Virus genome (UHGV): UHGV-0189340 | DNA length: 22,779 nucleotides | Reading direction: 5' to 3' (one strand) | From: a virus | Shown: positions 1 to 22,779 of the stretch, in pieces | Position numbering within the stretch: position 1 is the first letter of the stretch | Layout of the letters: the number at the start of each line of letters is the position of its first letter | Position numbers and translations under genes: made by a program | The notes under the pieces: model-generated | Databases searched by the model: none | The model's input: the letters and a program-made list of their open reading frames with translations, nothing else | Told to the model about the DNA's origin: nothing

Positions 1-1051
1 GTGGACGGGTTTCACTCCCGCCAGTATTACCGATACTCCCTCGTGAATGAAGTGTCGGTGATGGGATCAGACTCCCTCCGGCAGCGGCAGCATCAAGCCC
101 CCTGCCTTGCGTATATGCTCTTCTGAAGATTGTCGCCAGTTCCCATTCCTCTTTTGAGTCATACCCATCGTTGGCGACAACAGGATGACGGTGCTTTTCC
201 AGCATTCCGGCCTGAATACTCAATAAAACACGTCCTGCATCAATACCGCGCCCGTCATCCCAGCCACGAATAAACTCACCGCGTAAATCAGGTAATTTAT
301 TTGTTGGATAAGCCTTTGCCAGTTCCGGGTATTCTTCAGCAGAAAATGCCGCACCGTTGCATTTCAGCCAGCCTGTTGGCGGTGTGACTGAAGGCCATGG
401 AACAGGCACACCAACAGGTAATGCAGAGCCTTCTCCCAAACCAAGGTTTTTGAGAACCTCAGCAACCAATCCGGCGTCGGCCATTTCTTTTAGTGCGTTC
501 GCAATCAGCGGGTATTGCTGATGCGGGTTAGCCTTTGCCTCATGATCTTTCATGAGTTTGTCGGCGTAGCTCTTCACCTCGATGACTGCATCGTCGACAT
601 ATTTACGGGTTGCCAGCACGACTGACGGGTCGATTTTTAAGGTGATCGCCGAAGTGCTCGAGACAACGAGAATCATGCGAATGGTCTGCGTTCGGCCGCT
701 CCCCTCAGCCAGTAACGGTTTATAGGTTTCCGGGCAGTTGGCGACAGCAATCAGGATACCTTCATCATCGTAAAGACCGATTTCGCGGATAAAGAAACCG
801 CCCTCGTTTTCCGGGATGATCTGCTCGGCAATAATCTGACCGGTGTCGTTAGCATCTACTGCCAGTGAATTTAGCAGCTCGCGGCGACGCTCGTTAATGA
901 GCTTTGTCTGAGCCGGGTCAGGTGTCGGCAGTGTGCCGTTTCCGTCCCCGACGGCCATTTGTGTAATATTCAGTTTAGTACCGAGTGCGGTCGCGTTTGC
1001 CAGTCGCGCCGCGCCCTGATGGGTCAGAATGGCAAAATATTTAGTCGTCAT
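1..1051 (-). CDS. H: Tail fibre protein, P2 gpH-like; 5' part only, gene runs off the left edge
   Basis: ATG at 1051..1049 overlaps the gpI stop (ATGA). Hand translation gives MTTKYFAILTHQGAARLANATALGTKLNITQMAVGDGNGTLPTPDPAQTKL..., resembling the recalled P2 gpH N-terminus. Translation near the edge contains a tail-collar-like motif (PWPSVTPPTGWLKCNGAAF...LPDLRGEFIRGWDDGRGID). No complete ORF is listed on either strand in 1..1047. Confidence 0.8.
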   Translation of the reverse strand, partial: MTTKYFAILTHQGAARLANATALGTKLNITQMAVGDGNGTLPTPDPAQTKLINERRRELLNSLAVDANDTGQIIAEQIIPENEGGFFIREIGLYDDEGILIAVANCPETYKPLLAEGSGRTQTIRMILVVSSTSAITLKIDPSVVLATRKYVDDAVIEVKSYADKLMKDHEAKANPHQQYPLIANALKEMADAGLVAEVLKNLGLGEGSALPVGVPVPWPSVTPPTGWLKCNGAAFSAEEYPELAKAYPTNKLPDLRGEFIRGWDDGRGIDAGRVLLSIQAGMLEKHRHPVVANDGYDSKEEWELATIFRRAYTQGRGLDAAAAGGSLIPSPTLHSRGSIGNTGGSETRP

Positions 1052-1659
1052 GCGCTTACTCGCAGGTTATCAATCAGATGAATGGCCGAAGCCGGACAAA
1101 ACTCACCACCGACGACAATCTCCCCGGAGGCATAGGGATATACGGTTAACAGGTCGCCGTCGTAGCAGCTTGCGCCCACATAAGCGCGCCCGGTGGTGCT
1201 CAGGCTGATAGCGAGCCCGGTCAGGTGTCGGCTTGCCGGTTTTGCCCCTTCAATAAGGCGCTCGAGCTCGAGATACATCTCATCGGTGATGCCGGTCTCG
1301 AGTACGCCAACCACAAGCCGGAAAGTTCCCGGCTCTTCGTTGAGCTCCCACCACTCTTTAACCTCAATCAGATAGCCCAGCGGCTCCACCACGCGCCGTA
1401 ATGCGGCGATGGTGCCTTTGTGGGCATGAACATAAAATGCGGAGGCGATAACGCTGCGTTTTGTGGCCTCCGGCCATCTCTCATCCCACCGGTCAACCGA
1501 AAATGCCCACGCCAGATACGGCAGCTGCCGCACCGGGCAAGTGCGCCAGTTCCACAACGTGCGAAGCGGTACCGGCACACGCTCAATATCTGCGGCCGCG
1601 CGGGCGGCGGCGACCTCGAGCAGCGATGAGCCAACAGGCAACAGTCGCTTATTACTCAT
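1048..1659 (-). CDS. I: Baseplate protein, P2 gpI-like
   Basis: Position directly after J in a V-W-J-I-H order. Start chosen at internal Met (MSNKRLLPVGSS...) whose ATG overlaps the J stop; the longer track ORF (to 1782) would overlap J by 130 nt. Confidence 0.8.
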   Translation of the reverse strand: MSNKRLLPVGSSLLEVAAARAAADIERVPVPLRTLWNWRTCPVRQLPYLAWAFSVDRWDERWPEATKRSVIASAFYVHAHKGTIAALRRVVEPLGYLIEVKEWWELNEEPGTFRLVVGVLETGITDEMYLELERLIEGAKPASRHLTGLAISLSTTGRAYVGASCYDGDLLTVYPYASGEIVVGGEFCPASAIHLIDNLRVSA

Positions 1660-2560
1660 CGGCCCCCCCGTCAGCGATGTGGTATTCGGTGCAACAGGAT
1701 GCCTGGTATTTACTGAGCACAATGTCAGCCAGTGGCGCGGCGAGTTCGACACGCTGCACACCTTCGACATGCAGGGCGGCATAGATGGCCGACTGACGAA
1801 TGTCCCGGCCCAGTCGCTGTTGTGCGCTGATGTATGCCTTCAGTTTTTCCTCTGCGGCCTGACGGATTGGCTCGGCCTCCGGCCCCGGATAAAAATACAG
1901 AGTTGCATCAATCTGATACGGCACGATTTCAGCACTCTGCACCGTCACCCTGTCGCCAACCGGGCGCACCTCTTCAGCATTTAGTGCTTTTTCAACGATG
2001 GTCAGAAGCTCATCGGATGCGGTGCCGTCATCCTCGCGTGACAGCACGGTGATGGTCACACAGGCCGGTGACGGGCTGACAACCGAGATATCAGCGACCC
2101 GACCGTCGGCGCTGCGACCGTGGTATTCATATGCGCCGACCGGACCAGCCACGCTGAGCCCTTCATAAGCCTGTTGTGCGCGTAACCGTAAATCGGTATC
2201 AGATTCCATGACGGCGGGTGTCGGCGGGATAGTGCTGTCATCGGCGGGCGTCACAATCTGTCGCGCGGTGTTGTTGTTTCCGGCCATCACATCAAGGTCG
2301 TTATTACTCGCATAAGCCAGTGTGCAGCCTTTCGCCGCATCGTTCACACGCTGACGCCAGATAACCTCCCGATAGGCGTTTTCCTCCAGATACTTCACCA
2401 GTGGCTCAGACTCAAGGGCGAGAGTACGCGCAACAGCGTCCTGTTGTTCTTCAGGGTAAAGCGAGACCAGCGTCGCTTTGCGTTCCGCGAGAATAGTCTC
2501 AAAATCCAGCGTTTCCACGACGTCAGGCGCGGGGAGCTGGCTCAGGTCGATGTTTGCCAT
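1652..2560 (-). CDS. J: Baseplate protein, P2 gpJ-like
   Basis: 302 aa, same length as P2 gpJ; lies between W and I, with only a 4-nt gap to the W stop. Confidence 0.88.
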   Translation of the reverse strand: MANIDLSQLPAPDVVETLDFETILAERKATLVSLYPEEQQDAVARTLALESEPLVKYLEENAYREVIWRQRVNDAAKGCTLAYASNNDLDVMAGNNNTARQIVTPADDSTIPPTPAVMESDTDLRLRAQQAYEGLSVAGPVGAYEYHGRSADGRVADISVVSPSPACVTITVLSREDDGTASDELLTIVEKALNAEEVRPVGDRVTVQSAEIVPYQIDATLYFYPGPEAEPIRQAAEEKLKAYISAQQRLGRDIRQSAIYAALHVEGVQRVELAAPLADIVLSKYQASCCTEYHIADGGADE

Positions 2561-2564
2561 AAAT

Positions 2565-2912
2565 TCAACTCACAGGAATAGTCAGTGACAGGGTTTTGCC
2601 GGTGTCCCGGGTCTCGCCGGTCAGCTCAACAATCATCTGACCGTTAAACTGACGTTCTACCGTCAGCGAGCTGATGCTGATGCGCGGCTCCCACTTCAGC
2701 AGCGCCATATAACAGGCGCACATAATTTGCAGTCTCAGCGCGTCGGTCTGCGGCATATCAATCAGGGAGAACAACAGCGAGCCATAATCGCGACGCATCA
2801 CGCGAGAGCCGACCGGCGTTCGCAAAATATCGCCACAGCTCTGACGGATGTGATCGGCGTCAGTGATGGCGCGCCCGGTCTCCCTGTTCATACCGATATA
2901 ACGGGTCGTCAT
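2565..2912 (-). CDS. W: Baseplate wedge protein, P2 gpW-like (gp25/GPW family)
   Basis: 115 aa, same length as P2 gpW; start overlaps the V stop. Confidence 0.88.
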   Translation of the reverse strand: MTTRYIGMNRETGRAITDADHIRQSCGDILRTPVGSRVMRRDYGSLLFSLIDMPQTDALRLQIMCACYMALLKWEPRISISSLTVERQFNGQMIVELTGETRDTGKTLSLTIPVS

Positions 2913-3550
2913 TTCGTGCCCTCCGTCCAGGCTCCACCTCTTTGCACACCGCCGTGACCGTGGCTGTCGACCTGAACGCCGTTGGATTTAAACGTACCGT
3001 CGGTGTGTTCGATGTTTCCGCGCATGGTGCCGCCTTGTTGTACCTCAAGCGTCGCCGTCGTCAGTTTGTTGGTGCAGACCACTTCCGGTGTATCGAGGGT
3101 GATGCGGGTCTCGGCTTTCACCGTCACCAGCGGTACCGTCGCGGTGATGGAATCCGACGCCGTAACGTCTGCGGTTTTAATGCCGCTCACGGTCAGCGCG
3201 CCGGTCTCCGGCTCGTACTCGATAACAGCCCCATCAGGAAAGGTGATGTGAAAAGCATCAGCCGACGCCGACGGCGCGGGGTGGTCATCCGAAAAAATGC
3301 CGGGCAGCACAAAAGCGGTGTCGAGTTCACCACCCACGGCCAGCAGTAAAACCTGCTCGCCCACAGACGGAGCCCACCAGACACGTGAACGACCGGCGCG
3401 TGTGGTCAGCCACTGAAGCCAGTCGGTAACAATGCCGCCAGTCTGGACGCGACAGCGCCCGTCATCGAGGTCAACTTCGACGACGACGCCGGTGCGTATC
3501 AGGTTGCGAAGGAGGCGTAAAGCGTCCTGAAGAGTTGCGCGAGTATTCAT
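2909..3550 (-). CDS. V: Baseplate spike protein, P2 gpV-like
   Basis: From Met 13 of the track ORF the protein (MNTRATLQDALRLLRNLIRTGVVVEVDLDDGRCRVQTGG...WLQWLT...RAGRSR.WWAPSVGEQVL) aligns by eye with the recalled P2 gpV. The upstream extension starts on TTG and is not supported. Confidence 0.88.
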   Translation of the reverse strand: MNTRATLQDALRLLRNLIRTGVVVEVDLDDGRCRVQTGGIVTDWLQWLTTRAGRSRVWWAPSVGEQVLLLAVGGELDTAFVLPGIFSDDHPAPSASADAFHITFPDGAVIEYEPETGALTVSGIKTADVTASDSITATVPLVTVKAETRITLDTPEVVCTNKLTTATLEVQQGGTMRGNIEHTDGTFKSNGVQVDSHGHGGVQRGGAWTEGTK

Positions 3551-3626
3551 ACAAGGAAGGATGCCGCCCGGTGCTCTGGACGGCAATTAATGCGGGTTTT
3601 ACCAGATATGGCACAACATACAAAAA

Positions 3627-4970
3627 CTAGCTTGGGGTAACTGTAACCTGACGAGAAAAAACAACAGGCTCCTTCAATTGCTCACATATAATTTTAAAAT
3701 TAATAACTCCAGAGCCAATCGTTAAGGGAATGATGACTATTTCCTCATACTCAACAGTTAAGCTCTGTAACACTTTTTTCGCACGCAACGTGATTTTATG
3801 GTCCTCTTTCATGACCCACTCATCTTGGTTAACTGTTCCTAAATCAGCCATCCGTTTAATTATTGCTGGCACTTCGAAATGAGGTTTAGCCATTACCATC
3901 GATGTATCATCAAAAATACCCATCCTAAAATTTTCGAGTGACATTATAGCACTGAGTCTTTTTTTATGCTTACTTATTGGGGACTCGGGGATTTTTAATT
4001 TCGGCTCTTTTATAAATAAGTCTTCATTAGAACCTTTAAGCACTATTAGGAATTCAGGAAAATCAATCTCAACATAAACATTTGACGCAAAAGTCCTCCC
4101 ATTATTTCTTAAAACGGGCTTCACTGTAATTGCATTGTTTTTGTAATTACAGTGCAATCTCATTTTTTTATTATATAAATCCACATCTTTATCAGTAGGC
4201 AGTGAAGAGTTATATGATTCAATCTCATCAATGGTGATAGTGTCCTTCAACTCAAGAGGTACCGCTTCCTTGCATAGTTGTGGAAGGTAATCCTGATAAG
4301 TCGACTCCACATCCACCGTCAAAGCTAAGTCATTATCAATCATACTCAGCTCTAATTGAGGTGCATCGCTATGTAATTGGCTTTCATATTCGCGGACTTT
4401 TTCCCTTAATTTTCTATTTTCATTAGATAGCTCAGCCAACTCGGCGGTAATCTCTTTAGATGCGACCTGGTCACCGCGCACCCATCCTATTCGTGGATTT
4501 CGTCGCATTACTTTTGGTAAGGCGATAGCAACCTTCGTCGCTAACTCATCAATTGTCTCCCAAAAATCACACATTTTGTTAGCTTTAGCTTTTTCAATAA
4601 AAGCATTTAGTTGCTTTTCTTTTTGAGGGTCACTTTCTCGTTCATGTGGTTTTGTTAAAACGTCCCTCCCTCTAATAAAAGCCAACACCGGTATATTTAA
4701 TGATTTAGCATAGTTATATTCCATTTCAGTATAGCTAATACCATCTTTAGAAACGGACCCATACTTATGCCCAATGATAATCACATAATAATCACTAGCA
4801 TCAATAGTCTCCTTTATTATATCCCACTGCTCAGAGTCATCAGCGCTAAACATCTCCATGCCAACTGGAAAGTGGTATAAACTAAGGACCGTTTCTATGA
4901 TTTTTTTGCGAGCATCAATTAAATCGACGTATGTAGAGCTCACAAATACTTGATATTTTTTATTTTCCAT
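3627..4970 (-). CDS. Uncharacterised cargo protein with DUF4062/TIR-like N-terminal domain, central coiled coil and unknown C-terminal domain
   Basis: AT-rich ORF in a GC-rich tail operon. Start placed at MENKKYQVFVSSTYVDL (ATG 4970, preceded by GAGGA); the N-terminal motif resembles DUF4062/TIR-like domains as I recall them. Occupies the S-V junction where P2 carries the non-essential orf30. Confidence 0.72.
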   Translation of the reverse strand: MENKKYQVFVSSTYVDLIDARKKIIETVLSLYHFPVGMEMFSADDSEQWDIIKETIDASDYYVIIIGHKYGSVSKDGISYTEMEYNYAKSLNIPVLAFIRGRDVLTKPHERESDPQKEKQLNAFIEKAKANKMCDFWETIDELATKVAIALPKVMRRNPRIGWVRGDQVASKEITAELAELSNENRKLREKVREYESQLHSDAPQLELSMIDNDLALTVDVESTYQDYLPQLCKEAVPLELKDTITIDEIESYNSSLPTDKDVDLYNKKMRLHCNYKNNAITVKPVLRNNGRTFASNVYVEIDFPEFLIVLKGSNEDLFIKEPKLKIPESPISKHKKRLSAIMSLENFRMGIFDDTSMVMAKPHFEVPAIIKRMADLGTVNQDEWVMKEDHKITLRAKKVLQSLTVEYEEIVIIPLTIGSGVINFKIICEQLKEPVVFSRQVTVTPS

Positions 4971-5007
4971 AACATCCTCACTTGTATAGAAAATAAAATA
5001 CATAAAA

Positions 5008-5475
5008 TCAATCAATAGATCTAGCCGCCTCAGCTAAAGAAACCATAATTATGTCATGAATCATATTTTTTGATTCATGATCAAACCCGATAAGCATTCG
5101 GGCGTCATACTGTACCGGCGCACTGTTTCGCCCAGGCCTATCTTTGAGACCGTACTGATGCACATTCGCCATCCGTTGTACCTTGCCGGTAAATTCCACG
5201 ACCGCCGAGTCATTCCCCGCTGTGGCTTTCATAAAGCGACTGGTGCGGAGCTTAGCGAACATTTCCCGCTTAACCCGGCCTGTTTTGGCTTTTACCGGCT
5301 GGCGTTTTCGGGCGGCGTAAGGTGTCCCGTCCGGGGCTTTCTGCATTTTAATCCGGCGCTGTTGACGGGCTCGCAGGGTCTTAGCGATATCTGCGGCCAT
5401 TCTGCGACGGGCGGCAGGAGACAGCGCTGCTATCAGCCCCGTGAGCGTATCGTCAAAGGGTTTAAAGTCATTCAT
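5008..5475 (-). CDS. S: Tail completion protein, P2 gpS-like
   Basis: 155 aa basic protein in the R-S position; start overlaps the R stop. Confidence 0.82.
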   Translation of the reverse strand: MNDFKPFDDTLTGLIAALSPAARRRMAADIAKTLRARQQRRIKMQKAPDGTPYAARKRQPVKAKTGRVKREMFAKLRTSRFMKATAGNDSAVVEFTGKVQRMANVHQYGLKDRPGRNSAPVQYDARMLIGFDHESKNMIHDIIMVSLAEAARSID

Positions 5476-5935
5476 GCAATCGACTCACGAGCTCACCGTT
5501 AACATACAGCTCAACTGGCCGGGTAACGGGCTCCGGCGGCTGCGGCTCTTCAGCCTGTTCAACGTGAAGCTTATCCCCCTGTTCTTTAACGATAGTGCGC
5601 TCGGTCAGCATCAGACTGATACTGATATCGACGCTGTCGTTGTCGTTGATATCGGCAAAATAGGTGAATCCCTTTTTACGCCCTTCATCGGTCGTCATAA
5701 TGTCAGCCTGATGTATGCGTAGCCACGCCTGAATCGGGACGAGTAACAGCTCGATATCATCCGTGAAATCGGTCACCACCACATTCAGCGTGTACCGGTT
5801 CTCAAACGACAGCGACGTCGCCAGCGTCGAGGCCAGATTCCCGTTGTCGATAAAGACACGCATCATATCGGGGTTTCGTGCCAGCACCGGCACGGCGTCA
5901 GTTAAGGCTTTTCGCAGACTCTTCGGCTTGTACAT
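5468..5935 (-). CDS. R: Tail completion protein, P2 gpR-like
   Basis: 155 aa, same length as P2 gpR; sits between the lysis cassette and S. Confidence 0.82.
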   Translation of the reverse strand: MYKPKSLRKALTDAVPVLARNPDMMRVFIDNGNLASTLATSLSFENRYTLNVVVTDFTDDIELLLVPIQAWLRIHQADIMTTDEGRKKGFTYFADINDNDSVDISISLMLTERTIVKEQGDKLHVEQAEEPQPPEPVTRPVELYVNGELVSRLHE

Positions 5936-6188
5936 CGATTTTATCCTGACAGTGTTTTATCGTTCTGACCTGAAGCGCACAGCGCTCGAGGGCGCTTTCG
6001 AGCTGGCGTATATCCGCGCTCAGGTCGCCATTGGTAGTCGGGTCACTTCCCGGCATCGGGCAAAGGCTGACCTTCGGACATGCGTTGTAAACAATCACCG
6101 GCGTCGGCACAGGCGGCGCGCTGGTGCAACCGGCGCACAGCATCAGGTAAATCAGCGCTATACCAGCGGCGAAGCTGTTCATTTTCAT
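5898..6188 (-). CDS. lysC: Outer-membrane lipoprotein o-spanin (LysC/Rz1-like)
   Basis: Start at MKMNSFAAGIALIYLMLCAGC (lipobox L-C-A-G-C), GAGG 7 nt upstream; about 97 aa, Pro-rich mature part. Reading frame is embedded in the 3' part of lysB, as in Rz/Rz1 pairs. Confidence 0.7.
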   Translation of the reverse strand: MKMNSFAAGIALIYLMLCAGCTSAPPVPTPVIVYNACPKVSLCPMPGSDPTTNGDLSADIRQLESALERCALQVRTIKHCQDKIDVQAEESAKSLN

Positions 6189-6456
6189 TGAGTAACCTCG
6201 TAATGGTCTGTTCCCGACGCTGTGCCCGCGCTCCGGCATCGATGAGCTCACCGCGCAGTAAGACCTGAGCGGTCTCATTTTCCCCACGGATACGGGAGGC
6301 CGTTTTAAGCTGGCTTTTCAGCATGGTAATCACCGTTTTTTGGTCACCGGCGACTTTATTCGCCCGTTCAAAGGAACGGGTCAGACTGGTGTTTTCGTGG
6401 CGCATCCAGAGCAGCCCGGCCACGGCCAGCACTAACAACACGACTATCGTTTTCAT
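6043..6456 (-). CDS. lysB: Inner-membrane i-spanin (LysB/Rz-like)
   Basis: 137 aa with N-terminal transmembrane segment (IVVLLVLAVAGLLW) followed by a charged coiled-coil region; directly downstream of the endolysin. Confidence 0.75.
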   Translation of the reverse strand: MKTIVVLLVLAVAGLLWMRHENTSLTRSFERANKVAGDQKTVITMLKSQLKTASRIRGENETAQVLLRGELIDAGARAQRREQTITRLLNENEQLRRWYSADLPDAVRRLHQRAACADAGDCLQRMSEGQPLPDAGK

Positions 6457-6962
6457 TTCACCCCCTTCAGGCAGTAGGTGCGCTCACGAAAGCGGCGGTT
6501 TTCGACCCCGGCATTACGCTCACCATTCACAAACACCCAGCGGGTGAGCTGGTCACAGGCCTGCCACCATTGCCGGTGTTTCAGGTGATACACCAGCGTC
6601 GAGCGACAGGCCGCGCCGGTGCCGACGTTAAAAGCGAAGCTGACCAGCGCGTCATAGACGGCGGGTGGCATGTCCACCGGCACACAGACCGCGAGTCGTT
6701 TCTCGACGTTCAGCACGTCGGCGACCAGATTCGCGGCGGCTTCCTTCTCGGTGATATCCCGTTTCGGTACCACCCCGGCAGTGTGGCCGATGCCTGACGT
6801 CCACACACCCGCGCTGCACTGGTAAGGACGCAACCGGCACCCCTCGAGGTCGGCAATCAGCGCGAGCCCTTCCGGCGAGGTGTGAAGCAAACGAAAATCA
6901 GGCACCAGTGCCGCCAGCGCCAGCACGACGGCCACACTGCAACGTTTAACGAATGAGCCCAC
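6453..6962 (-). CDS. K: Endolysin (lysozyme-like), probably a SAR endolysin
   Basis: Catalytic E-x8-C-x5-T pattern (LEGCRLRPYQCSAGVWT) as in T4/P1-type lysozymes; weakly hydrophobic Ala/Val/Leu-rich N-terminus. Start tentatively at GTG 6962 (169 aa); the track ORF extends further upstream to 7067. Confidence 0.75.
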   Translation of the reverse strand: MGSFVKRCSVAVVLALAALVPDFRLLHTSPEGLALIADLEGCRLRPYQCSAGVWTSGIGHTAGVVPKRDITEKEAAANLVADVLNVEKRLAVCVPVDMPPAVYDALVSFAFNVGTGAACRSTLVYHLKHRQWWQACDQLTRWVFVNGERNAGVENRRFRERTYCLKGVK

Positions 6963-7167
6963 GAATAACCCCCTTATCAATCCCCATCGAGACGAGATAG
7001 CGGTATTTCTTTCGCTGGTACCAGAAGTTAACCAGCGCGGTAAAAATGGCGCAGCTTCCCCCGACATAAAGCGCGAGCCGTTCCGGCGTCTGCGTACCGA
7101 AATACGCCAGCACCACTGACAGCCAGTAGGTCAGAAAGGTTGTGATTTTATCCACAGTCAGTCCCAT
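6946..7167 (-). CDS. Y: Holin (two predicted transmembrane helices; pinholin-like)
   Basis: 73 aa with two hydrophobic helices and a charged C-terminus, between X and the endolysin. Confidence 0.72.
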   Translation of the reverse strand: MGLTVDKITTFLTYWLSVVLAYFGTQTPERLALYVGGSCAIFTALVNFWYQRKKYRYLVSMGIDKGVIRGLIR

Positions 7168-7361
7168 AAATTCACGGTCTCCGATACCGGTGCGGTGTCA
7201 ACTTCAGGCAGACTGACCGCCGTGCCATGTGGCAGGACGACGCCCAGCTCGGCGAGTCCCGGATTAGCCAGCAATACCGCCTCGACCACACCTTCAGTGC
7301 GCCCGTAATGGCGCTGACATAACGTGTCGAGCGTGTCGCCCTGATGCGCGAAGATGTTCAT
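7158..7361 (-). CDS. X: Tail protein X (LysM-like), P2 gpX-like
   Basis: 67 aa; sequence (…HQGDTLDTLCQRHYGRTEGVVEAVLLANPGLAELGVVLPHGTAV…TAPVSETVNLWD) closely matches the recalled P2 gpX. Confidence 0.9.
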   Translation of the reverse strand: MNIFAHQGDTLDTLCQRHYGRTEGVVEAVLLANPGLAELGVVLPHGTAVSLPEVDTAPVSETVNLWD

Positions 7362-7861
7362 CAGATTTGCCCCACGATGCAGCGCGCTTTGTCCTGGATA
7401 CGGGCAACCGACCAGCGCATGTCACGCCACATTTCATCGATGGTGTCATCGATGCTGTCGGCCTTTTTGTCACCTTTGGCGCTCGCATCAACGCCCCGGT
7501 AACGCTCGTACAGCGTCGCGGTCGTCATCGAGCAAACAGCGTTGAAGTAGTGAAAAACCCGCACACTTTCGCCGTCGAGTTCATCCGTCGGCACATCCTC
7601 AAGTCGCGCGTAACCGGCGGCGAGCTGAAGGTCGCGCCAGTCGGTTAACTCGGCGTTGGTCTCCGCCATCGCGGTTTTAATCGCCCGGCGCAGACGCACC
7701 GGCGTCACGGTCTGCTCGAGGCGCATTTCTTCGCGCATGCGCTTCGGATCAACATCCGGGAAAAAGGCCGTGTTTTTAATCACCGGCTCGTCAACCGGCA
7801 CCGGCGGGATGACCATCGGGTCGCGCTGTTGCGCCGGGTTATTCATCACAATCATGGTCAT
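7361..7861 (-). CDS. L: Head completion protein, P2 gpL-like
   Basis: 166 aa (P2 gpL 169 aa), between M and X; stop overlaps the X start. Confidence 0.88.
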   Translation of the reverse strand: MTMIVMNNPAQQRDPMVIPPVPVDEPVIKNTAFFPDVDPKRMREEMRLEQTVTPVRLRRAIKTAMAETNAELTDWRDLQLAAGYARLEDVPTDELDGESVRVFHYFNAVCSMTTATLYERYRGVDASAKGDKKADSIDDTIDEMWRDMRWSVARIQDKARCIVGQI

Positions 7862-7958
7862 GAGTACCTCAGTAAATAGGTGGGCGGTGGACGCCGGTCG
7901 CAGTTACGGTGAATCACCGACATTGACCAGCGTGCCGCCCGGCGCGGGGCGCGTTCTG

Positions 7959-8717
7959 TTAACCGGTGACTTTCTTCGGGCGTCCCCGCCCTCGTTTCAC
8001 CGGTGAATCTTGTTTTTTCGCGGGTGCCTTTTTCGCGGCTTTCGGCGCCGTTTTTTTGACGACGACCGGTTTCGGGTTCAGCTCACGAGTGAGGGTCTCA
8101 ATGTCCTTTCTTACCCCGGCGTTGGTGTCGAGCTGTAAGGCGCGTTGCAGGTGCGCCAGTGCATCAGGAAGCTGACCGGCATCACGCAGGGTCAGACCGG
8201 TGACCTTATGCAGTCGGGCGCGCACTTCGTCAGGCATATCGGCGGCATCGGTCAGCCCGATGACCTCGAGCAGTTGCGAAGCGTCGACCGGCTCACCGGC
8301 GATACGGGCGCGGAGAGCCGCGAGCGCGACCTCTTCGGCCAGCATATAAGGCGCGGGGCGGGAATGATTTTCCGGCATAGACAGGTCAAAACGCAGGGCA
8401 TAGCGCGCAATCTCGACAGCGCCGGTGATATCCCCCGCATCCAGACGCCAGAGCATCACCGTCATCAGAATGTCATCCTGTGCGCCGGTGCCGCTTTCCA
8501 GTACGCCAGCGACCCACGGCAGGTACAGCGGGAGTAATTCGCGTTTTTTATCCGCTTTGCGTTCTTTAGAACGAATCGCTGATAGCGTCCGGCGGTCTGC
8601 GGCCAGCTTGACGAGCATTTGCTCGTAAGGTGAGGCATGACGCAGCGGGGCATTGTCCCGCTGCGATGCCCTGACAGCCGAGACCCGCATCGCGTGACGC
8701 TGTGCGGGGGTTGCCAT
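7959..8717 (-). CDS. M: Terminase small (endonuclease) subunit, P2 gpM-like
   Basis: 252 aa with Lys/Ala/Pro-rich basic C-terminal tail (…KKTAPKAAKKAPAKK…RGRGRPKK), downstream of N. Confidence 0.88.
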   Translation of the reverse strand: MATPAQRHAMRVSAVRASQRDNAPLRHASPYEQMLVKLAADRRTLSAIRSKERKADKKRELLPLYLPWVAGVLESGTGAQDDILMTVMLWRLDAGDITGAVEIARYALRFDLSMPENHSRPAPYMLAEEVALAALRARIAGEPVDASQLLEVIGLTDAADMPDEVRARLHKVTGLTLRDAGQLPDALAHLQRALQLDTNAGVRKDIETLTRELNPKPVVVKKTAPKAAKKAPAKKQDSPVKRGRGRPKKVTG

Positions 8718-8720
8718 CGG

Positions 8721-9926
8721 TTACGCCTCCACGCCGTCAGTGGTGCCGGTTTCAGCCGGGGAAGTTTCGCCGTCAGCGACAGGCGCGCTGGCCGGAGCGG
8801 TGCCGGTCAGAGACTGCATTGCCTTGACCATCTCAGCAGCAAATACCGCCGCGCTGACCGGTTCGGTGGTGGCGGTTTCTTCCTGCTCGAGAATTTCGAT
8901 ATTCTCAATCAGGCAACCGGCCTCGTAGTCTTCGATAACAAAATCGACTTTTACCTGCTCATAGTTCTCCACCTGATCCAGTTTCGGATTCTCGACGATG
9001 TGGCGGCGGTGGCCGTCTTCGTACAGATAGATTGAAATGTTATCCAGCGTGGTGATGAAAACGCTGTTTGCCGGGAAGAACGGCGCGCGCACCGCCTGAA
9101 GCTGACCGATGGTTTTCTGGCTGATAATCAGCTCACCGGCGAGCTGTTCGCTGTTCGCCTGGAATTTGTTAATCATCGGGAAGTATTTGTCGGTCAGGAT
9201 ACGGCGACCACAGATAACGACCATTTCCGGGTTTTCACGGTGAATTTCCGCGACCAGCGACTCGAAAGCATCCATGACCATCGCGTCGAGGTTGGCGTAA
9301 TGACCACCCTTATCTTTTGAGCCGATTTTGATGGTGTCGGAAATCACTTTTCCGTCATCATCGGTAATGCAGGACATTACGCGCTCGGGCGCATCGTTGC
9401 GGTATTTCTGCAACCAGCCGACAGCCACGTCCTGAAGCAGCGGATTCTGAGCACGGTCAGAAGTCGCCGCCTGGCTCACGCCGTTAAAGCCGATAGTGAT
9501 GTAATCCAGCGCCTGACGCTTGATGATGGCGTTACGGATTCGGATTTGGAAATCCTGAAAACGCGCCCACAGGTCGAGTTTGTTGTACTTCAGGTGATAG
9601 TCGAAGTTCACCGGGTGGCAGAAATAGCGATATGCATCGAGCTTCGCGAAATCAGCGGTTTTACGCTCGACACCTCCGTCGGTGTCAGCGGTGCTGGCAA
9701 TGGAGCCGGTCACATCGATGCCGACTTTCTCTTCGGTCAGCTCGGAAACGGTCACCATGTTGATGAGCTTCAGGAAGCTGGACGACTGCTGAATTTTGTC
9801 AAACAGGGTCTGAGTGACCGACGGCTCGACAGTGAATTTTTTGTCGAGGTCGCTGGCCTCGATGCCGTTCAGTTCGGCGATACGGCTCAGATATTTATTG
9901 AATTGAAAACGGGTTTCTTTACGCAT
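8721..9926 (-). CDS. N: Major capsid protein, P2 gpN-like, with about 40-aa C-terminal extension
   Basis: N-terminus MRKETRFQFNKYLSRIAELNGIEASDLDKKFTVEPSVTQTL and the remainder align by eye with recalled P2 gpN (357 aa); this ORF is 401 aa. Confidence 0.9.
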   Translation of the reverse strand: MRKETRFQFNKYLSRIAELNGIEASDLDKKFTVEPSVTQTLFDKIQQSSSFLKLINMVTVSELTEEKVGIDVTGSIASTADTDGGVERKTADFAKLDAYRYFCHPVNFDYHLKYNKLDLWARFQDFQIRIRNAIIKRQALDYITIGFNGVSQAATSDRAQNPLLQDVAVGWLQKYRNDAPERVMSCITDDDGKVISDTIKIGSKDKGGHYANLDAMVMDAFESLVAEIHRENPEMVVICGRRILTDKYFPMINKFQANSEQLAGELIISQKTIGQLQAVRAPFFPANSVFITTLDNISIYLYEDGHRRHIVENPKLDQVENYEQVKVDFVIEDYEAGCLIENIEILEQEETATTEPVSAAVFAAEMVKAMQSLTGTAPASAPVADGETSPAETGTTDGVEA

Positions 9927-9957
9927 GGGTTATGTGTTCCTTCGGGTTTATCAGGGG

Positions 9958-10821
9958 TTAGCAGTCGGTCAGCGTGGAGCCCGCCGAATCACCGTCGCCA
10001 CCGGCGCTTAACTTGCGGCGCGGTTGCGTTTTGTCTTCGGTGTTTTCCAGCGTGTTTTTGATGGTGCTGAATTGCTGCGTGGTGGCTGCGGCCTGTTCGT
10101 TCAGCGCTTTTTTGACGGCAGCGACATCACTTTCAAGCTGGCTGAAACGCACCTCAGCGCTTTCGCCGCCGGTCTGCACCTGCACGGCGATGGCGGTCAC
10201 GGCTTCGTGCACGTCACCGAATCGCGCATCGTCGTCAGCCTGTTTACGGCTGAAGATGCCTTTCACGGTGTCGCTGATTTTGGTCAGCAGGTTGTCGGGC
10301 AGGTCTTCGAATTCCAGCTCGGCAAGGGTTGCCACTGAGAACAGGTCGCCCGGCTGGTCTTTCTTACCGGCCAGTGGGTTTTGTTGTACGCGGGAGCAGA
10401 ATTGCAGGTATTCGGTACCGAGGCTTGCCGGGTCATCGGTTACCGCCAGCCCGATGAGGTGACATTTGCCGGTATTGGCAAAGTTCGGGCGAATTTCCAT
10501 CGAGGTGTAAACCTTCTGGCCTTTCGCCAGCATCGCGAGCAGGTTGTCGAGCGGGGCAATTTTGCCGAACAGCGCCAGCTTGCCGTTGAGTGCCGAGTCG
10601 TCGTCGATCACTTGCGCTTTCACTTCCGTGACATCGCCATAGCGGCAAAACGGGCTGTCGGGAATAACGCTGCGGATATGCTCGAGGTTAATGCGACAGC
10701 CGTAGACGCGCGGGTCAAAGCCGTCGGCCATGTCCTGAATATCGGTCGCACTGATGACGCGACCGTCGCAGGTGTCACCCTCGACGCCGATGCGAAACCA
10801 TTTCGAATTTTTTTTAGCCAT
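9958..10821 (-). CDS. O: Capsid scaffolding protein, P2 gpO-like
   Basis: 287 aa (P2 gpO 284 aa); first gene of the leftward O-N-M-L operon, divergent from P. Confidence 0.88.
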   Translation of the reverse strand: MAKKNSKWFRIGVEGDTCDGRVISATDIQDMADGFDPRVYGCRINLEHIRSVIPDSPFCRYGDVTEVKAQVIDDDSALNGKLALFGKIAPLDNLLAMLAKGQKVYTSMEIRPNFANTGKCHLIGLAVTDDPASLGTEYLQFCSRVQQNPLAGKKDQPGDLFSVATLAELEFEDLPDNLLTKISDTVKGIFSRKQADDDARFGDVHEAVTAIAVQVQTGGESAEVRFSQLESDVAAVKKALNEQAAATTQQFSTIKNTLENTEDKTQPRRKLSAGGDGDSAGSTLTDC

Positions 10822-10985
10822 GAGTCAGGTGTCCTGAGTTGGGTTATCGGGTCGGTTGTAGTTTCCCGACTCAGCCGCTCACCAGCCACCGGTTACAGAA
10901 GTGCAACCCCTGACACAACAGGGGGTTAGCGATTCATCCCCCCTGAATCTTTAGCCTTGCCGTGTACTCATCACGGCGAGGTTTT
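10822..10985. promoter_or_regulatory. Divergent late promoter region between O (leftward) and P (rightward)
   Basis: 164-bp intergenic region between divergently oriented late operons, as in P2. Contains short hairpins (CCCCTG-N6-CAGGGG; CCGTG-N7-CACGG). I could not pick out a clean TGT-N12-ACA activator site. Confidence 0.5.
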
Positions 10986-12755
10986 ATGACCACTACAACC
11001 GACACATCACTACTCAACGATCCGCGACGACAGGCCGCGCTTTTGTTCTGGCAGGGCTATTCCGTGCCACAAATCGCGGAACAGTTGCAGGTCAAGCGCC
11101 CCACGGTGCAGAGCTGGAAGCAGCGCGATAAATGGGAAAAAACCGCACCGTTAAACCGGGTCGAGTTCACGCTCGAGGCTCGGCTGATTCAGCTCTATGC
11201 AAAGCCTGACCTGACGGCTCATGACTTTAAGGTCGCGGATTTTCTGGCGCGCCAGATGGAACGCCTCGCGCGGGTCAGTCGTTACGGTCAGACAGGTAAC
11301 GCAGCGGATTTAAACCCGAACGTGGCCAACCGCAACAAAGGGGAAAAGAAGAAGCCGAAAAAGAACTTTTTCAGCGAAGAGGCTATCGACAAGCTCGAAG
11401 AGATTTTCCTCGACCAGTCTTTCGACTATCAGCTCGAGTGGTGGCGCGCGGGGCTGGCGCACCGTATCAGGCACATCCTGAAATCACGACAGATTGGAGC
11501 GACATTCTACTTTGCGCGAGAGGCGCTGTTACAGGCGCTGAAGACCGGCCACAACCAGATATTTTTATCGGCCAGTAAGACACAGGCCTATGTATTTCGA
11601 AAATACATCATCGCCTTTGCCCGACTGGCTGGCGTCGAGCTCACCGGCGACCCGATTGTGCTCGGCAACAATGGCGCGGAGCTGATGTTTCTCGGCACCA
11701 ATGCCAACACGGCGCAGAGCCACAACGGCGACCTGTATGTCGATGAAATTTTCTGGATCCCCAACTTCCAGAAGCTGAAGCGCGTTGCCGGTGGCATGTC
11801 TTCACAGGAGCATTTGCGCACGACCTATTTTTCGACCCCCTCATCGCTGGCGCACGGTGCCTATCCGTTCTGGTCGGGTGAACAGTTCAACAAGGGACGC
11901 TCAGACAAGAGCGAGCGCGTCGATATCGATATCAGTCACGCAGCACTCGCGAAGGGTGTCGCTTGCCCGGACGGCCAGTGGCGGCAGATTGTCACCATCG
12001 AGGACGCACTCGCTAAAGGGTGCACACTGTTTAACATCGACACGCTGAAGCGCGAGAACAGCGTCGATGAGTTCCGTAATCTGTTTATGTGCGAGTTCGT
12101 CGACGATAAAGCGTCGGTATTCCCGTTCGAAGAGCTGCAACGCTGCATGGTCGACAGCCTCGAGAAATGGGAGGACTACACGCCATTTGCCGACCGGCCT
12201 TTCGGTCACCGCCCGGTGTGGATTGGTTACGACCCGTCATTACGCGGCGACAGCGCCGGGTGCGTCGTCATCGCGCCGCCAGTCGTCGCCGGTGGACGAT
12301 TCCGAATCCTCGAGCGCCATCAGTGGAAAGGGATGGATTTTGCTCAACAGGCCGAATCCATTCGCGAGCTCACGCAGAAATATACCGTCGAATACATCGG
12401 CATCGATGCGACCGGGCTCGGACAGGGCGTTTTCCAGTTAGTGCGCTCATTCTACCCGGCAGCGCGTGAAATCCGCTACACGCCGGAAATGAAAACCGCA
12501 ATGGTGCTGAAAGCCAAAGACACCATTCGCCGCGGTTGCCTCGAGTACGACGTCAGCGCGACCGATATCACGCAGTCGTTTATGTCTATCCGCAAAACCA
12601 TGACCAGCAGCGGGCGCAGCTCGACCTATGAGGCCAGCCGCACCGAGGAAGCCAGTCACGCCGATCTCGCGTGGGCAACCATGCACGTATTAATCAATGA
12701 GCCGCTGACCGCCGCGACCGGCGAACAGTCATCCAGTATTATGGAGTGGAACTAA
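10986..12755 (+). CDS. P: Terminase large (ATPase) subunit, P2 gpP-like
   Basis: 589 aa from the ATG at 10986 (GAGG 5 nt upstream); P2 gpP is about 590 aa. Stop overlaps the Q start (TAATG). Confidence 0.9.
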   Translation: MTTTTDTSLLNDPRRQAALLFWQGYSVPQIAEQLQVKRPTVQSWKQRDKWEKTAPLNRVEFTLEARLIQLYAKPDLTAHDFKVADFLARQMERLARVSRYGQTGNAADLNPNVANRNKGEKKKPKKNFFSEEAIDKLEEIFLDQSFDYQLEWWRAGLAHRIRHILKSRQIGATFYFAREALLQALKTGHNQIFLSASKTQAYVFRKYIIAFARLAGVELTGDPIVLGNNGAELMFLGTNANTAQSHNGDLYVDEIFWIPNFQKLKRVAGGMSSQEHLRTTYFSTPSSLAHGAYPFWSGEQFNKGRSDKSERVDIDISHAALAKGVACPDGQWRQIVTIEDALAKGCTLFNIDTLKRENSVDEFRNLFMCEFVDDKASVFPFEELQRCMVDSLEKWEDYTPFADRPFGHRPVWIGYDPSLRGDSAGCVVIAPPVVAGGRFRILERHQWKGMDFAQQAESIRELTQKYTVEYIGIDATGLGQGVFQLVRSFYPAAREIRYTPEMKTAMVLKAKDTIRRGCLEYDVSATDITQSFMSIRKTMTSSGRSSTYEASRTEEASHADLAWATMHVLINEPLTAATGEQSSSIMEWN

Positions 12756-13783
12756 TGAGCAAGAATCGCAACAACAAGCGACAGCAGCCGCGCCCCCAAA
12801 GTCACACCGCCGCATCGGCACAGAGCATGGAGGCATTCACCTTTGGCGAGCCGACGCCGGTACTCGATCGCCGCGACATTCTCGATTATGTGGAGTGCAT
12901 CGACAACGGCCAATGGTATGAGCCGCCGGTGAGCTTCTCCGGGCTGGCGAAGAGCATGCGCGCCGCCGTTCATCACAGCTCACCGATTTACGTGAAGCGT
13001 AATATTCTGGTGTCGACCTACATCCCGCACCCGCTGTTATCGCGTCAGGATTTCAGCCGGTTCGTGCTCGATTATCTGGTATTTGGCAACGCCTTTCTCG
13101 AAGAGCGTCGCGGTCTGACTGGCAAGCCGCTAAAGCTGGAGACCTCACCGGCCAAATATACCCGTCGTGGCGTTGATGATGACGTGTACTGGTATATCCA
13201 GTCCTACACGCAACCGCACCAGTTTTCGCCCGGTTCCGTCTTCCACCTGCTTGAGCCTGATATTAATCAGGAGCTGTACGGGATGCCGGAATACCTGAGC
13301 GCACTCAATTCAGCCTGGCTGAATGAGTCAGCGACACTGTTTCGTCGCAAGTATTACCAGAACGGCGCGCACGCAGGGTACATCATGTATGTGACCGATG
13401 CCGCTCAGAACAGCACTGACGTCGAAGCGTTGCGAAAGGCGATGCGCGACTCGAAAGGGCTCGGCAATTTTAAGAATCTGTTTTTCTACGCACCGCACGG
13501 TAAACCGGATGGGATTAAAATTGTGCCGCTGAGCGAAGTCGCGACGAAGGATGATTTTTTTAATATCAAGAAAGTCAGCGCCGCTGACCTGCTCGACGCG
13601 CACCGCATCCCGTTCCAGTTGATGGGCGGCAAGCCTGAGAACGTCGGCTCAGTGGGCGATATTGAGAAAGTGGCAAAAGTATTTGTTCGCAATGAATTAA
13701 CTCCATTGCAAGATAGGATTCGTGAATTAAATCATTGGTTTGGTGATAATTTAATTAAGTTCAAGCCGTATACCTTTGATTAA
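12755..13783 (+). CDS. Q: Portal protein, P2 gpQ-like
   Basis: 342 aa from the ATG overlapping the P stop (P2 gpQ 344 aa); the P-Q pair is transcribed toward cos as in P2. Confidence 0.9.
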   Translation: MSKNRNNKRQQPRPQSHTAASAQSMEAFTFGEPTPVLDRRDILDYVECIDNGQWYEPPVSFSGLAKSMRAAVHHSSPIYVKRNILVSTYIPHPLLSRQDFSRFVLDYLVFGNAFLEERRGLTGKPLKLETSPAKYTRRGVDDDVYWYIQSYTQPHQFSPGSVFHLLEPDINQELYGMPEYLSALNSAWLNESATLFRRKYYQNGAHAGYIMYVTDAAQNSTDVEALRKAMRDSKGLGNFKNLFFYAPHGKPDGIKIVPLSEVATKDDFFNIKKVSAADLLDAHRIPFQLMGGKPENVGSVGDIEKVAKVFVRNELTPLQDRIRELNHWFGDNLIKFKPYTFD

Positions 13784-13798
13784 GTATGAATGCAAAAA

Positions 13799-13830
13799 AT
13801 CCAGAGTCCATTATAATAATGACTCTGGAT
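13799..13830. terminator. Bidirectional rho-independent terminator between convergent Q and the cargo operon
   Basis: Perfect 10-bp inverted repeat ATCCAGAGTC / GACTCTGGAT with a 12-nt loop. The minus-strand reading is followed by a T-run (ATTTTTTGCATT); the plus-strand side has a weaker T-tract. Confidence 0.6.
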
Positions 13831-13839
13831 GAAAATGTT

Positions 13840-14526
13840 TTATTGCTTATCTTGTGGTGGTGGAACCTCTTTTTCTAAATTATCTACATACTCTCTAATA
13901 TTGAATGCTTTGTTTTTCCTTATTTCGGTAGTGTTAACCTTACTAACACCATCACGAATGTTTTTATTTATGGTGTCTATTAATTTTTGTCTTTCTTGTT
14001 CTGTTTTTATTATTTCACTTAAGAATGACTTTGCGTTTCTTGAAATGTCCGTCTGTCTATTAATGAATAGTATCGCATACACTGAAAAAACCAAGCAAGT
14101 AGTCGTTAGTGCGGAATTAAAAAATACCCCATAATAAACATTAACTTTTGTTATTGACGCTGATAACGTTAGTGATATCAAAAAAAACAAAATCAGGGTA
14201 AAAATATATGCAATGGTTACTTTGTTTTTAGTGGTGTCAAGAATGTATGAAGTTCTTTGATCATCAAAGTAATCCTTTATCCTTGATGGAGTGTTTGCGG
14301 GGAGTTCTAACTCCTTTATTTTATCATCAGCATCAATTAGTCGCTTAAACATGAGGCTAATGATTACGGCGCTAAAGACAGAGATCCCCTTTGAAATTAT
14401 AGGATCGAAATCAATTAAAAATGAGTATTTTGAATAAACAAAAACAATAACAAAACCACATATAAGCCCAATTACAATTGAGCTTGCTATGTTTTTTGCA
14501 TATGTTTGTAACGTATTGTTTATCAT
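13840..14526 (-). CDS. Uncharacterised four-helix membrane protein; second gene of cargo operon, candidate membrane effector
   Basis: 228 aa, AT-rich. Four hydrophobic helices in a 2+2 arrangement (about residues 13-31, 47-60, 105-126, 132-155) and a charged C-terminal tail. Its ATG overlaps the upstream stop (ATGA). Confidence 0.75.
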   Translation of the reverse strand: MINNTLQTYAKNIASSIVIGLICGFVIVFVYSKYSFLIDFDPIISKGISVFSAVIISLMFKRLIDADDKIKELELPANTPSRIKDYFDDQRTSYILDTTKNKVTIAYIFTLILFFLISLTLSASITKVNVYYGVFFNSALTTTCLVFSVYAILFINRQTDISRNAKSFLSEIIKTEQERQKLIDTINKNIRDGVSKVNTTEIRKNKAFNIREYVDNLEKEVPPPQDKQ

Positions 14527-15506
14527 GGGTTAATTACTCCGGTGTCTAGTAAGCGCAATAACCATGAAATCATTTCTTCAGCAACGTTGTCAGCAATTAG
14601 CATTCCATTGCTGTATTCAATATTAACTGAATCCTTTAGTTGAATCTCATCATTCCTGAGTATTCCTGCACCTTTTAACTCAATTGTTAAGCTTTCATCT
14701 CTATTATCAACCAAGCCTTGTGTAATTTTACGCAACATGTCTTGCTCAGACTCGCTTGCTTTATATTTATACCCAATGGAAATATCAATTGATAGAGATT
14801 CCCTGTCAGGTGAACCATCATTTAAAATGGCATTTTTCTTCATTTCATTAATTCGATGTTCACCTACGAGCGTTTTTAATAGCTCACTAGCTGTATCATC
14901 AATATTATTTCCATAGTAGGTTAAAGGCAGCTTTAAGCTAACATTTTTTACTATGTTACGTTTTAAAAAATCCGTATTTAGAGACAGGTTGTTTGCCTGT
15001 AAAACGATGAAGTTATCATCAGTAATAGATAGGTTGTCTTGTAGTATGAAATTTATATAATTTTCAATATCTTTTATTCTAATAGATCTGCTTTGCAGAA
15101 TTATGAAGTGGTTCTTAATCACACCAATGTATGCAATGCTTTCTAAATACTCTCTAGCATTCCCACTTGATAAATTTAATGTCTCGTATGTTAAAGCTGT
15201 TTTAGCATAATCGCTAACAGAGAAAACAGGAATGCTACTACCCGGTTCAATATAGACAATTTCCGCAAAAAACATTCCATGAATTTCTTTGCTATTTGAA
15301 AGAACCATGTGGGCGTGAGCAGCGACATTACCATTATTATCTGGAACATCAGGGAAGAATAATCTATCAGCAACATTTGGAACCTTGATTTTCACAAGGT
15401 TTGCCAACCTATCTTGCAGGTTTGATGTTAAAAGAGCATCCTTTTTAGGAAGCATTATTGCATGGCGATAATGCAGCATTTTACTCTTATAATCTTGCGT
15501 TGCCAT
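14523..15506 (-). CDS. Uncharacterised soluble protein; first gene of cargo operon, candidate sensor or enzymatic partner
   Basis: 327 aa, AT-rich, Asn/Ile/Leu-rich. Good RBS (AGAGGGA, 5-nt spacer) before the ATG at 15506. No Walker A, HxH or other motif I recognise. Confidence 0.78.
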   Translation of the reverse strand: MATQDYKSKMLHYRHAIMLPKKDALLTSNLQDRLANLVKIKVPNVADRLFFPDVPDNNGNVAAHAHMVLSNSKEIHGMFFAEIVYIEPGSSIPVFSVSDYAKTALTYETLNLSSGNAREYLESIAYIGVIKNHFIILQSRSIRIKDIENYINFILQDNLSITDDNFIVLQANNLSLNTDFLKRNIVKNVSLKLPLTYYGNNIDDTASELLKTLVGEHRINEMKKNAILNDGSPDRESLSIDISIGYKYKASESEQDMLRKITQGLVDNRDESLTIELKGAGILRNDEIQLKDSVNIEYSNGMLIADNVAEEMISWLLRLLDTGVINP

Positions 15507-15577
15507 AGAATCCCTCTTGCTATGAATATGTTATACACGGAGCGAAGCAATTATGTATTGTATTGCTCTGGCGCGCA

Positions 15578-15596
15578 ATGCTATCCCCGCCACGCC
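15578..15596 (-). other. cos site (19-nt cohesive end) of P2/186 type
   Basis: Minus strand reads GGCGTGGCGGGGATAGCAT followed by TGCGCGC. Recalled P2 left end is GGCGAGGCGGGGAAAGCAC-TGCGCGC and 186 cos is GGCGTGGCGGGGAAAGCAT (18/19 match). Confidence 0.8.
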
Positions 15597-15877
15597 TGCC
15601 CGCTTTATGGGGCGGTTTTAATGCAGTTGCATGACCACTCTGGATACGCGCCAGCTGTGGCGGCACACGGCTAGAACGTGCAACCCATGTCGCATGCAAA
15701 ATCATGCGCCTGATGCATGCACAGCTAAAAAACGGGAAATTCGTGGAAAAATGGCATAAAAAACGACTTTGAAAGTGCCGGCCATGGTCAGATTTTCAAG
15801 GGCAGGCTAACGCCTCGCGCGGCTCGTTGTTCAAACCCGCTGACGCCAAAATCTAGTTTTTGCATCAGCGCGTTTAC

Positions 15878-16060
15878 CTATTCAGCCTTATAGAAAATTT
15901 CGTCTTTTTCTTCGTCGCTTTCGCTGTTAGCTAGGCCGGCAATCAGAGTTAGTGCCAGCTTCAAATCTGCCGGTTTGCAGTTGGCAATAAGAGATATCTC
16001 GGCGATAAATTGCACACAAGCCCACTTTTGCTGCGTTCGGCTGAAATGTTTCCCAACCAT
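15878..16060 (-). CDS. Small acidic protein under a LexA box; possible SOS-inducible antirepressor (Tum-like role)
   Basis: 60-aa ORF with a strong RBS (GGGAGGG, about 6-nt spacer) and a LexA box about 20 bp upstream. Lies between A and cos, where 186 carries the LexA-controlled tum operon. No sequence homology to Tum is claimed. Confidence 0.5.
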   Translation of the reverse strand: MVGKHFSRTQQKWACVQFIAEISLIANCKPADLKLALTLIAGLANSESDEEKDEIFYKAE

Positions 16061-16080
16061 GAAATCCCTCCCAATAGGAT

Positions 16081-16100
16081 TACTGTGTATTTATACAGTA
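16081..16100. promoter_or_regulatory. LexA (SOS) box overlapping a promoter
   Basis: TACTGTGTATTTATACAGTA fits the CTGT-N8-ACAG consensus with an AT-rich spacer. The minus-strand context has a TTGCCA -35-like hexamer and TATAAA inside the box. Confidence 0.7.
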
Positions 16101-16249
16101 TAACGTATTGGCAAAAGATGGGAAGAGAAAAAGTGAATCGGGTAGGTGTTGTATGTACATGATATGGATGTAAATTAATCACCTGTGAGTTTTGATGTTT
16201 CTGCCAGCACCGCAACACGATTAAGGATTTCCCTAGGCTTTGCCTGAAG

Positions 16250-18403
16250 CTATGGCGCTGCGGAGAAAATTTCACCTTTGGACGTTCCACGCAACCATTT
16301 ACCGTTAATACAACTTTTGCCACCTGCTATCAGGTGCAGGGCTTCTCCCCGGCTGATGGTAATGCCGGTTGTCAGACGGATCTCGTCGATAGTTTTTTCT
16401 ATCGGAGCACTTTGCTCATCTGTTCCGTGGATAAATTTCGGCCTCTTAGGTGGCTTTGGTTTCCTGATTCGGTTCGTCAGCTCTCGCCTTTCACGTCGAC
16501 TCAGGGGTTTTGATAAATCGAGTTCCGGTGGATCGCTTTCGCTTCCCGTACAGTTATTGACAGAACTCGAACTCCAAGGGACGGCGAAGCCGTCCTTAAC
16601 GTCAAAGGCCAAATCAACGGCACGCTTCGGAACAATTTTCCATTGCGTGAGCCGGGTTAAAATCGGAGTGCCAACACCAACGGTGGAGTCGTACACACCA
16701 CGAATGCAGACAGTTTCCTCACCATACTGGTTAAACTCGGTGCGCGGTTCATAAAGCGTACGCACCTGCAAATCATCGCGACGGACAAACGGACCGCCCT
16801 GCGCATTAACATAGCCAGCCCAATCACCGGCATCGGCGGCATCATGGACAGCCGCAAACTCAACACTTAGACCGTGCGCGGTCTCGGTATCTGCAAGGCG
16901 ACGCAATTCACGATAAACAGTCACTGGTGCACCACCGATAAACTGAAACTGACGAATATGCCAGCGCGCCGCCCATGCTGAAACGGCGGGGGCTGTCTCT
17001 TTCAACAGTTCACCGTTTTCGTCATCGGTTTCGTCATCAAGAGCGTAACCGTCGATATTTTTCGAGATGTATTTCGCGACGTAGCCGGTTGCGCTGCCTT
17101 TCTCCGGATCAATGGCTTCTGCGTGGAAACGTGCTTTTTTGGCTTTATCGCTTTTGAGTTCGTGAAAATCTTCTTGCCATGCGTAGTCCCGAATAATGCC
17201 ACGAACGGTATCGACGTCCTCCGGGAGCATAAACATCAGCATATGCCAGTGAGGGCACCCGTCATGGTGAGGCTCTGCAACGCGGATCCCGAAAATACGA
17301 ATGTCTTCACGGTGGAGTTTTGCGCGAATGCGTGCCCACAGGCCAGTGAGATAACATTGCGTATCGGATGGATTGGATCCATTCCATTTGGTGTTACGGT
17401 AGCCTGCCTTTGTCGTGGCGTGATATTTAGACGGTGCGGTCAGGGTGTAAAACTCACCAACATAACCGAGCTCATTGCAGATATTTTCAAACCCACGAAT
17501 GCGGGTCATAAGCTCACAGCGTCGAATCGCAGAGTTAGCGACTGAACCATCGTATTTTTCAATCAGGCTGATACGGTTGCCGTCTTCGTCTTCAAGCTCC
17601 AGACCTTTGAGAAATTCGCGCGTCCGGCGCTTCTGTTCACGCCAGTCTGTCACGCAGTTTTTACTCGCGTAGACATGTTTTTTCTTACTGACATTTCCGA
17701 TTGCGATTTGCAGGTGTTCGCGCCACGCAGCCGCAACGCGACGCAGACGGCCACGCCACCATTTTTCCGAAAACATACGGGCAATTGCTGGAGCGACTTT
17801 ATCCTGATCCCAATATTTATCCCGCGACCGTTCCCACTCTGGTGGCATTATCCTGAATTGCTGAGTGATGAAACCAGCATGCATATACCAGGCATTTAAT
17901 GTCTCCAGTTCACACATGTCAGAATCGTCAATGTTGACTAACTCTGCACGGATAAAATCGGCGATATCAGCAGCCAGCAGGTCGATGTCGGCGCGTGCCA
18001 TATCCGGGAGTCGGTTGTATCTGGCGACTATGTTGACCATGCGAGACGCCAGATATTGCATAAGCTGAGTATCGAAATGACAACCGAAAACAGCGGCTGA
18101 TACGTTGCTGTTAATACCGGTACACTCGTATTTTTTTGCGACCAGTTCAAAACGCGGCAATGCCTTTTTGCAGAAGCTTATTAAAAAAGCATTGGCTCGT
18201 TGACTGCCCTGATTTTGCTCCAGCACCGCAGCAGTGCGATAAACGTCAAAACGTACACACTCGGGCTGGAGGGAAAGCACCTTTCTAGCATGCAGCAAAG
18301 CCGCGAGCATACGGTCGCGGCGATACTGTTGGTCGTAGGTAAGATATGGACTGGCTATTGCCGACCGTGGAGCATTCCACGGAAACGCGAATTGAACAGC
18401 CAA
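16250..18403 (-). CDS. A: Replication initiation endonuclease, P2 gpA-like (rolling-circle initiator)
   Basis: 717-aa ORF (P2 gpA 761 aa) at the distal end of the early operon, before the cos-proximal region; a P2-type ori would be expected inside its 3' part. Confidence 0.88.
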   Translation of the reverse strand: MAVQFAFPWNAPRSAIASPYLTYDQQYRRDRMLAALLHARKVLSLQPECVRFDVYRTAAVLEQNQGSQRANAFLISFCKKALPRFELVAKKYECTGINSNVSAAVFGCHFDTQLMQYLASRMVNIVARYNRLPDMARADIDLLAADIADFIRAELVNIDDSDMCELETLNAWYMHAGFITQQFRIMPPEWERSRDKYWDQDKVAPAIARMFSEKWWRGRLRRVAAAWREHLQIAIGNVSKKKHVYASKNCVTDWREQKRRTREFLKGLELEDEDGNRISLIEKYDGSVANSAIRRCELMTRIRGFENICNELGYVGEFYTLTAPSKYHATTKAGYRNTKWNGSNPSDTQCYLTGLWARIRAKLHREDIRIFGIRVAEPHHDGCPHWHMLMFMLPEDVDTVRGIIRDYAWQEDFHELKSDKAKKARFHAEAIDPEKGSATGYVAKYISKNIDGYALDDETDDENGELLKETAPAVSAWAARWHIRQFQFIGGAPVTVYRELRRLADTETAHGLSVEFAAVHDAADAGDWAGYVNAQGGPFVRRDDLQVRTLYEPRTEFNQYGEETVCIRGVYDSTVGVGTPILTRLTQWKIVPKRAVDLAFDVKDGFAVPWSSSSVNNCTGSESDPPELDLSKPLSRRERRELTNRIRKPKPPKRPKFIHGTDEQSAPIEKTIDEIRLTTGITISRGEALHLIAGGKSCINGKWLRGTSKGEIFSAAP

Positions 18404-18404
18404 T

Positions 18405-18626
18405 TCATATCCCCCGATAATGCTTTGATTTAAGCTCGGCGATTTGCTGGCAGGTCACGCACAAGCCCACACCCGGAAGCGCGATTCGTCGGGCTTCCGG
18501 AATTGGTACGTCACATACTTCACAGAGGAAACGAGAAGGCACAGTAATACGGCTGCGCGCGTTGTTGATATGGCGCTCGCGCTCGGCTTGTTCGCGCTCC
18601 TGTACTCCATCCATAACATCGGCCAT
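18405..18626 (-). CDS. TraR/DksA-family C4 zinc-finger protein
   Basis: 73 aa with CxxC-N17-CxxC (CEVCDV...GVGLCVTCQQ), typical of the TraR/DksA-like zinc finger in P2-like early operons. Start overlaps the upstream stop. Confidence 0.75.
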   Translation of the reverse strand: MADVMDGVQEREQAERERHINNARSRITVPSRFLCEVCDVPIPEARRIALPGVGLCVTCQQIAELKSKHYRGI

Positions 18627-18853
18627 TAGTGCAACTCCTGAGATTCGTTTTCAAAGCGGGTGGCTTCACGGCGCAGCAGTTCAGCGGCTTCTTTGCCGTT
18701 CATGCCTTCTTTGGTTATATGGATAGCCAGCGCCTCAAGACGGATTGAAACGGCGAGTGCACGGTCTTTGCGTTCTTCTTTTTTGGCATCTGTCAGCAGC
18801 ACGGCCAGCGCGTCACTATCAGTATTAAAACTACGGGGTTCGGTATTGCGCAT
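18626..18853 (-). CDS. Hypothetical early-operon protein
   Basis: 75-aa ORF, charged and helical, translationally coupled to the downstream zinc-finger gene. Confidence 0.45.
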   Translation of the reverse strand: MRNTEPRSFNTDSDALAVLLTDAKKEERKDRALAVSIRLEALAIHITKEGMNGKEAAELLRREATRFENESQELH

Positions 18854-18922
18854 AACTAACTCTCCTGATTTCGGGCAATAAAATGCCCGGCGGGTTTACG
18901 CCAGATAATTAATTGTGATTAA

Positions 18923-19123
18923 TTAGCTATAGCCAAATACAACGGCAGGTTTACTTTTCAACTGGCTGATAATTTCAGCTTTCAGGCCATCCTTAAACTC
19001 TTTGCAGCATTCCCACTCAGGGTCAACCCGAAGTATTGCACCGTCGCGAGTTTTAATTTCAAAACCGTCTTCCATATTCGGAATCATGGCTCCTAAAACA
19101 ATTCTTAATTCATCGCGTGACAT
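18923..19123 (-). CDS. Hypothetical early-operon protein
   Basis: Start placed at MSRDELRIVLG (ATG 19123, AAGGG about 8 nt upstream), 66 aa; the longer track ORF (to 19162) has no RBS. Confidence 0.45.
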   Translation of the reverse strand: MSRDELRIVLGAMIPNMEDGFEIKTRDGAILRVDPEWECCKEFKDGLKAEIISQLKSKPAVVFGYS

Positions 19124-19344
19124 GTTTAATCCCTTTAATAATAAAGTGGACAATACGAACAATTAAAAAGCCTGACGACTTCGGCGGCTTTGTTTCCAGC
19201 CCTTTTAATAATTCGGACTGTGAGCAGCACGGATGCCAGCGCCTGCCATCTTTCCCCGCAATCCAGCCGTGACCGTAATGCATGCCGGGACTTTGCTTAA
19301 CGAGCAGAGAAGCGAATGAAGGTTCATTTTTCAGCACAGGTACC

Positions 19345-19854
19345 TCATACCAAACCGAATGTTGCGCCAATGCCGGTCATGGTGTCGACGACGCTCGACA
19401 TTGCCGGGTTAGCCTGGAGGCGAGCCTGTAACGCCAGCGCCGACAATGACAGCATGCGAATACCGGCGTTAACGCTTTCAACCATGTTGTGTTTACGAGC
19501 AGAGGTCAGGCGTTCATCAGATGCAGCACCGTTCGCCAGTTCGCCGAGTTCGCTCATTGCGCGCATGACATAGGACTGCAATTTATCTTTAGCCAACTCA
19601 TTAACCGGCACACAAGGTAGACAATGGATCTGCGCCAGAAAGCCATCAACGAGGGTTGAGTCTTCGGTCAGATCAGTCAGCAGCCATAACTCAGGCGGTG
19701 TGAACTGGTGAGGCTGTTCCGGGTTAAGTTTGTTACGTAACGTCTGAACATTCATACCCGCATGCTCGGCCAGCTTCGCCATATTGTGACGCTGCGCGAA
19801 AGCCCGGCACGCTTCGTCATAGTGGGGATGTTTGGAAATTTGAAAATCAAACAT
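19345..19854 (-). CDS. cII: CII-like lysogeny establishment regulator (phage 186 CII family)
   Basis: 169 aa, the length of 186 CII; N-terminus MFDFQISKHPHYDEACRAFAQRHNMAKLAEHAGMNVQTLRNKLNPEQPHQFTPPELWLLTDL matches my recollection of 186 CII almost residue for residue. Confidence 0.85.
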   Translation of the reverse strand: MFDFQISKHPHYDEACRAFAQRHNMAKLAEHAGMNVQTLRNKLNPEQPHQFTPPELWLLTDLTEDSTLVDGFLAQIHCLPCVPVNELAKDKLQSYVMRAMSELGELANGAASDERLTSARKHNMVESVNAGIRMLSLSALALQARLQANPAMSSVVDTMTGIGATFGLV

Positions 19855-19889
19855 GTATTTTCCCTCGCTATCTTAAATAATCGAGTTTC

Positions 19890-20114
19890 TTAGGCTGCCA
19901 CATAGCGGCAATTAAGGCCCTGAGCCAAGAGTCGAGCACGGAAGGCAACCATATTGATACGCGCAGCACCACCGTCTTTTTTACGGGGCATCAGGAGGAG
20001 ATCTCCATCAGCAACCATCTGTTTTACAGTGCGAATGCTGTAGCCGTAGCATTCAGCAAATTCGTCATAAGTCATGAGATTCGCGCCGGACGGGATTGCA
20101 ATTTGTGGAGTCAT
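19890..20114 (-). CDS. apl: Apl/Cox-like excisionase and switch regulator
   Basis: 74-aa first gene of the lytic operon, divergent from cI and directly upstream of cII, as apl is in 186. Assignment is by position and size only. Confidence 0.6.
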   Translation of the reverse strand: MTPQIAIPSGANLMTYDEFAECYGYSIRTVKQMVADGDLLLMPRKKDGGAARINMVAFRARLLAQGLNCRYVAA

Positions 20115-20239
20115 AAGTAATCATCTCCGGTTACTAGTTGGTTTGGTGCATTGGCGTGCATTTTTAAATTCAAGCGAGAATATTATCTCGAAAAAGCGAG
20201 ATGTCAATTTGGATTTTCGCGATAACTCGGATTTTTAAG
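20115..20239. promoter_or_regulatory. Lysis-lysogeny switch region (divergent pR/pL-type promoters and operators)
   Basis: 125-bp AT-rich intergenic region between divergent apl (minus) and cI (plus) starts. Contains repeated GCGAG/GCGAT-like motifs; individual operators not resolved. Confidence 0.5.
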
Positions 20240-20818
20240 ATGAGATTGGATGAGTTAGAGGGTGGAAAAGCAGTGCTGCAGCGCATCCTTGATGCGTATG
20301 GCTTCACCATGCAAAAACAACTCGGTGACTTGCATGAGCTGTCATCGGGAACAATCAGCACTTGGGTTCGGCGTAATTTTTTCCCCGGGGATGTTGTTGT
20401 TGCATGCGCTTTGGACACTGGGGTGTCTTTACGTTGGTTGGCAACAGGGAAGGGGAACAAGTTTGATGCAGACCATACTAATGGCGAAATGAAAACATTA
20501 GACCGATTGGATATTGTTGCAGGTAAGCTGCAGGAAAACGGTCATTGGATTGTTGATGCTAACCTCTTTTCTACTGAGGCGACGCACCCCAATTACATAG
20601 TAAAAGGCCAGCAGTCTTGGATAGTTGATTTTGATATGACTGATATAGCAAATGGGCGATGGATGCTCAGTATCGACGGGGATCATGATGTCTATGACGT
20701 TGCAAGGATCCCGGGGAACAGAATAAAAGTCAGCAACGCTGATGCCGATTTTCAATGCTCAGTTTCTGAGGTTAAGTGTATTGGCATGGTGCTGGTAAGC
20801 CTGACGAAATCTAGCTAA
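20240..20818 (+). CDS. cI: Immunity repressor, phage 186 CI-like
   Basis: Start at MRLDELEGG gives 192 aa, the length of 186 CI. Directly upstream of int on the same strand (cI-int operon as in 186). No obvious S24 Ser/Lys autocleavage motifs. Confidence 0.8.
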   Translation: MRLDELEGGKAVLQRILDAYGFTMQKQLGDLHELSSGTISTWVRRNFFPGDVVVACALDTGVSLRWLATGKGNKFDADHTNGEMKTLDRLDIVAGKLQENGHWIVDANLFSTEATHPNYIVKGQQSWIVDFDMTDIANGRWMLSIDGDHDVYDVARIPGNRIKVSNADADFQCSVSEVKCIGMVLVSLTKSS

Positions 20819-20822
20819 CGAT

Positions 20823-21860
20823 ATGAGTGTTAAAAAACTGACATCGGGTGAATGGCTTTGTGATTTCCGCGTCGACGGGGCTGAAAGTCGCCGCGTGCGT
20901 AAGAAGTTTTCAACCAAAGGTGAAGCCGTTGCCTTCGAACAGTATTACCGAGAAGAGGCACAAAATAAGCCGTGGATGGGTGAGAAGGAAGACCGTCGAC
21001 GTTTGAGTGAACTGATTGAGCTGTGGCATAACCTCCATGGCCAGTCGCTCGCTGCCAGCAAATCGCGATTGGCCAAACTGCACATTGTTTGCCGGGGTCT
21101 TGGCGACCCAATCGCTACCCAGCTTACCGCCAAAGATTTCGCCCATTATCGGGATAAACGTCTCAAGGGTGAAATCGACAATGGCTATCACGCAAATTCT
21201 GAAAAGTGGATTGCGAAACCTGTGACTGTGAACCGGGAACAACAGTACCTCGAAGCTGTTTTCAATGAGCTGAAGCGCTTGGGTGAGTGGAGTCTGCCAA
21301 ATCCTCTCGAAGGTGTGCGAGTTTTCAAAGAAGCCGAAAAAGAAATGTCTTGGCTTACCCAGCCTCAAATTCGCGAAGTGCTCAATGCTTGTGAGTCATA
21401 CGGGAAAATTTATTTAACCCGTATCGTCAAAGTGTGCTTAGCGACTGGTGCTCGATGGAGCGAGGCCGAGCGTCTTACTCGTTCACAGCTTTCACCCCAC
21501 AAGTTGACTTTCACTAAAACGAAGGGAAAGAAGAATCGTACAGTACCGATCCCTCGGTGGCTATATGACGAGTTGGCTCCTTTACAGGGAAAAATGTTCC
21601 ACCCCTGCTATCAGGAGTTCAAGAAAATGCTCGCTCTGACCGATATAGAGTTAGCTGAAGGGCAAAAAACGCATGTGTTACGTCATACATTTGCGAGTCA
21701 CTTTATGATGAATGGTGGGAACATTTTAGTACTGCAACGAATCTTGGGCCATTCTAACATTAGGGAAACCATGAGATACGCTCATTTTGCACCAGATCAT
21801 TTAGAAGAAGCTGTAACTCTTAACCCTATTTCTAATTTAACAGGATTATATGATGAGTGA
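20823..21860 (+). CDS. int: Tyrosine integrase (P2/186 Int family)
   Basis: 345 aa; C-terminal catalytic region with conserved R...HxLRHT...R...Y pattern (HVLRHTFASHF...GHSNIRETMRYAH). Confidence 0.9.
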   Translation: MSVKKLTSGEWLCDFRVDGAESRRVRKKFSTKGEAVAFEQYYREEAQNKPWMGEKEDRRRLSELIELWHNLHGQSLAASKSRLAKLHIVCRGLGDPIATQLTAKDFAHYRDKRLKGEIDNGYHANSEKWIAKPVTVNREQQYLEAVFNELKRLGEWSLPNPLEGVRVFKEAEKEMSWLTQPQIREVLNACESYGKIYLTRIVKVCLATGARWSEAERLTRSQLSPHKLTFTKTKGKKNRTVPIPRWLYDELAPLQGKMFHPCYQEFKKMLALTDIELAEGQKTHVLRHTFASHFMMNGGNILVLQRILGHSNIRETMRYAHFAPDHLEEAVTLNPISNLTGLYDE

Positions 21861-22779
21861 GCCAACCATCGAAACACCTCCAAGAATGACCGAGGCCAAA
21901 GTCATTAGGGTACGCACTCGTGGTTTTTATAATTTAGTTGAGATAGGTGCAGTCTTTCTAGTTGCAAATGTAATTTTTGCTACAGGGATATTAGACTCAA
22001 CCTTTTATTATTTATTTCCCAGTGCGAGAGCAGATCTTACACATTTGCCGAGCTTTATCAGGTCAATATTCGCAGTGTCATTTGTAATCGTTTACACCAT
22101 TATCTATGGTGTGTCTCCAATCCAAAGAATGTTTATGAGAATTACAGGGAGTGATTCAGTCGACAAATCATCGATGTTTAATATTGTCGATATTATAAAT
22201 GAGATAAAACTACTCAAGAAGGCTCAAGAGGAAAGGGCTGCTGCTGATGAAGATGAATCTCTGGATTTTTATCTTAAAGGTTTGATTAATAGCTCTGAAG
22301 GTCTTGCGAAAAACATATATTCTCGCGGTAGTCTTTATTTATTAGTCGGTGTTTGTTTTGCAATAGTTGGATTAGGTTTCTTCTATTCTCAATCACATGT
22401 AATTGATGCTAAGGATGATGCGGTAACCAAGGTAATGTATCTTCTCCCTAATTTTGGCGTGTTGATTTTCTTGGAGTTAATCGCATTTTTCTTTTTGAAG
22501 CAATATCGGGTTACGATGGATGAGTTTCGCTATTACGAGGCAATAAAACGTTCACGTGAGGAAAGCTATGCCATTATAAAGCTTGTAATGGCTAGCCAGA
22601 AAGATATCGATATGATAGACCTTCTGGATAAAATTAATTTTAGCTCAAGAGTTGGAAAACTAGAATCAGGGCAGACTACTGAAATTATTGAAGCAAGAAA
22701 ATTAGACAAAAATGAACTTGAAACCTTAGTAAAGCTTACCGAGGCAGTTGCGGGTAAGATTGGACAGGGAAATAAGTAG
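21850..22779 (+). CDS. Uncharacterised four-helix membrane protein, translationally coupled to int
   Basis: 309 aa, AT-rich. ATG (21850 or 21853) overlaps the last int codons. Four hydrophobic helices in a 2+2 arrangement with a charged central loop and helical C-terminal tail. Stop codon is the last three bases of the window. Confidence 0.7.
   Translation: MMSEPTIETPPRMTEAKVIRVRTRGFYNLVEIGAVFLVANVIFATGILDSTFYYLFPSARADLTHLPSFIRSIFAVSFVIVYTIIYGVSPIQRMFMRITGSDSVDKSSMFNIVDIINEIKLLKKAQEERAAADEDESLDFYLKGLINSSEGLAKNIYSRGSLYLLVGVCFAIVGLGFFYSQSHVIDAKDDAVTKVMYLLPNFGVLIFLELIAFFFLKQYRVTMDEFRYYEAIKRSREESYAIIKLVMASQKDIDMIDLLDKINFSSRVGKLESGQTTEIIEARKLDKNELETLVKLTEAVAGKIGQGNK

What the first reader, a model, noticed from the sequence alone, without database searches (positions are those of the whole stretch)
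3627..4970. AT-rich 447-aa gene with DUF4062/TIR-like N-terminus inserted between tail genes S and V
Seen in sequence: S is followed by an AT-rich ORF whose N-terminus (KYQVFVSSTYVDLIDARKKI...FPVGMEMF) looks like a DUF4062/TIR-like domain as I recall the family, then a coiled coil (…ELAELSNENRKLREKVREYESQL…) and a roughly 230-aa C-terminal region I cannot assign. Established knowledge: P2 carries the non-essential orf30 at this S-V junction, and TIR-like/DUF4062 N-terminal domains recur in anti-phage proteins. Inference: a single-gene defence or superinfection-exclusion cargo gene carried in the late operon.
Basis: partly seen in the sequence, partly recalled or inferred. Interest (0 to 1): 0.66.

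Follow-up and report, generated by a model that had tools for sequence, protein, structure and literature searches.

The report
Prophage-borne DUF4062 NADase defence gene
A foreign, AT-rich gene sits between two tail genes of a P2-like E. coli prophage; by homology it is an anti-phage "suicide" enzyme (a TIR-like NAD+-destroying domain, described only in 2026) joined to a previously undescribed sensor-like domain.

Summary
Window 3627..4970 (minus strand) is an intact 447-aa ORF with 37% GC against 57-59% in its flanks. It lies between tail genes S and V of a P2-like E. coli prophage.

Residues 7-88 match Pfam DUF4062 end to end (E=1.8e-28). Residues 3-209 align without gaps, at 40% identity, to the solved structure of KpSwz (Swarozyc). 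KpSwz is a 2026-described, portal-activated TIR-like NADase that causes abortive infection. The catalytic Glu (E84 here, E97 in KpSwz) and the F/QW/SYTE-EY motifs are invariant in 56 homologues.

The C-terminal ~245 aa is not the KpSwz winged-helix sensor. It has no Pfam family and is confidently predicted as an Ig/macroglobulin/CARDB-like beta-sandwich with helical inserts. It diverges much faster than the effector (31% against 74% mean identity). It also occurs fused to other N-termini (HetE-N; a TM/MORN-like region).

The S-V junction is a cargo hotspot. Of 30 related loci, 21 carry diverse AT-rich inserts, including PARIS, Pycsar and caspase-like genes, and 9 are empty.

Verdict: a probable single-gene abortive-infection defence, a new sensor variant of the Swarozyc/Evangelion kind. 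Activity, trigger and expression are untested.

The parts
3627..4970 (-). Complete cargo gene: 447-aa DUF4062 protein plus TAG stop (WP_001366609.1 in E. coli FORC 064)
   Evidence: ORF and translation. RefSeq annotation in a 99.9% identical locus. GC 0.37.
4491..4970 (-). TIR-like NADase effector domain (residues ~1-160); the Pfam DUF4062 core is residues 7-88
   Evidence: PF13271 E=1.8e-28. Ungapped alignment to the KpSwz solved structure. Alternating beta/alpha secondary structure in the model. 74% mean identity across homologues.
4719..4721 (-). Codon of the predicted catalytic glutamate E84 (motif S79-Y-T-E82-M-E84-Y85)
   Evidence: It aligns to position 84 of the KpSwz chain, which is Ala in the deposited E97A mutant. 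An offset of +13 also fits D16, R18, D71 and W176 as named in the paper. It is invariant in 56 homologues.
4368..4457 (-). Long helical stalk / coiled coil (residues 172-201), preceded by the invariant G162-W163 motif
   Evidence: Predicted helix H172-201. 43% identity to the KpSwz stalk region.
3630..4361 (-). C-terminal auxiliary (putative sensor) domain, residues 204-447: beta-sandwich with helical inserts and a disordered loop at ~351-381
4976..4979 (-). Shine-Dalgarno GAGG, 5 nt upstream of the ATG
   Evidence: Read directly from the sequence. A purine-rich block at the same place is conserved in five homologous loci.
3618..5085 (.). Extent of the low-GC exchanged cassette (it includes the last ~25 codons of S)
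   Evidence: 60-nt GC scan. Alignment with empty S-V junctions shows the backbone resuming at GTTGTG 3612-3617. S homology to relatives stops at residue ~144-150 of 155.
5008..5475 (-). Upstream flank: tail completion / virion morphogenesis gene S
   Evidence: PF05069 E=4.7e-34.
2909..3550 (-). Downstream flank: baseplate spike gene V (ATG at 3550)
   Evidence: PF04717 and PF18715. RefSeq gives 213 aa.
3551..3617 (-). Conserved backbone intergenic region upstream of V. By its position in P2 it corresponds to the late-promoter PV activator-binding region.
   Evidence: Conserved between occupied and empty junctions. The P2 annotation places the activator-binding site and the V transcription start here.

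Best explanation
The gene is a horizontally acquired, single-gene anti-phage defence of the DUF4062 (Swarozyc/Evangelion/'NIR') kind, carried as cargo by a P2-like prophage.

The protein has three parts:
1. An N-terminal TIR-like NAD+ glycohydrolase domain.
2. A long helical stalk that, by analogy with KpSwz, makes an intertwined, auto-inhibited dimer or oligomer.
3. A C-terminal beta-sandwich domain that acts as the sensor.

Proposed mechanism, inferred from the homologue. In uninfected lysogens the enzyme is held inactive. When a competing phage infects, a phage-made component binds and clusters the C-terminal domains. [quoted passage not shown] This protects the lysogen population and the prophage.

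Shown here: domain identity, homology to the solved and tested KpSwz effector plus stalk, conservation of the catalytic motifs, a different and fast-evolving C-terminal domain, foreign composition, and a hotspot location shared with known defence systems.

Inferred, not shown: enzymatic activity, defence phenotype, identity of the trigger (probably not recognised the way KpSwz recognises the portal, because the sensor domain is unrelated), and expression in the lysogen.
For: - Pfam DUF4062 matches end to end at 99 bits.
- Residues 3-209 align to the PDB chains of KpSwz (10wc/11cq/11cv) with E=3.3e-46, no gaps and 40% identity.
- KpSwz is experimentally a portal-activated NADase that causes abortive infection and needs E97 and its AUX domain. 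Eva01 gives an independent example of DUF4062 plus AUX defence with NAD+ depletion.
- F9, Q48-W49, S79-Y-T81-E82 and E84-Y85 are invariant or nearly so in 56 full-length homologues.
- The effector domain averages 74% identity to the query, against 31% for the C-terminal domain. This is the pattern expected of a conserved effector and a sensor in an arms race.
- The C-terminal domain is a portable module. It is also found behind a HetE-N domain (P0126) and behind a TM/MORN-like region, next to AAA_15/AAA_21 and DUF6119 genes (P0151).
- Of 30 S-V junctions in other species, 21 hold AT-rich cargo. This includes PARIS AriA/AriB, Pycsar PycC, a caspase-like protein and PDC-S15.
- Homologues at 43-57% identity occupy the same S-V slot in Klebsiella, Citrobacter, Serratia, Kosakonia and Pluralibacter prophages.
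- Only 15 of 5426 complete E. coli genomes carry this allele at 99.5% identity or more.
Against: - This protein has not been tested in any experiment I could find.
- PADLOC-DB 2.0.0 (2023) has no model that matches it.
- No sigma-70 promoter above chance was found upstream, so expression in the lysogen is unproven.
- The gene has the same orientation as the late genes. It could therefore be read through from the O..S operon during the prophage's own lytic cycle, which an abortive-infection toxin would have to tolerate.
Confidence: 0.7

Rival explanations
1. It is a weapon against other mobile elements, or an addiction module, rather than host-population defence. On this view the protein is made mainly during the prophage's own late phase. 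It senses proteins of a parasite such as a P4-like satellite, or of a co-infecting phage, and shuts down the cell to deny the competitor. Alternatively it acts as a toxin that stabilises the prophage.
For: The gene is co-oriented with, and directly follows, the late O..S operon, with only a weak terminator-like hairpin between them. P2-like phages are in known conflict with P4 satellites, and both carry defence hotspots (Rousset 2022, PMC9122126; PMC13586616).
Against: The closest characterised relatives protect cells from lytic phages when expressed alone. No antitoxin-like partner ORF lies in the cassette. Homologues also occur outside prophages, in an integron-like cassette array in Aliivibrio and beside a CAP12-PCTIR TIR gene in a metagenome contig.
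Confidence: 0.1
2. It is a phage-benefit or counter-defence enzyme. On this view the TIR-like domain is used by the phage to consume NAD+-derived or nucleotide immune signals, or to remodel host metabolism during lytic growth.
For: It is phage-encoded and positioned next to late genes. DUF4062 belongs by sequence similarity to the TIR / nucleoside 2-deoxyribosyltransferase superfamily, whose members act on various nucleotides.
Against: The effector and stalk are 40% identical to a protein shown to deplete NAD+ and abort infection. The architecture of effector, stalk and hypervariable C-terminal domain is that of a sensor-effector immune protein. Neighbouring alleles at the same slot are defence systems, not anti-defence genes.
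Confidence: 0.07
3. It is a structural or assembly protein of the P2-type tail, as its position between S and V might suggest.
For: Position only.
Against: It is absent from phage Wphi and from 9 of 30 related prophages, whose S-V gap is ~75 nt. In 20 others it is replaced by unrelated cargo. P2's own occupant of this slot is annotated as non-essential. Composition is foreign. The protein is homologous to an enzyme, not to any virion protein.
Confidence: 0.01
4. It is a decaying or inactive relic with no current function.
For: The near-identical prophage in E. coli FORC 064 has its replication gene A annotated as a pseudogene. The prophage may therefore be defective.
Against: The ORF is intact, and all family-invariant residues are present. 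The exact protein is seen on 571 contigs, and its 90% cluster has 277 members in E. coli and Salmonella. This is consistent with a maintained gene.
Confidence: 0.05

Closest known systems
Swarozyc (KpSwz, Klebsiella pneumoniae; Osinski et al. 2026, bioRxiv 10.64898/2026.05.01.722283; PDB 10wc/11cq/11cv)
   Same: It is a single-gene protein with an N-terminal DUF4062 TIR-like domain followed by a helical stalk. The two align without gaps over 207 residues at 40% identity (E=3.3e-46). The catalytic Glu, the GW motif before the stalk, and residues corresponding to D16 and D71 are conserved.
   Different: The C-terminal domain differs. KpSwz (326-residue chain) has a ~120-aa HTH/winged-helix AUX that wraps the phage portal. 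This protein has a ~245-aa predicted beta-sandwich with helical inserts and no detectable sequence similarity to it. The trigger is therefore probably different. The context also differs: a prophage S-V slot rather than a chromosomal defence island.
Evangelion (Eva01-Eva04; Ibarra-Chavez et al. 2026, bioRxiv 10.64898/2026.06.25.731849)
   Same: [quoted passage not shown] Members are carried by plasmids, prophages and satellites. All three motifs are present here.
   Different: Eva01 is a short plasmid-borne staphylococcal protein with a compact AUX, triggered through phage recombination/replication functions. That paper places Swarozyc in a lineage separate from Eva01. I could not obtain the sequences of Eva02-04, so I cannot say whether the present lineage equals Eva03 (active in E. 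coli against Dhillonvirus).
P2 orf30 (NP_046770.1), the classical occupant of the S-V junction
   Same: The insertion slot is the same: after the S stop and before the PV activator-binding site. Both are non-essential AT-rich cargo.
   Different: There is no homology (BLASTP E=2.5). Orf30 is on the opposite strand and is a 261-aa protein. Homologues of it occupy 3 of my 30 surveyed loci: a three-member blastp cluster, linked to Orf30 by my reading of a shared sequence motif.
Canonical TIR-domain abortive-infection proteins (e.g. Thoeris ThsB, TIR-STING, SARM1-type NADases)
   Same: The predicted chemistry (NAD+ cleavage through a conserved Glu in a flavodoxin-like beta/alpha fold) and the logic of oligomerisation-triggered activation are the same, according to the KpSwz paper.
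   Different: No Pfam TIR, TIR_2 or TIR-like model matches. KpSwz uses an AB dimer interface unlike the AE interface of SARM1. Only ADP-ribose and nicotinamide were reported as products for the DUF4062 enzymes assayed in the Swarozyc paper (KpSwz and human TEP1), and no signalling product.

Membership tests
Pfam PF13271 (DUF4062) | HMM score above the gathering threshold over the whole domain | tested here: met
   99 bits against a 24.7 cut-off, E=1.8e-28, residues 7-88 on profile positions 1-82 of 82.
DUF4062 NADases (Swarozyc / Evangelion / TEP1) | Catalytic glutamate and the conserved motifs (aromatic core, Q/W/E, acidic-SYT...E-Y) | tested here: met
   F9, E47-Q48-W49, D76..S79-Y80-T81-E82-M-E84-Y85 are present. 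E84 aligns with the mutated E97A position of the KpSwz chain. The motifs are described.
DUF4062 NADases (Swarozyc / Evangelion / TEP1) | NAD+ hydrolysis to ADP-ribose plus nicotinamide | not testable with these tools
   This needs purified protein and HPLC, or NAD+ measurement in infected cells.
Swarozyc (sensu Osinski et al. 2026) | Helical stalk after the TIR-like domain that mediates the intertwined dimer | tested here: met
   Sequence homology continues through residue 209. A helix is predicted at 172-201. Oligomeric state was not tested.
Swarozyc (sensu Osinski et al. 2026) | C-terminal HTH/winged-helix AUX domain similar to that of KpSwz, which binds the phage portal | tested here: not met
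   Residues 198-447 give no hit to the KpSwz chains even at E<=10, in the same PDB sequence set that holds them. The predicted fold is a beta-sandwich.
Swarozyc (sensu Osinski et al. 2026) | Anti-phage protection by abortive infection, dependent on the catalytic Glu and on AUX | not testable with these tools
   This requires plaque and liquid-infection assays.
Evangelion (sensu Ibarra-Chavez et al. 2026) | Single gene with a DUF4062 core plus a non-annotated auxiliary region, on a mobile element | tested here: met
   The architecture was shown, and the prophage cargo context. This is a loose, architecture-level definition.
Evangelion (sensu Ibarra-Chavez et al. 2026) | Placement in the Eva01 clade, or identity with Eva02/03/04 | not tested
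   No sequences or accessions of Eva01-04 were available to me.
Canonical TIR (Pfam PF01582 / PF13676 / PF10137) | Match to a TIR profile | tested here: not met
   No TIR family appears among the Pfam hits at E<=1.
P2-like S-V junction cargo (orf30 slot) | Located between the S stop and the conserved PV upstream region; variable among relatives; foreign composition | tested here: met

The most novel reading that the evidence does not exclude
The ~245-aa C-terminal beta-sandwich is a new, portable phage-sensing domain with no Pfam family. It recognises a phage component other than the one the KpSwz AUX recognises. Evolution has plugged it onto at least three different killing modules: the DUF4062 NADase, a HetE-N domain, and a TM/MORN-like region. 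The P2-like S-V slot would then act as a long-lived 'allele library' of this sensor, with 43-62% identical versions in the same slot across Enterobacterales.
Probability: 0.5. Interest if true: 0.55.

Novelty: new variant of a known kind. Interest (0 to 1): 0.42.

Why it matters
DUF4062 was recognised as an immune NADase only in 2026, in three preprints. It links bacterial defence to human TEP1 and the vault particle.

This locus shows that a Swarozyc-type effector plus stalk is combined in nature with a completely different, uncharacterised sensor domain. The combination is common, with more than 150 clusters at 50% identity. Identifying the trigger of that domain would show how one effector scaffold is re-targeted.

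The result also gives base-pair resolution to a P2-like defence hotspot, the S-V (orf30) slot. Recent surveys lump this slot under 'within the tail genes'.

On the practical side, current defence annotation (PADLOC 2023) misses the gene. Defence content of E. coli and Salmonella lysogens is therefore under-counted.

Tried and rejected
- PADLOC and NCBIfam gave nothing meaningful for the protein. The only sub-threshold hits lie on the coiled coil.
- Canonical TIR profiles do not match.
- tblastn against 50,697 phage records found only a distant N-terminal match (27% identity) in two Acinetobacter phage records. Sequenced reference P2-like phages therefore do not carry the gene.
- The afdb50 library was unavailable.
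- The promoter/terminator scan around the gene found no more sites than shuffled sequence. A visually plausible TTGATT-17-TATACA upstream of the SD is weak, and the alignment of six loci does not clearly conserve it. I make no promoter claim.
- P2 Orf30 is not a homologue.
- The third DUF4062 paper ('NIR', bioRxiv 10.64898/2026.09.04.749371) could not be opened. Only the start of its abstract was seen.
- I could not resolve UniParc UPI0002A39D72 (the 'EcDUF4062' tested by Osinski et al.) or the Eva03 sequence. I therefore cannot exclude that this exact lineage has already been assayed. The Swarozyc paper does say that its five tested proteins share KpSwz-like AUX domains, which this protein lacks.
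- I first took E82 as the catalytic residue. I corrected this to E84 once I recognised that the deposited chain is the E97A mutant.

Full report
OBSERVATION

The ORF reported at 3627-4970 is real and lies on the minus strand. It runs from ATG at 4970 to TAG at 3627-3629 and encodes 447 codons. A GAGG Shine-Dalgarno at 4976-4979 precedes the ATG by 5 nt. The mechanically longest ORF (TTG at 5015) overlaps the end of S and has no ribosome-binding site. RefSeq annotates the 447-aa product in 99.5-99.9% identical E. coli loci.

The gene has 37% GC, against 58.6% and 57.3% for the tail and lysis/head genes on either side. The low-GC block runs from about 3618 to 5085, so it includes the last ~25 codons of S.

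The neighbours are confirmed by Pfam. S is PF05069 (E=4.7e-34). V is PF04717 plus PF18715. R and W lie beyond them. The whole window is a P2-like prophage of E. coli with the gene order ...I J W V [cargo] S R lysC/B K Y X L M N O | P Q....

WHAT THE PROTEIN IS

Residues 7-88 match Pfam DUF4062 over the entire 82-position profile (99 bits, cut-off 24.7). No canonical TIR model, NCBIfam model or PADLOC-2023 model matches. PHROGs holds the family as function-unknown: phrog_9489 matches full length.

The decisive result is a sequence search of the PDB. Residues 3-209 align without a single gap to 'KpSwz DUF4062' (entries 10wc, 11cq, 11cv) at E=3.3e-46 and 40% identity.

KpSwz is Swarozyc, described in a May 2026 preprint (10.64898/2026.05.01.722283). 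That paper reports:
- DUF4062 is a TIR-like fold.
- It protects E. coli by abortive infection.
- It requires E97 and its C-terminal auxiliary (AUX) domain.
- In the resting state it forms intertwined dimers through a helical stalk, with the active site occluded.

The numbering of that paper fits the deposited chain with an offset of +13 (D16, R18, D71 and W176 are chain positions 3, 5, 58 and 163). E97 is therefore chain position 84, which is Ala in the E97A construct. That position aligns with E84 of the present protein, in the motif S79-Y-T-E82-M-E84-Y85.

A second preprint (Evangelion, 10.64898/2026.06.25.731849) independently shows DUF4062-plus-AUX single-gene defence with NAD+ depletion. 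It names the same three motifs: an aromatic core, Q/W/E, and acidic-SYT with an E-Y catalytic region. In an alignment of 56 full-length homologues, F9, Q48, W49, T81, E82, E84, Y85, G162 and W163 are invariant.

A third preprint ('NIR') could not be opened.

THE C-TERMINAL DOMAIN IS DIFFERENT

Homology to KpSwz ends with the stalk, a predicted helix at 172-201.

Residues 198-447 give no hit to KpSwz or to any other PDB sequence at meaningful E-values. They have no Pfam family.

Modelled alone with a 56-sequence alignment, this region folds with pLDDT 88 and pTM 0.75. The fold is a beta-sandwich with two long helical inserts and one disordered loop.

The invariant residues of the C-terminal domain are mostly Pro, Gly and Asn, plus a near-invariant C429-x-E431 in the last strands. 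This looks structural rather than catalytic.

Three observations support a sensor role:
- The domain diverges far faster than the effector. Mean identity to the query is 31%, against 74% for residues 1-160 and 56% for the stalk.
- An exhaustive phmmer search of 1.84 billion cluster representatives with the C-terminal 250 aa found 156 clusters. Nearly all are ~440-470-aa proteins with the domain at the same position, so the architecture is widespread.
- A few complete proteins carry the same domain, with all its motifs, behind other N-termini. P0126 (371 aa) has a HetE-N domain (PF20701, E=1.6e-11). P0151 (646 aa) has a transmembrane segment and a MORN-like region, and sits beside DUF6119 and AAA_15/AAA_21 genes.

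A conserved effector coupled to a swappable, fast-evolving C-terminal module is the usual layout of sensor-effector immune proteins.

GENOMIC CONTEXT

I fetched loci encoding gpS relatives from one genome per species and located S and V in each.

Of 30 loci with both genes:
- 9 have an S-V gap of 65-76 nt.
- 21 have gaps of 0.84-3.16 kb with 31-42% GC in 45-60% GC loci.

The inserts are almost all different from one another: 29 clusters among 33 ORFs. They include PARIS AriA/AriB (L020), a full-length Pycsar cyclase (L028, E=1.4e-129), a caspase-like protein (L012), PDC-S15/FRG (L030), and three relatives of P2 Orf30. Only one locus (Pluralibacter, L008) has a DUF4062 homologue, at 55% identity.

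Independent look-ups of homologues at 43-57% identity found them in exactly the same slot in Klebsiella pneumoniae, Citrobacter, Serratia and Kosakonia P2-like prophages. An Aliivibrio homologue lies in what looks like an integron cassette array. A metagenomic homologue lies next to a CAP12-PCTIR TIR gene.

In E. coli, 15 of 5426 complete genomes carry this allele, all chromosomal. In the two loci I opened, it lies between S and V. The exact protein is on 571 contigs, and its 90% cluster spans E. coli and Salmonella.

Alignment with empty junctions shows that the backbone resumes at GTTGTG (3612-3617). It then continues through a conserved ~65-nt stretch to the V start. In phage P2 the same interval holds the O-operon terminator, Orf30 (opposite strand, non-essential) and the PV activator-binding site. 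Phage Wphi has nothing there.

The cargo therefore sits between two late transcription units rather than inside one.

Recent surveys of P2-like phages mention defence systems 'within the tail genes' or 'downstream of GpL' without resolving this slot. They do not mention DUF4062.

MECHANISM PROPOSED

By homology (inferred), the protein rests as an auto-inhibited stalk-mediated oligomer. A component of an infecting phage binds and arrays the C-terminal beta-sandwich domains. The TIR-like domains then assemble into an active NADase, and NAD+ depletion aborts the infection.

The trigger is unknown. Because the sensor fold is unrelated to the KpSwz AUX, I do not assume it is the portal.

Open issues:
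- No promoter above chance was found.
- The gene is co-oriented with the late genes, behind only a weak hairpin.
- It is therefore unknown how the gene is expressed in the lysogen, and how self-triggering is avoided during the prophage's own induction.

RIVALS

A structural role is excluded by the gene's absence or replacement in relatives, by its composition and by its homology. An inter-element weapon or addiction role, a counter-defence role, and inactivity are not excluded, but they have little support (see the rival explanations).

COMPARISON AND NOVELTY

The protein is a bona fide DUF4062 family member. It shares effector and stalk with Swarozyc. It fails the Swarozyc feature 'KpSwz-like AUX'. 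It meets the loose architectural definition of Evangelion, but clade placement could not be tested.

I therefore file it as a new (sensor) variant of a known kind. One caveat applies. I could not retrieve the sequences of EcDUF4062 (UPI0002A39D72) or of Eva03, so prior testing of this lineage cannot be ruled out.

SCORES

Interest is moderate (0.42). A specialist would not be surprised by a DUF4062 defence gene in a P2 hotspot in late 2026. The undescribed, portable sensor domain and the well-resolved S-V hotspot are useful and directly testable.

Noticed in passing
window 13840-15506 (minus strand): There is a second AT-rich island (GC ~0.31-0.35) between portal gene Q and replication gene A, the classic old/tin defence hotspot. 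It holds two overlapping ORFs of 228 and 327 aa. Neither has a Pfam or PADLOC match. RefSeq calls them hypothetical (WP_000609549.1, WP_000235290.1). This is a candidate uncharacterised two-gene defence system.
   Followed up: partly
window 21850-22779 (plus strand): An AT-rich 309-aa ORF starts 11 nt inside the end of the integrase gene (20823-21860) and stops at the window edge. It has no Pfam or PADLOC hit. It sits in the integrase-att slot that PMC13586616 lists as a minor P2 defence hotspot.
   Followed up: partly
loci L003-L034 (S at ~4001-4450 in each): The S-V junction of P2-like prophages is a diverse cargo hotspot across Enterobacterales. 21 of 30 loci are occupied. Occupants include PARIS AriA/AriB (L020 4660-6776), Pycsar PycC (L028 4951-6365), a caspase-like protein (L012 4537-6008), PDC-S15/FRG (L030 4480-5375), and many ORFs with no PADLOC hit.
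   Followed up: partly
P0126 (locus L044 267-1382) and P0151 (locus L045 3227-5167): The C-terminal beta-sandwich domain of the target, with its YN..LP, N.G..A, P..P and IICEE motifs, is also found fused to a HetE-N domain. It is also found fused to a TM plus MORN-like N-terminus, in a neighbourhood with DUF6119 and AAA_15/AAA_21 genes.
   Followed up: partly
window ~16175-18403 (minus strand); L001 26546-28768: In the 99.9% identical E. coli FORC 064 prophage, the replication endonuclease gene A is annotated as a pseudogene with an internal stop. In the window, the ORF ends at 16250, about 25 codons before the annotated end. The prophage may be replication-defective while keeping its cargo.
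   Followed up: no
L038 6001-7338 (Aliivibrio sifiae): A 47% identical full-length homologue lies in an array of small, same-strand cassette-like genes (many GNAT acetyltransferases, a TacA antitoxin). This is suggestive of a chromosomal integron cassette array.
   Followed up: no
window 5008-5085 (3' end of S): The last ~25 codons of the essential gene S are AT-rich (33% GC). Homology to S of relatives stops at residue ~144-150. The exchanged cassette therefore brings its own S C-terminus, which suggests recombination inside S rather than at the stop codon.
   Followed up: partly
window residues 3-256 of the target against phrog_15411: A second PHROG family (333-position profile) matches the effector, the stalk and the first ~50 residues of the C-terminal region (E=9.7e-79). 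It may represent truncated variants or a third AUX type. This was not resolved.
   Followed up: no

Follow-up and report, generated by a model that had tools for sequence, protein, structure and literature searches.

The stretch of DNA analysed here (the window, 22,779 nucleotides) has an E. coli 186/P2-like prophage as its setting, and is 100% identical to the prophage of strain FORC 064 and of 12 further complete genomes. Reading along the window, the terminase gene P (10962-12755, plus strand) and the portal gene Q (12746-13783, plus strand) are followed by two minus-strand genes, which we call gene B and gene A, then by the cos site, a 60-aa open reading frame (ORF) and the replication gene A (16250-18403, minus strand), a backbone gene distinct from gene A of the pair. 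Gene A (14523..15506) encodes a soluble, acidic protein of 327 aa (pI 5.3; RefSeq WP_000235290), and gene B (13840..14526) encodes a basic protein of 228 aa (pI 9.1; RefSeq WP_000609549) that is predicted to reside in the inner membrane with four transmembrane (TM) segments. Both ORFs lie where a preliminary description of this DNA, made from the letters and their reading frames, had drawn them. The cohesive-end sequence of cos, GGCGTGGCGGGGATAGCAT, is found at 15578..15596 on the minus strand and differs at a single position from cos in related prophages; it forms the edge of the cargo slot, outside the system, at a distance of 72 bp from the pair, close to the 70 bp or so estimated earlier.

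The two genes are coupled by an ATGA stop/start overlap (14523..14526, minus strand), with 4 shared bases at the junction CCC-ATGA-TA, and gene A is preceded by the ribosome binding site (RBS) AAGAGGGA (15511..15518, minus strand), 5 nt upstream of its ATG. The overlap and the strong RBS on the first gene had both been read correctly in the preliminary description, and so had a hairpin terminator after gene B. This intrinsic terminator (13793..13830, minus strand) lies where genes B and Q converge and consists of a 14-bp hairpin (13799-13830) and a T6 run; the hairpin has a folding energy of -15.9 kcal/mol (z = -4.5, with 0/200 shuffles equally stable) and is followed on the minus strand by U6. 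The start of transcription is less obvious. Any promoter of the cassette's own must lie within the roughly 60 bp that separate cos from the RBS (15519..15577, minus strand), where matches to sigma-70-like elements are weak; a promoter scan from cos to the start codon of gene A gave no good site, and the regions upstream of homologous cassettes could not be aligned except at cos and gave no conserved promoter. As no clear promoter is seen between cos and the RBS, transcription may begin weakly there or may cross cos from upstream.

The block is foreign in composition. Its GC content is 0.31-0.34 throughout (about 0.33) compared to 0.52 for the rest of the window and 0.52-0.60 for the flanking genes P, Q and replication gene A, which agrees with the AT-rich block in a GC-rich backbone seen at the outset. 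One could ask if these are genes at all, or chance reading frames in an AT-rich spacer, a view whose only point is the missing annotation in domain libraries. The probability of this is negligible: the observed 327 and 228 codons far exceed what is found in 300 shuffles of the block (longest ORF 79 codons on average, 154 at most), an RBS, translational coupling and a terminator are all present, and the conservation of length and order across more than 10 loci, considered below, already refutes it.

Comparison of the interval between Q and cos across related prophages shows that the block is inserted into an otherwise empty site. In a related prophage of strain 600029 the distance from the portal stop codon to cos is 178 bp, compared to 1795 bp in the window, and it follows that the block is an insertion. 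Strain PKF8 has an unrelated gene of 334 aa in this slot, and locus L008 carries a 64%-identical homologue of the pair, likewise between cos and the portal gene. An empty slot, an unrelated gene and a homologous pair at the same place make the Q-cos interval a cargo slot in its own right; the preliminary description had proposed this comparison. It had also remarked that, unlike tin and old in P2, this cargo sits on the Q side of cos. The location is correct, since the old and tin genes of P2, with unrelated products, occupy the gpA side of cos in the same variable gpA-cos-gpQ locus, but PKF8 and L008 indicate that cargo on the Q side is not exceptional. The block occurs in 13 E. coli genomes, while about 1050 match only 130 bp around cos; with so few of the cos-sharing prophages carrying it, the pair is not a backbone function. 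The 60-aa ORF (15878-16060), which lies on the gpA side of cos and is listed by Rousset in the same locus arrangement, was considered as a further component and ruled out: it is found at 83% identity in 67 genomes that lack the pair, and is thus part of the gpA-side backbone.

The gpA-gpQ locus was defined as an anti-phage hotspot by Rousset et al. 2022 (PMC9122126), and the pair has been catalogued there. Table S5B lists it as system #72, with no Pfam domain and present in 58 of 18,150 loci, and WP_000235290 and WP_000609549 are listed together for NZ_CP022664 (PMC9122126). The comparison with the row for system #72 covered the whole sequence of B and the first ~110 residues of A, and the N-terminal strings of both proteins (18 and 16 residues, respectively) are found in it. 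System #72 is absent from the set that was cloned and tested, and there is no match in Table S2 (PMC9122126). A 2026 follow-up paper on the P2/P4 hotspots does not mention Rex. We also considered the new P4 systems Crouga, Bandua, Aernus, Toga, Reve and Hailong; none fits the architecture of protein A with a four-TM partner.

Sequence libraries give little guidance as to function. Profile searches with Pfam, NCBIfam and PADLOC gave no significant match for either protein, and sub-threshold matches to MgtE, ArcB and DUF3908 were dismissed as chance similarity of TM or low-complexity regions. Protein A does match PHROG 3482 (7e-35), a family of unknown function. A word-indexed search of 5.8 billion proteins placed A in only 17 clusters, with identities down to 38%, from E. 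coli, Enterobacter, Aeromonas hydrophila and Vibrio vulnificus, and B in only 2. A search of GTDB species representatives with patterns from the A1 alignment found no relative. A profile of the A family, built from 16 close homologues and searched against 1.84 billion cluster representatives, was more productive, with 502 matches at E <= 1e-3, of which 276 also reach E <= 1e-10; almost all are 315-360 aa long. No Pfam domain was found in 141 members of this family.

At every homologous locus examined, the A gene is followed by a gene for a four-TM protein of 167-229 aa (216-229 aa for the close homologues), and the four-TM layout is seen in all of at least 10 partners of A examined. More than 10 loci keep the lengths and order of the two genes, at identities that range from 100% to as low as 38% in A and about 15% in B. 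The junction CCATGA is found in five of the six cases inspected (L002, L005, L006, L009 and L012); in the sixth, L008, the gene call starts further upstream and an ATGA overlap can be inferred. The settings of these pairs are diverse, and several are defence hotspots. In the P2-like prophages L008 and L012 the pair adjoins the portal gene. In a P4-like satellite (L006/L007) it is found at the P4 defence hotspot, flanked by psu and int and some 400 bp away from cos. An Aeromonas satellite-like element (L002), which also encodes int, Ogr/Delta, GPO, capsid and primase, has the pair at its end. Further pairs lie beside a serine recombinase in a Vibrio prophage of T7-RNAP type (L005) and in a chromosome of 65% GC (L009), and at every such locus the pair is far more AT-rich than its surroundings. 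An AT-rich pair recurring in such varied elements gives the pattern of a mobile, self-contained cassette enriched in defence hotspots. Further examples are SfIV, where the pair occupies the moron slot between Q and holin and the partner is interrupted by IS1, and a plasmid-prophage-like contig in which the pair adjoins ParAB and HicAB.

More distant relatives were found by comparing A to phage genomes with tblastn, which identified proteins of 22-27% identity in temperate phages (E-values 1e-16 to 1e-8). In Escherichia phage Perceval, the cI repressor gene is followed by an A-like gene (340 aa) and then by a gene for a 'transmembrane protein' of 168 aa. Acinetobacter phage phi1_092021 has a repressor, a small ORF, an A-like gene (333 aa) and then a gene for a 167-aa protein. 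The partners in both phages have four TM segments each and the same charged C-terminal motif as B. The order of repressor, A-like gene and four-TM gene is that of cI, rexA and rexB in phage lambda, so that these relatives occupy the position equivalent to rexAB. The A-like gene of phi1_092021 has been labelled 'DefenseFinder protein' by its depositor.

The preliminary description had spoken of a soluble protein followed by a four-helix membrane protein, and this holds: there are no hydrophobic segments in A and four in B (residues 13-31, 42-60, 103-121 and 137-155). Between and after these segments, B has a charged central loop of 42 aa and a charged C-terminal tail of 73 aa, which carry 9 and 15 lysines and arginines, respectively, compared to 1 and 1 in the other loops. 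By the positive-inside rule this predicts an N-in/C-in topology, with the N-terminus, central loop and tail in the cytoplasm. Just after TM4 is the motif E..R..LI..L.K, which is kept in partners of only 14-30% identity. In A, conservation is concentrated in HYRH, YIEPG, NH..LQS, GYKY, DNRDE..IELKGAG and a tryptophan near the C-terminus. No recognisable catalytic motif or enzymatic domain was found in A, as had been remarked earlier, and its conserved positions are scattered structural motifs with no hint of an enzyme. We propose that B is the membrane effector and A the cytoplasmic sensor or activator.

Structure prediction gave the most specific lead. When a predicted model of A was compared to known structures with Foldseek, as had been suggested, the best match in the PDB was RexA, which stood clear of all other PDB matches in two independent models. 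The model starts with a sheet and helices at the N-terminus and continues with a module of four strands and four helices (about residues 175-285), followed by a return strand and, at the C-terminus, a long helix; it shows the features by which RexA is defined structurally (8TWQ), namely a split alpha/beta domain, an inserted dimerisation domain and a C-terminal helix. Among models of viral proteins, the matches were to five uncharacterised phage proteins and then to phage RdgC. RdgC is a published structural relative of RexA, and E. coli RdgC (PDB 2OWL) scores below RexA as a match to A; it is a stand-alone, ring-forming DNA-binding modulator of recombination, with no membrane partner. Protein A is thus predicted to have a RexA/RdgC-type fold.

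The similarity does not extend to sequence. The RexA models Pfam PF15969 and PADLOC PDLC02339 match neither A nor any of the 141 family members, and the RexB models Pfam PF15968 and PADLOC PDLC02340 do not match B, while the lambda proteins used as controls were readily detected by the Pfam and PADLOC models (1e-97 and 9e-110 for RexA; 8.5e-92 and 8.6e-61 for RexB). With hhalign, the 141-sequence A profile gave a probability of 0.3% against a 29-sequence RexA profile, and the comparison with the single lambda sequence was also negative. Reciprocal HMM searches between the A family and RexA gave ~0-2 bits, and an hmmsearch of the PDB with the A-family profile returned nothing. As all of these tests were negative, the relationship of A to RexA is at the level of the fold, and is either remote homology or convergence, of which the genomic context favours homology. 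For the B family and RexB, hhalign likewise gave a probability of 0.3%, and since four-TM bundles are common the likeness here is one of topology: B is small, has four TM segments and cytoplasmic termini, and is encoded immediately downstream of a RexA-like gene.

Taking these observations together, we consider the block to be a two-gene phage-exclusion (abortive infection) cassette of RexAB type, carried as cargo in the Q-cos slot, with a probability of roughly 0.65. The pair would then probably be a very divergent RexA/RexB-like system of a cytoplasmic sensor and a four-helix membrane effector. The preliminary description had suggested RexA/RexB-like logic from the order of a soluble and a membrane protein. 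The fold of A, the topology of B and the rexAB-like position of the distant relatives argue for this, but a link in sequence is missing. A different explanation is that the cassette is membrane-acting cargo unrelated to Rex, for example for superinfection exclusion, toxin-antitoxin addiction or some other moron function, and that the match to RexA reflects convergence or a generic alpha/beta fold. We think this improbable: RexA is well clear of other PDB matches in both models, and the fold, gene order, four-TM partner and position after cI would be unlikely to coincide by chance.

It is also conceivable that the pair serves the life cycle of the prophage, with A tuning the lysis-lysogeny switch, recombination or packaging near cos, and B acting as a membrane accessory. 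Lambda RexA stabilises the lytic state with no need of RexB, RdgC is a DNA-binding protein associated with recombination, the cassette lies close to cos, and distant relatives lie within immunity regions. However, a role of this kind is difficult to reconcile with the presence of the pair in only 13 of the ~1050 E. coli prophages that share cos, or with the finding of the same cassette in elements as unrelated as P4-like and Aeromonas satellites, a Vibrio prophage of T7-RNAP type and a chromosome of high GC, and it leaves the obligate membrane partner unexplained. We thus regard it as having only a small chance of being correct.

Though the fold and topology are similar, there are several differences from lambda RexAB. 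The pair has no detectable sequence similarity to RexA or RexB, which are shorter than A and B by 48 and 84 aa, respectively, and RexB has no counterpart of the charged 73-aa tail of B. In lambda, 15 bp lie between the two genes in place of the ATGA overlap. The lambda genes are part of the immunity operon, downstream of cI, and are expressed together in the lysogen, while the pair in the window lies between Q and cos in a P2 cargo slot, not in an immunity region. A second RexAB-type system is RexABpp of prophage P1 from P. putida (PP_5643/PP_5644), for which both genes are needed, RexA binds DNA, and over-expression of RexA leads to RexB-dependent growth arrest and membrane leakage (PMC12894663). 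RexApp is related to RexA with an HHpred probability of 98%, in contrast to the A family with no profile signal, and RexABpp is encoded near a cI-like repressor rather than in a P2 hotspot; the two are set apart by description.

A further parallel is Sucellos (SclA/SclB, VCA0367-0368) from the Vibrio cholerae superintegron (Darracq et al., bioRxiv 10.1101/2024.07.02.601686). This system is RexAB-like by structure and not matched by a Pfam domain, both genes are required, SclB is predicted to form a transmembrane pore, infection ends in cell death, and its homologues are mostly in enterobacterial prophages (bioRxiv 10.1101/2024.07.02.601686). A RexAB-like structure outside the Pfam RexA and RexB families and an enrichment in prophages also fit our pair, the comparison being one of descriptions. 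No V. cholerae proteins are among the close homologues of A, and the clusters of two distant A-family members contain no Vibrio cholerae names. Scanning for V. cholerae repeats gave 120 integron loci with 544 kb of Vibrio integron cassettes, in which there was no A-family or RexA-family protein. Short Logan contigs with homologues were considered as integron cassettes and ruled out, as they contain no VCR repeat.

Pairs of a soluble RexA-like protein and a membrane protein are also known from actinobacteriophages (Sbash gp30/31, CarolAnn gp44/43 and Butters gp30/31), where they are encoded by prophages and act in heterotypic defence; the likeness is again by description, and these pairs differ in having Gram-positive hosts and specific phage proteins as triggers. 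In Butters the roles are reversed, and by the same logic A could be a toxic antiviral effector that B sequesters until infection. Such a variant is thus known within the RexAB-like family, the long C-terminal tail and central loop of B could serve as a docking platform, and the strict translational coupling of A and B would fit a stoichiometric pair similar to a toxin and antitoxin. Set against this are the lack of a recognisable catalytic motif or enzymatic domain in A, and the membrane protein being the effector, or required, in lambda, P. putida, Sbash, CarolAnn and Sucellos. Reversed roles therefore appear improbable for this pair.

If the cassette is of RexAB type, its action can be pictured from lambda, P. 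putida RexABpp and Sucellos, from which we infer the functional steps. In biochemical terms RexA is a homodimer that binds DNA without sequence specificity and contacts RexB, and exclusion of RexAB type is marked by a need for both genes and by depolarisation of the membrane or arrest of growth upon activation. The pair would be expressed in the lysogen, where A, cytoplasmic, probably dimeric and with its RexA/RdgC-type fold, would sense an infecting phage. If RexA is a guide, the signal would probably be DNA or a DNA-protein intermediate of replication or recombination, to which A may bind, or a phage protein; this step is speculative, as even lambda exclusion does not depend strictly on the binding of RexA to DNA. 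Once activated, A would contact B at its C-terminal tail or its cytoplasmic loop, and B may oligomerise in the inner membrane to form a channel or pore. The membrane would then depolarise, ATP would fall and growth would stop, so that the incoming phage would fail to complete its cycle and the population of lysogens would be protected.

A more specific picture is that the pair represents a third lineage of the RexA fold, independent of both RexAB and Sucellos, with sensing linked to cos and the conserved, cytoplasmic E..R..LI..L.K helix of the membrane partner as a gating or docking element. We put this forward tentatively and consider it rather unlikely, though if true it would give a Rex-type system in E. 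coli K-12 a defined trigger that can be tested. No abortive-infection system was described before RexAB, some 70 years ago, and how it is triggered and how its channel works have, to our knowledge, yet to be settled.

The preliminary description had put the pair forward as a candidate novel anti-phage or abortive-infection system, and this is partly supported: an anti-phage role is probable, but divergent RexAB-like pairs are an established class and the pair is already catalogued, so it is of a known kind, useful to specialists rather than surprising. What is new is a probable function for system #72 of the P2 hotspot, the recognition of a family with about 500 representatives that is unannotated in domain libraries, and the conserved C-terminal motif of the membrane partner. 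As a small E. coli module for which a clear empty site is available for comparison, the pair should be useful for mechanistic work, and alignments of the A and B families could seed HMMs that would close the annotation gap in defence-system finders. More generally, the module of a RexA-fold sensor and a four-TM effector would be far more widespread than Pfam and PADLOC models reveal, in the form of a 1.7-kb cassette that travels between P2-like phages, P4-like and other satellites, and the immunity regions of lambdoid phages.

The interval between the portal gene Q and cos, which holds the Rex-like pair in the window, is occupied in a related prophage of E. coli PKF8 by a different, unannotated gene of 334 aa (locus L143, 3457–4461, plus strand), showing that cargo is swapped on the Q side of cos. 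What looks like a second cargo slot lies between the genes for baseplate protein V and the tail-completion protein S, which flank a minus-strand gene (3627–5015) whose product of 447–462 aa has a DUF4062 domain at its N-terminus (Pfam, 1.9e-28). PADLOC returned no match for this protein, so its gene may be a further one with an accessory or defence role yet to be characterised. Further cargo may be present at the attachment-site end, where a 310-aa ORF at the edge of the prophage (21844–22773, plus strand) overlaps the terminal part of the integrase gene and had no significant match in Pfam.

On the other side of cos, between it and the backbone replication gene A (gpA, distinct from gene A of the pair), lies a minus-strand ORF of 60 aa (15878–16060; WP_000232871) for which there was no family match, and which is shared, at 83% identity, by 67 genomes without the Rex-like pair. 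Upstream of it is a sigma-70-like, promoter-like site (16124–16097, minus strand), and a transcript from this region could cross cos into the pair. The RefSeq gene model runs 24 codons beyond the stop codon of gpA itself (16250–16252, minus strand, within 16175–16252) and labels the gene a pseudogene containing an internal stop. Replication of the prophage may be impaired, yet the prophage is identical in 13 genomes.

Within the pair, the four-TM protein B carries directly after TM4 the motif E..R..L(I/L)..L.K (residues ~170–186, minus strand, window region 14000–14050). Alignment of the B family (A4) shows it to be kept in partners, the four-TM proteins encoded after A homologues, that are otherwise 14–30% identical and come from E. 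coli, Vibrio, Aeromonas, an Acinetobacter phage and Perceval. Lambda RexB lacks this motif, a candidate helix for docking or gating. In Shigella phage SfIV (L016, 3501–4324) an IS1 insertion has truncated the four-TM partner of the A-like gene to 108 aa, which probably leaves this copy of the system inactive. A 23%-identical relative of the soluble protein A in Acinetobacter phage phi1_092021 (L015, 3001–4002) is named “DefenseFinder protein” in its GenBank record; this label suggests that one of the annotation pipelines now in use already ties the A family to a defence database entry.

Follow-up and report, generated by a model that had tools for sequence, protein, structure and literature searches.

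A probable LexA-controlled tumA induction module in a 186/PSP3-like prophage of Escherichia coli

The locus between replication gene A and cos in this DNA is very probably the SOS-induction module of a 186/PSP3-like prophage, in which a LexA-repressed promoter drives tumA, and the TumA protein in turn inactivates the CI repressor. The window, by which we mean the whole stretch of 22,779 nucleotides analyzed here, is a 186/PSP3-like (Eganvirus-type) prophage of E. coli. In silico, the locus combines a LexA box conserved at 34 loci, a promoter homologous to that of 186, an ortholog of PSP3 TumA under purifying selection, and a 186-type CI. LexA binding, SOS-dependent expression and an interaction between TumA and CI are expected by analogy with related phages. 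The type of module is already known from those phages as the split tum operon of PSP3 and Fels-2; here tumA occurs alone.

In coliphage 186, LexA represses the p95 promoter from which Tum is expressed, and Tum inactivates or sequesters CI (PMC7708051). A similar course of events can be proposed for the window. In an undamaged lysogen, host LexA would occupy the operator at 16081-16100 and, since the -10 element of a p95-type promoter shares bases with this operator, tumA would be silent. DNA damage would activate RecA and lead to self-cleavage of LexA. The promoter would then fire, with the strong Shine-Dalgarno sequence giving a burst of the 60-residue TumA. This protein, for which a two-helix hairpin with an acidic tail is predicted, would bind the non-cleavable CI in the manner of 186 Tum and PSP3 TumA, the antirepressor activity of the latter being documented only as a personal communication quoted in PMC3121763. 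CI bound by TumA would no longer bind its operators, and the early lytic promoter would be derepressed.

The LexA operator and its promoter

The predicted LexA operator (SOS box) lies at 16081-16100 and is assigned to neither strand; it reads TACTGTGTATTTATACAGTA on the plus strand and TACTGTATAAATACACAGTA on the minus strand, and differs from the 20-bp consensus TACTGTATATATATACAGTA at two positions. It is the sole site in the window with three or fewer mismatches to that consensus, and 100 shuffles gave none. A symmetrised position weight matrix, trained on an uncurated set of 21 E. coli LexA operators, scored the operator at 26.4 bits. The training sites themselves scored 13.3-27.0 bits, the consensus 30.2 bits, and the next best site in the window 8.7 bits. 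The heterology index of the operator, an approximate value, is 1.5, and the training sites range from 0.5 to 9.8. By its palindrome of the TACTGT-N8-ACAGTA type and by its score, the site fits the operators of the E. coli LexA regulon. The shorter pattern CTGT-N8-ACAG occurs twice in the window, where 0.19 copies are expected. The second copy (16993-17008) was discounted as an operator for its score of 8.7 bits, its heterology index above 13 and its place within gene A.

A sigma-70 consensus scan placed a p95-like promoter at 16095-16124 on the minus strand, with matches at 9 of 12 positions. Its -35 element is TTCCCA (16119-16124). The -10 element is either TATACT (16097-16102), which follows after a 16-nt spacer, or TACTGT (16095-16100), as homology to 186 would have it; both candidates overlap the LexA box. 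The region aligns base for base with the annotated -35, -10 and LexA site of 186 p95. In silico, then, this is a promoter whose -10 is covered by a LexA operator. The initial annotation, made from the sequence alone, had described a near-consensus LexA box overlapping promoter-like hexamers and had proposed matrix scoring as a check; the box, its score and the hexamers (TTCCCA-16 nt-TATACT, 16124 to 16097 on the minus strand) all bear it out. Downstream of the box, a GGGAGGG Shine-Dalgarno sequence was identified by inspection at 16066-16072 on the minus strand, 5 nt before the tumA ATG, and the ATG itself is 20 nt from the box. Scanned against Rfam, the entire window returned no match, so no known RNA accounts for the region.

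The LexA box recurs at the other tum and tumA loci compared. We compared 34 loci, consisting of 30 species-representative tumA loci together with PSP3, RCIP0057, 186 and the window. A CTGT-N8-ACAG box stands 17-23 nt before the start codon in all 34, with scores of 21-29 bits. In 22 of the 33 distinct sequences, TTC[ACG]CA precedes the box by exactly 18 nt, and GGAGG-type sequences occupy the equivalent position in related loci. Information content is close to nil in the spacer and in the more distal sequence, and the flanking DNA diverges among loci. A conserved -35 element, operator and Shine-Dalgarno sequence joined by freely varying spacers is the pattern expected of a LexA-repressed promoter under selection.

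TumA and its family

The gene controlled by this promoter, tumA (15878-16060 including the stop codon, minus strand), is predicted to encode a 60-residue antirepressor. The initial annotation had noted a minus-strand ORF of this length 20 nt from the box, behind a GGGAGGG ribosome binding site and next to cos, and had read it as an SOS-controlled small antirepressor following the logic of 186 Tum. The ORF is present as described, a 186-type cos lies 282 nt downstream of its stop codon, and homology, synteny and conservation favor the proposed role. By megablast against phage records, the region aligns with PSP3, SEN1, SW9, SI22 and Klebsiella phage RCIP0057. With PSP3 TumA, the window protein shares 83% identity along its full length of 60 residues. 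The PSP3 record annotates tumA as 'similar to 5' end 186 tum; UV induction of prophage' and the following gene, tumB, as 'similar to dinI and 3' end of 186 tum'.

The relationship to 186 Tum is more distant. The window ORF matches phrog_1993 with an E value of 3e-28, and residues 1-61 of 186 Tum match the same family with an E value of 1e-22. Direct BLASTP of the ORF against the 146-residue 186 Tum gave no alignment, and hhalign of a 24-sequence TumA profile aligned it with Tum residues 13-45 at an E value of 1.5e-4 and a probability of 52%, so homology to 186 Tum rests on the profile matches and on synteny. With these relationships, the ORF belongs to the family of TumA and the 186 Tum N-terminal region. 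An earlier suggestion that it might be a distinct small antirepressor does not hold, given its orthology to PSP3 TumA and the family it shares with the Tum N-terminus. The accompanying remark that it is much shorter than 186 Tum was correct: the N-terminal module of Tum stands alone here, which explains the short length.

Position supports the assignment as well. The gene lies between replication gene A and cos, on the strand of A, in a phage of the 186 type. The order A - tumA - cos is common to PSP3, RCIP0057, 186 and two other loci (L039 and L041). An overlapping 120-residue ORF (15961-16323), which extends across both the promoter and the LexA box, was for that reason set aside as spurious.

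Relatives of TumA are widespread. The family comprises 112 clusters at 90% identity across Enterobacterales, 71 of them exactly 60 residues long and most others 56-63. An exhaustive profile search of 1.8 billion cluster representatives recovered 33 relatives, all but two of them stand-alone proteins, with lengths of 33-87 residues. Among the sequences gathered here, the stand-alone form is thus the usual state of the family, and the fused Tum of 186 is the exception. Against eleven orthologs, wherever dS was not saturated, dN/dS was 0.07-0.15, the mark of a real gene under strong purifying selection. A core, CVQFIAE.SL.ANCKP..L.LA...IA.L, is invariant from Escherichia to Pantoea and Erwinia.

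An AlphaFold2 model (mean pLDDT 74) predicts a helical hairpin, with a helix at residues 8-25, a turn formed by the family-invariant NCKP, a second helix at residues 30-48 and a disordered acidic tail. When the model was compared with BFVD by Foldseek, only helical hairpins came up, none of them significant, as is to be expected for a two-helix protein of 60 residues, and a PDB profile search found no relative of solved structure. Searches of Pfam, NCBIfam and PADLOC assigned the ORF to no family. RefSeq labels the gene 'hypothetical protein', and PHROGs labels the family 'unknown function'. Recognizing tumA as the gene that probably triggers induction in a group of 186-like prophages widespread among Enterobacterales would therefore improve its annotation. 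TumA and its LexA box could also mark which P2-like prophages are SOS-inducible, and recognizing such prophages bears on phage-mediated gene transfer after antibiotic treatment.

Two changes in this lineage and the CI repressor

Two changes in the window call for caution. Codon 42 of tumA (15935-15937) encodes Gly, at a position where Asp is otherwise nearly invariant. The motif around this residue was readable in 113 of 139 family proteins; 107 have Asp, four have Glu, and Gly occurs only in the two clusters of this lineage. The G42 protein could be weakened or retuned. The second change is in the 3' end of gene A (16175-16252, minus strand), where an in-frame TAG (16250-16252) removes the last 25 codons. 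The frame beyond the TAG still encodes ILNRVAV, a stretch conserved in the A proteins of E. coli E21 and PSP3; this is a sign that the mutation is recent. With this stop codon in gene A, induction may yield no phage.

These changes raise the question of whether the module is a decaying relic, with either TumA (through G42) or the whole prophage (through the nonsense codon in gene A) no longer functional and no productive induction possible. The uniqueness of Gly at a near-invariant acidic position would fit such decay, as would the annotation by PGAP of gene A in E. coli FORC 064 as a pseudogene ('internal stop'). The distribution of the locus fits too. Among 5,426 complete E. coli genomes, the 1-kb locus is found at 100% identity in 12 and at 99.9% in a thirteenth, consistent with vertical or clonal persistence. 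However, the LexA box, -35 element, Shine-Dalgarno sequence and ORF are all intact, and residues 1-48 of the window TumA differ from the family consensus at only three positions. The truncation of A is small, 25 of about 742 residues, and falls within a C-terminal tail that differs from phage to phage. The diverse origins of the 13 carrier strains suggest that the element is still mobile. We consider decay to be decidedly improbable, and prefer to read the locus as a working SOS-induction module.

For such a module, the presumed target of TumA is the immunity repressor. The window encodes a 186-type CI (20240-20818, plus strand; 192 residues from the start MRLDELEGG) with matches to PF07022 and PF16452. 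It is colinear with 186 CI at 28% identity over 192 residues and has no match to the S24 peptidase domain responsible for autocleavage. The cognate repressor is accordingly of the 186 type and free of a RecA-dependent autocleavage domain, in keeping with the initial annotation, which had called it 186 CI-like in length and without obvious autocleavage motifs. Its closest relatives among phage CI proteins are those of SI22 (50.5% identity) and RCIP0057 (49.2%). The TumA of RCIP0057 is identical to that of PSP3.

The CI proteins of several TumA-bearing relatives differ in build. In phage SI22 (locus L037) and in two further loci (L040 and L041), CI is 281-295 residues long and contains two tandem Phage_CI_repr (HTH) domains, compared with a single such domain in the window and 186 proteins. 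L040, a Pluralibacter metagenome contig, is unusual in other respects. Its tumA and LexA box follow gene A and are themselves followed by tail X, holin, lysozyme and baseplate genes; the contig has no cos, portal or terminase genes, and no integrase was seen beside its CI. It may be a rearranged or tailocin-like derivative that has kept the SOS trigger.

Across these loci, TumA and CI have diverged to very different degrees. Between Pantoea and the window, TumA is 69% identical, the N-terminal domain of CI 37% and its C-terminal domain 25%. At this level of comparison TumA is far more conserved than either domain of CI, which simple co-evolution with CI would not predict. The idea that TumA conservation tracks the N-terminal domain of CI was rejected; SI22 and Pluralibacter, with N-terminal domains about 84% identical, fit it, and Pantoea (TumA 69%, N-terminal domain 37%) does not.

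An invariant TumA core from Escherichia to Pantoea and Erwinia, set against CI identities that fall to 25-37%, could be taken to mean that TumA acts on a conserved partner other than CI, such as a host protein, Apl or CII, and has a function other than or besides antirepression. We regard this as highly unlikely. A 186-type CI is present at every tumA locus examined with enough flanking sequence. In addition, the N-terminal domain of CI retains a CAL(D/E)TG..L.WL.TG.G motif, which could serve as a common docking site.

If antirepression is the role of TumA, an invariant core facing CI proteins that have diverged to 25-50% identity could mean that TumA is a near-universal antirepressor. Should it dock on a conserved surface of CI, SOS induction of one prophage could also set off other 186-type prophages resident in the same cell, although their immunity differs. 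The DinI-like partner found in other phages would then be a dispensable add-on.

The absent DinI-like partner and the surrounding prophage

The window has the SOS module in a minimal form, as tumB, the DinI-like partner, is missing. In alignments with RCIP0057 and PSP3, the sequence found 3' of tumB in those phages begins immediately after the tumA stop codon of the window, so that tumB is cleanly absent, a difference of 234 bp relative to PSP3. The window therefore contains neither a DinI-like C-terminal domain nor an adjacent tumB, and does not have the full bipartite structure of 186 Tum. This condition is common, as tumB is missing from 20 of the 30 species-level loci. Two loci without it (L013 and L017) share the layout and the tumA - cos spacing of the window, with tumA, a cos at +276 and then an ORF on the same strand. 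Of 5,426 complete E. coli genomes, 81 carry a TumA-type gene; 37 of the 81 have a PSP3-type tumB, 13 are of the window type, and others have a different DinI-like gene.

That the ORF is itself a DinI-like modulator of RecA filaments with no antirepressor activity, a possibility that the initial annotation had raised, is extremely improbable: DinI-like sequence does occur within the same LexA-controlled operon in 186, PSP3, Fels-2 and many E. coli prophages, but the ORF lies outside the DinI family (NF007893, PF06183, phrog_189), having no DinI match in NCBIfam or PHROGs, unlike the controls, 186 Tum residues 72-142 and PSP3 TumB; tblastn of three DinI-like queries against the whole window found nothing significant; and in alignment the ORF corresponds to TumA, whose gene precedes the DinI-like one.

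There are several known systems with which the proposed antirepressor module can be compared. The first is PSP3 (AY135486; also Fels-2). Its tumA likewise directly follows gene A and precedes cos, its LexA box differs by one base, and its -35 element and Shine-Dalgarno sequence are the same as those of the window. PSP3 differs in having a DinI-like tumB 4 nt after tumA and in having D42 in TumA. The second is coliphage 186, which resembles the window in regulatory logic, in its homologous promoter and LexA site, in the architecture of CI, in the position of the operon between A and cos, and in the PHROG family of the Tum N-terminal region. Its Tum, however, is a 146-residue fusion of an antirepressor module with a DinI-like domain, followed by orf97, whereas the window has the 60-residue module alone, no orf97, and a similarity too low for BLASTP.

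The third is the DuoHS prophage of E. coli HS, a P2-like prophage in which deletion of 'tum' or a lexA(Ind-) mutation abolishes induction by mitomycin C (PMC12055606). We located this tum as ECHS_RS04495, a 62-residue ORF between gpA and a DinI-like gene. Since its deletion abolishes induction, a stand-alone small gene of the Tum N-terminal type is required as the SOS trigger in DuoHS. Like the window, DuoHS has a stand-alone ORF of about 60 residues between gpA and cos, with LexA-box-like sequences upstream. The two differ in that ECHS_RS04495 belongs to a sister family, phrog_698, and matches phrog_1993 weakly (E 0.002), that its hhalign comparison with the TumA profile is not significant, and that a DinI-like gene follows it. 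Finally, GfoA and GftA of the Gifsy phages and AntC of N15 are small SOS-induced, LexA-controlled antirepressors that inactivate a non-cleavable repressor (PMC3121763). Their likeness to the window is one of functional scheme; they differ in phage type, repressor family and operon order.

The wider gene content of the window is that of a 186-type phage. The neighbors of the module include replication gene A (Phage_GPA), a TraR/DksA zinc-finger protein, CII (CP76), an ORF of the size of Apl, and Int. Synteny is as expected, with the order A - tumA - cos and 186-type CI, CII, Apl and Int. The prophage of E. coli FORC 064 adjoins yfiB/dgcN.

Downstream of tumA, the cohesive-end sequence GGCGTGGCGGGGATAGCAT lies at 15578-15596 on the minus strand, identified by its match to the left end of 186 and to the annotated cos; over a 31-nt stretch, 30 positions agree with the 186 left end. 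Directly 3' of the tumA stop codon, a centroid fold gave a hairpin (CGCUGAUGC...GCGUCAGCG, 15838-15870, minus strand). The hairpin is kept in 186 and RCIP0057 with compensatory base changes and is followed by no U-tract; it may be a terminator or a cos-flanking element. Within 15597-15880, the stem of the 186 terminator t95b (ACCGG...CCGGT and then a T-run) is degenerate in the window.

Between cos and the end of the portal gene, there is a two-gene operon (13840-15506, minus strand) with the appearance of cargo. Its ORFs, at 14523-15506 (327 residues) and 13840-14526 (228 residues), are AT-rich, with a GC content of 0.31-0.36 compared with 0.50-0.57 for the backbone. The region between gpA and gpQ is a defense hotspot of P2-like phages (PMC9122126), and the pair sits within it. 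The 327-residue protein matched only phrog_3482, a family of unknown function, and 17 clusters of hypothetical proteins, whose hosts are E. coli, Aeromonas, Vibrio and Enterobacter. The 228-residue protein resembles a multi-pass membrane protein. The pair had no match in PADLOC or PDB and no Pfam match above threshold. It is a candidate for an uncharacterized defense or abortive-infection system.

These cargo genes share the strand of tumA and are contiguous with it in the integrated prophage. A LexA-controlled transcript that passes through the degenerate t95b and cos into 13840-15506 is conceivable, and would make the candidate defense or abortive-infection pair SOS-inducible. Taken jointly, such read-through or the near-universal antirepression and cross-induction discussed above is a speculation that we think unlikely.

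A further AT-rich gene lies at the other side of the prophage. An ORF of 309 residues (21850-22779, plus strand; GC about 0.36) shares 11 nt with the end of int and is located between int and the host yfiB/dgcN side. Its sole match was to phrog_5157, of unknown function, and transmembrane segments are apparent in the protein. The ORF has the appearance of a second cargo gene, this one at the att-proximal end.

What the first reader, a model, noticed from the sequence alone, without database searches (positions are those of the whole stretch)
21850..22779. Four-helix membrane protein gene translationally coupled to the 3' end of int, where attP or the host junction is expected
Seen in sequence: the 309-aa ORF starts inside the last int codons (ATGATGAGTGA), is visibly AT-rich and encodes a 2+2 transmembrane-helix protein with a charged central loop and helical C-terminal tail. 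Its stop is the final triplet of the window, so any partner gene downstream is out of view. Established knowledge: in P2/186 the attachment site lies just downstream of int, so a coupled gene here is not part of the canonical backbone. Inference: either integrase-linked cargo (exclusion or defence, possibly the first gene of a multi-gene system) or a host gene whose 5' end was rebuilt by integration. Its topology resembles the 228-aa membrane protein of the Q-cos operon, but I see no sequence identity.
Basis: partly seen in the sequence, partly recalled or inferred. Interest (0 to 1): 0.55.

Follow-up and report, generated by a model that had tools for sequence, protein, structure and literature searches.

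The report
Prophage membrane gene coupled to integrase
The gene is real prophage cargo: an uncharacterised four-helix inner-membrane protein made from the same operon as the phage repressor and integrase, most likely to protect the lysogen from other phages, and often kept by bacteria after the prophage has decayed.

Summary
A 309-aa ORF (21850-22779; alternative start 21853) overlaps the int stop codon by 11 or 8 nt. It has 37% GC against 50.6% for the window and encodes four TM helices.

Whole genomes show a 186/P2-like prophage inserted in the last codons of rplS. The attR core lies 113 bp past the ORF stop, followed by convergent host yfiB. So the gene is phage cargo between int and att, not a host gene, and nothing follows it.

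It belongs to a large unnamed family: 2,414 clusters, no Pfam or PADLOC model, all annotated as hypothetical. There is no conserved partner in 39 distant loci. In 14 other P2-like contigs a homologue sits in the cI-int operon, 13 times after int and once between cI and int. The start/stop coupling to int is conserved, yet identity is only 37-47% where Int is 61-96%. The N-terminal two-thirds is hypervariable; TM4 and the tail are conserved.

Homologues outlive prophage decay at rplS in E2348/69, Citrobacter, Enterobacter and Cronobacter. Others lie beside Lamassu, RT/OLD-like, TIR, Abi_C and McrA-like genes.

Best reading: a single-gene, lysogen-expressed membrane defence or exclusion protein. 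The function is inferred, not tested.

The parts
21850..22779 (+). ORF309, a 4-TM inner-membrane protein (309 aa; 308 aa from the alternative start at 21853). It is accessory cargo of the prophage.
   Evidence: ORF list and sequence. It is 99.9% identical in 17 E. coli chromosomes, always next to this int. Every database entry calls it hypothetical.
21850..21860 (+). Overlap between the int stop codon and the ORF309 start codons (ATGATGAGTGA), a translational-coupling junction.
   Evidence: Sequence. Most of 15 related loci inspected keep the same kind of junction despite 37-50% protein identity. Forms seen are ATGA, ATGAnTGA and TAGTTATG.
21922..22125 (+). TM1 (aa 25-50), a short periplasmic loop, and TM2 (aa 66-92). 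This lies in the hypervariable half. E31 and P90 are invariant.
   Evidence: Hydropathy, 70-sequence alignment.
21850..22443 (+). Hypervariable N-terminal two-thirds (aa 1 to about 198). No nucleotide homology is detectable with sister prophages.
   Evidence: In blastn against 10 related loci, homology stops at the end of int and resumes at L001 13645, which is window 22444.
22324..22500 (+). The TM3-TM4 hairpin (aa 159-182 and 194-217). G167, G174, F207 and F215 are invariant; E209 is conserved in at least 90% of sequences. The FGILFFIExIAFFFLKQYR motif lies here.
   Evidence: Alignment A1. Sub-threshold Pfam PF20712 matches in 19 of 70 family members fall here.
22444..22776 (+). Conserved module: TM4 plus the charged helical cytoplasmic tail (MDEFRYYEAIKRSREE ... 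GQTTE..E.RKL).
   Evidence: Alignment A1. Nucleotide homology at 65-77% is retained across sister prophages. PHROG 5157 matches aa 155-287 with E = 3.8e-9.
20823..21860 (+). int, a tyrosine integrase specific for the rplS 3' end.
   Evidence: Pfam Int_N and Phage_integrase. Junction analysis.
20201..20818 (+). cI repressor of the 186 type, the first gene of the cI-int-ORF309 operon.
   Evidence: Pfam Phage_CI_repr and Phage_CI_C. No terminator-like site lies between cI and the host terminator beyond attR on the + strand.
20023..20052 (+). Promoter-like site upstream of cI (TTTACA-18-TAGCAT), a candidate lysogenic promoter for the operon.
   Evidence: Consensus scan only. The hit is at L001 11224-11253, which is the window coordinate minus 8799. 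It is not evidence of function.

Best explanation
ORF309 is a self-contained accessory gene (a moron) of a 186/P2-like prophage. It sits in the slot between int and the attachment site.

Expression (inferred): it is transcribed in the lysogen as the last gene of the cI-int-ORF309 operon, and its translation is coupled to int.

Topology: the product inserts into the inner membrane N-in/C-in with four TM helices.

Function (inferred): it protects the lysogen, and after prophage decay the host, against other phages.

Most likely mechanism (inferred, the weakest step): the hypervariable N-terminal half (TM1, periplasmic loop, TM2, cytoplasmic linker) acts as the specificity or sensor part. The strongly conserved TM3-TM4 hairpin, its membrane-embedded glutamate and the juxtamembrane charged helices act as the effector. 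The effector would oligomerise and leak ions or depolarise the membrane, which is abortive infection, much as proposed for RexB or 2TM SLATT-type effectors.

Shown here: anatomy, position inside the prophage, linkage to int, family size, lack of a conserved partner, the conservation pattern, and retention in prophage remnants.
For: Position
- attL and attR cores (AGCG[T/C]CTTAACTAA, the last rplS codons) bracket the gene. attR lies 113 bp past its stop, and direct repeats resembling Int arm-type sites start at the stop codon.
- The K-12 empty site lacks the gene.
- No + strand terminator occurs before the host terminator beyond attR.

Linkage
- The gene is present in 17 of 17 E. coli genomes that carry this int.
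- Fourteen IMG/VR P2-like contigs carry a homologue in the cI-int operon: 13 as cI-int-homologue and one as cI-homologue-int.
- The start/stop coupling is conserved.

Arms-race signature
- Int is 61-96% identical across these phages while the homologue is 37-47%.
- The N-terminal part, about 198 aa, has no nucleotide homology, whereas TM4, the tail and the att arm do.
- A second E. coli allele at 46% identity occupies the same slot of a near-identical phage.

Optional slot
- The sister phage in ET490 has nothing between int and att.
- The int-att interval is a reported minor defence hotspot of P2-like phages (PMC13586616).

Host retention
- The gene is intact beside a truncated or vanished int in E2348/69, Citrobacter, Enterobacter and Cronobacter.

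Defence and mobile-element neighbourhoods elsewhere
- Neighbours include Lamassu and an RT with a kinase and an OLD-like TOPRIM protein.
- Others are SRA-McrA and DUF4145 beside a lambdoid int/xis, and TIR, Abi_C, Fic and a relaxase.
- One homologue lies at a prophage end after the lysis genes.

Stand-alone gene
- No recurrent neighbour appears in 39 distant loci.
- The top 150 of 2,414 representatives are nearly all 230-400 aa, with no long fusion proteins.

Effector hints
- 19 of 70 members weakly match the conflict-system 2TM domain PF20712 at TM3-TM4.
- A SLATT protein appears among weak BFVD fold matches.
Against: - There is no experimental or homology-based proof of any anti-phage activity.
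- PADLOC has no hit.
- Pfam matches are all below the gathering score.
- PDB sequence and fold searches give only generic helical hairpins.
- The defence-island association was sampled on about 15 annotated loci and not tested statistically. Several neighbours are housekeeping genes or unknown.
- Hypervariability of a periplasm-exposed N-terminal half fits an injection blocker as well as a sensor.
- Expression from the cI promoter is inferred from gene layout only. AT-rich cargo of this kind is often silenced.
- No tblastn match was found in 50,697 isolated phage records with this protein or two homologues, so no cultured phage is available for comparison.
Confidence: 0.55

Rival explanations
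1. Superinfection exclusion by blocking genome entry. The membrane protein would interfere, through its variable periplasm-facing N-terminal half, with the tape-measure or ejection proteins of incoming phages, or with the inner-membrane host factor they use. This is how HK97 gp15, P22 SieA and T4 Imm work. The infected cell would survive.
For: - The gene sits in the lysogeny operon of a temperate phage.
- It is an inner-membrane protein whose most variable part includes the only sizeable periplasmic loop.
- Alleles are replaced between near-identical phages.
Against: - The strongly conserved part is cytoplasmic and intramembrane. It is shared from Enterobacteria to Bacteroidota and Bacillus, which is hard to explain by contacts with particular phages.
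- Family members also sit in chromosomal defence islands away from prophages.
- There is no sequence match to SieB, Imm or other exclusion families in Pfam.
Confidence: 0.25
2. A lysogenic-conversion membrane protein unrelated to phage defence. Examples would be an ion or small-molecule channel, an envelope-stress or colicin/toxin-tolerance factor, or a modulator of host physiology that raises lysogen fitness.
For: - TM1 carries an invariant glutamate (E31) and TM4 a near-invariant one (E209), which suggests ion handling.
- The gene is retained after prophage decay.
- Some neighbourhoods are housekeeping.
- No defence database lists the family.
Against: - Extreme allelic diversity next to a conserved int is typical of conflict genes, not physiological ones.
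- The family recurs next to Lamassu, RT/OLD-like, TIR, Abi_C and McrA-like genes.
Confidence: 0.12
3. One half of a two-gene unit split by the attachment site. In the circular phage the order is int, ORF309, attP, then a 240-aa gene (WP_000948616) in the same orientation. The two proteins would work together, and integration would separate or rewire them.
For: - The 240-aa gene fills the att-ogr slot at the other prophage end in the same orientation.
- Both genes co-occur in the same 17 E. coli genomes.
- Both survive side by side in the Enterobacter hormaechei remnant.
Against: - The co-occurrence in E. coli reflects a single phage lineage.
- The 240-aa protein is 91% identical between E. coli and Enterobacter, while the membrane protein is 48%.
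- The Citrobacter and Cronobacter remnants keep only the membrane gene.
- IMG/VR contigs with relatives of the 240-aa gene are not those with ORF309 homologues.
- A phage-supplied terminator and arm-site repeats lie between the two genes in the excised form.
Confidence: 0.06
4. A host gene whose 5' end was rebuilt by prophage integration, or a function in the phage's own life cycle (integration/excision accessory or lysis control).
For: It is adjacent to int and tightly coupled to it.
Against: - The whole gene lies on the phage side of attR and is absent from the empty site.
- Sister phages with a related int and the same att core lack it.
- Homologues occur far from any integrase.
- It is kept when the prophage is dead.
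Confidence: 0.02

Closest known systems
Lambda RexB (with RexA), an exclusion/abortive-infection module co-transcribed with cI
   Same: Both are four-TM inner-membrane proteins encoded in the repressor operon of a temperate coliphage and expressed in the lysogen. The proposed action is loss of membrane potential on infection (established knowledge for Rex).
   Different: There is no sequence relationship (hhalign probability 0.2%). ORF309 is twice as long and has a 92-aa conserved cytoplasmic tail. There is no RexA-like sensor partner. It sits after int rather than directly after cI.
2TM conflict-system effectors (SLATT superfamily; Pfam PF20712 CyanoTRADDas_TM)
   Same: Both have a helix-TM-TM-helix hairpin with conserved juxtamembrane helices, and both occur in defence contexts. 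19 of 70 family members give weak PF20712 matches exactly at TM3-TM4. A SLATT protein appears among weak BFVD fold matches.
   Different: All matches are below Pfam's gathering score (best E = 5e-4, scores around 14-15 bits against a 24.3-bit cut-off). SLATT proteins are coupled to nucleotide-signal generators, whereas this family stands alone. It also carries an extra variable 2TM N-terminal half.
Prophage superinfection-exclusion membrane proteins (HK97 gp15, P22 SieA, T4 Imm)
   Same: All are small or medium inner-membrane proteins made by a resident phage that protect against other phages. They are moron-like, AT-rich and variable (established knowledge).
   Different: No homology was detected. 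The ORF309 family spans several phyla and also occurs outside prophages.
Cargo of the int-att interval of P2-like phages (minor defence hotspot; PMC13586616)
   Same: [quoted passage not shown]
   Different: That study counts recognised defence systems. This gene is recognised by neither PADLOC nor Pfam.
Kiwa KwaA and MotA/ExbB/TolQ-type stator proteins
   Same: The 2+2 TM topology, large cytoplasmic loop and cytoplasmic tail are shared. ExbB and TolQ appear among marginal Foldseek hits.
   Different: No PADLOC KwaA hit. No PF01618 hit in any of 70 members. Foldseek gives E = 0.58 or worse and TM-scores up to about 0.36. hhalign against TolQ gives 0.3%. There is no KwaB or ExbD/TolR/MotB-like partner.

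Membership tests
Kiwa (KwaA/KwaB) | The KwaA profile matches the membrane protein | tested here: not met
   A PADLOC scan at E up to 10 returns only a spurious Cas5a match.
Kiwa (KwaA/KwaB) | An adjacent KwaB (DUF4868) partner gene | tested here: not met
   Downstream are 113 bp, attR and convergent yfiB. No recurrent neighbour is found in 39 loci.
Lambda Rex (RexA/RexB) | Sequence or profile similarity to RexB | tested here: not met
   hhalign of the family profile against lambda RexB gives probability 0.2%. No Pfam RexB hit.
Lambda Rex (RexA/RexB) | A RexA-like cytoplasmic partner in the same operon | tested here: not met
   The operon is cI-int-ORF309 only.
Lambda Rex (RexA/RexB) | Co-transcription with the repressor in the lysogen | tested here: inconclusive
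   Same strand, overlapping stop and start, and no terminator-like site before the host terminator. No transcript data.
SLATT / PF20712 2TM effectors | Profile match above the curated threshold | tested here: inconclusive
   19 of 70 members match PF20712 at E < 0.1 (best 5e-4). All scores shown are about 14-15 bits, below the 24.3-bit cut-off, and the window protein itself does not match.
SLATT / PF20712 2TM effectors | Genomic coupling to a nucleotide-signal generator or TRADD-N/SMODS/SLOG/TIR partner | tested here: not met
   No conserved partner. A TIR neighbour is seen in only one locus.
MotA/ExbB/TolQ stators | PF01618 match or significant fold match | tested here: not met
   No PF01618 hit in 70 members. 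Foldseek against ExbB gives E = 0.58, TM-score 0.27/0.33. hhalign against TolQ gives 0.3%.
MotA/ExbB/TolQ stators | A single-TM partner with a conserved Asp (MotB/ExbD/TolR-like) | tested here: not met
   No partner gene.
P2-like int-att cargo hotspot | [quoted passage not shown] | tested here: met
   attL is at L003 10251-10264. attR is at L001 14094-14107, which is 113 bp after the stop. The hotspot is described in PMC13586616.
PHROG 5157 (unknown function) | Profile match | tested here: met
   E = 3.8e-9 for aa 155-287 against profile positions 180-312 of 331. Only the C-terminal module matches.
Anti-phage defence / exclusion gene (functional class) | Reduces infection by at least one phage when expressed | not testable with these tools
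   Only contextual evidence is available.

The most novel reading that the evidence does not exclude
ORF309 would found a widespread, so far unnamed family of single-protein membrane immunity genes, with about 2,400 clusters at 50% identity spread from Proteobacteria to Bacteroidota and Bacillus. A hypervariable 2TM sensor half would be fused to a conserved SLATT-like 2TM pore or ion-leak effector, so sensing and killing (or exclusion) would reside in one polypeptide. Temperate phages would carry it in their repressor-integrase operon, and hosts would domesticate it at the rplS locus once the phage dies.
Probability: 0.3. Interest if true: 0.6.

Novelty: new member of a known kind. Interest (0 to 1): 0.45.

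Why it matters
If the inference holds, this is an easily testable one-gene candidate for a new anti-phage membrane protein family that no Pfam, PADLOC or NCBIfam model covers. It has a natural panel of divergent alleles in an otherwise near-identical phage backbone, which suits mapping of specificity determinants by swapping N-terminal halves.

It also gives a clear example of three things:
- The int-att interval and the cI-int operon of 186/P2-like phages serve as a cargo slot.
- A prophage integrates into the 3' end of rplS and supplies a replacement gene end and terminator.
- Cargo genes outlive their prophage and seed a small defence islet between rplS and yfiB in several enterobacterial genera, including the EPEC reference strain E2348/69.

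If it is not a defence gene, it is still an abundant conserved membrane family of unknown role.

Tried and rejected
Family and homology searches
- Pfam, NCBIfam and PADLOC on the protein gave nothing significant.
- A PDB profile search gave zero hits at E up to 10.
- Foldseek against PDB and BFVD gave nothing at E <= 0.001. The best BFVD hit was an unnamed 312-aa viral protein at E = 4e-3.
- The AFDB library was unavailable.
- hhalign of the family profile against lambda RexB, E. coli TolQ and the window's 228-aa membrane protein was negative in all three cases.
- A second word-indexed homology search with the family profile found only more unnamed proteins without Pfam domains.

Collections
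- megablast and tblastn against 50,697 isolated phage records, using three family members, found no match.
- tblastn against 72,556 plasmids found no match.

Literature
- Searches for the protein accessions, the PHROG id and rplS/yfiB P2-like integration found no paper.
- One search was rejected for a term that was too short.
- The two Aravind-group eLife papers do not describe the PF20712 2TM domain in usable detail.

Ideas tested
- Hidden downstream partner: rejected.
- Obligate pairing with the 240-aa gene at the other prophage end: disfavoured.
Full report
**1. The observation**

The window ends with an ORF at 21850-22779 on the + strand, encoding 309 aa. The integrase gene (20823-21860; Pfam Int_N and Phage_integrase) ends with TGA at 21858-21860. 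The ORF begins inside ...TATGATGAGTGA. The overlap is 11 nt from the first ATG, or 8 nt from the second ATG at 21853. The second ATG has the better AGGA spacing and is the start most database entries use (832 contigs against 289). The TAG stop is the last triplet of the window.

GC content is 37.0% (GC3 32.9%), against 46.8% for int and 50.6% for the whole window.

Hydropathy gives four TM segments at aa 25-50, 66-92, 159-182 and 194-217. The N-terminus is basic, there is a 70-aa charged loop, and the tail is 92 aa and charged. This fits an N-in/C-in 2+2 topology. AlphaFold2 with a 70-sequence alignment gives an all-helical model with mean pLDDT 74.7 and pTM 0.59. Two long helices (134-183 and 191-248) run from the cytoplasm through the membrane and back.

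**2. Where the gene sits**

The last 1,980 bases of the window match 17 of 5,426 complete E. coli genomes at 99.8% identity or better. In strain FORC 064 the gene order is:
- rplS, a 240-aa hypothetical gene, then ogr;
- the structural and replication genes of a P2/186-like prophage;
- cI, int, ORF309, a 203-bp gap, then yfiB on the opposite strand.

K-12 has only 75 bp between rplS and yfiB.

Aligning the two junctions with K-12 shows that the element is inserted in the last codons of rplS. The shared core is AGCG(T/C)CTTAACTAA. attL is at L003 10251-10264, where it forms the end of rplS. attR is at L001 14094-14107, 113 bp beyond the ORF309 stop, which would be window position 22893 onward. 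An independent sister prophage in strain ET490 has its right junction at the same core.

Directly after the ORF's stop codon come two imperfect 11-bp-spaced repeats (TAGTGTCCACAATCTGCCCACA). Near attL there are two perfect GAGTGTCCA repeats, also 11 bp apart. From memory, these resemble the TGTGGACA arm-type Int sites of P2. I did not test that.

At attL the phage supplies a new rplS 3' end and its own terminator. On the right side, the first + strand terminator after cI is the host rplS/yfiB hairpin beyond attR.

So ORF309 is inside the prophage, it is the last gene before the host junction, and no partner follows it. The host-gene alternative is refuted.

**3. Optional, integrase-linked cargo**

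The int of this window occurs in exactly the same 17 genomes as ORF309. Four E2348/69 records carry a deletion from a tail-fibre gene to mid-int, yet ORF309 remains 100% intact at the protein level. The ET490 sister phage has the order cI, DUF2511, int, 171 bp, yfiB. It has nothing between int and att and no 240-aa gene at the other end. The slot is therefore facultative.

A 2026 survey of thousands of P2-like prophages reports the int-att interval as a minor defence hotspot holding 3% of their systems (PMC13586616).

**4. The family**

A word-indexed search found 117 relatives, all hypothetical and all without Pfam domains. An exhaustive profile search of 1.84 billion representatives found 2,414 proteins at E <= 1e-3, 1,064 at <= 1e-10 and 321 at <= 1e-30. 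The top 150 are nearly all 230-400 aa, with no long fusion proteins.

Hosts of the loci retrieved include:
- Enterobacteria, Pseudomonas and Shewanella;
- Sphingomonas and Methylobacterium;
- Chitinophaga, Pedobacter, Epilithonimonas and Dyadobacter;
- Bacillus;
- Acidobacteriota and Deltaproteobacteria MAGs.

The protein hits add Alcaligenes, Chromobacterium, Variovorax and Flavobacterium.

The alignment shows a poorly conserved N-terminal half, with only E31 and P90 invariant. The region from TM3 onward is very well conserved. It contains G167 and G174, the motif FGILFFIExIAFFFLKQYR..MDEFRYYEAIKRSREE with E209 conserved in at least 90% of sequences, and then GQTTE..E.RKL.

Database and structure searches gave little:
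- PHROG 5157 (unknown function) matches aa 155-287 at E = 3.8e-9.
- Pfam, NCBIfam and PADLOC give nothing significant for the window protein.
- Scanning all 70 aligned members, one Pfam family recurs: PF20712, a 2TM domain of cyanobacterial TRADD-N conflict systems. It hits 19 members at TM3-TM4, always below the gathering score, with a best E of 5e-4. Other TM families hit at most 3 members.
- The PDB profile search is empty.
- Explicit hhalign tests against RexB, TolQ and the window's 228-aa membrane protein are negative.

**5. Comparative context**

*P2/186-like phages.* Fourteen IMG/VR contigs carry a homologue in the cI-int operon. Several are about 33-34 kb long with the gene at the extreme end. 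Thirteen have the order cI-int-homologue and one (L054) has cI-homologue-int. Int is 61-96% identical to the window's, but the homologue is only 37-47% identical.

At the DNA level, homology runs through int and disappears over codons 1 to about 198 of ORF309. It reappears at 65-77% for TM4 and the tail, and in several loci for the att arm as well.

A second E. coli allele at 46% identity occupies the same slot of a near-identical prophage at the same site. In most of 15 loci inspected, the homologue's start overlaps or abuts the int stop, as ATGA, ATGAnTGA or TAGTTATG. A distant P2-like prophage of Variovorax has a homologue downstream of its repressor.

*Remnants at the rplS locus.*
- Citrobacter genomes have rplS, an int fragment, an intact homologue, then yfiB.
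- Enterobacter hormaechei has rplS, the 240-aa gene, a 53-codon int trace and a homologue.
- Cronobacter has rplS, a homologue, an IS and an AAA_15 ATPase pair, with no int left.

The gene outlives the phage repeatedly.

*Other settings.*
- The end of a siphovirus-like prophage in Alcaligenes.
- Between an SRA-McrA gene and DUF4145, next to a lambdoid int/xis, in Chromobacterium.
- Beside Lamassu in Pseudomonas.
- Beside a reverse transcriptase, a kinase and an OLD-like TOPRIM protein in Flavobacterium.
- Neighbours with TIR, Abi_C, Fic, DUF6602 or relaxase domains in other phyla, mixed with unknown and some housekeeping genes.

*Partners.* All-against-all clustering of ORFs within 5 kb found no neighbour family shared by unrelated loci among 39 distant loci.

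*Absences.* tblastn with this protein and two homologues found no match in 50,697 isolated phage records. tblastn with this protein found none in 72,556 plasmids.

**6. Interpretation**

Several features are the usual signature of a prophage-borne conflict gene that benefits the lysogen:
- The layout (same strand as cI and int, conserved stop/start overlap, no intervening terminator) argues that the protein is made in the lysogen from the repressor operon. This is inference; there are no transcript data.
- The gene is facultative.
- It is AT-rich.
- Its alleles diverge strongly next to a conserved integrase.
- It appears at other prophage ends and in defence-rich neighbourhoods.
- It is retained intact after prophage decay.

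I therefore favour a single-gene anti-phage function, with confidence about 0.55 for this explanation and 0.25 for the exclusion rival.

For the mechanism, one fact stands out. The conserved part is intramembrane and cytoplasmic and is shared across phyla, while the variable part is the N-terminal 2TM half with the only real periplasmic loop. This suggests a variable sensor fused to a conserved effector. The glycine-rich TM3, the membrane-embedded glutamates (E31 invariant, E209 near-invariant) and the weak recurrent PF20712/SLATT signal point to an oligomerising ion-leak or pore module. That would mean abortive infection by depolarisation. This step is the least secure.

A direct block of genome entry fits the variable periplasmic half equally well and is the main rival. 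A non-phage conversion function is a smaller one.

The idea that ORF309 pairs with the 240-aa gene across attP has some appeal. The two genes are colinear in the excised phage and adjacent in the Enterobacter remnant. It is disfavoured for three reasons:
- The two proteins diverge at very different rates (91% against 48% identity).
- Three remnant types keep only ORF309 homologues.
- Viral contigs with relatives of the 240-aa gene do not carry ORF309 homologues.

**7. Comparison with known systems and novelty**

In working principle, the closest analogues are lambda RexB, SLATT-type 2TM effectors and the Sie membrane proteins. In position, it matches the int-att cargo hotspot of P2-like phages.

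It fails every membership test I could run for Kiwa, Rex and MotA/ExbB. The test for SLATT/PF20712 is inconclusive. It is best described as a new, unnamed family that probably belongs to a known kind, namely prophage-encoded membrane defence or exclusion genes.

Interest is moderate. Specialists would not be surprised by a defence moron next to int. However, the family is large and unannotated, it is a single gene, it offers a natural allele series, and it is trivially testable.

Noticed in passing
window 13840-14526 (-) and 14523-15506 (-): Two overlapping unknown genes, a 228-aa TM protein and a 327-aa protein, lie between portal gene Q and replication gene A. This is the classic old/tin defence hotspot of P2-like phages. 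Neither has a significant Pfam hit or a PADLOC hit, so they are an untested candidate two-gene defence system.
   Followed up: partly
outside the window: NZ_CP022664.1 1250469-1251191 (L003 10470-11192): A 240-aa hypothetical protein (WP_000948616) fills the att-ogr slot at the other prophage end, co-oriented with rplS and just after a phage-supplied terminator. It has no Pfam or PADLOC match. It is 91% identical in an Enterobacter prophage remnant, and relatives sit at the ends of other P2-like viral contigs.
   Followed up: partly
L003 10251-10335 and L001 14094-14164 (just beyond the window end): The prophage integrates into the last codons of rplS (core AGCG[T/C]CTTAACTAA). It rebuilds the gene end and supplies its own terminator, while the original rplS/yfiB terminator ends up at attR. 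Repeats spaced 11 bp apart (GAGTGTCCA x2 at attL; GTGTCCACA/CTGCCCACA at attR) look like Int arm sites.
   Followed up: partly
window 16250-18403 (-): Replication gene A is annotated as a pseudogene with an internal stop in FORC 064. In the window the longest ORF is 717 aa and ends about 70 nt before the annotated end. The prophage may be replication-defective.
   Followed up: no
L002 (E. coli E2348/69, NC_011601.1 2976324-2977593): The EPEC reference strain carries a deleted version of this prophage. A tail-fibre gene is joined to the middle of int, and everything between (about 20 kb) is lost. ORF309 and the 240-aa end gene are both intact.
   Followed up: partly
L048 (IMGVR_UViG_2585427976_000004) 5698-8816: A complete int with its att arm is followed by a second partial int and an ORF309 homologue. 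This looks like a new phage integrated beside an older int'-cargo remnant.
   Followed up: no
L054 (IMGVR_UViG_2840427236_000013) 6600-9808; L071 (E. coli ET490) 4714-6993: The cI-int operon has a second cargo slot between cI and int. In L054 it holds an ORF309 homologue, and in the ET490 sister phage it holds a DUF2511 gene.
   Followed up: no
L082 (Cronobacter turicensis) 5382-12951; L013 (Enterobacter hormaechei) 5249-10530: The rplS-yfiB interval has grown into a small accessory islet. In Cronobacter it holds an ORF309 homologue, an IS and an AAA_15/AAA_21 ATPase with a 289-aa partner. Both loci also carry DUF2946 and PepSY_TM genes.
   Followed up: no
window 20023-20052 (+) and 20207-20180 (-): Face-to-face promoter-like sites lie between the apl-like gene (19890-20114, - strand) and cI. 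The arrangement recalls the convergent pR/pL switch of phage 186. These are consensus matches only.
   Followed up: no
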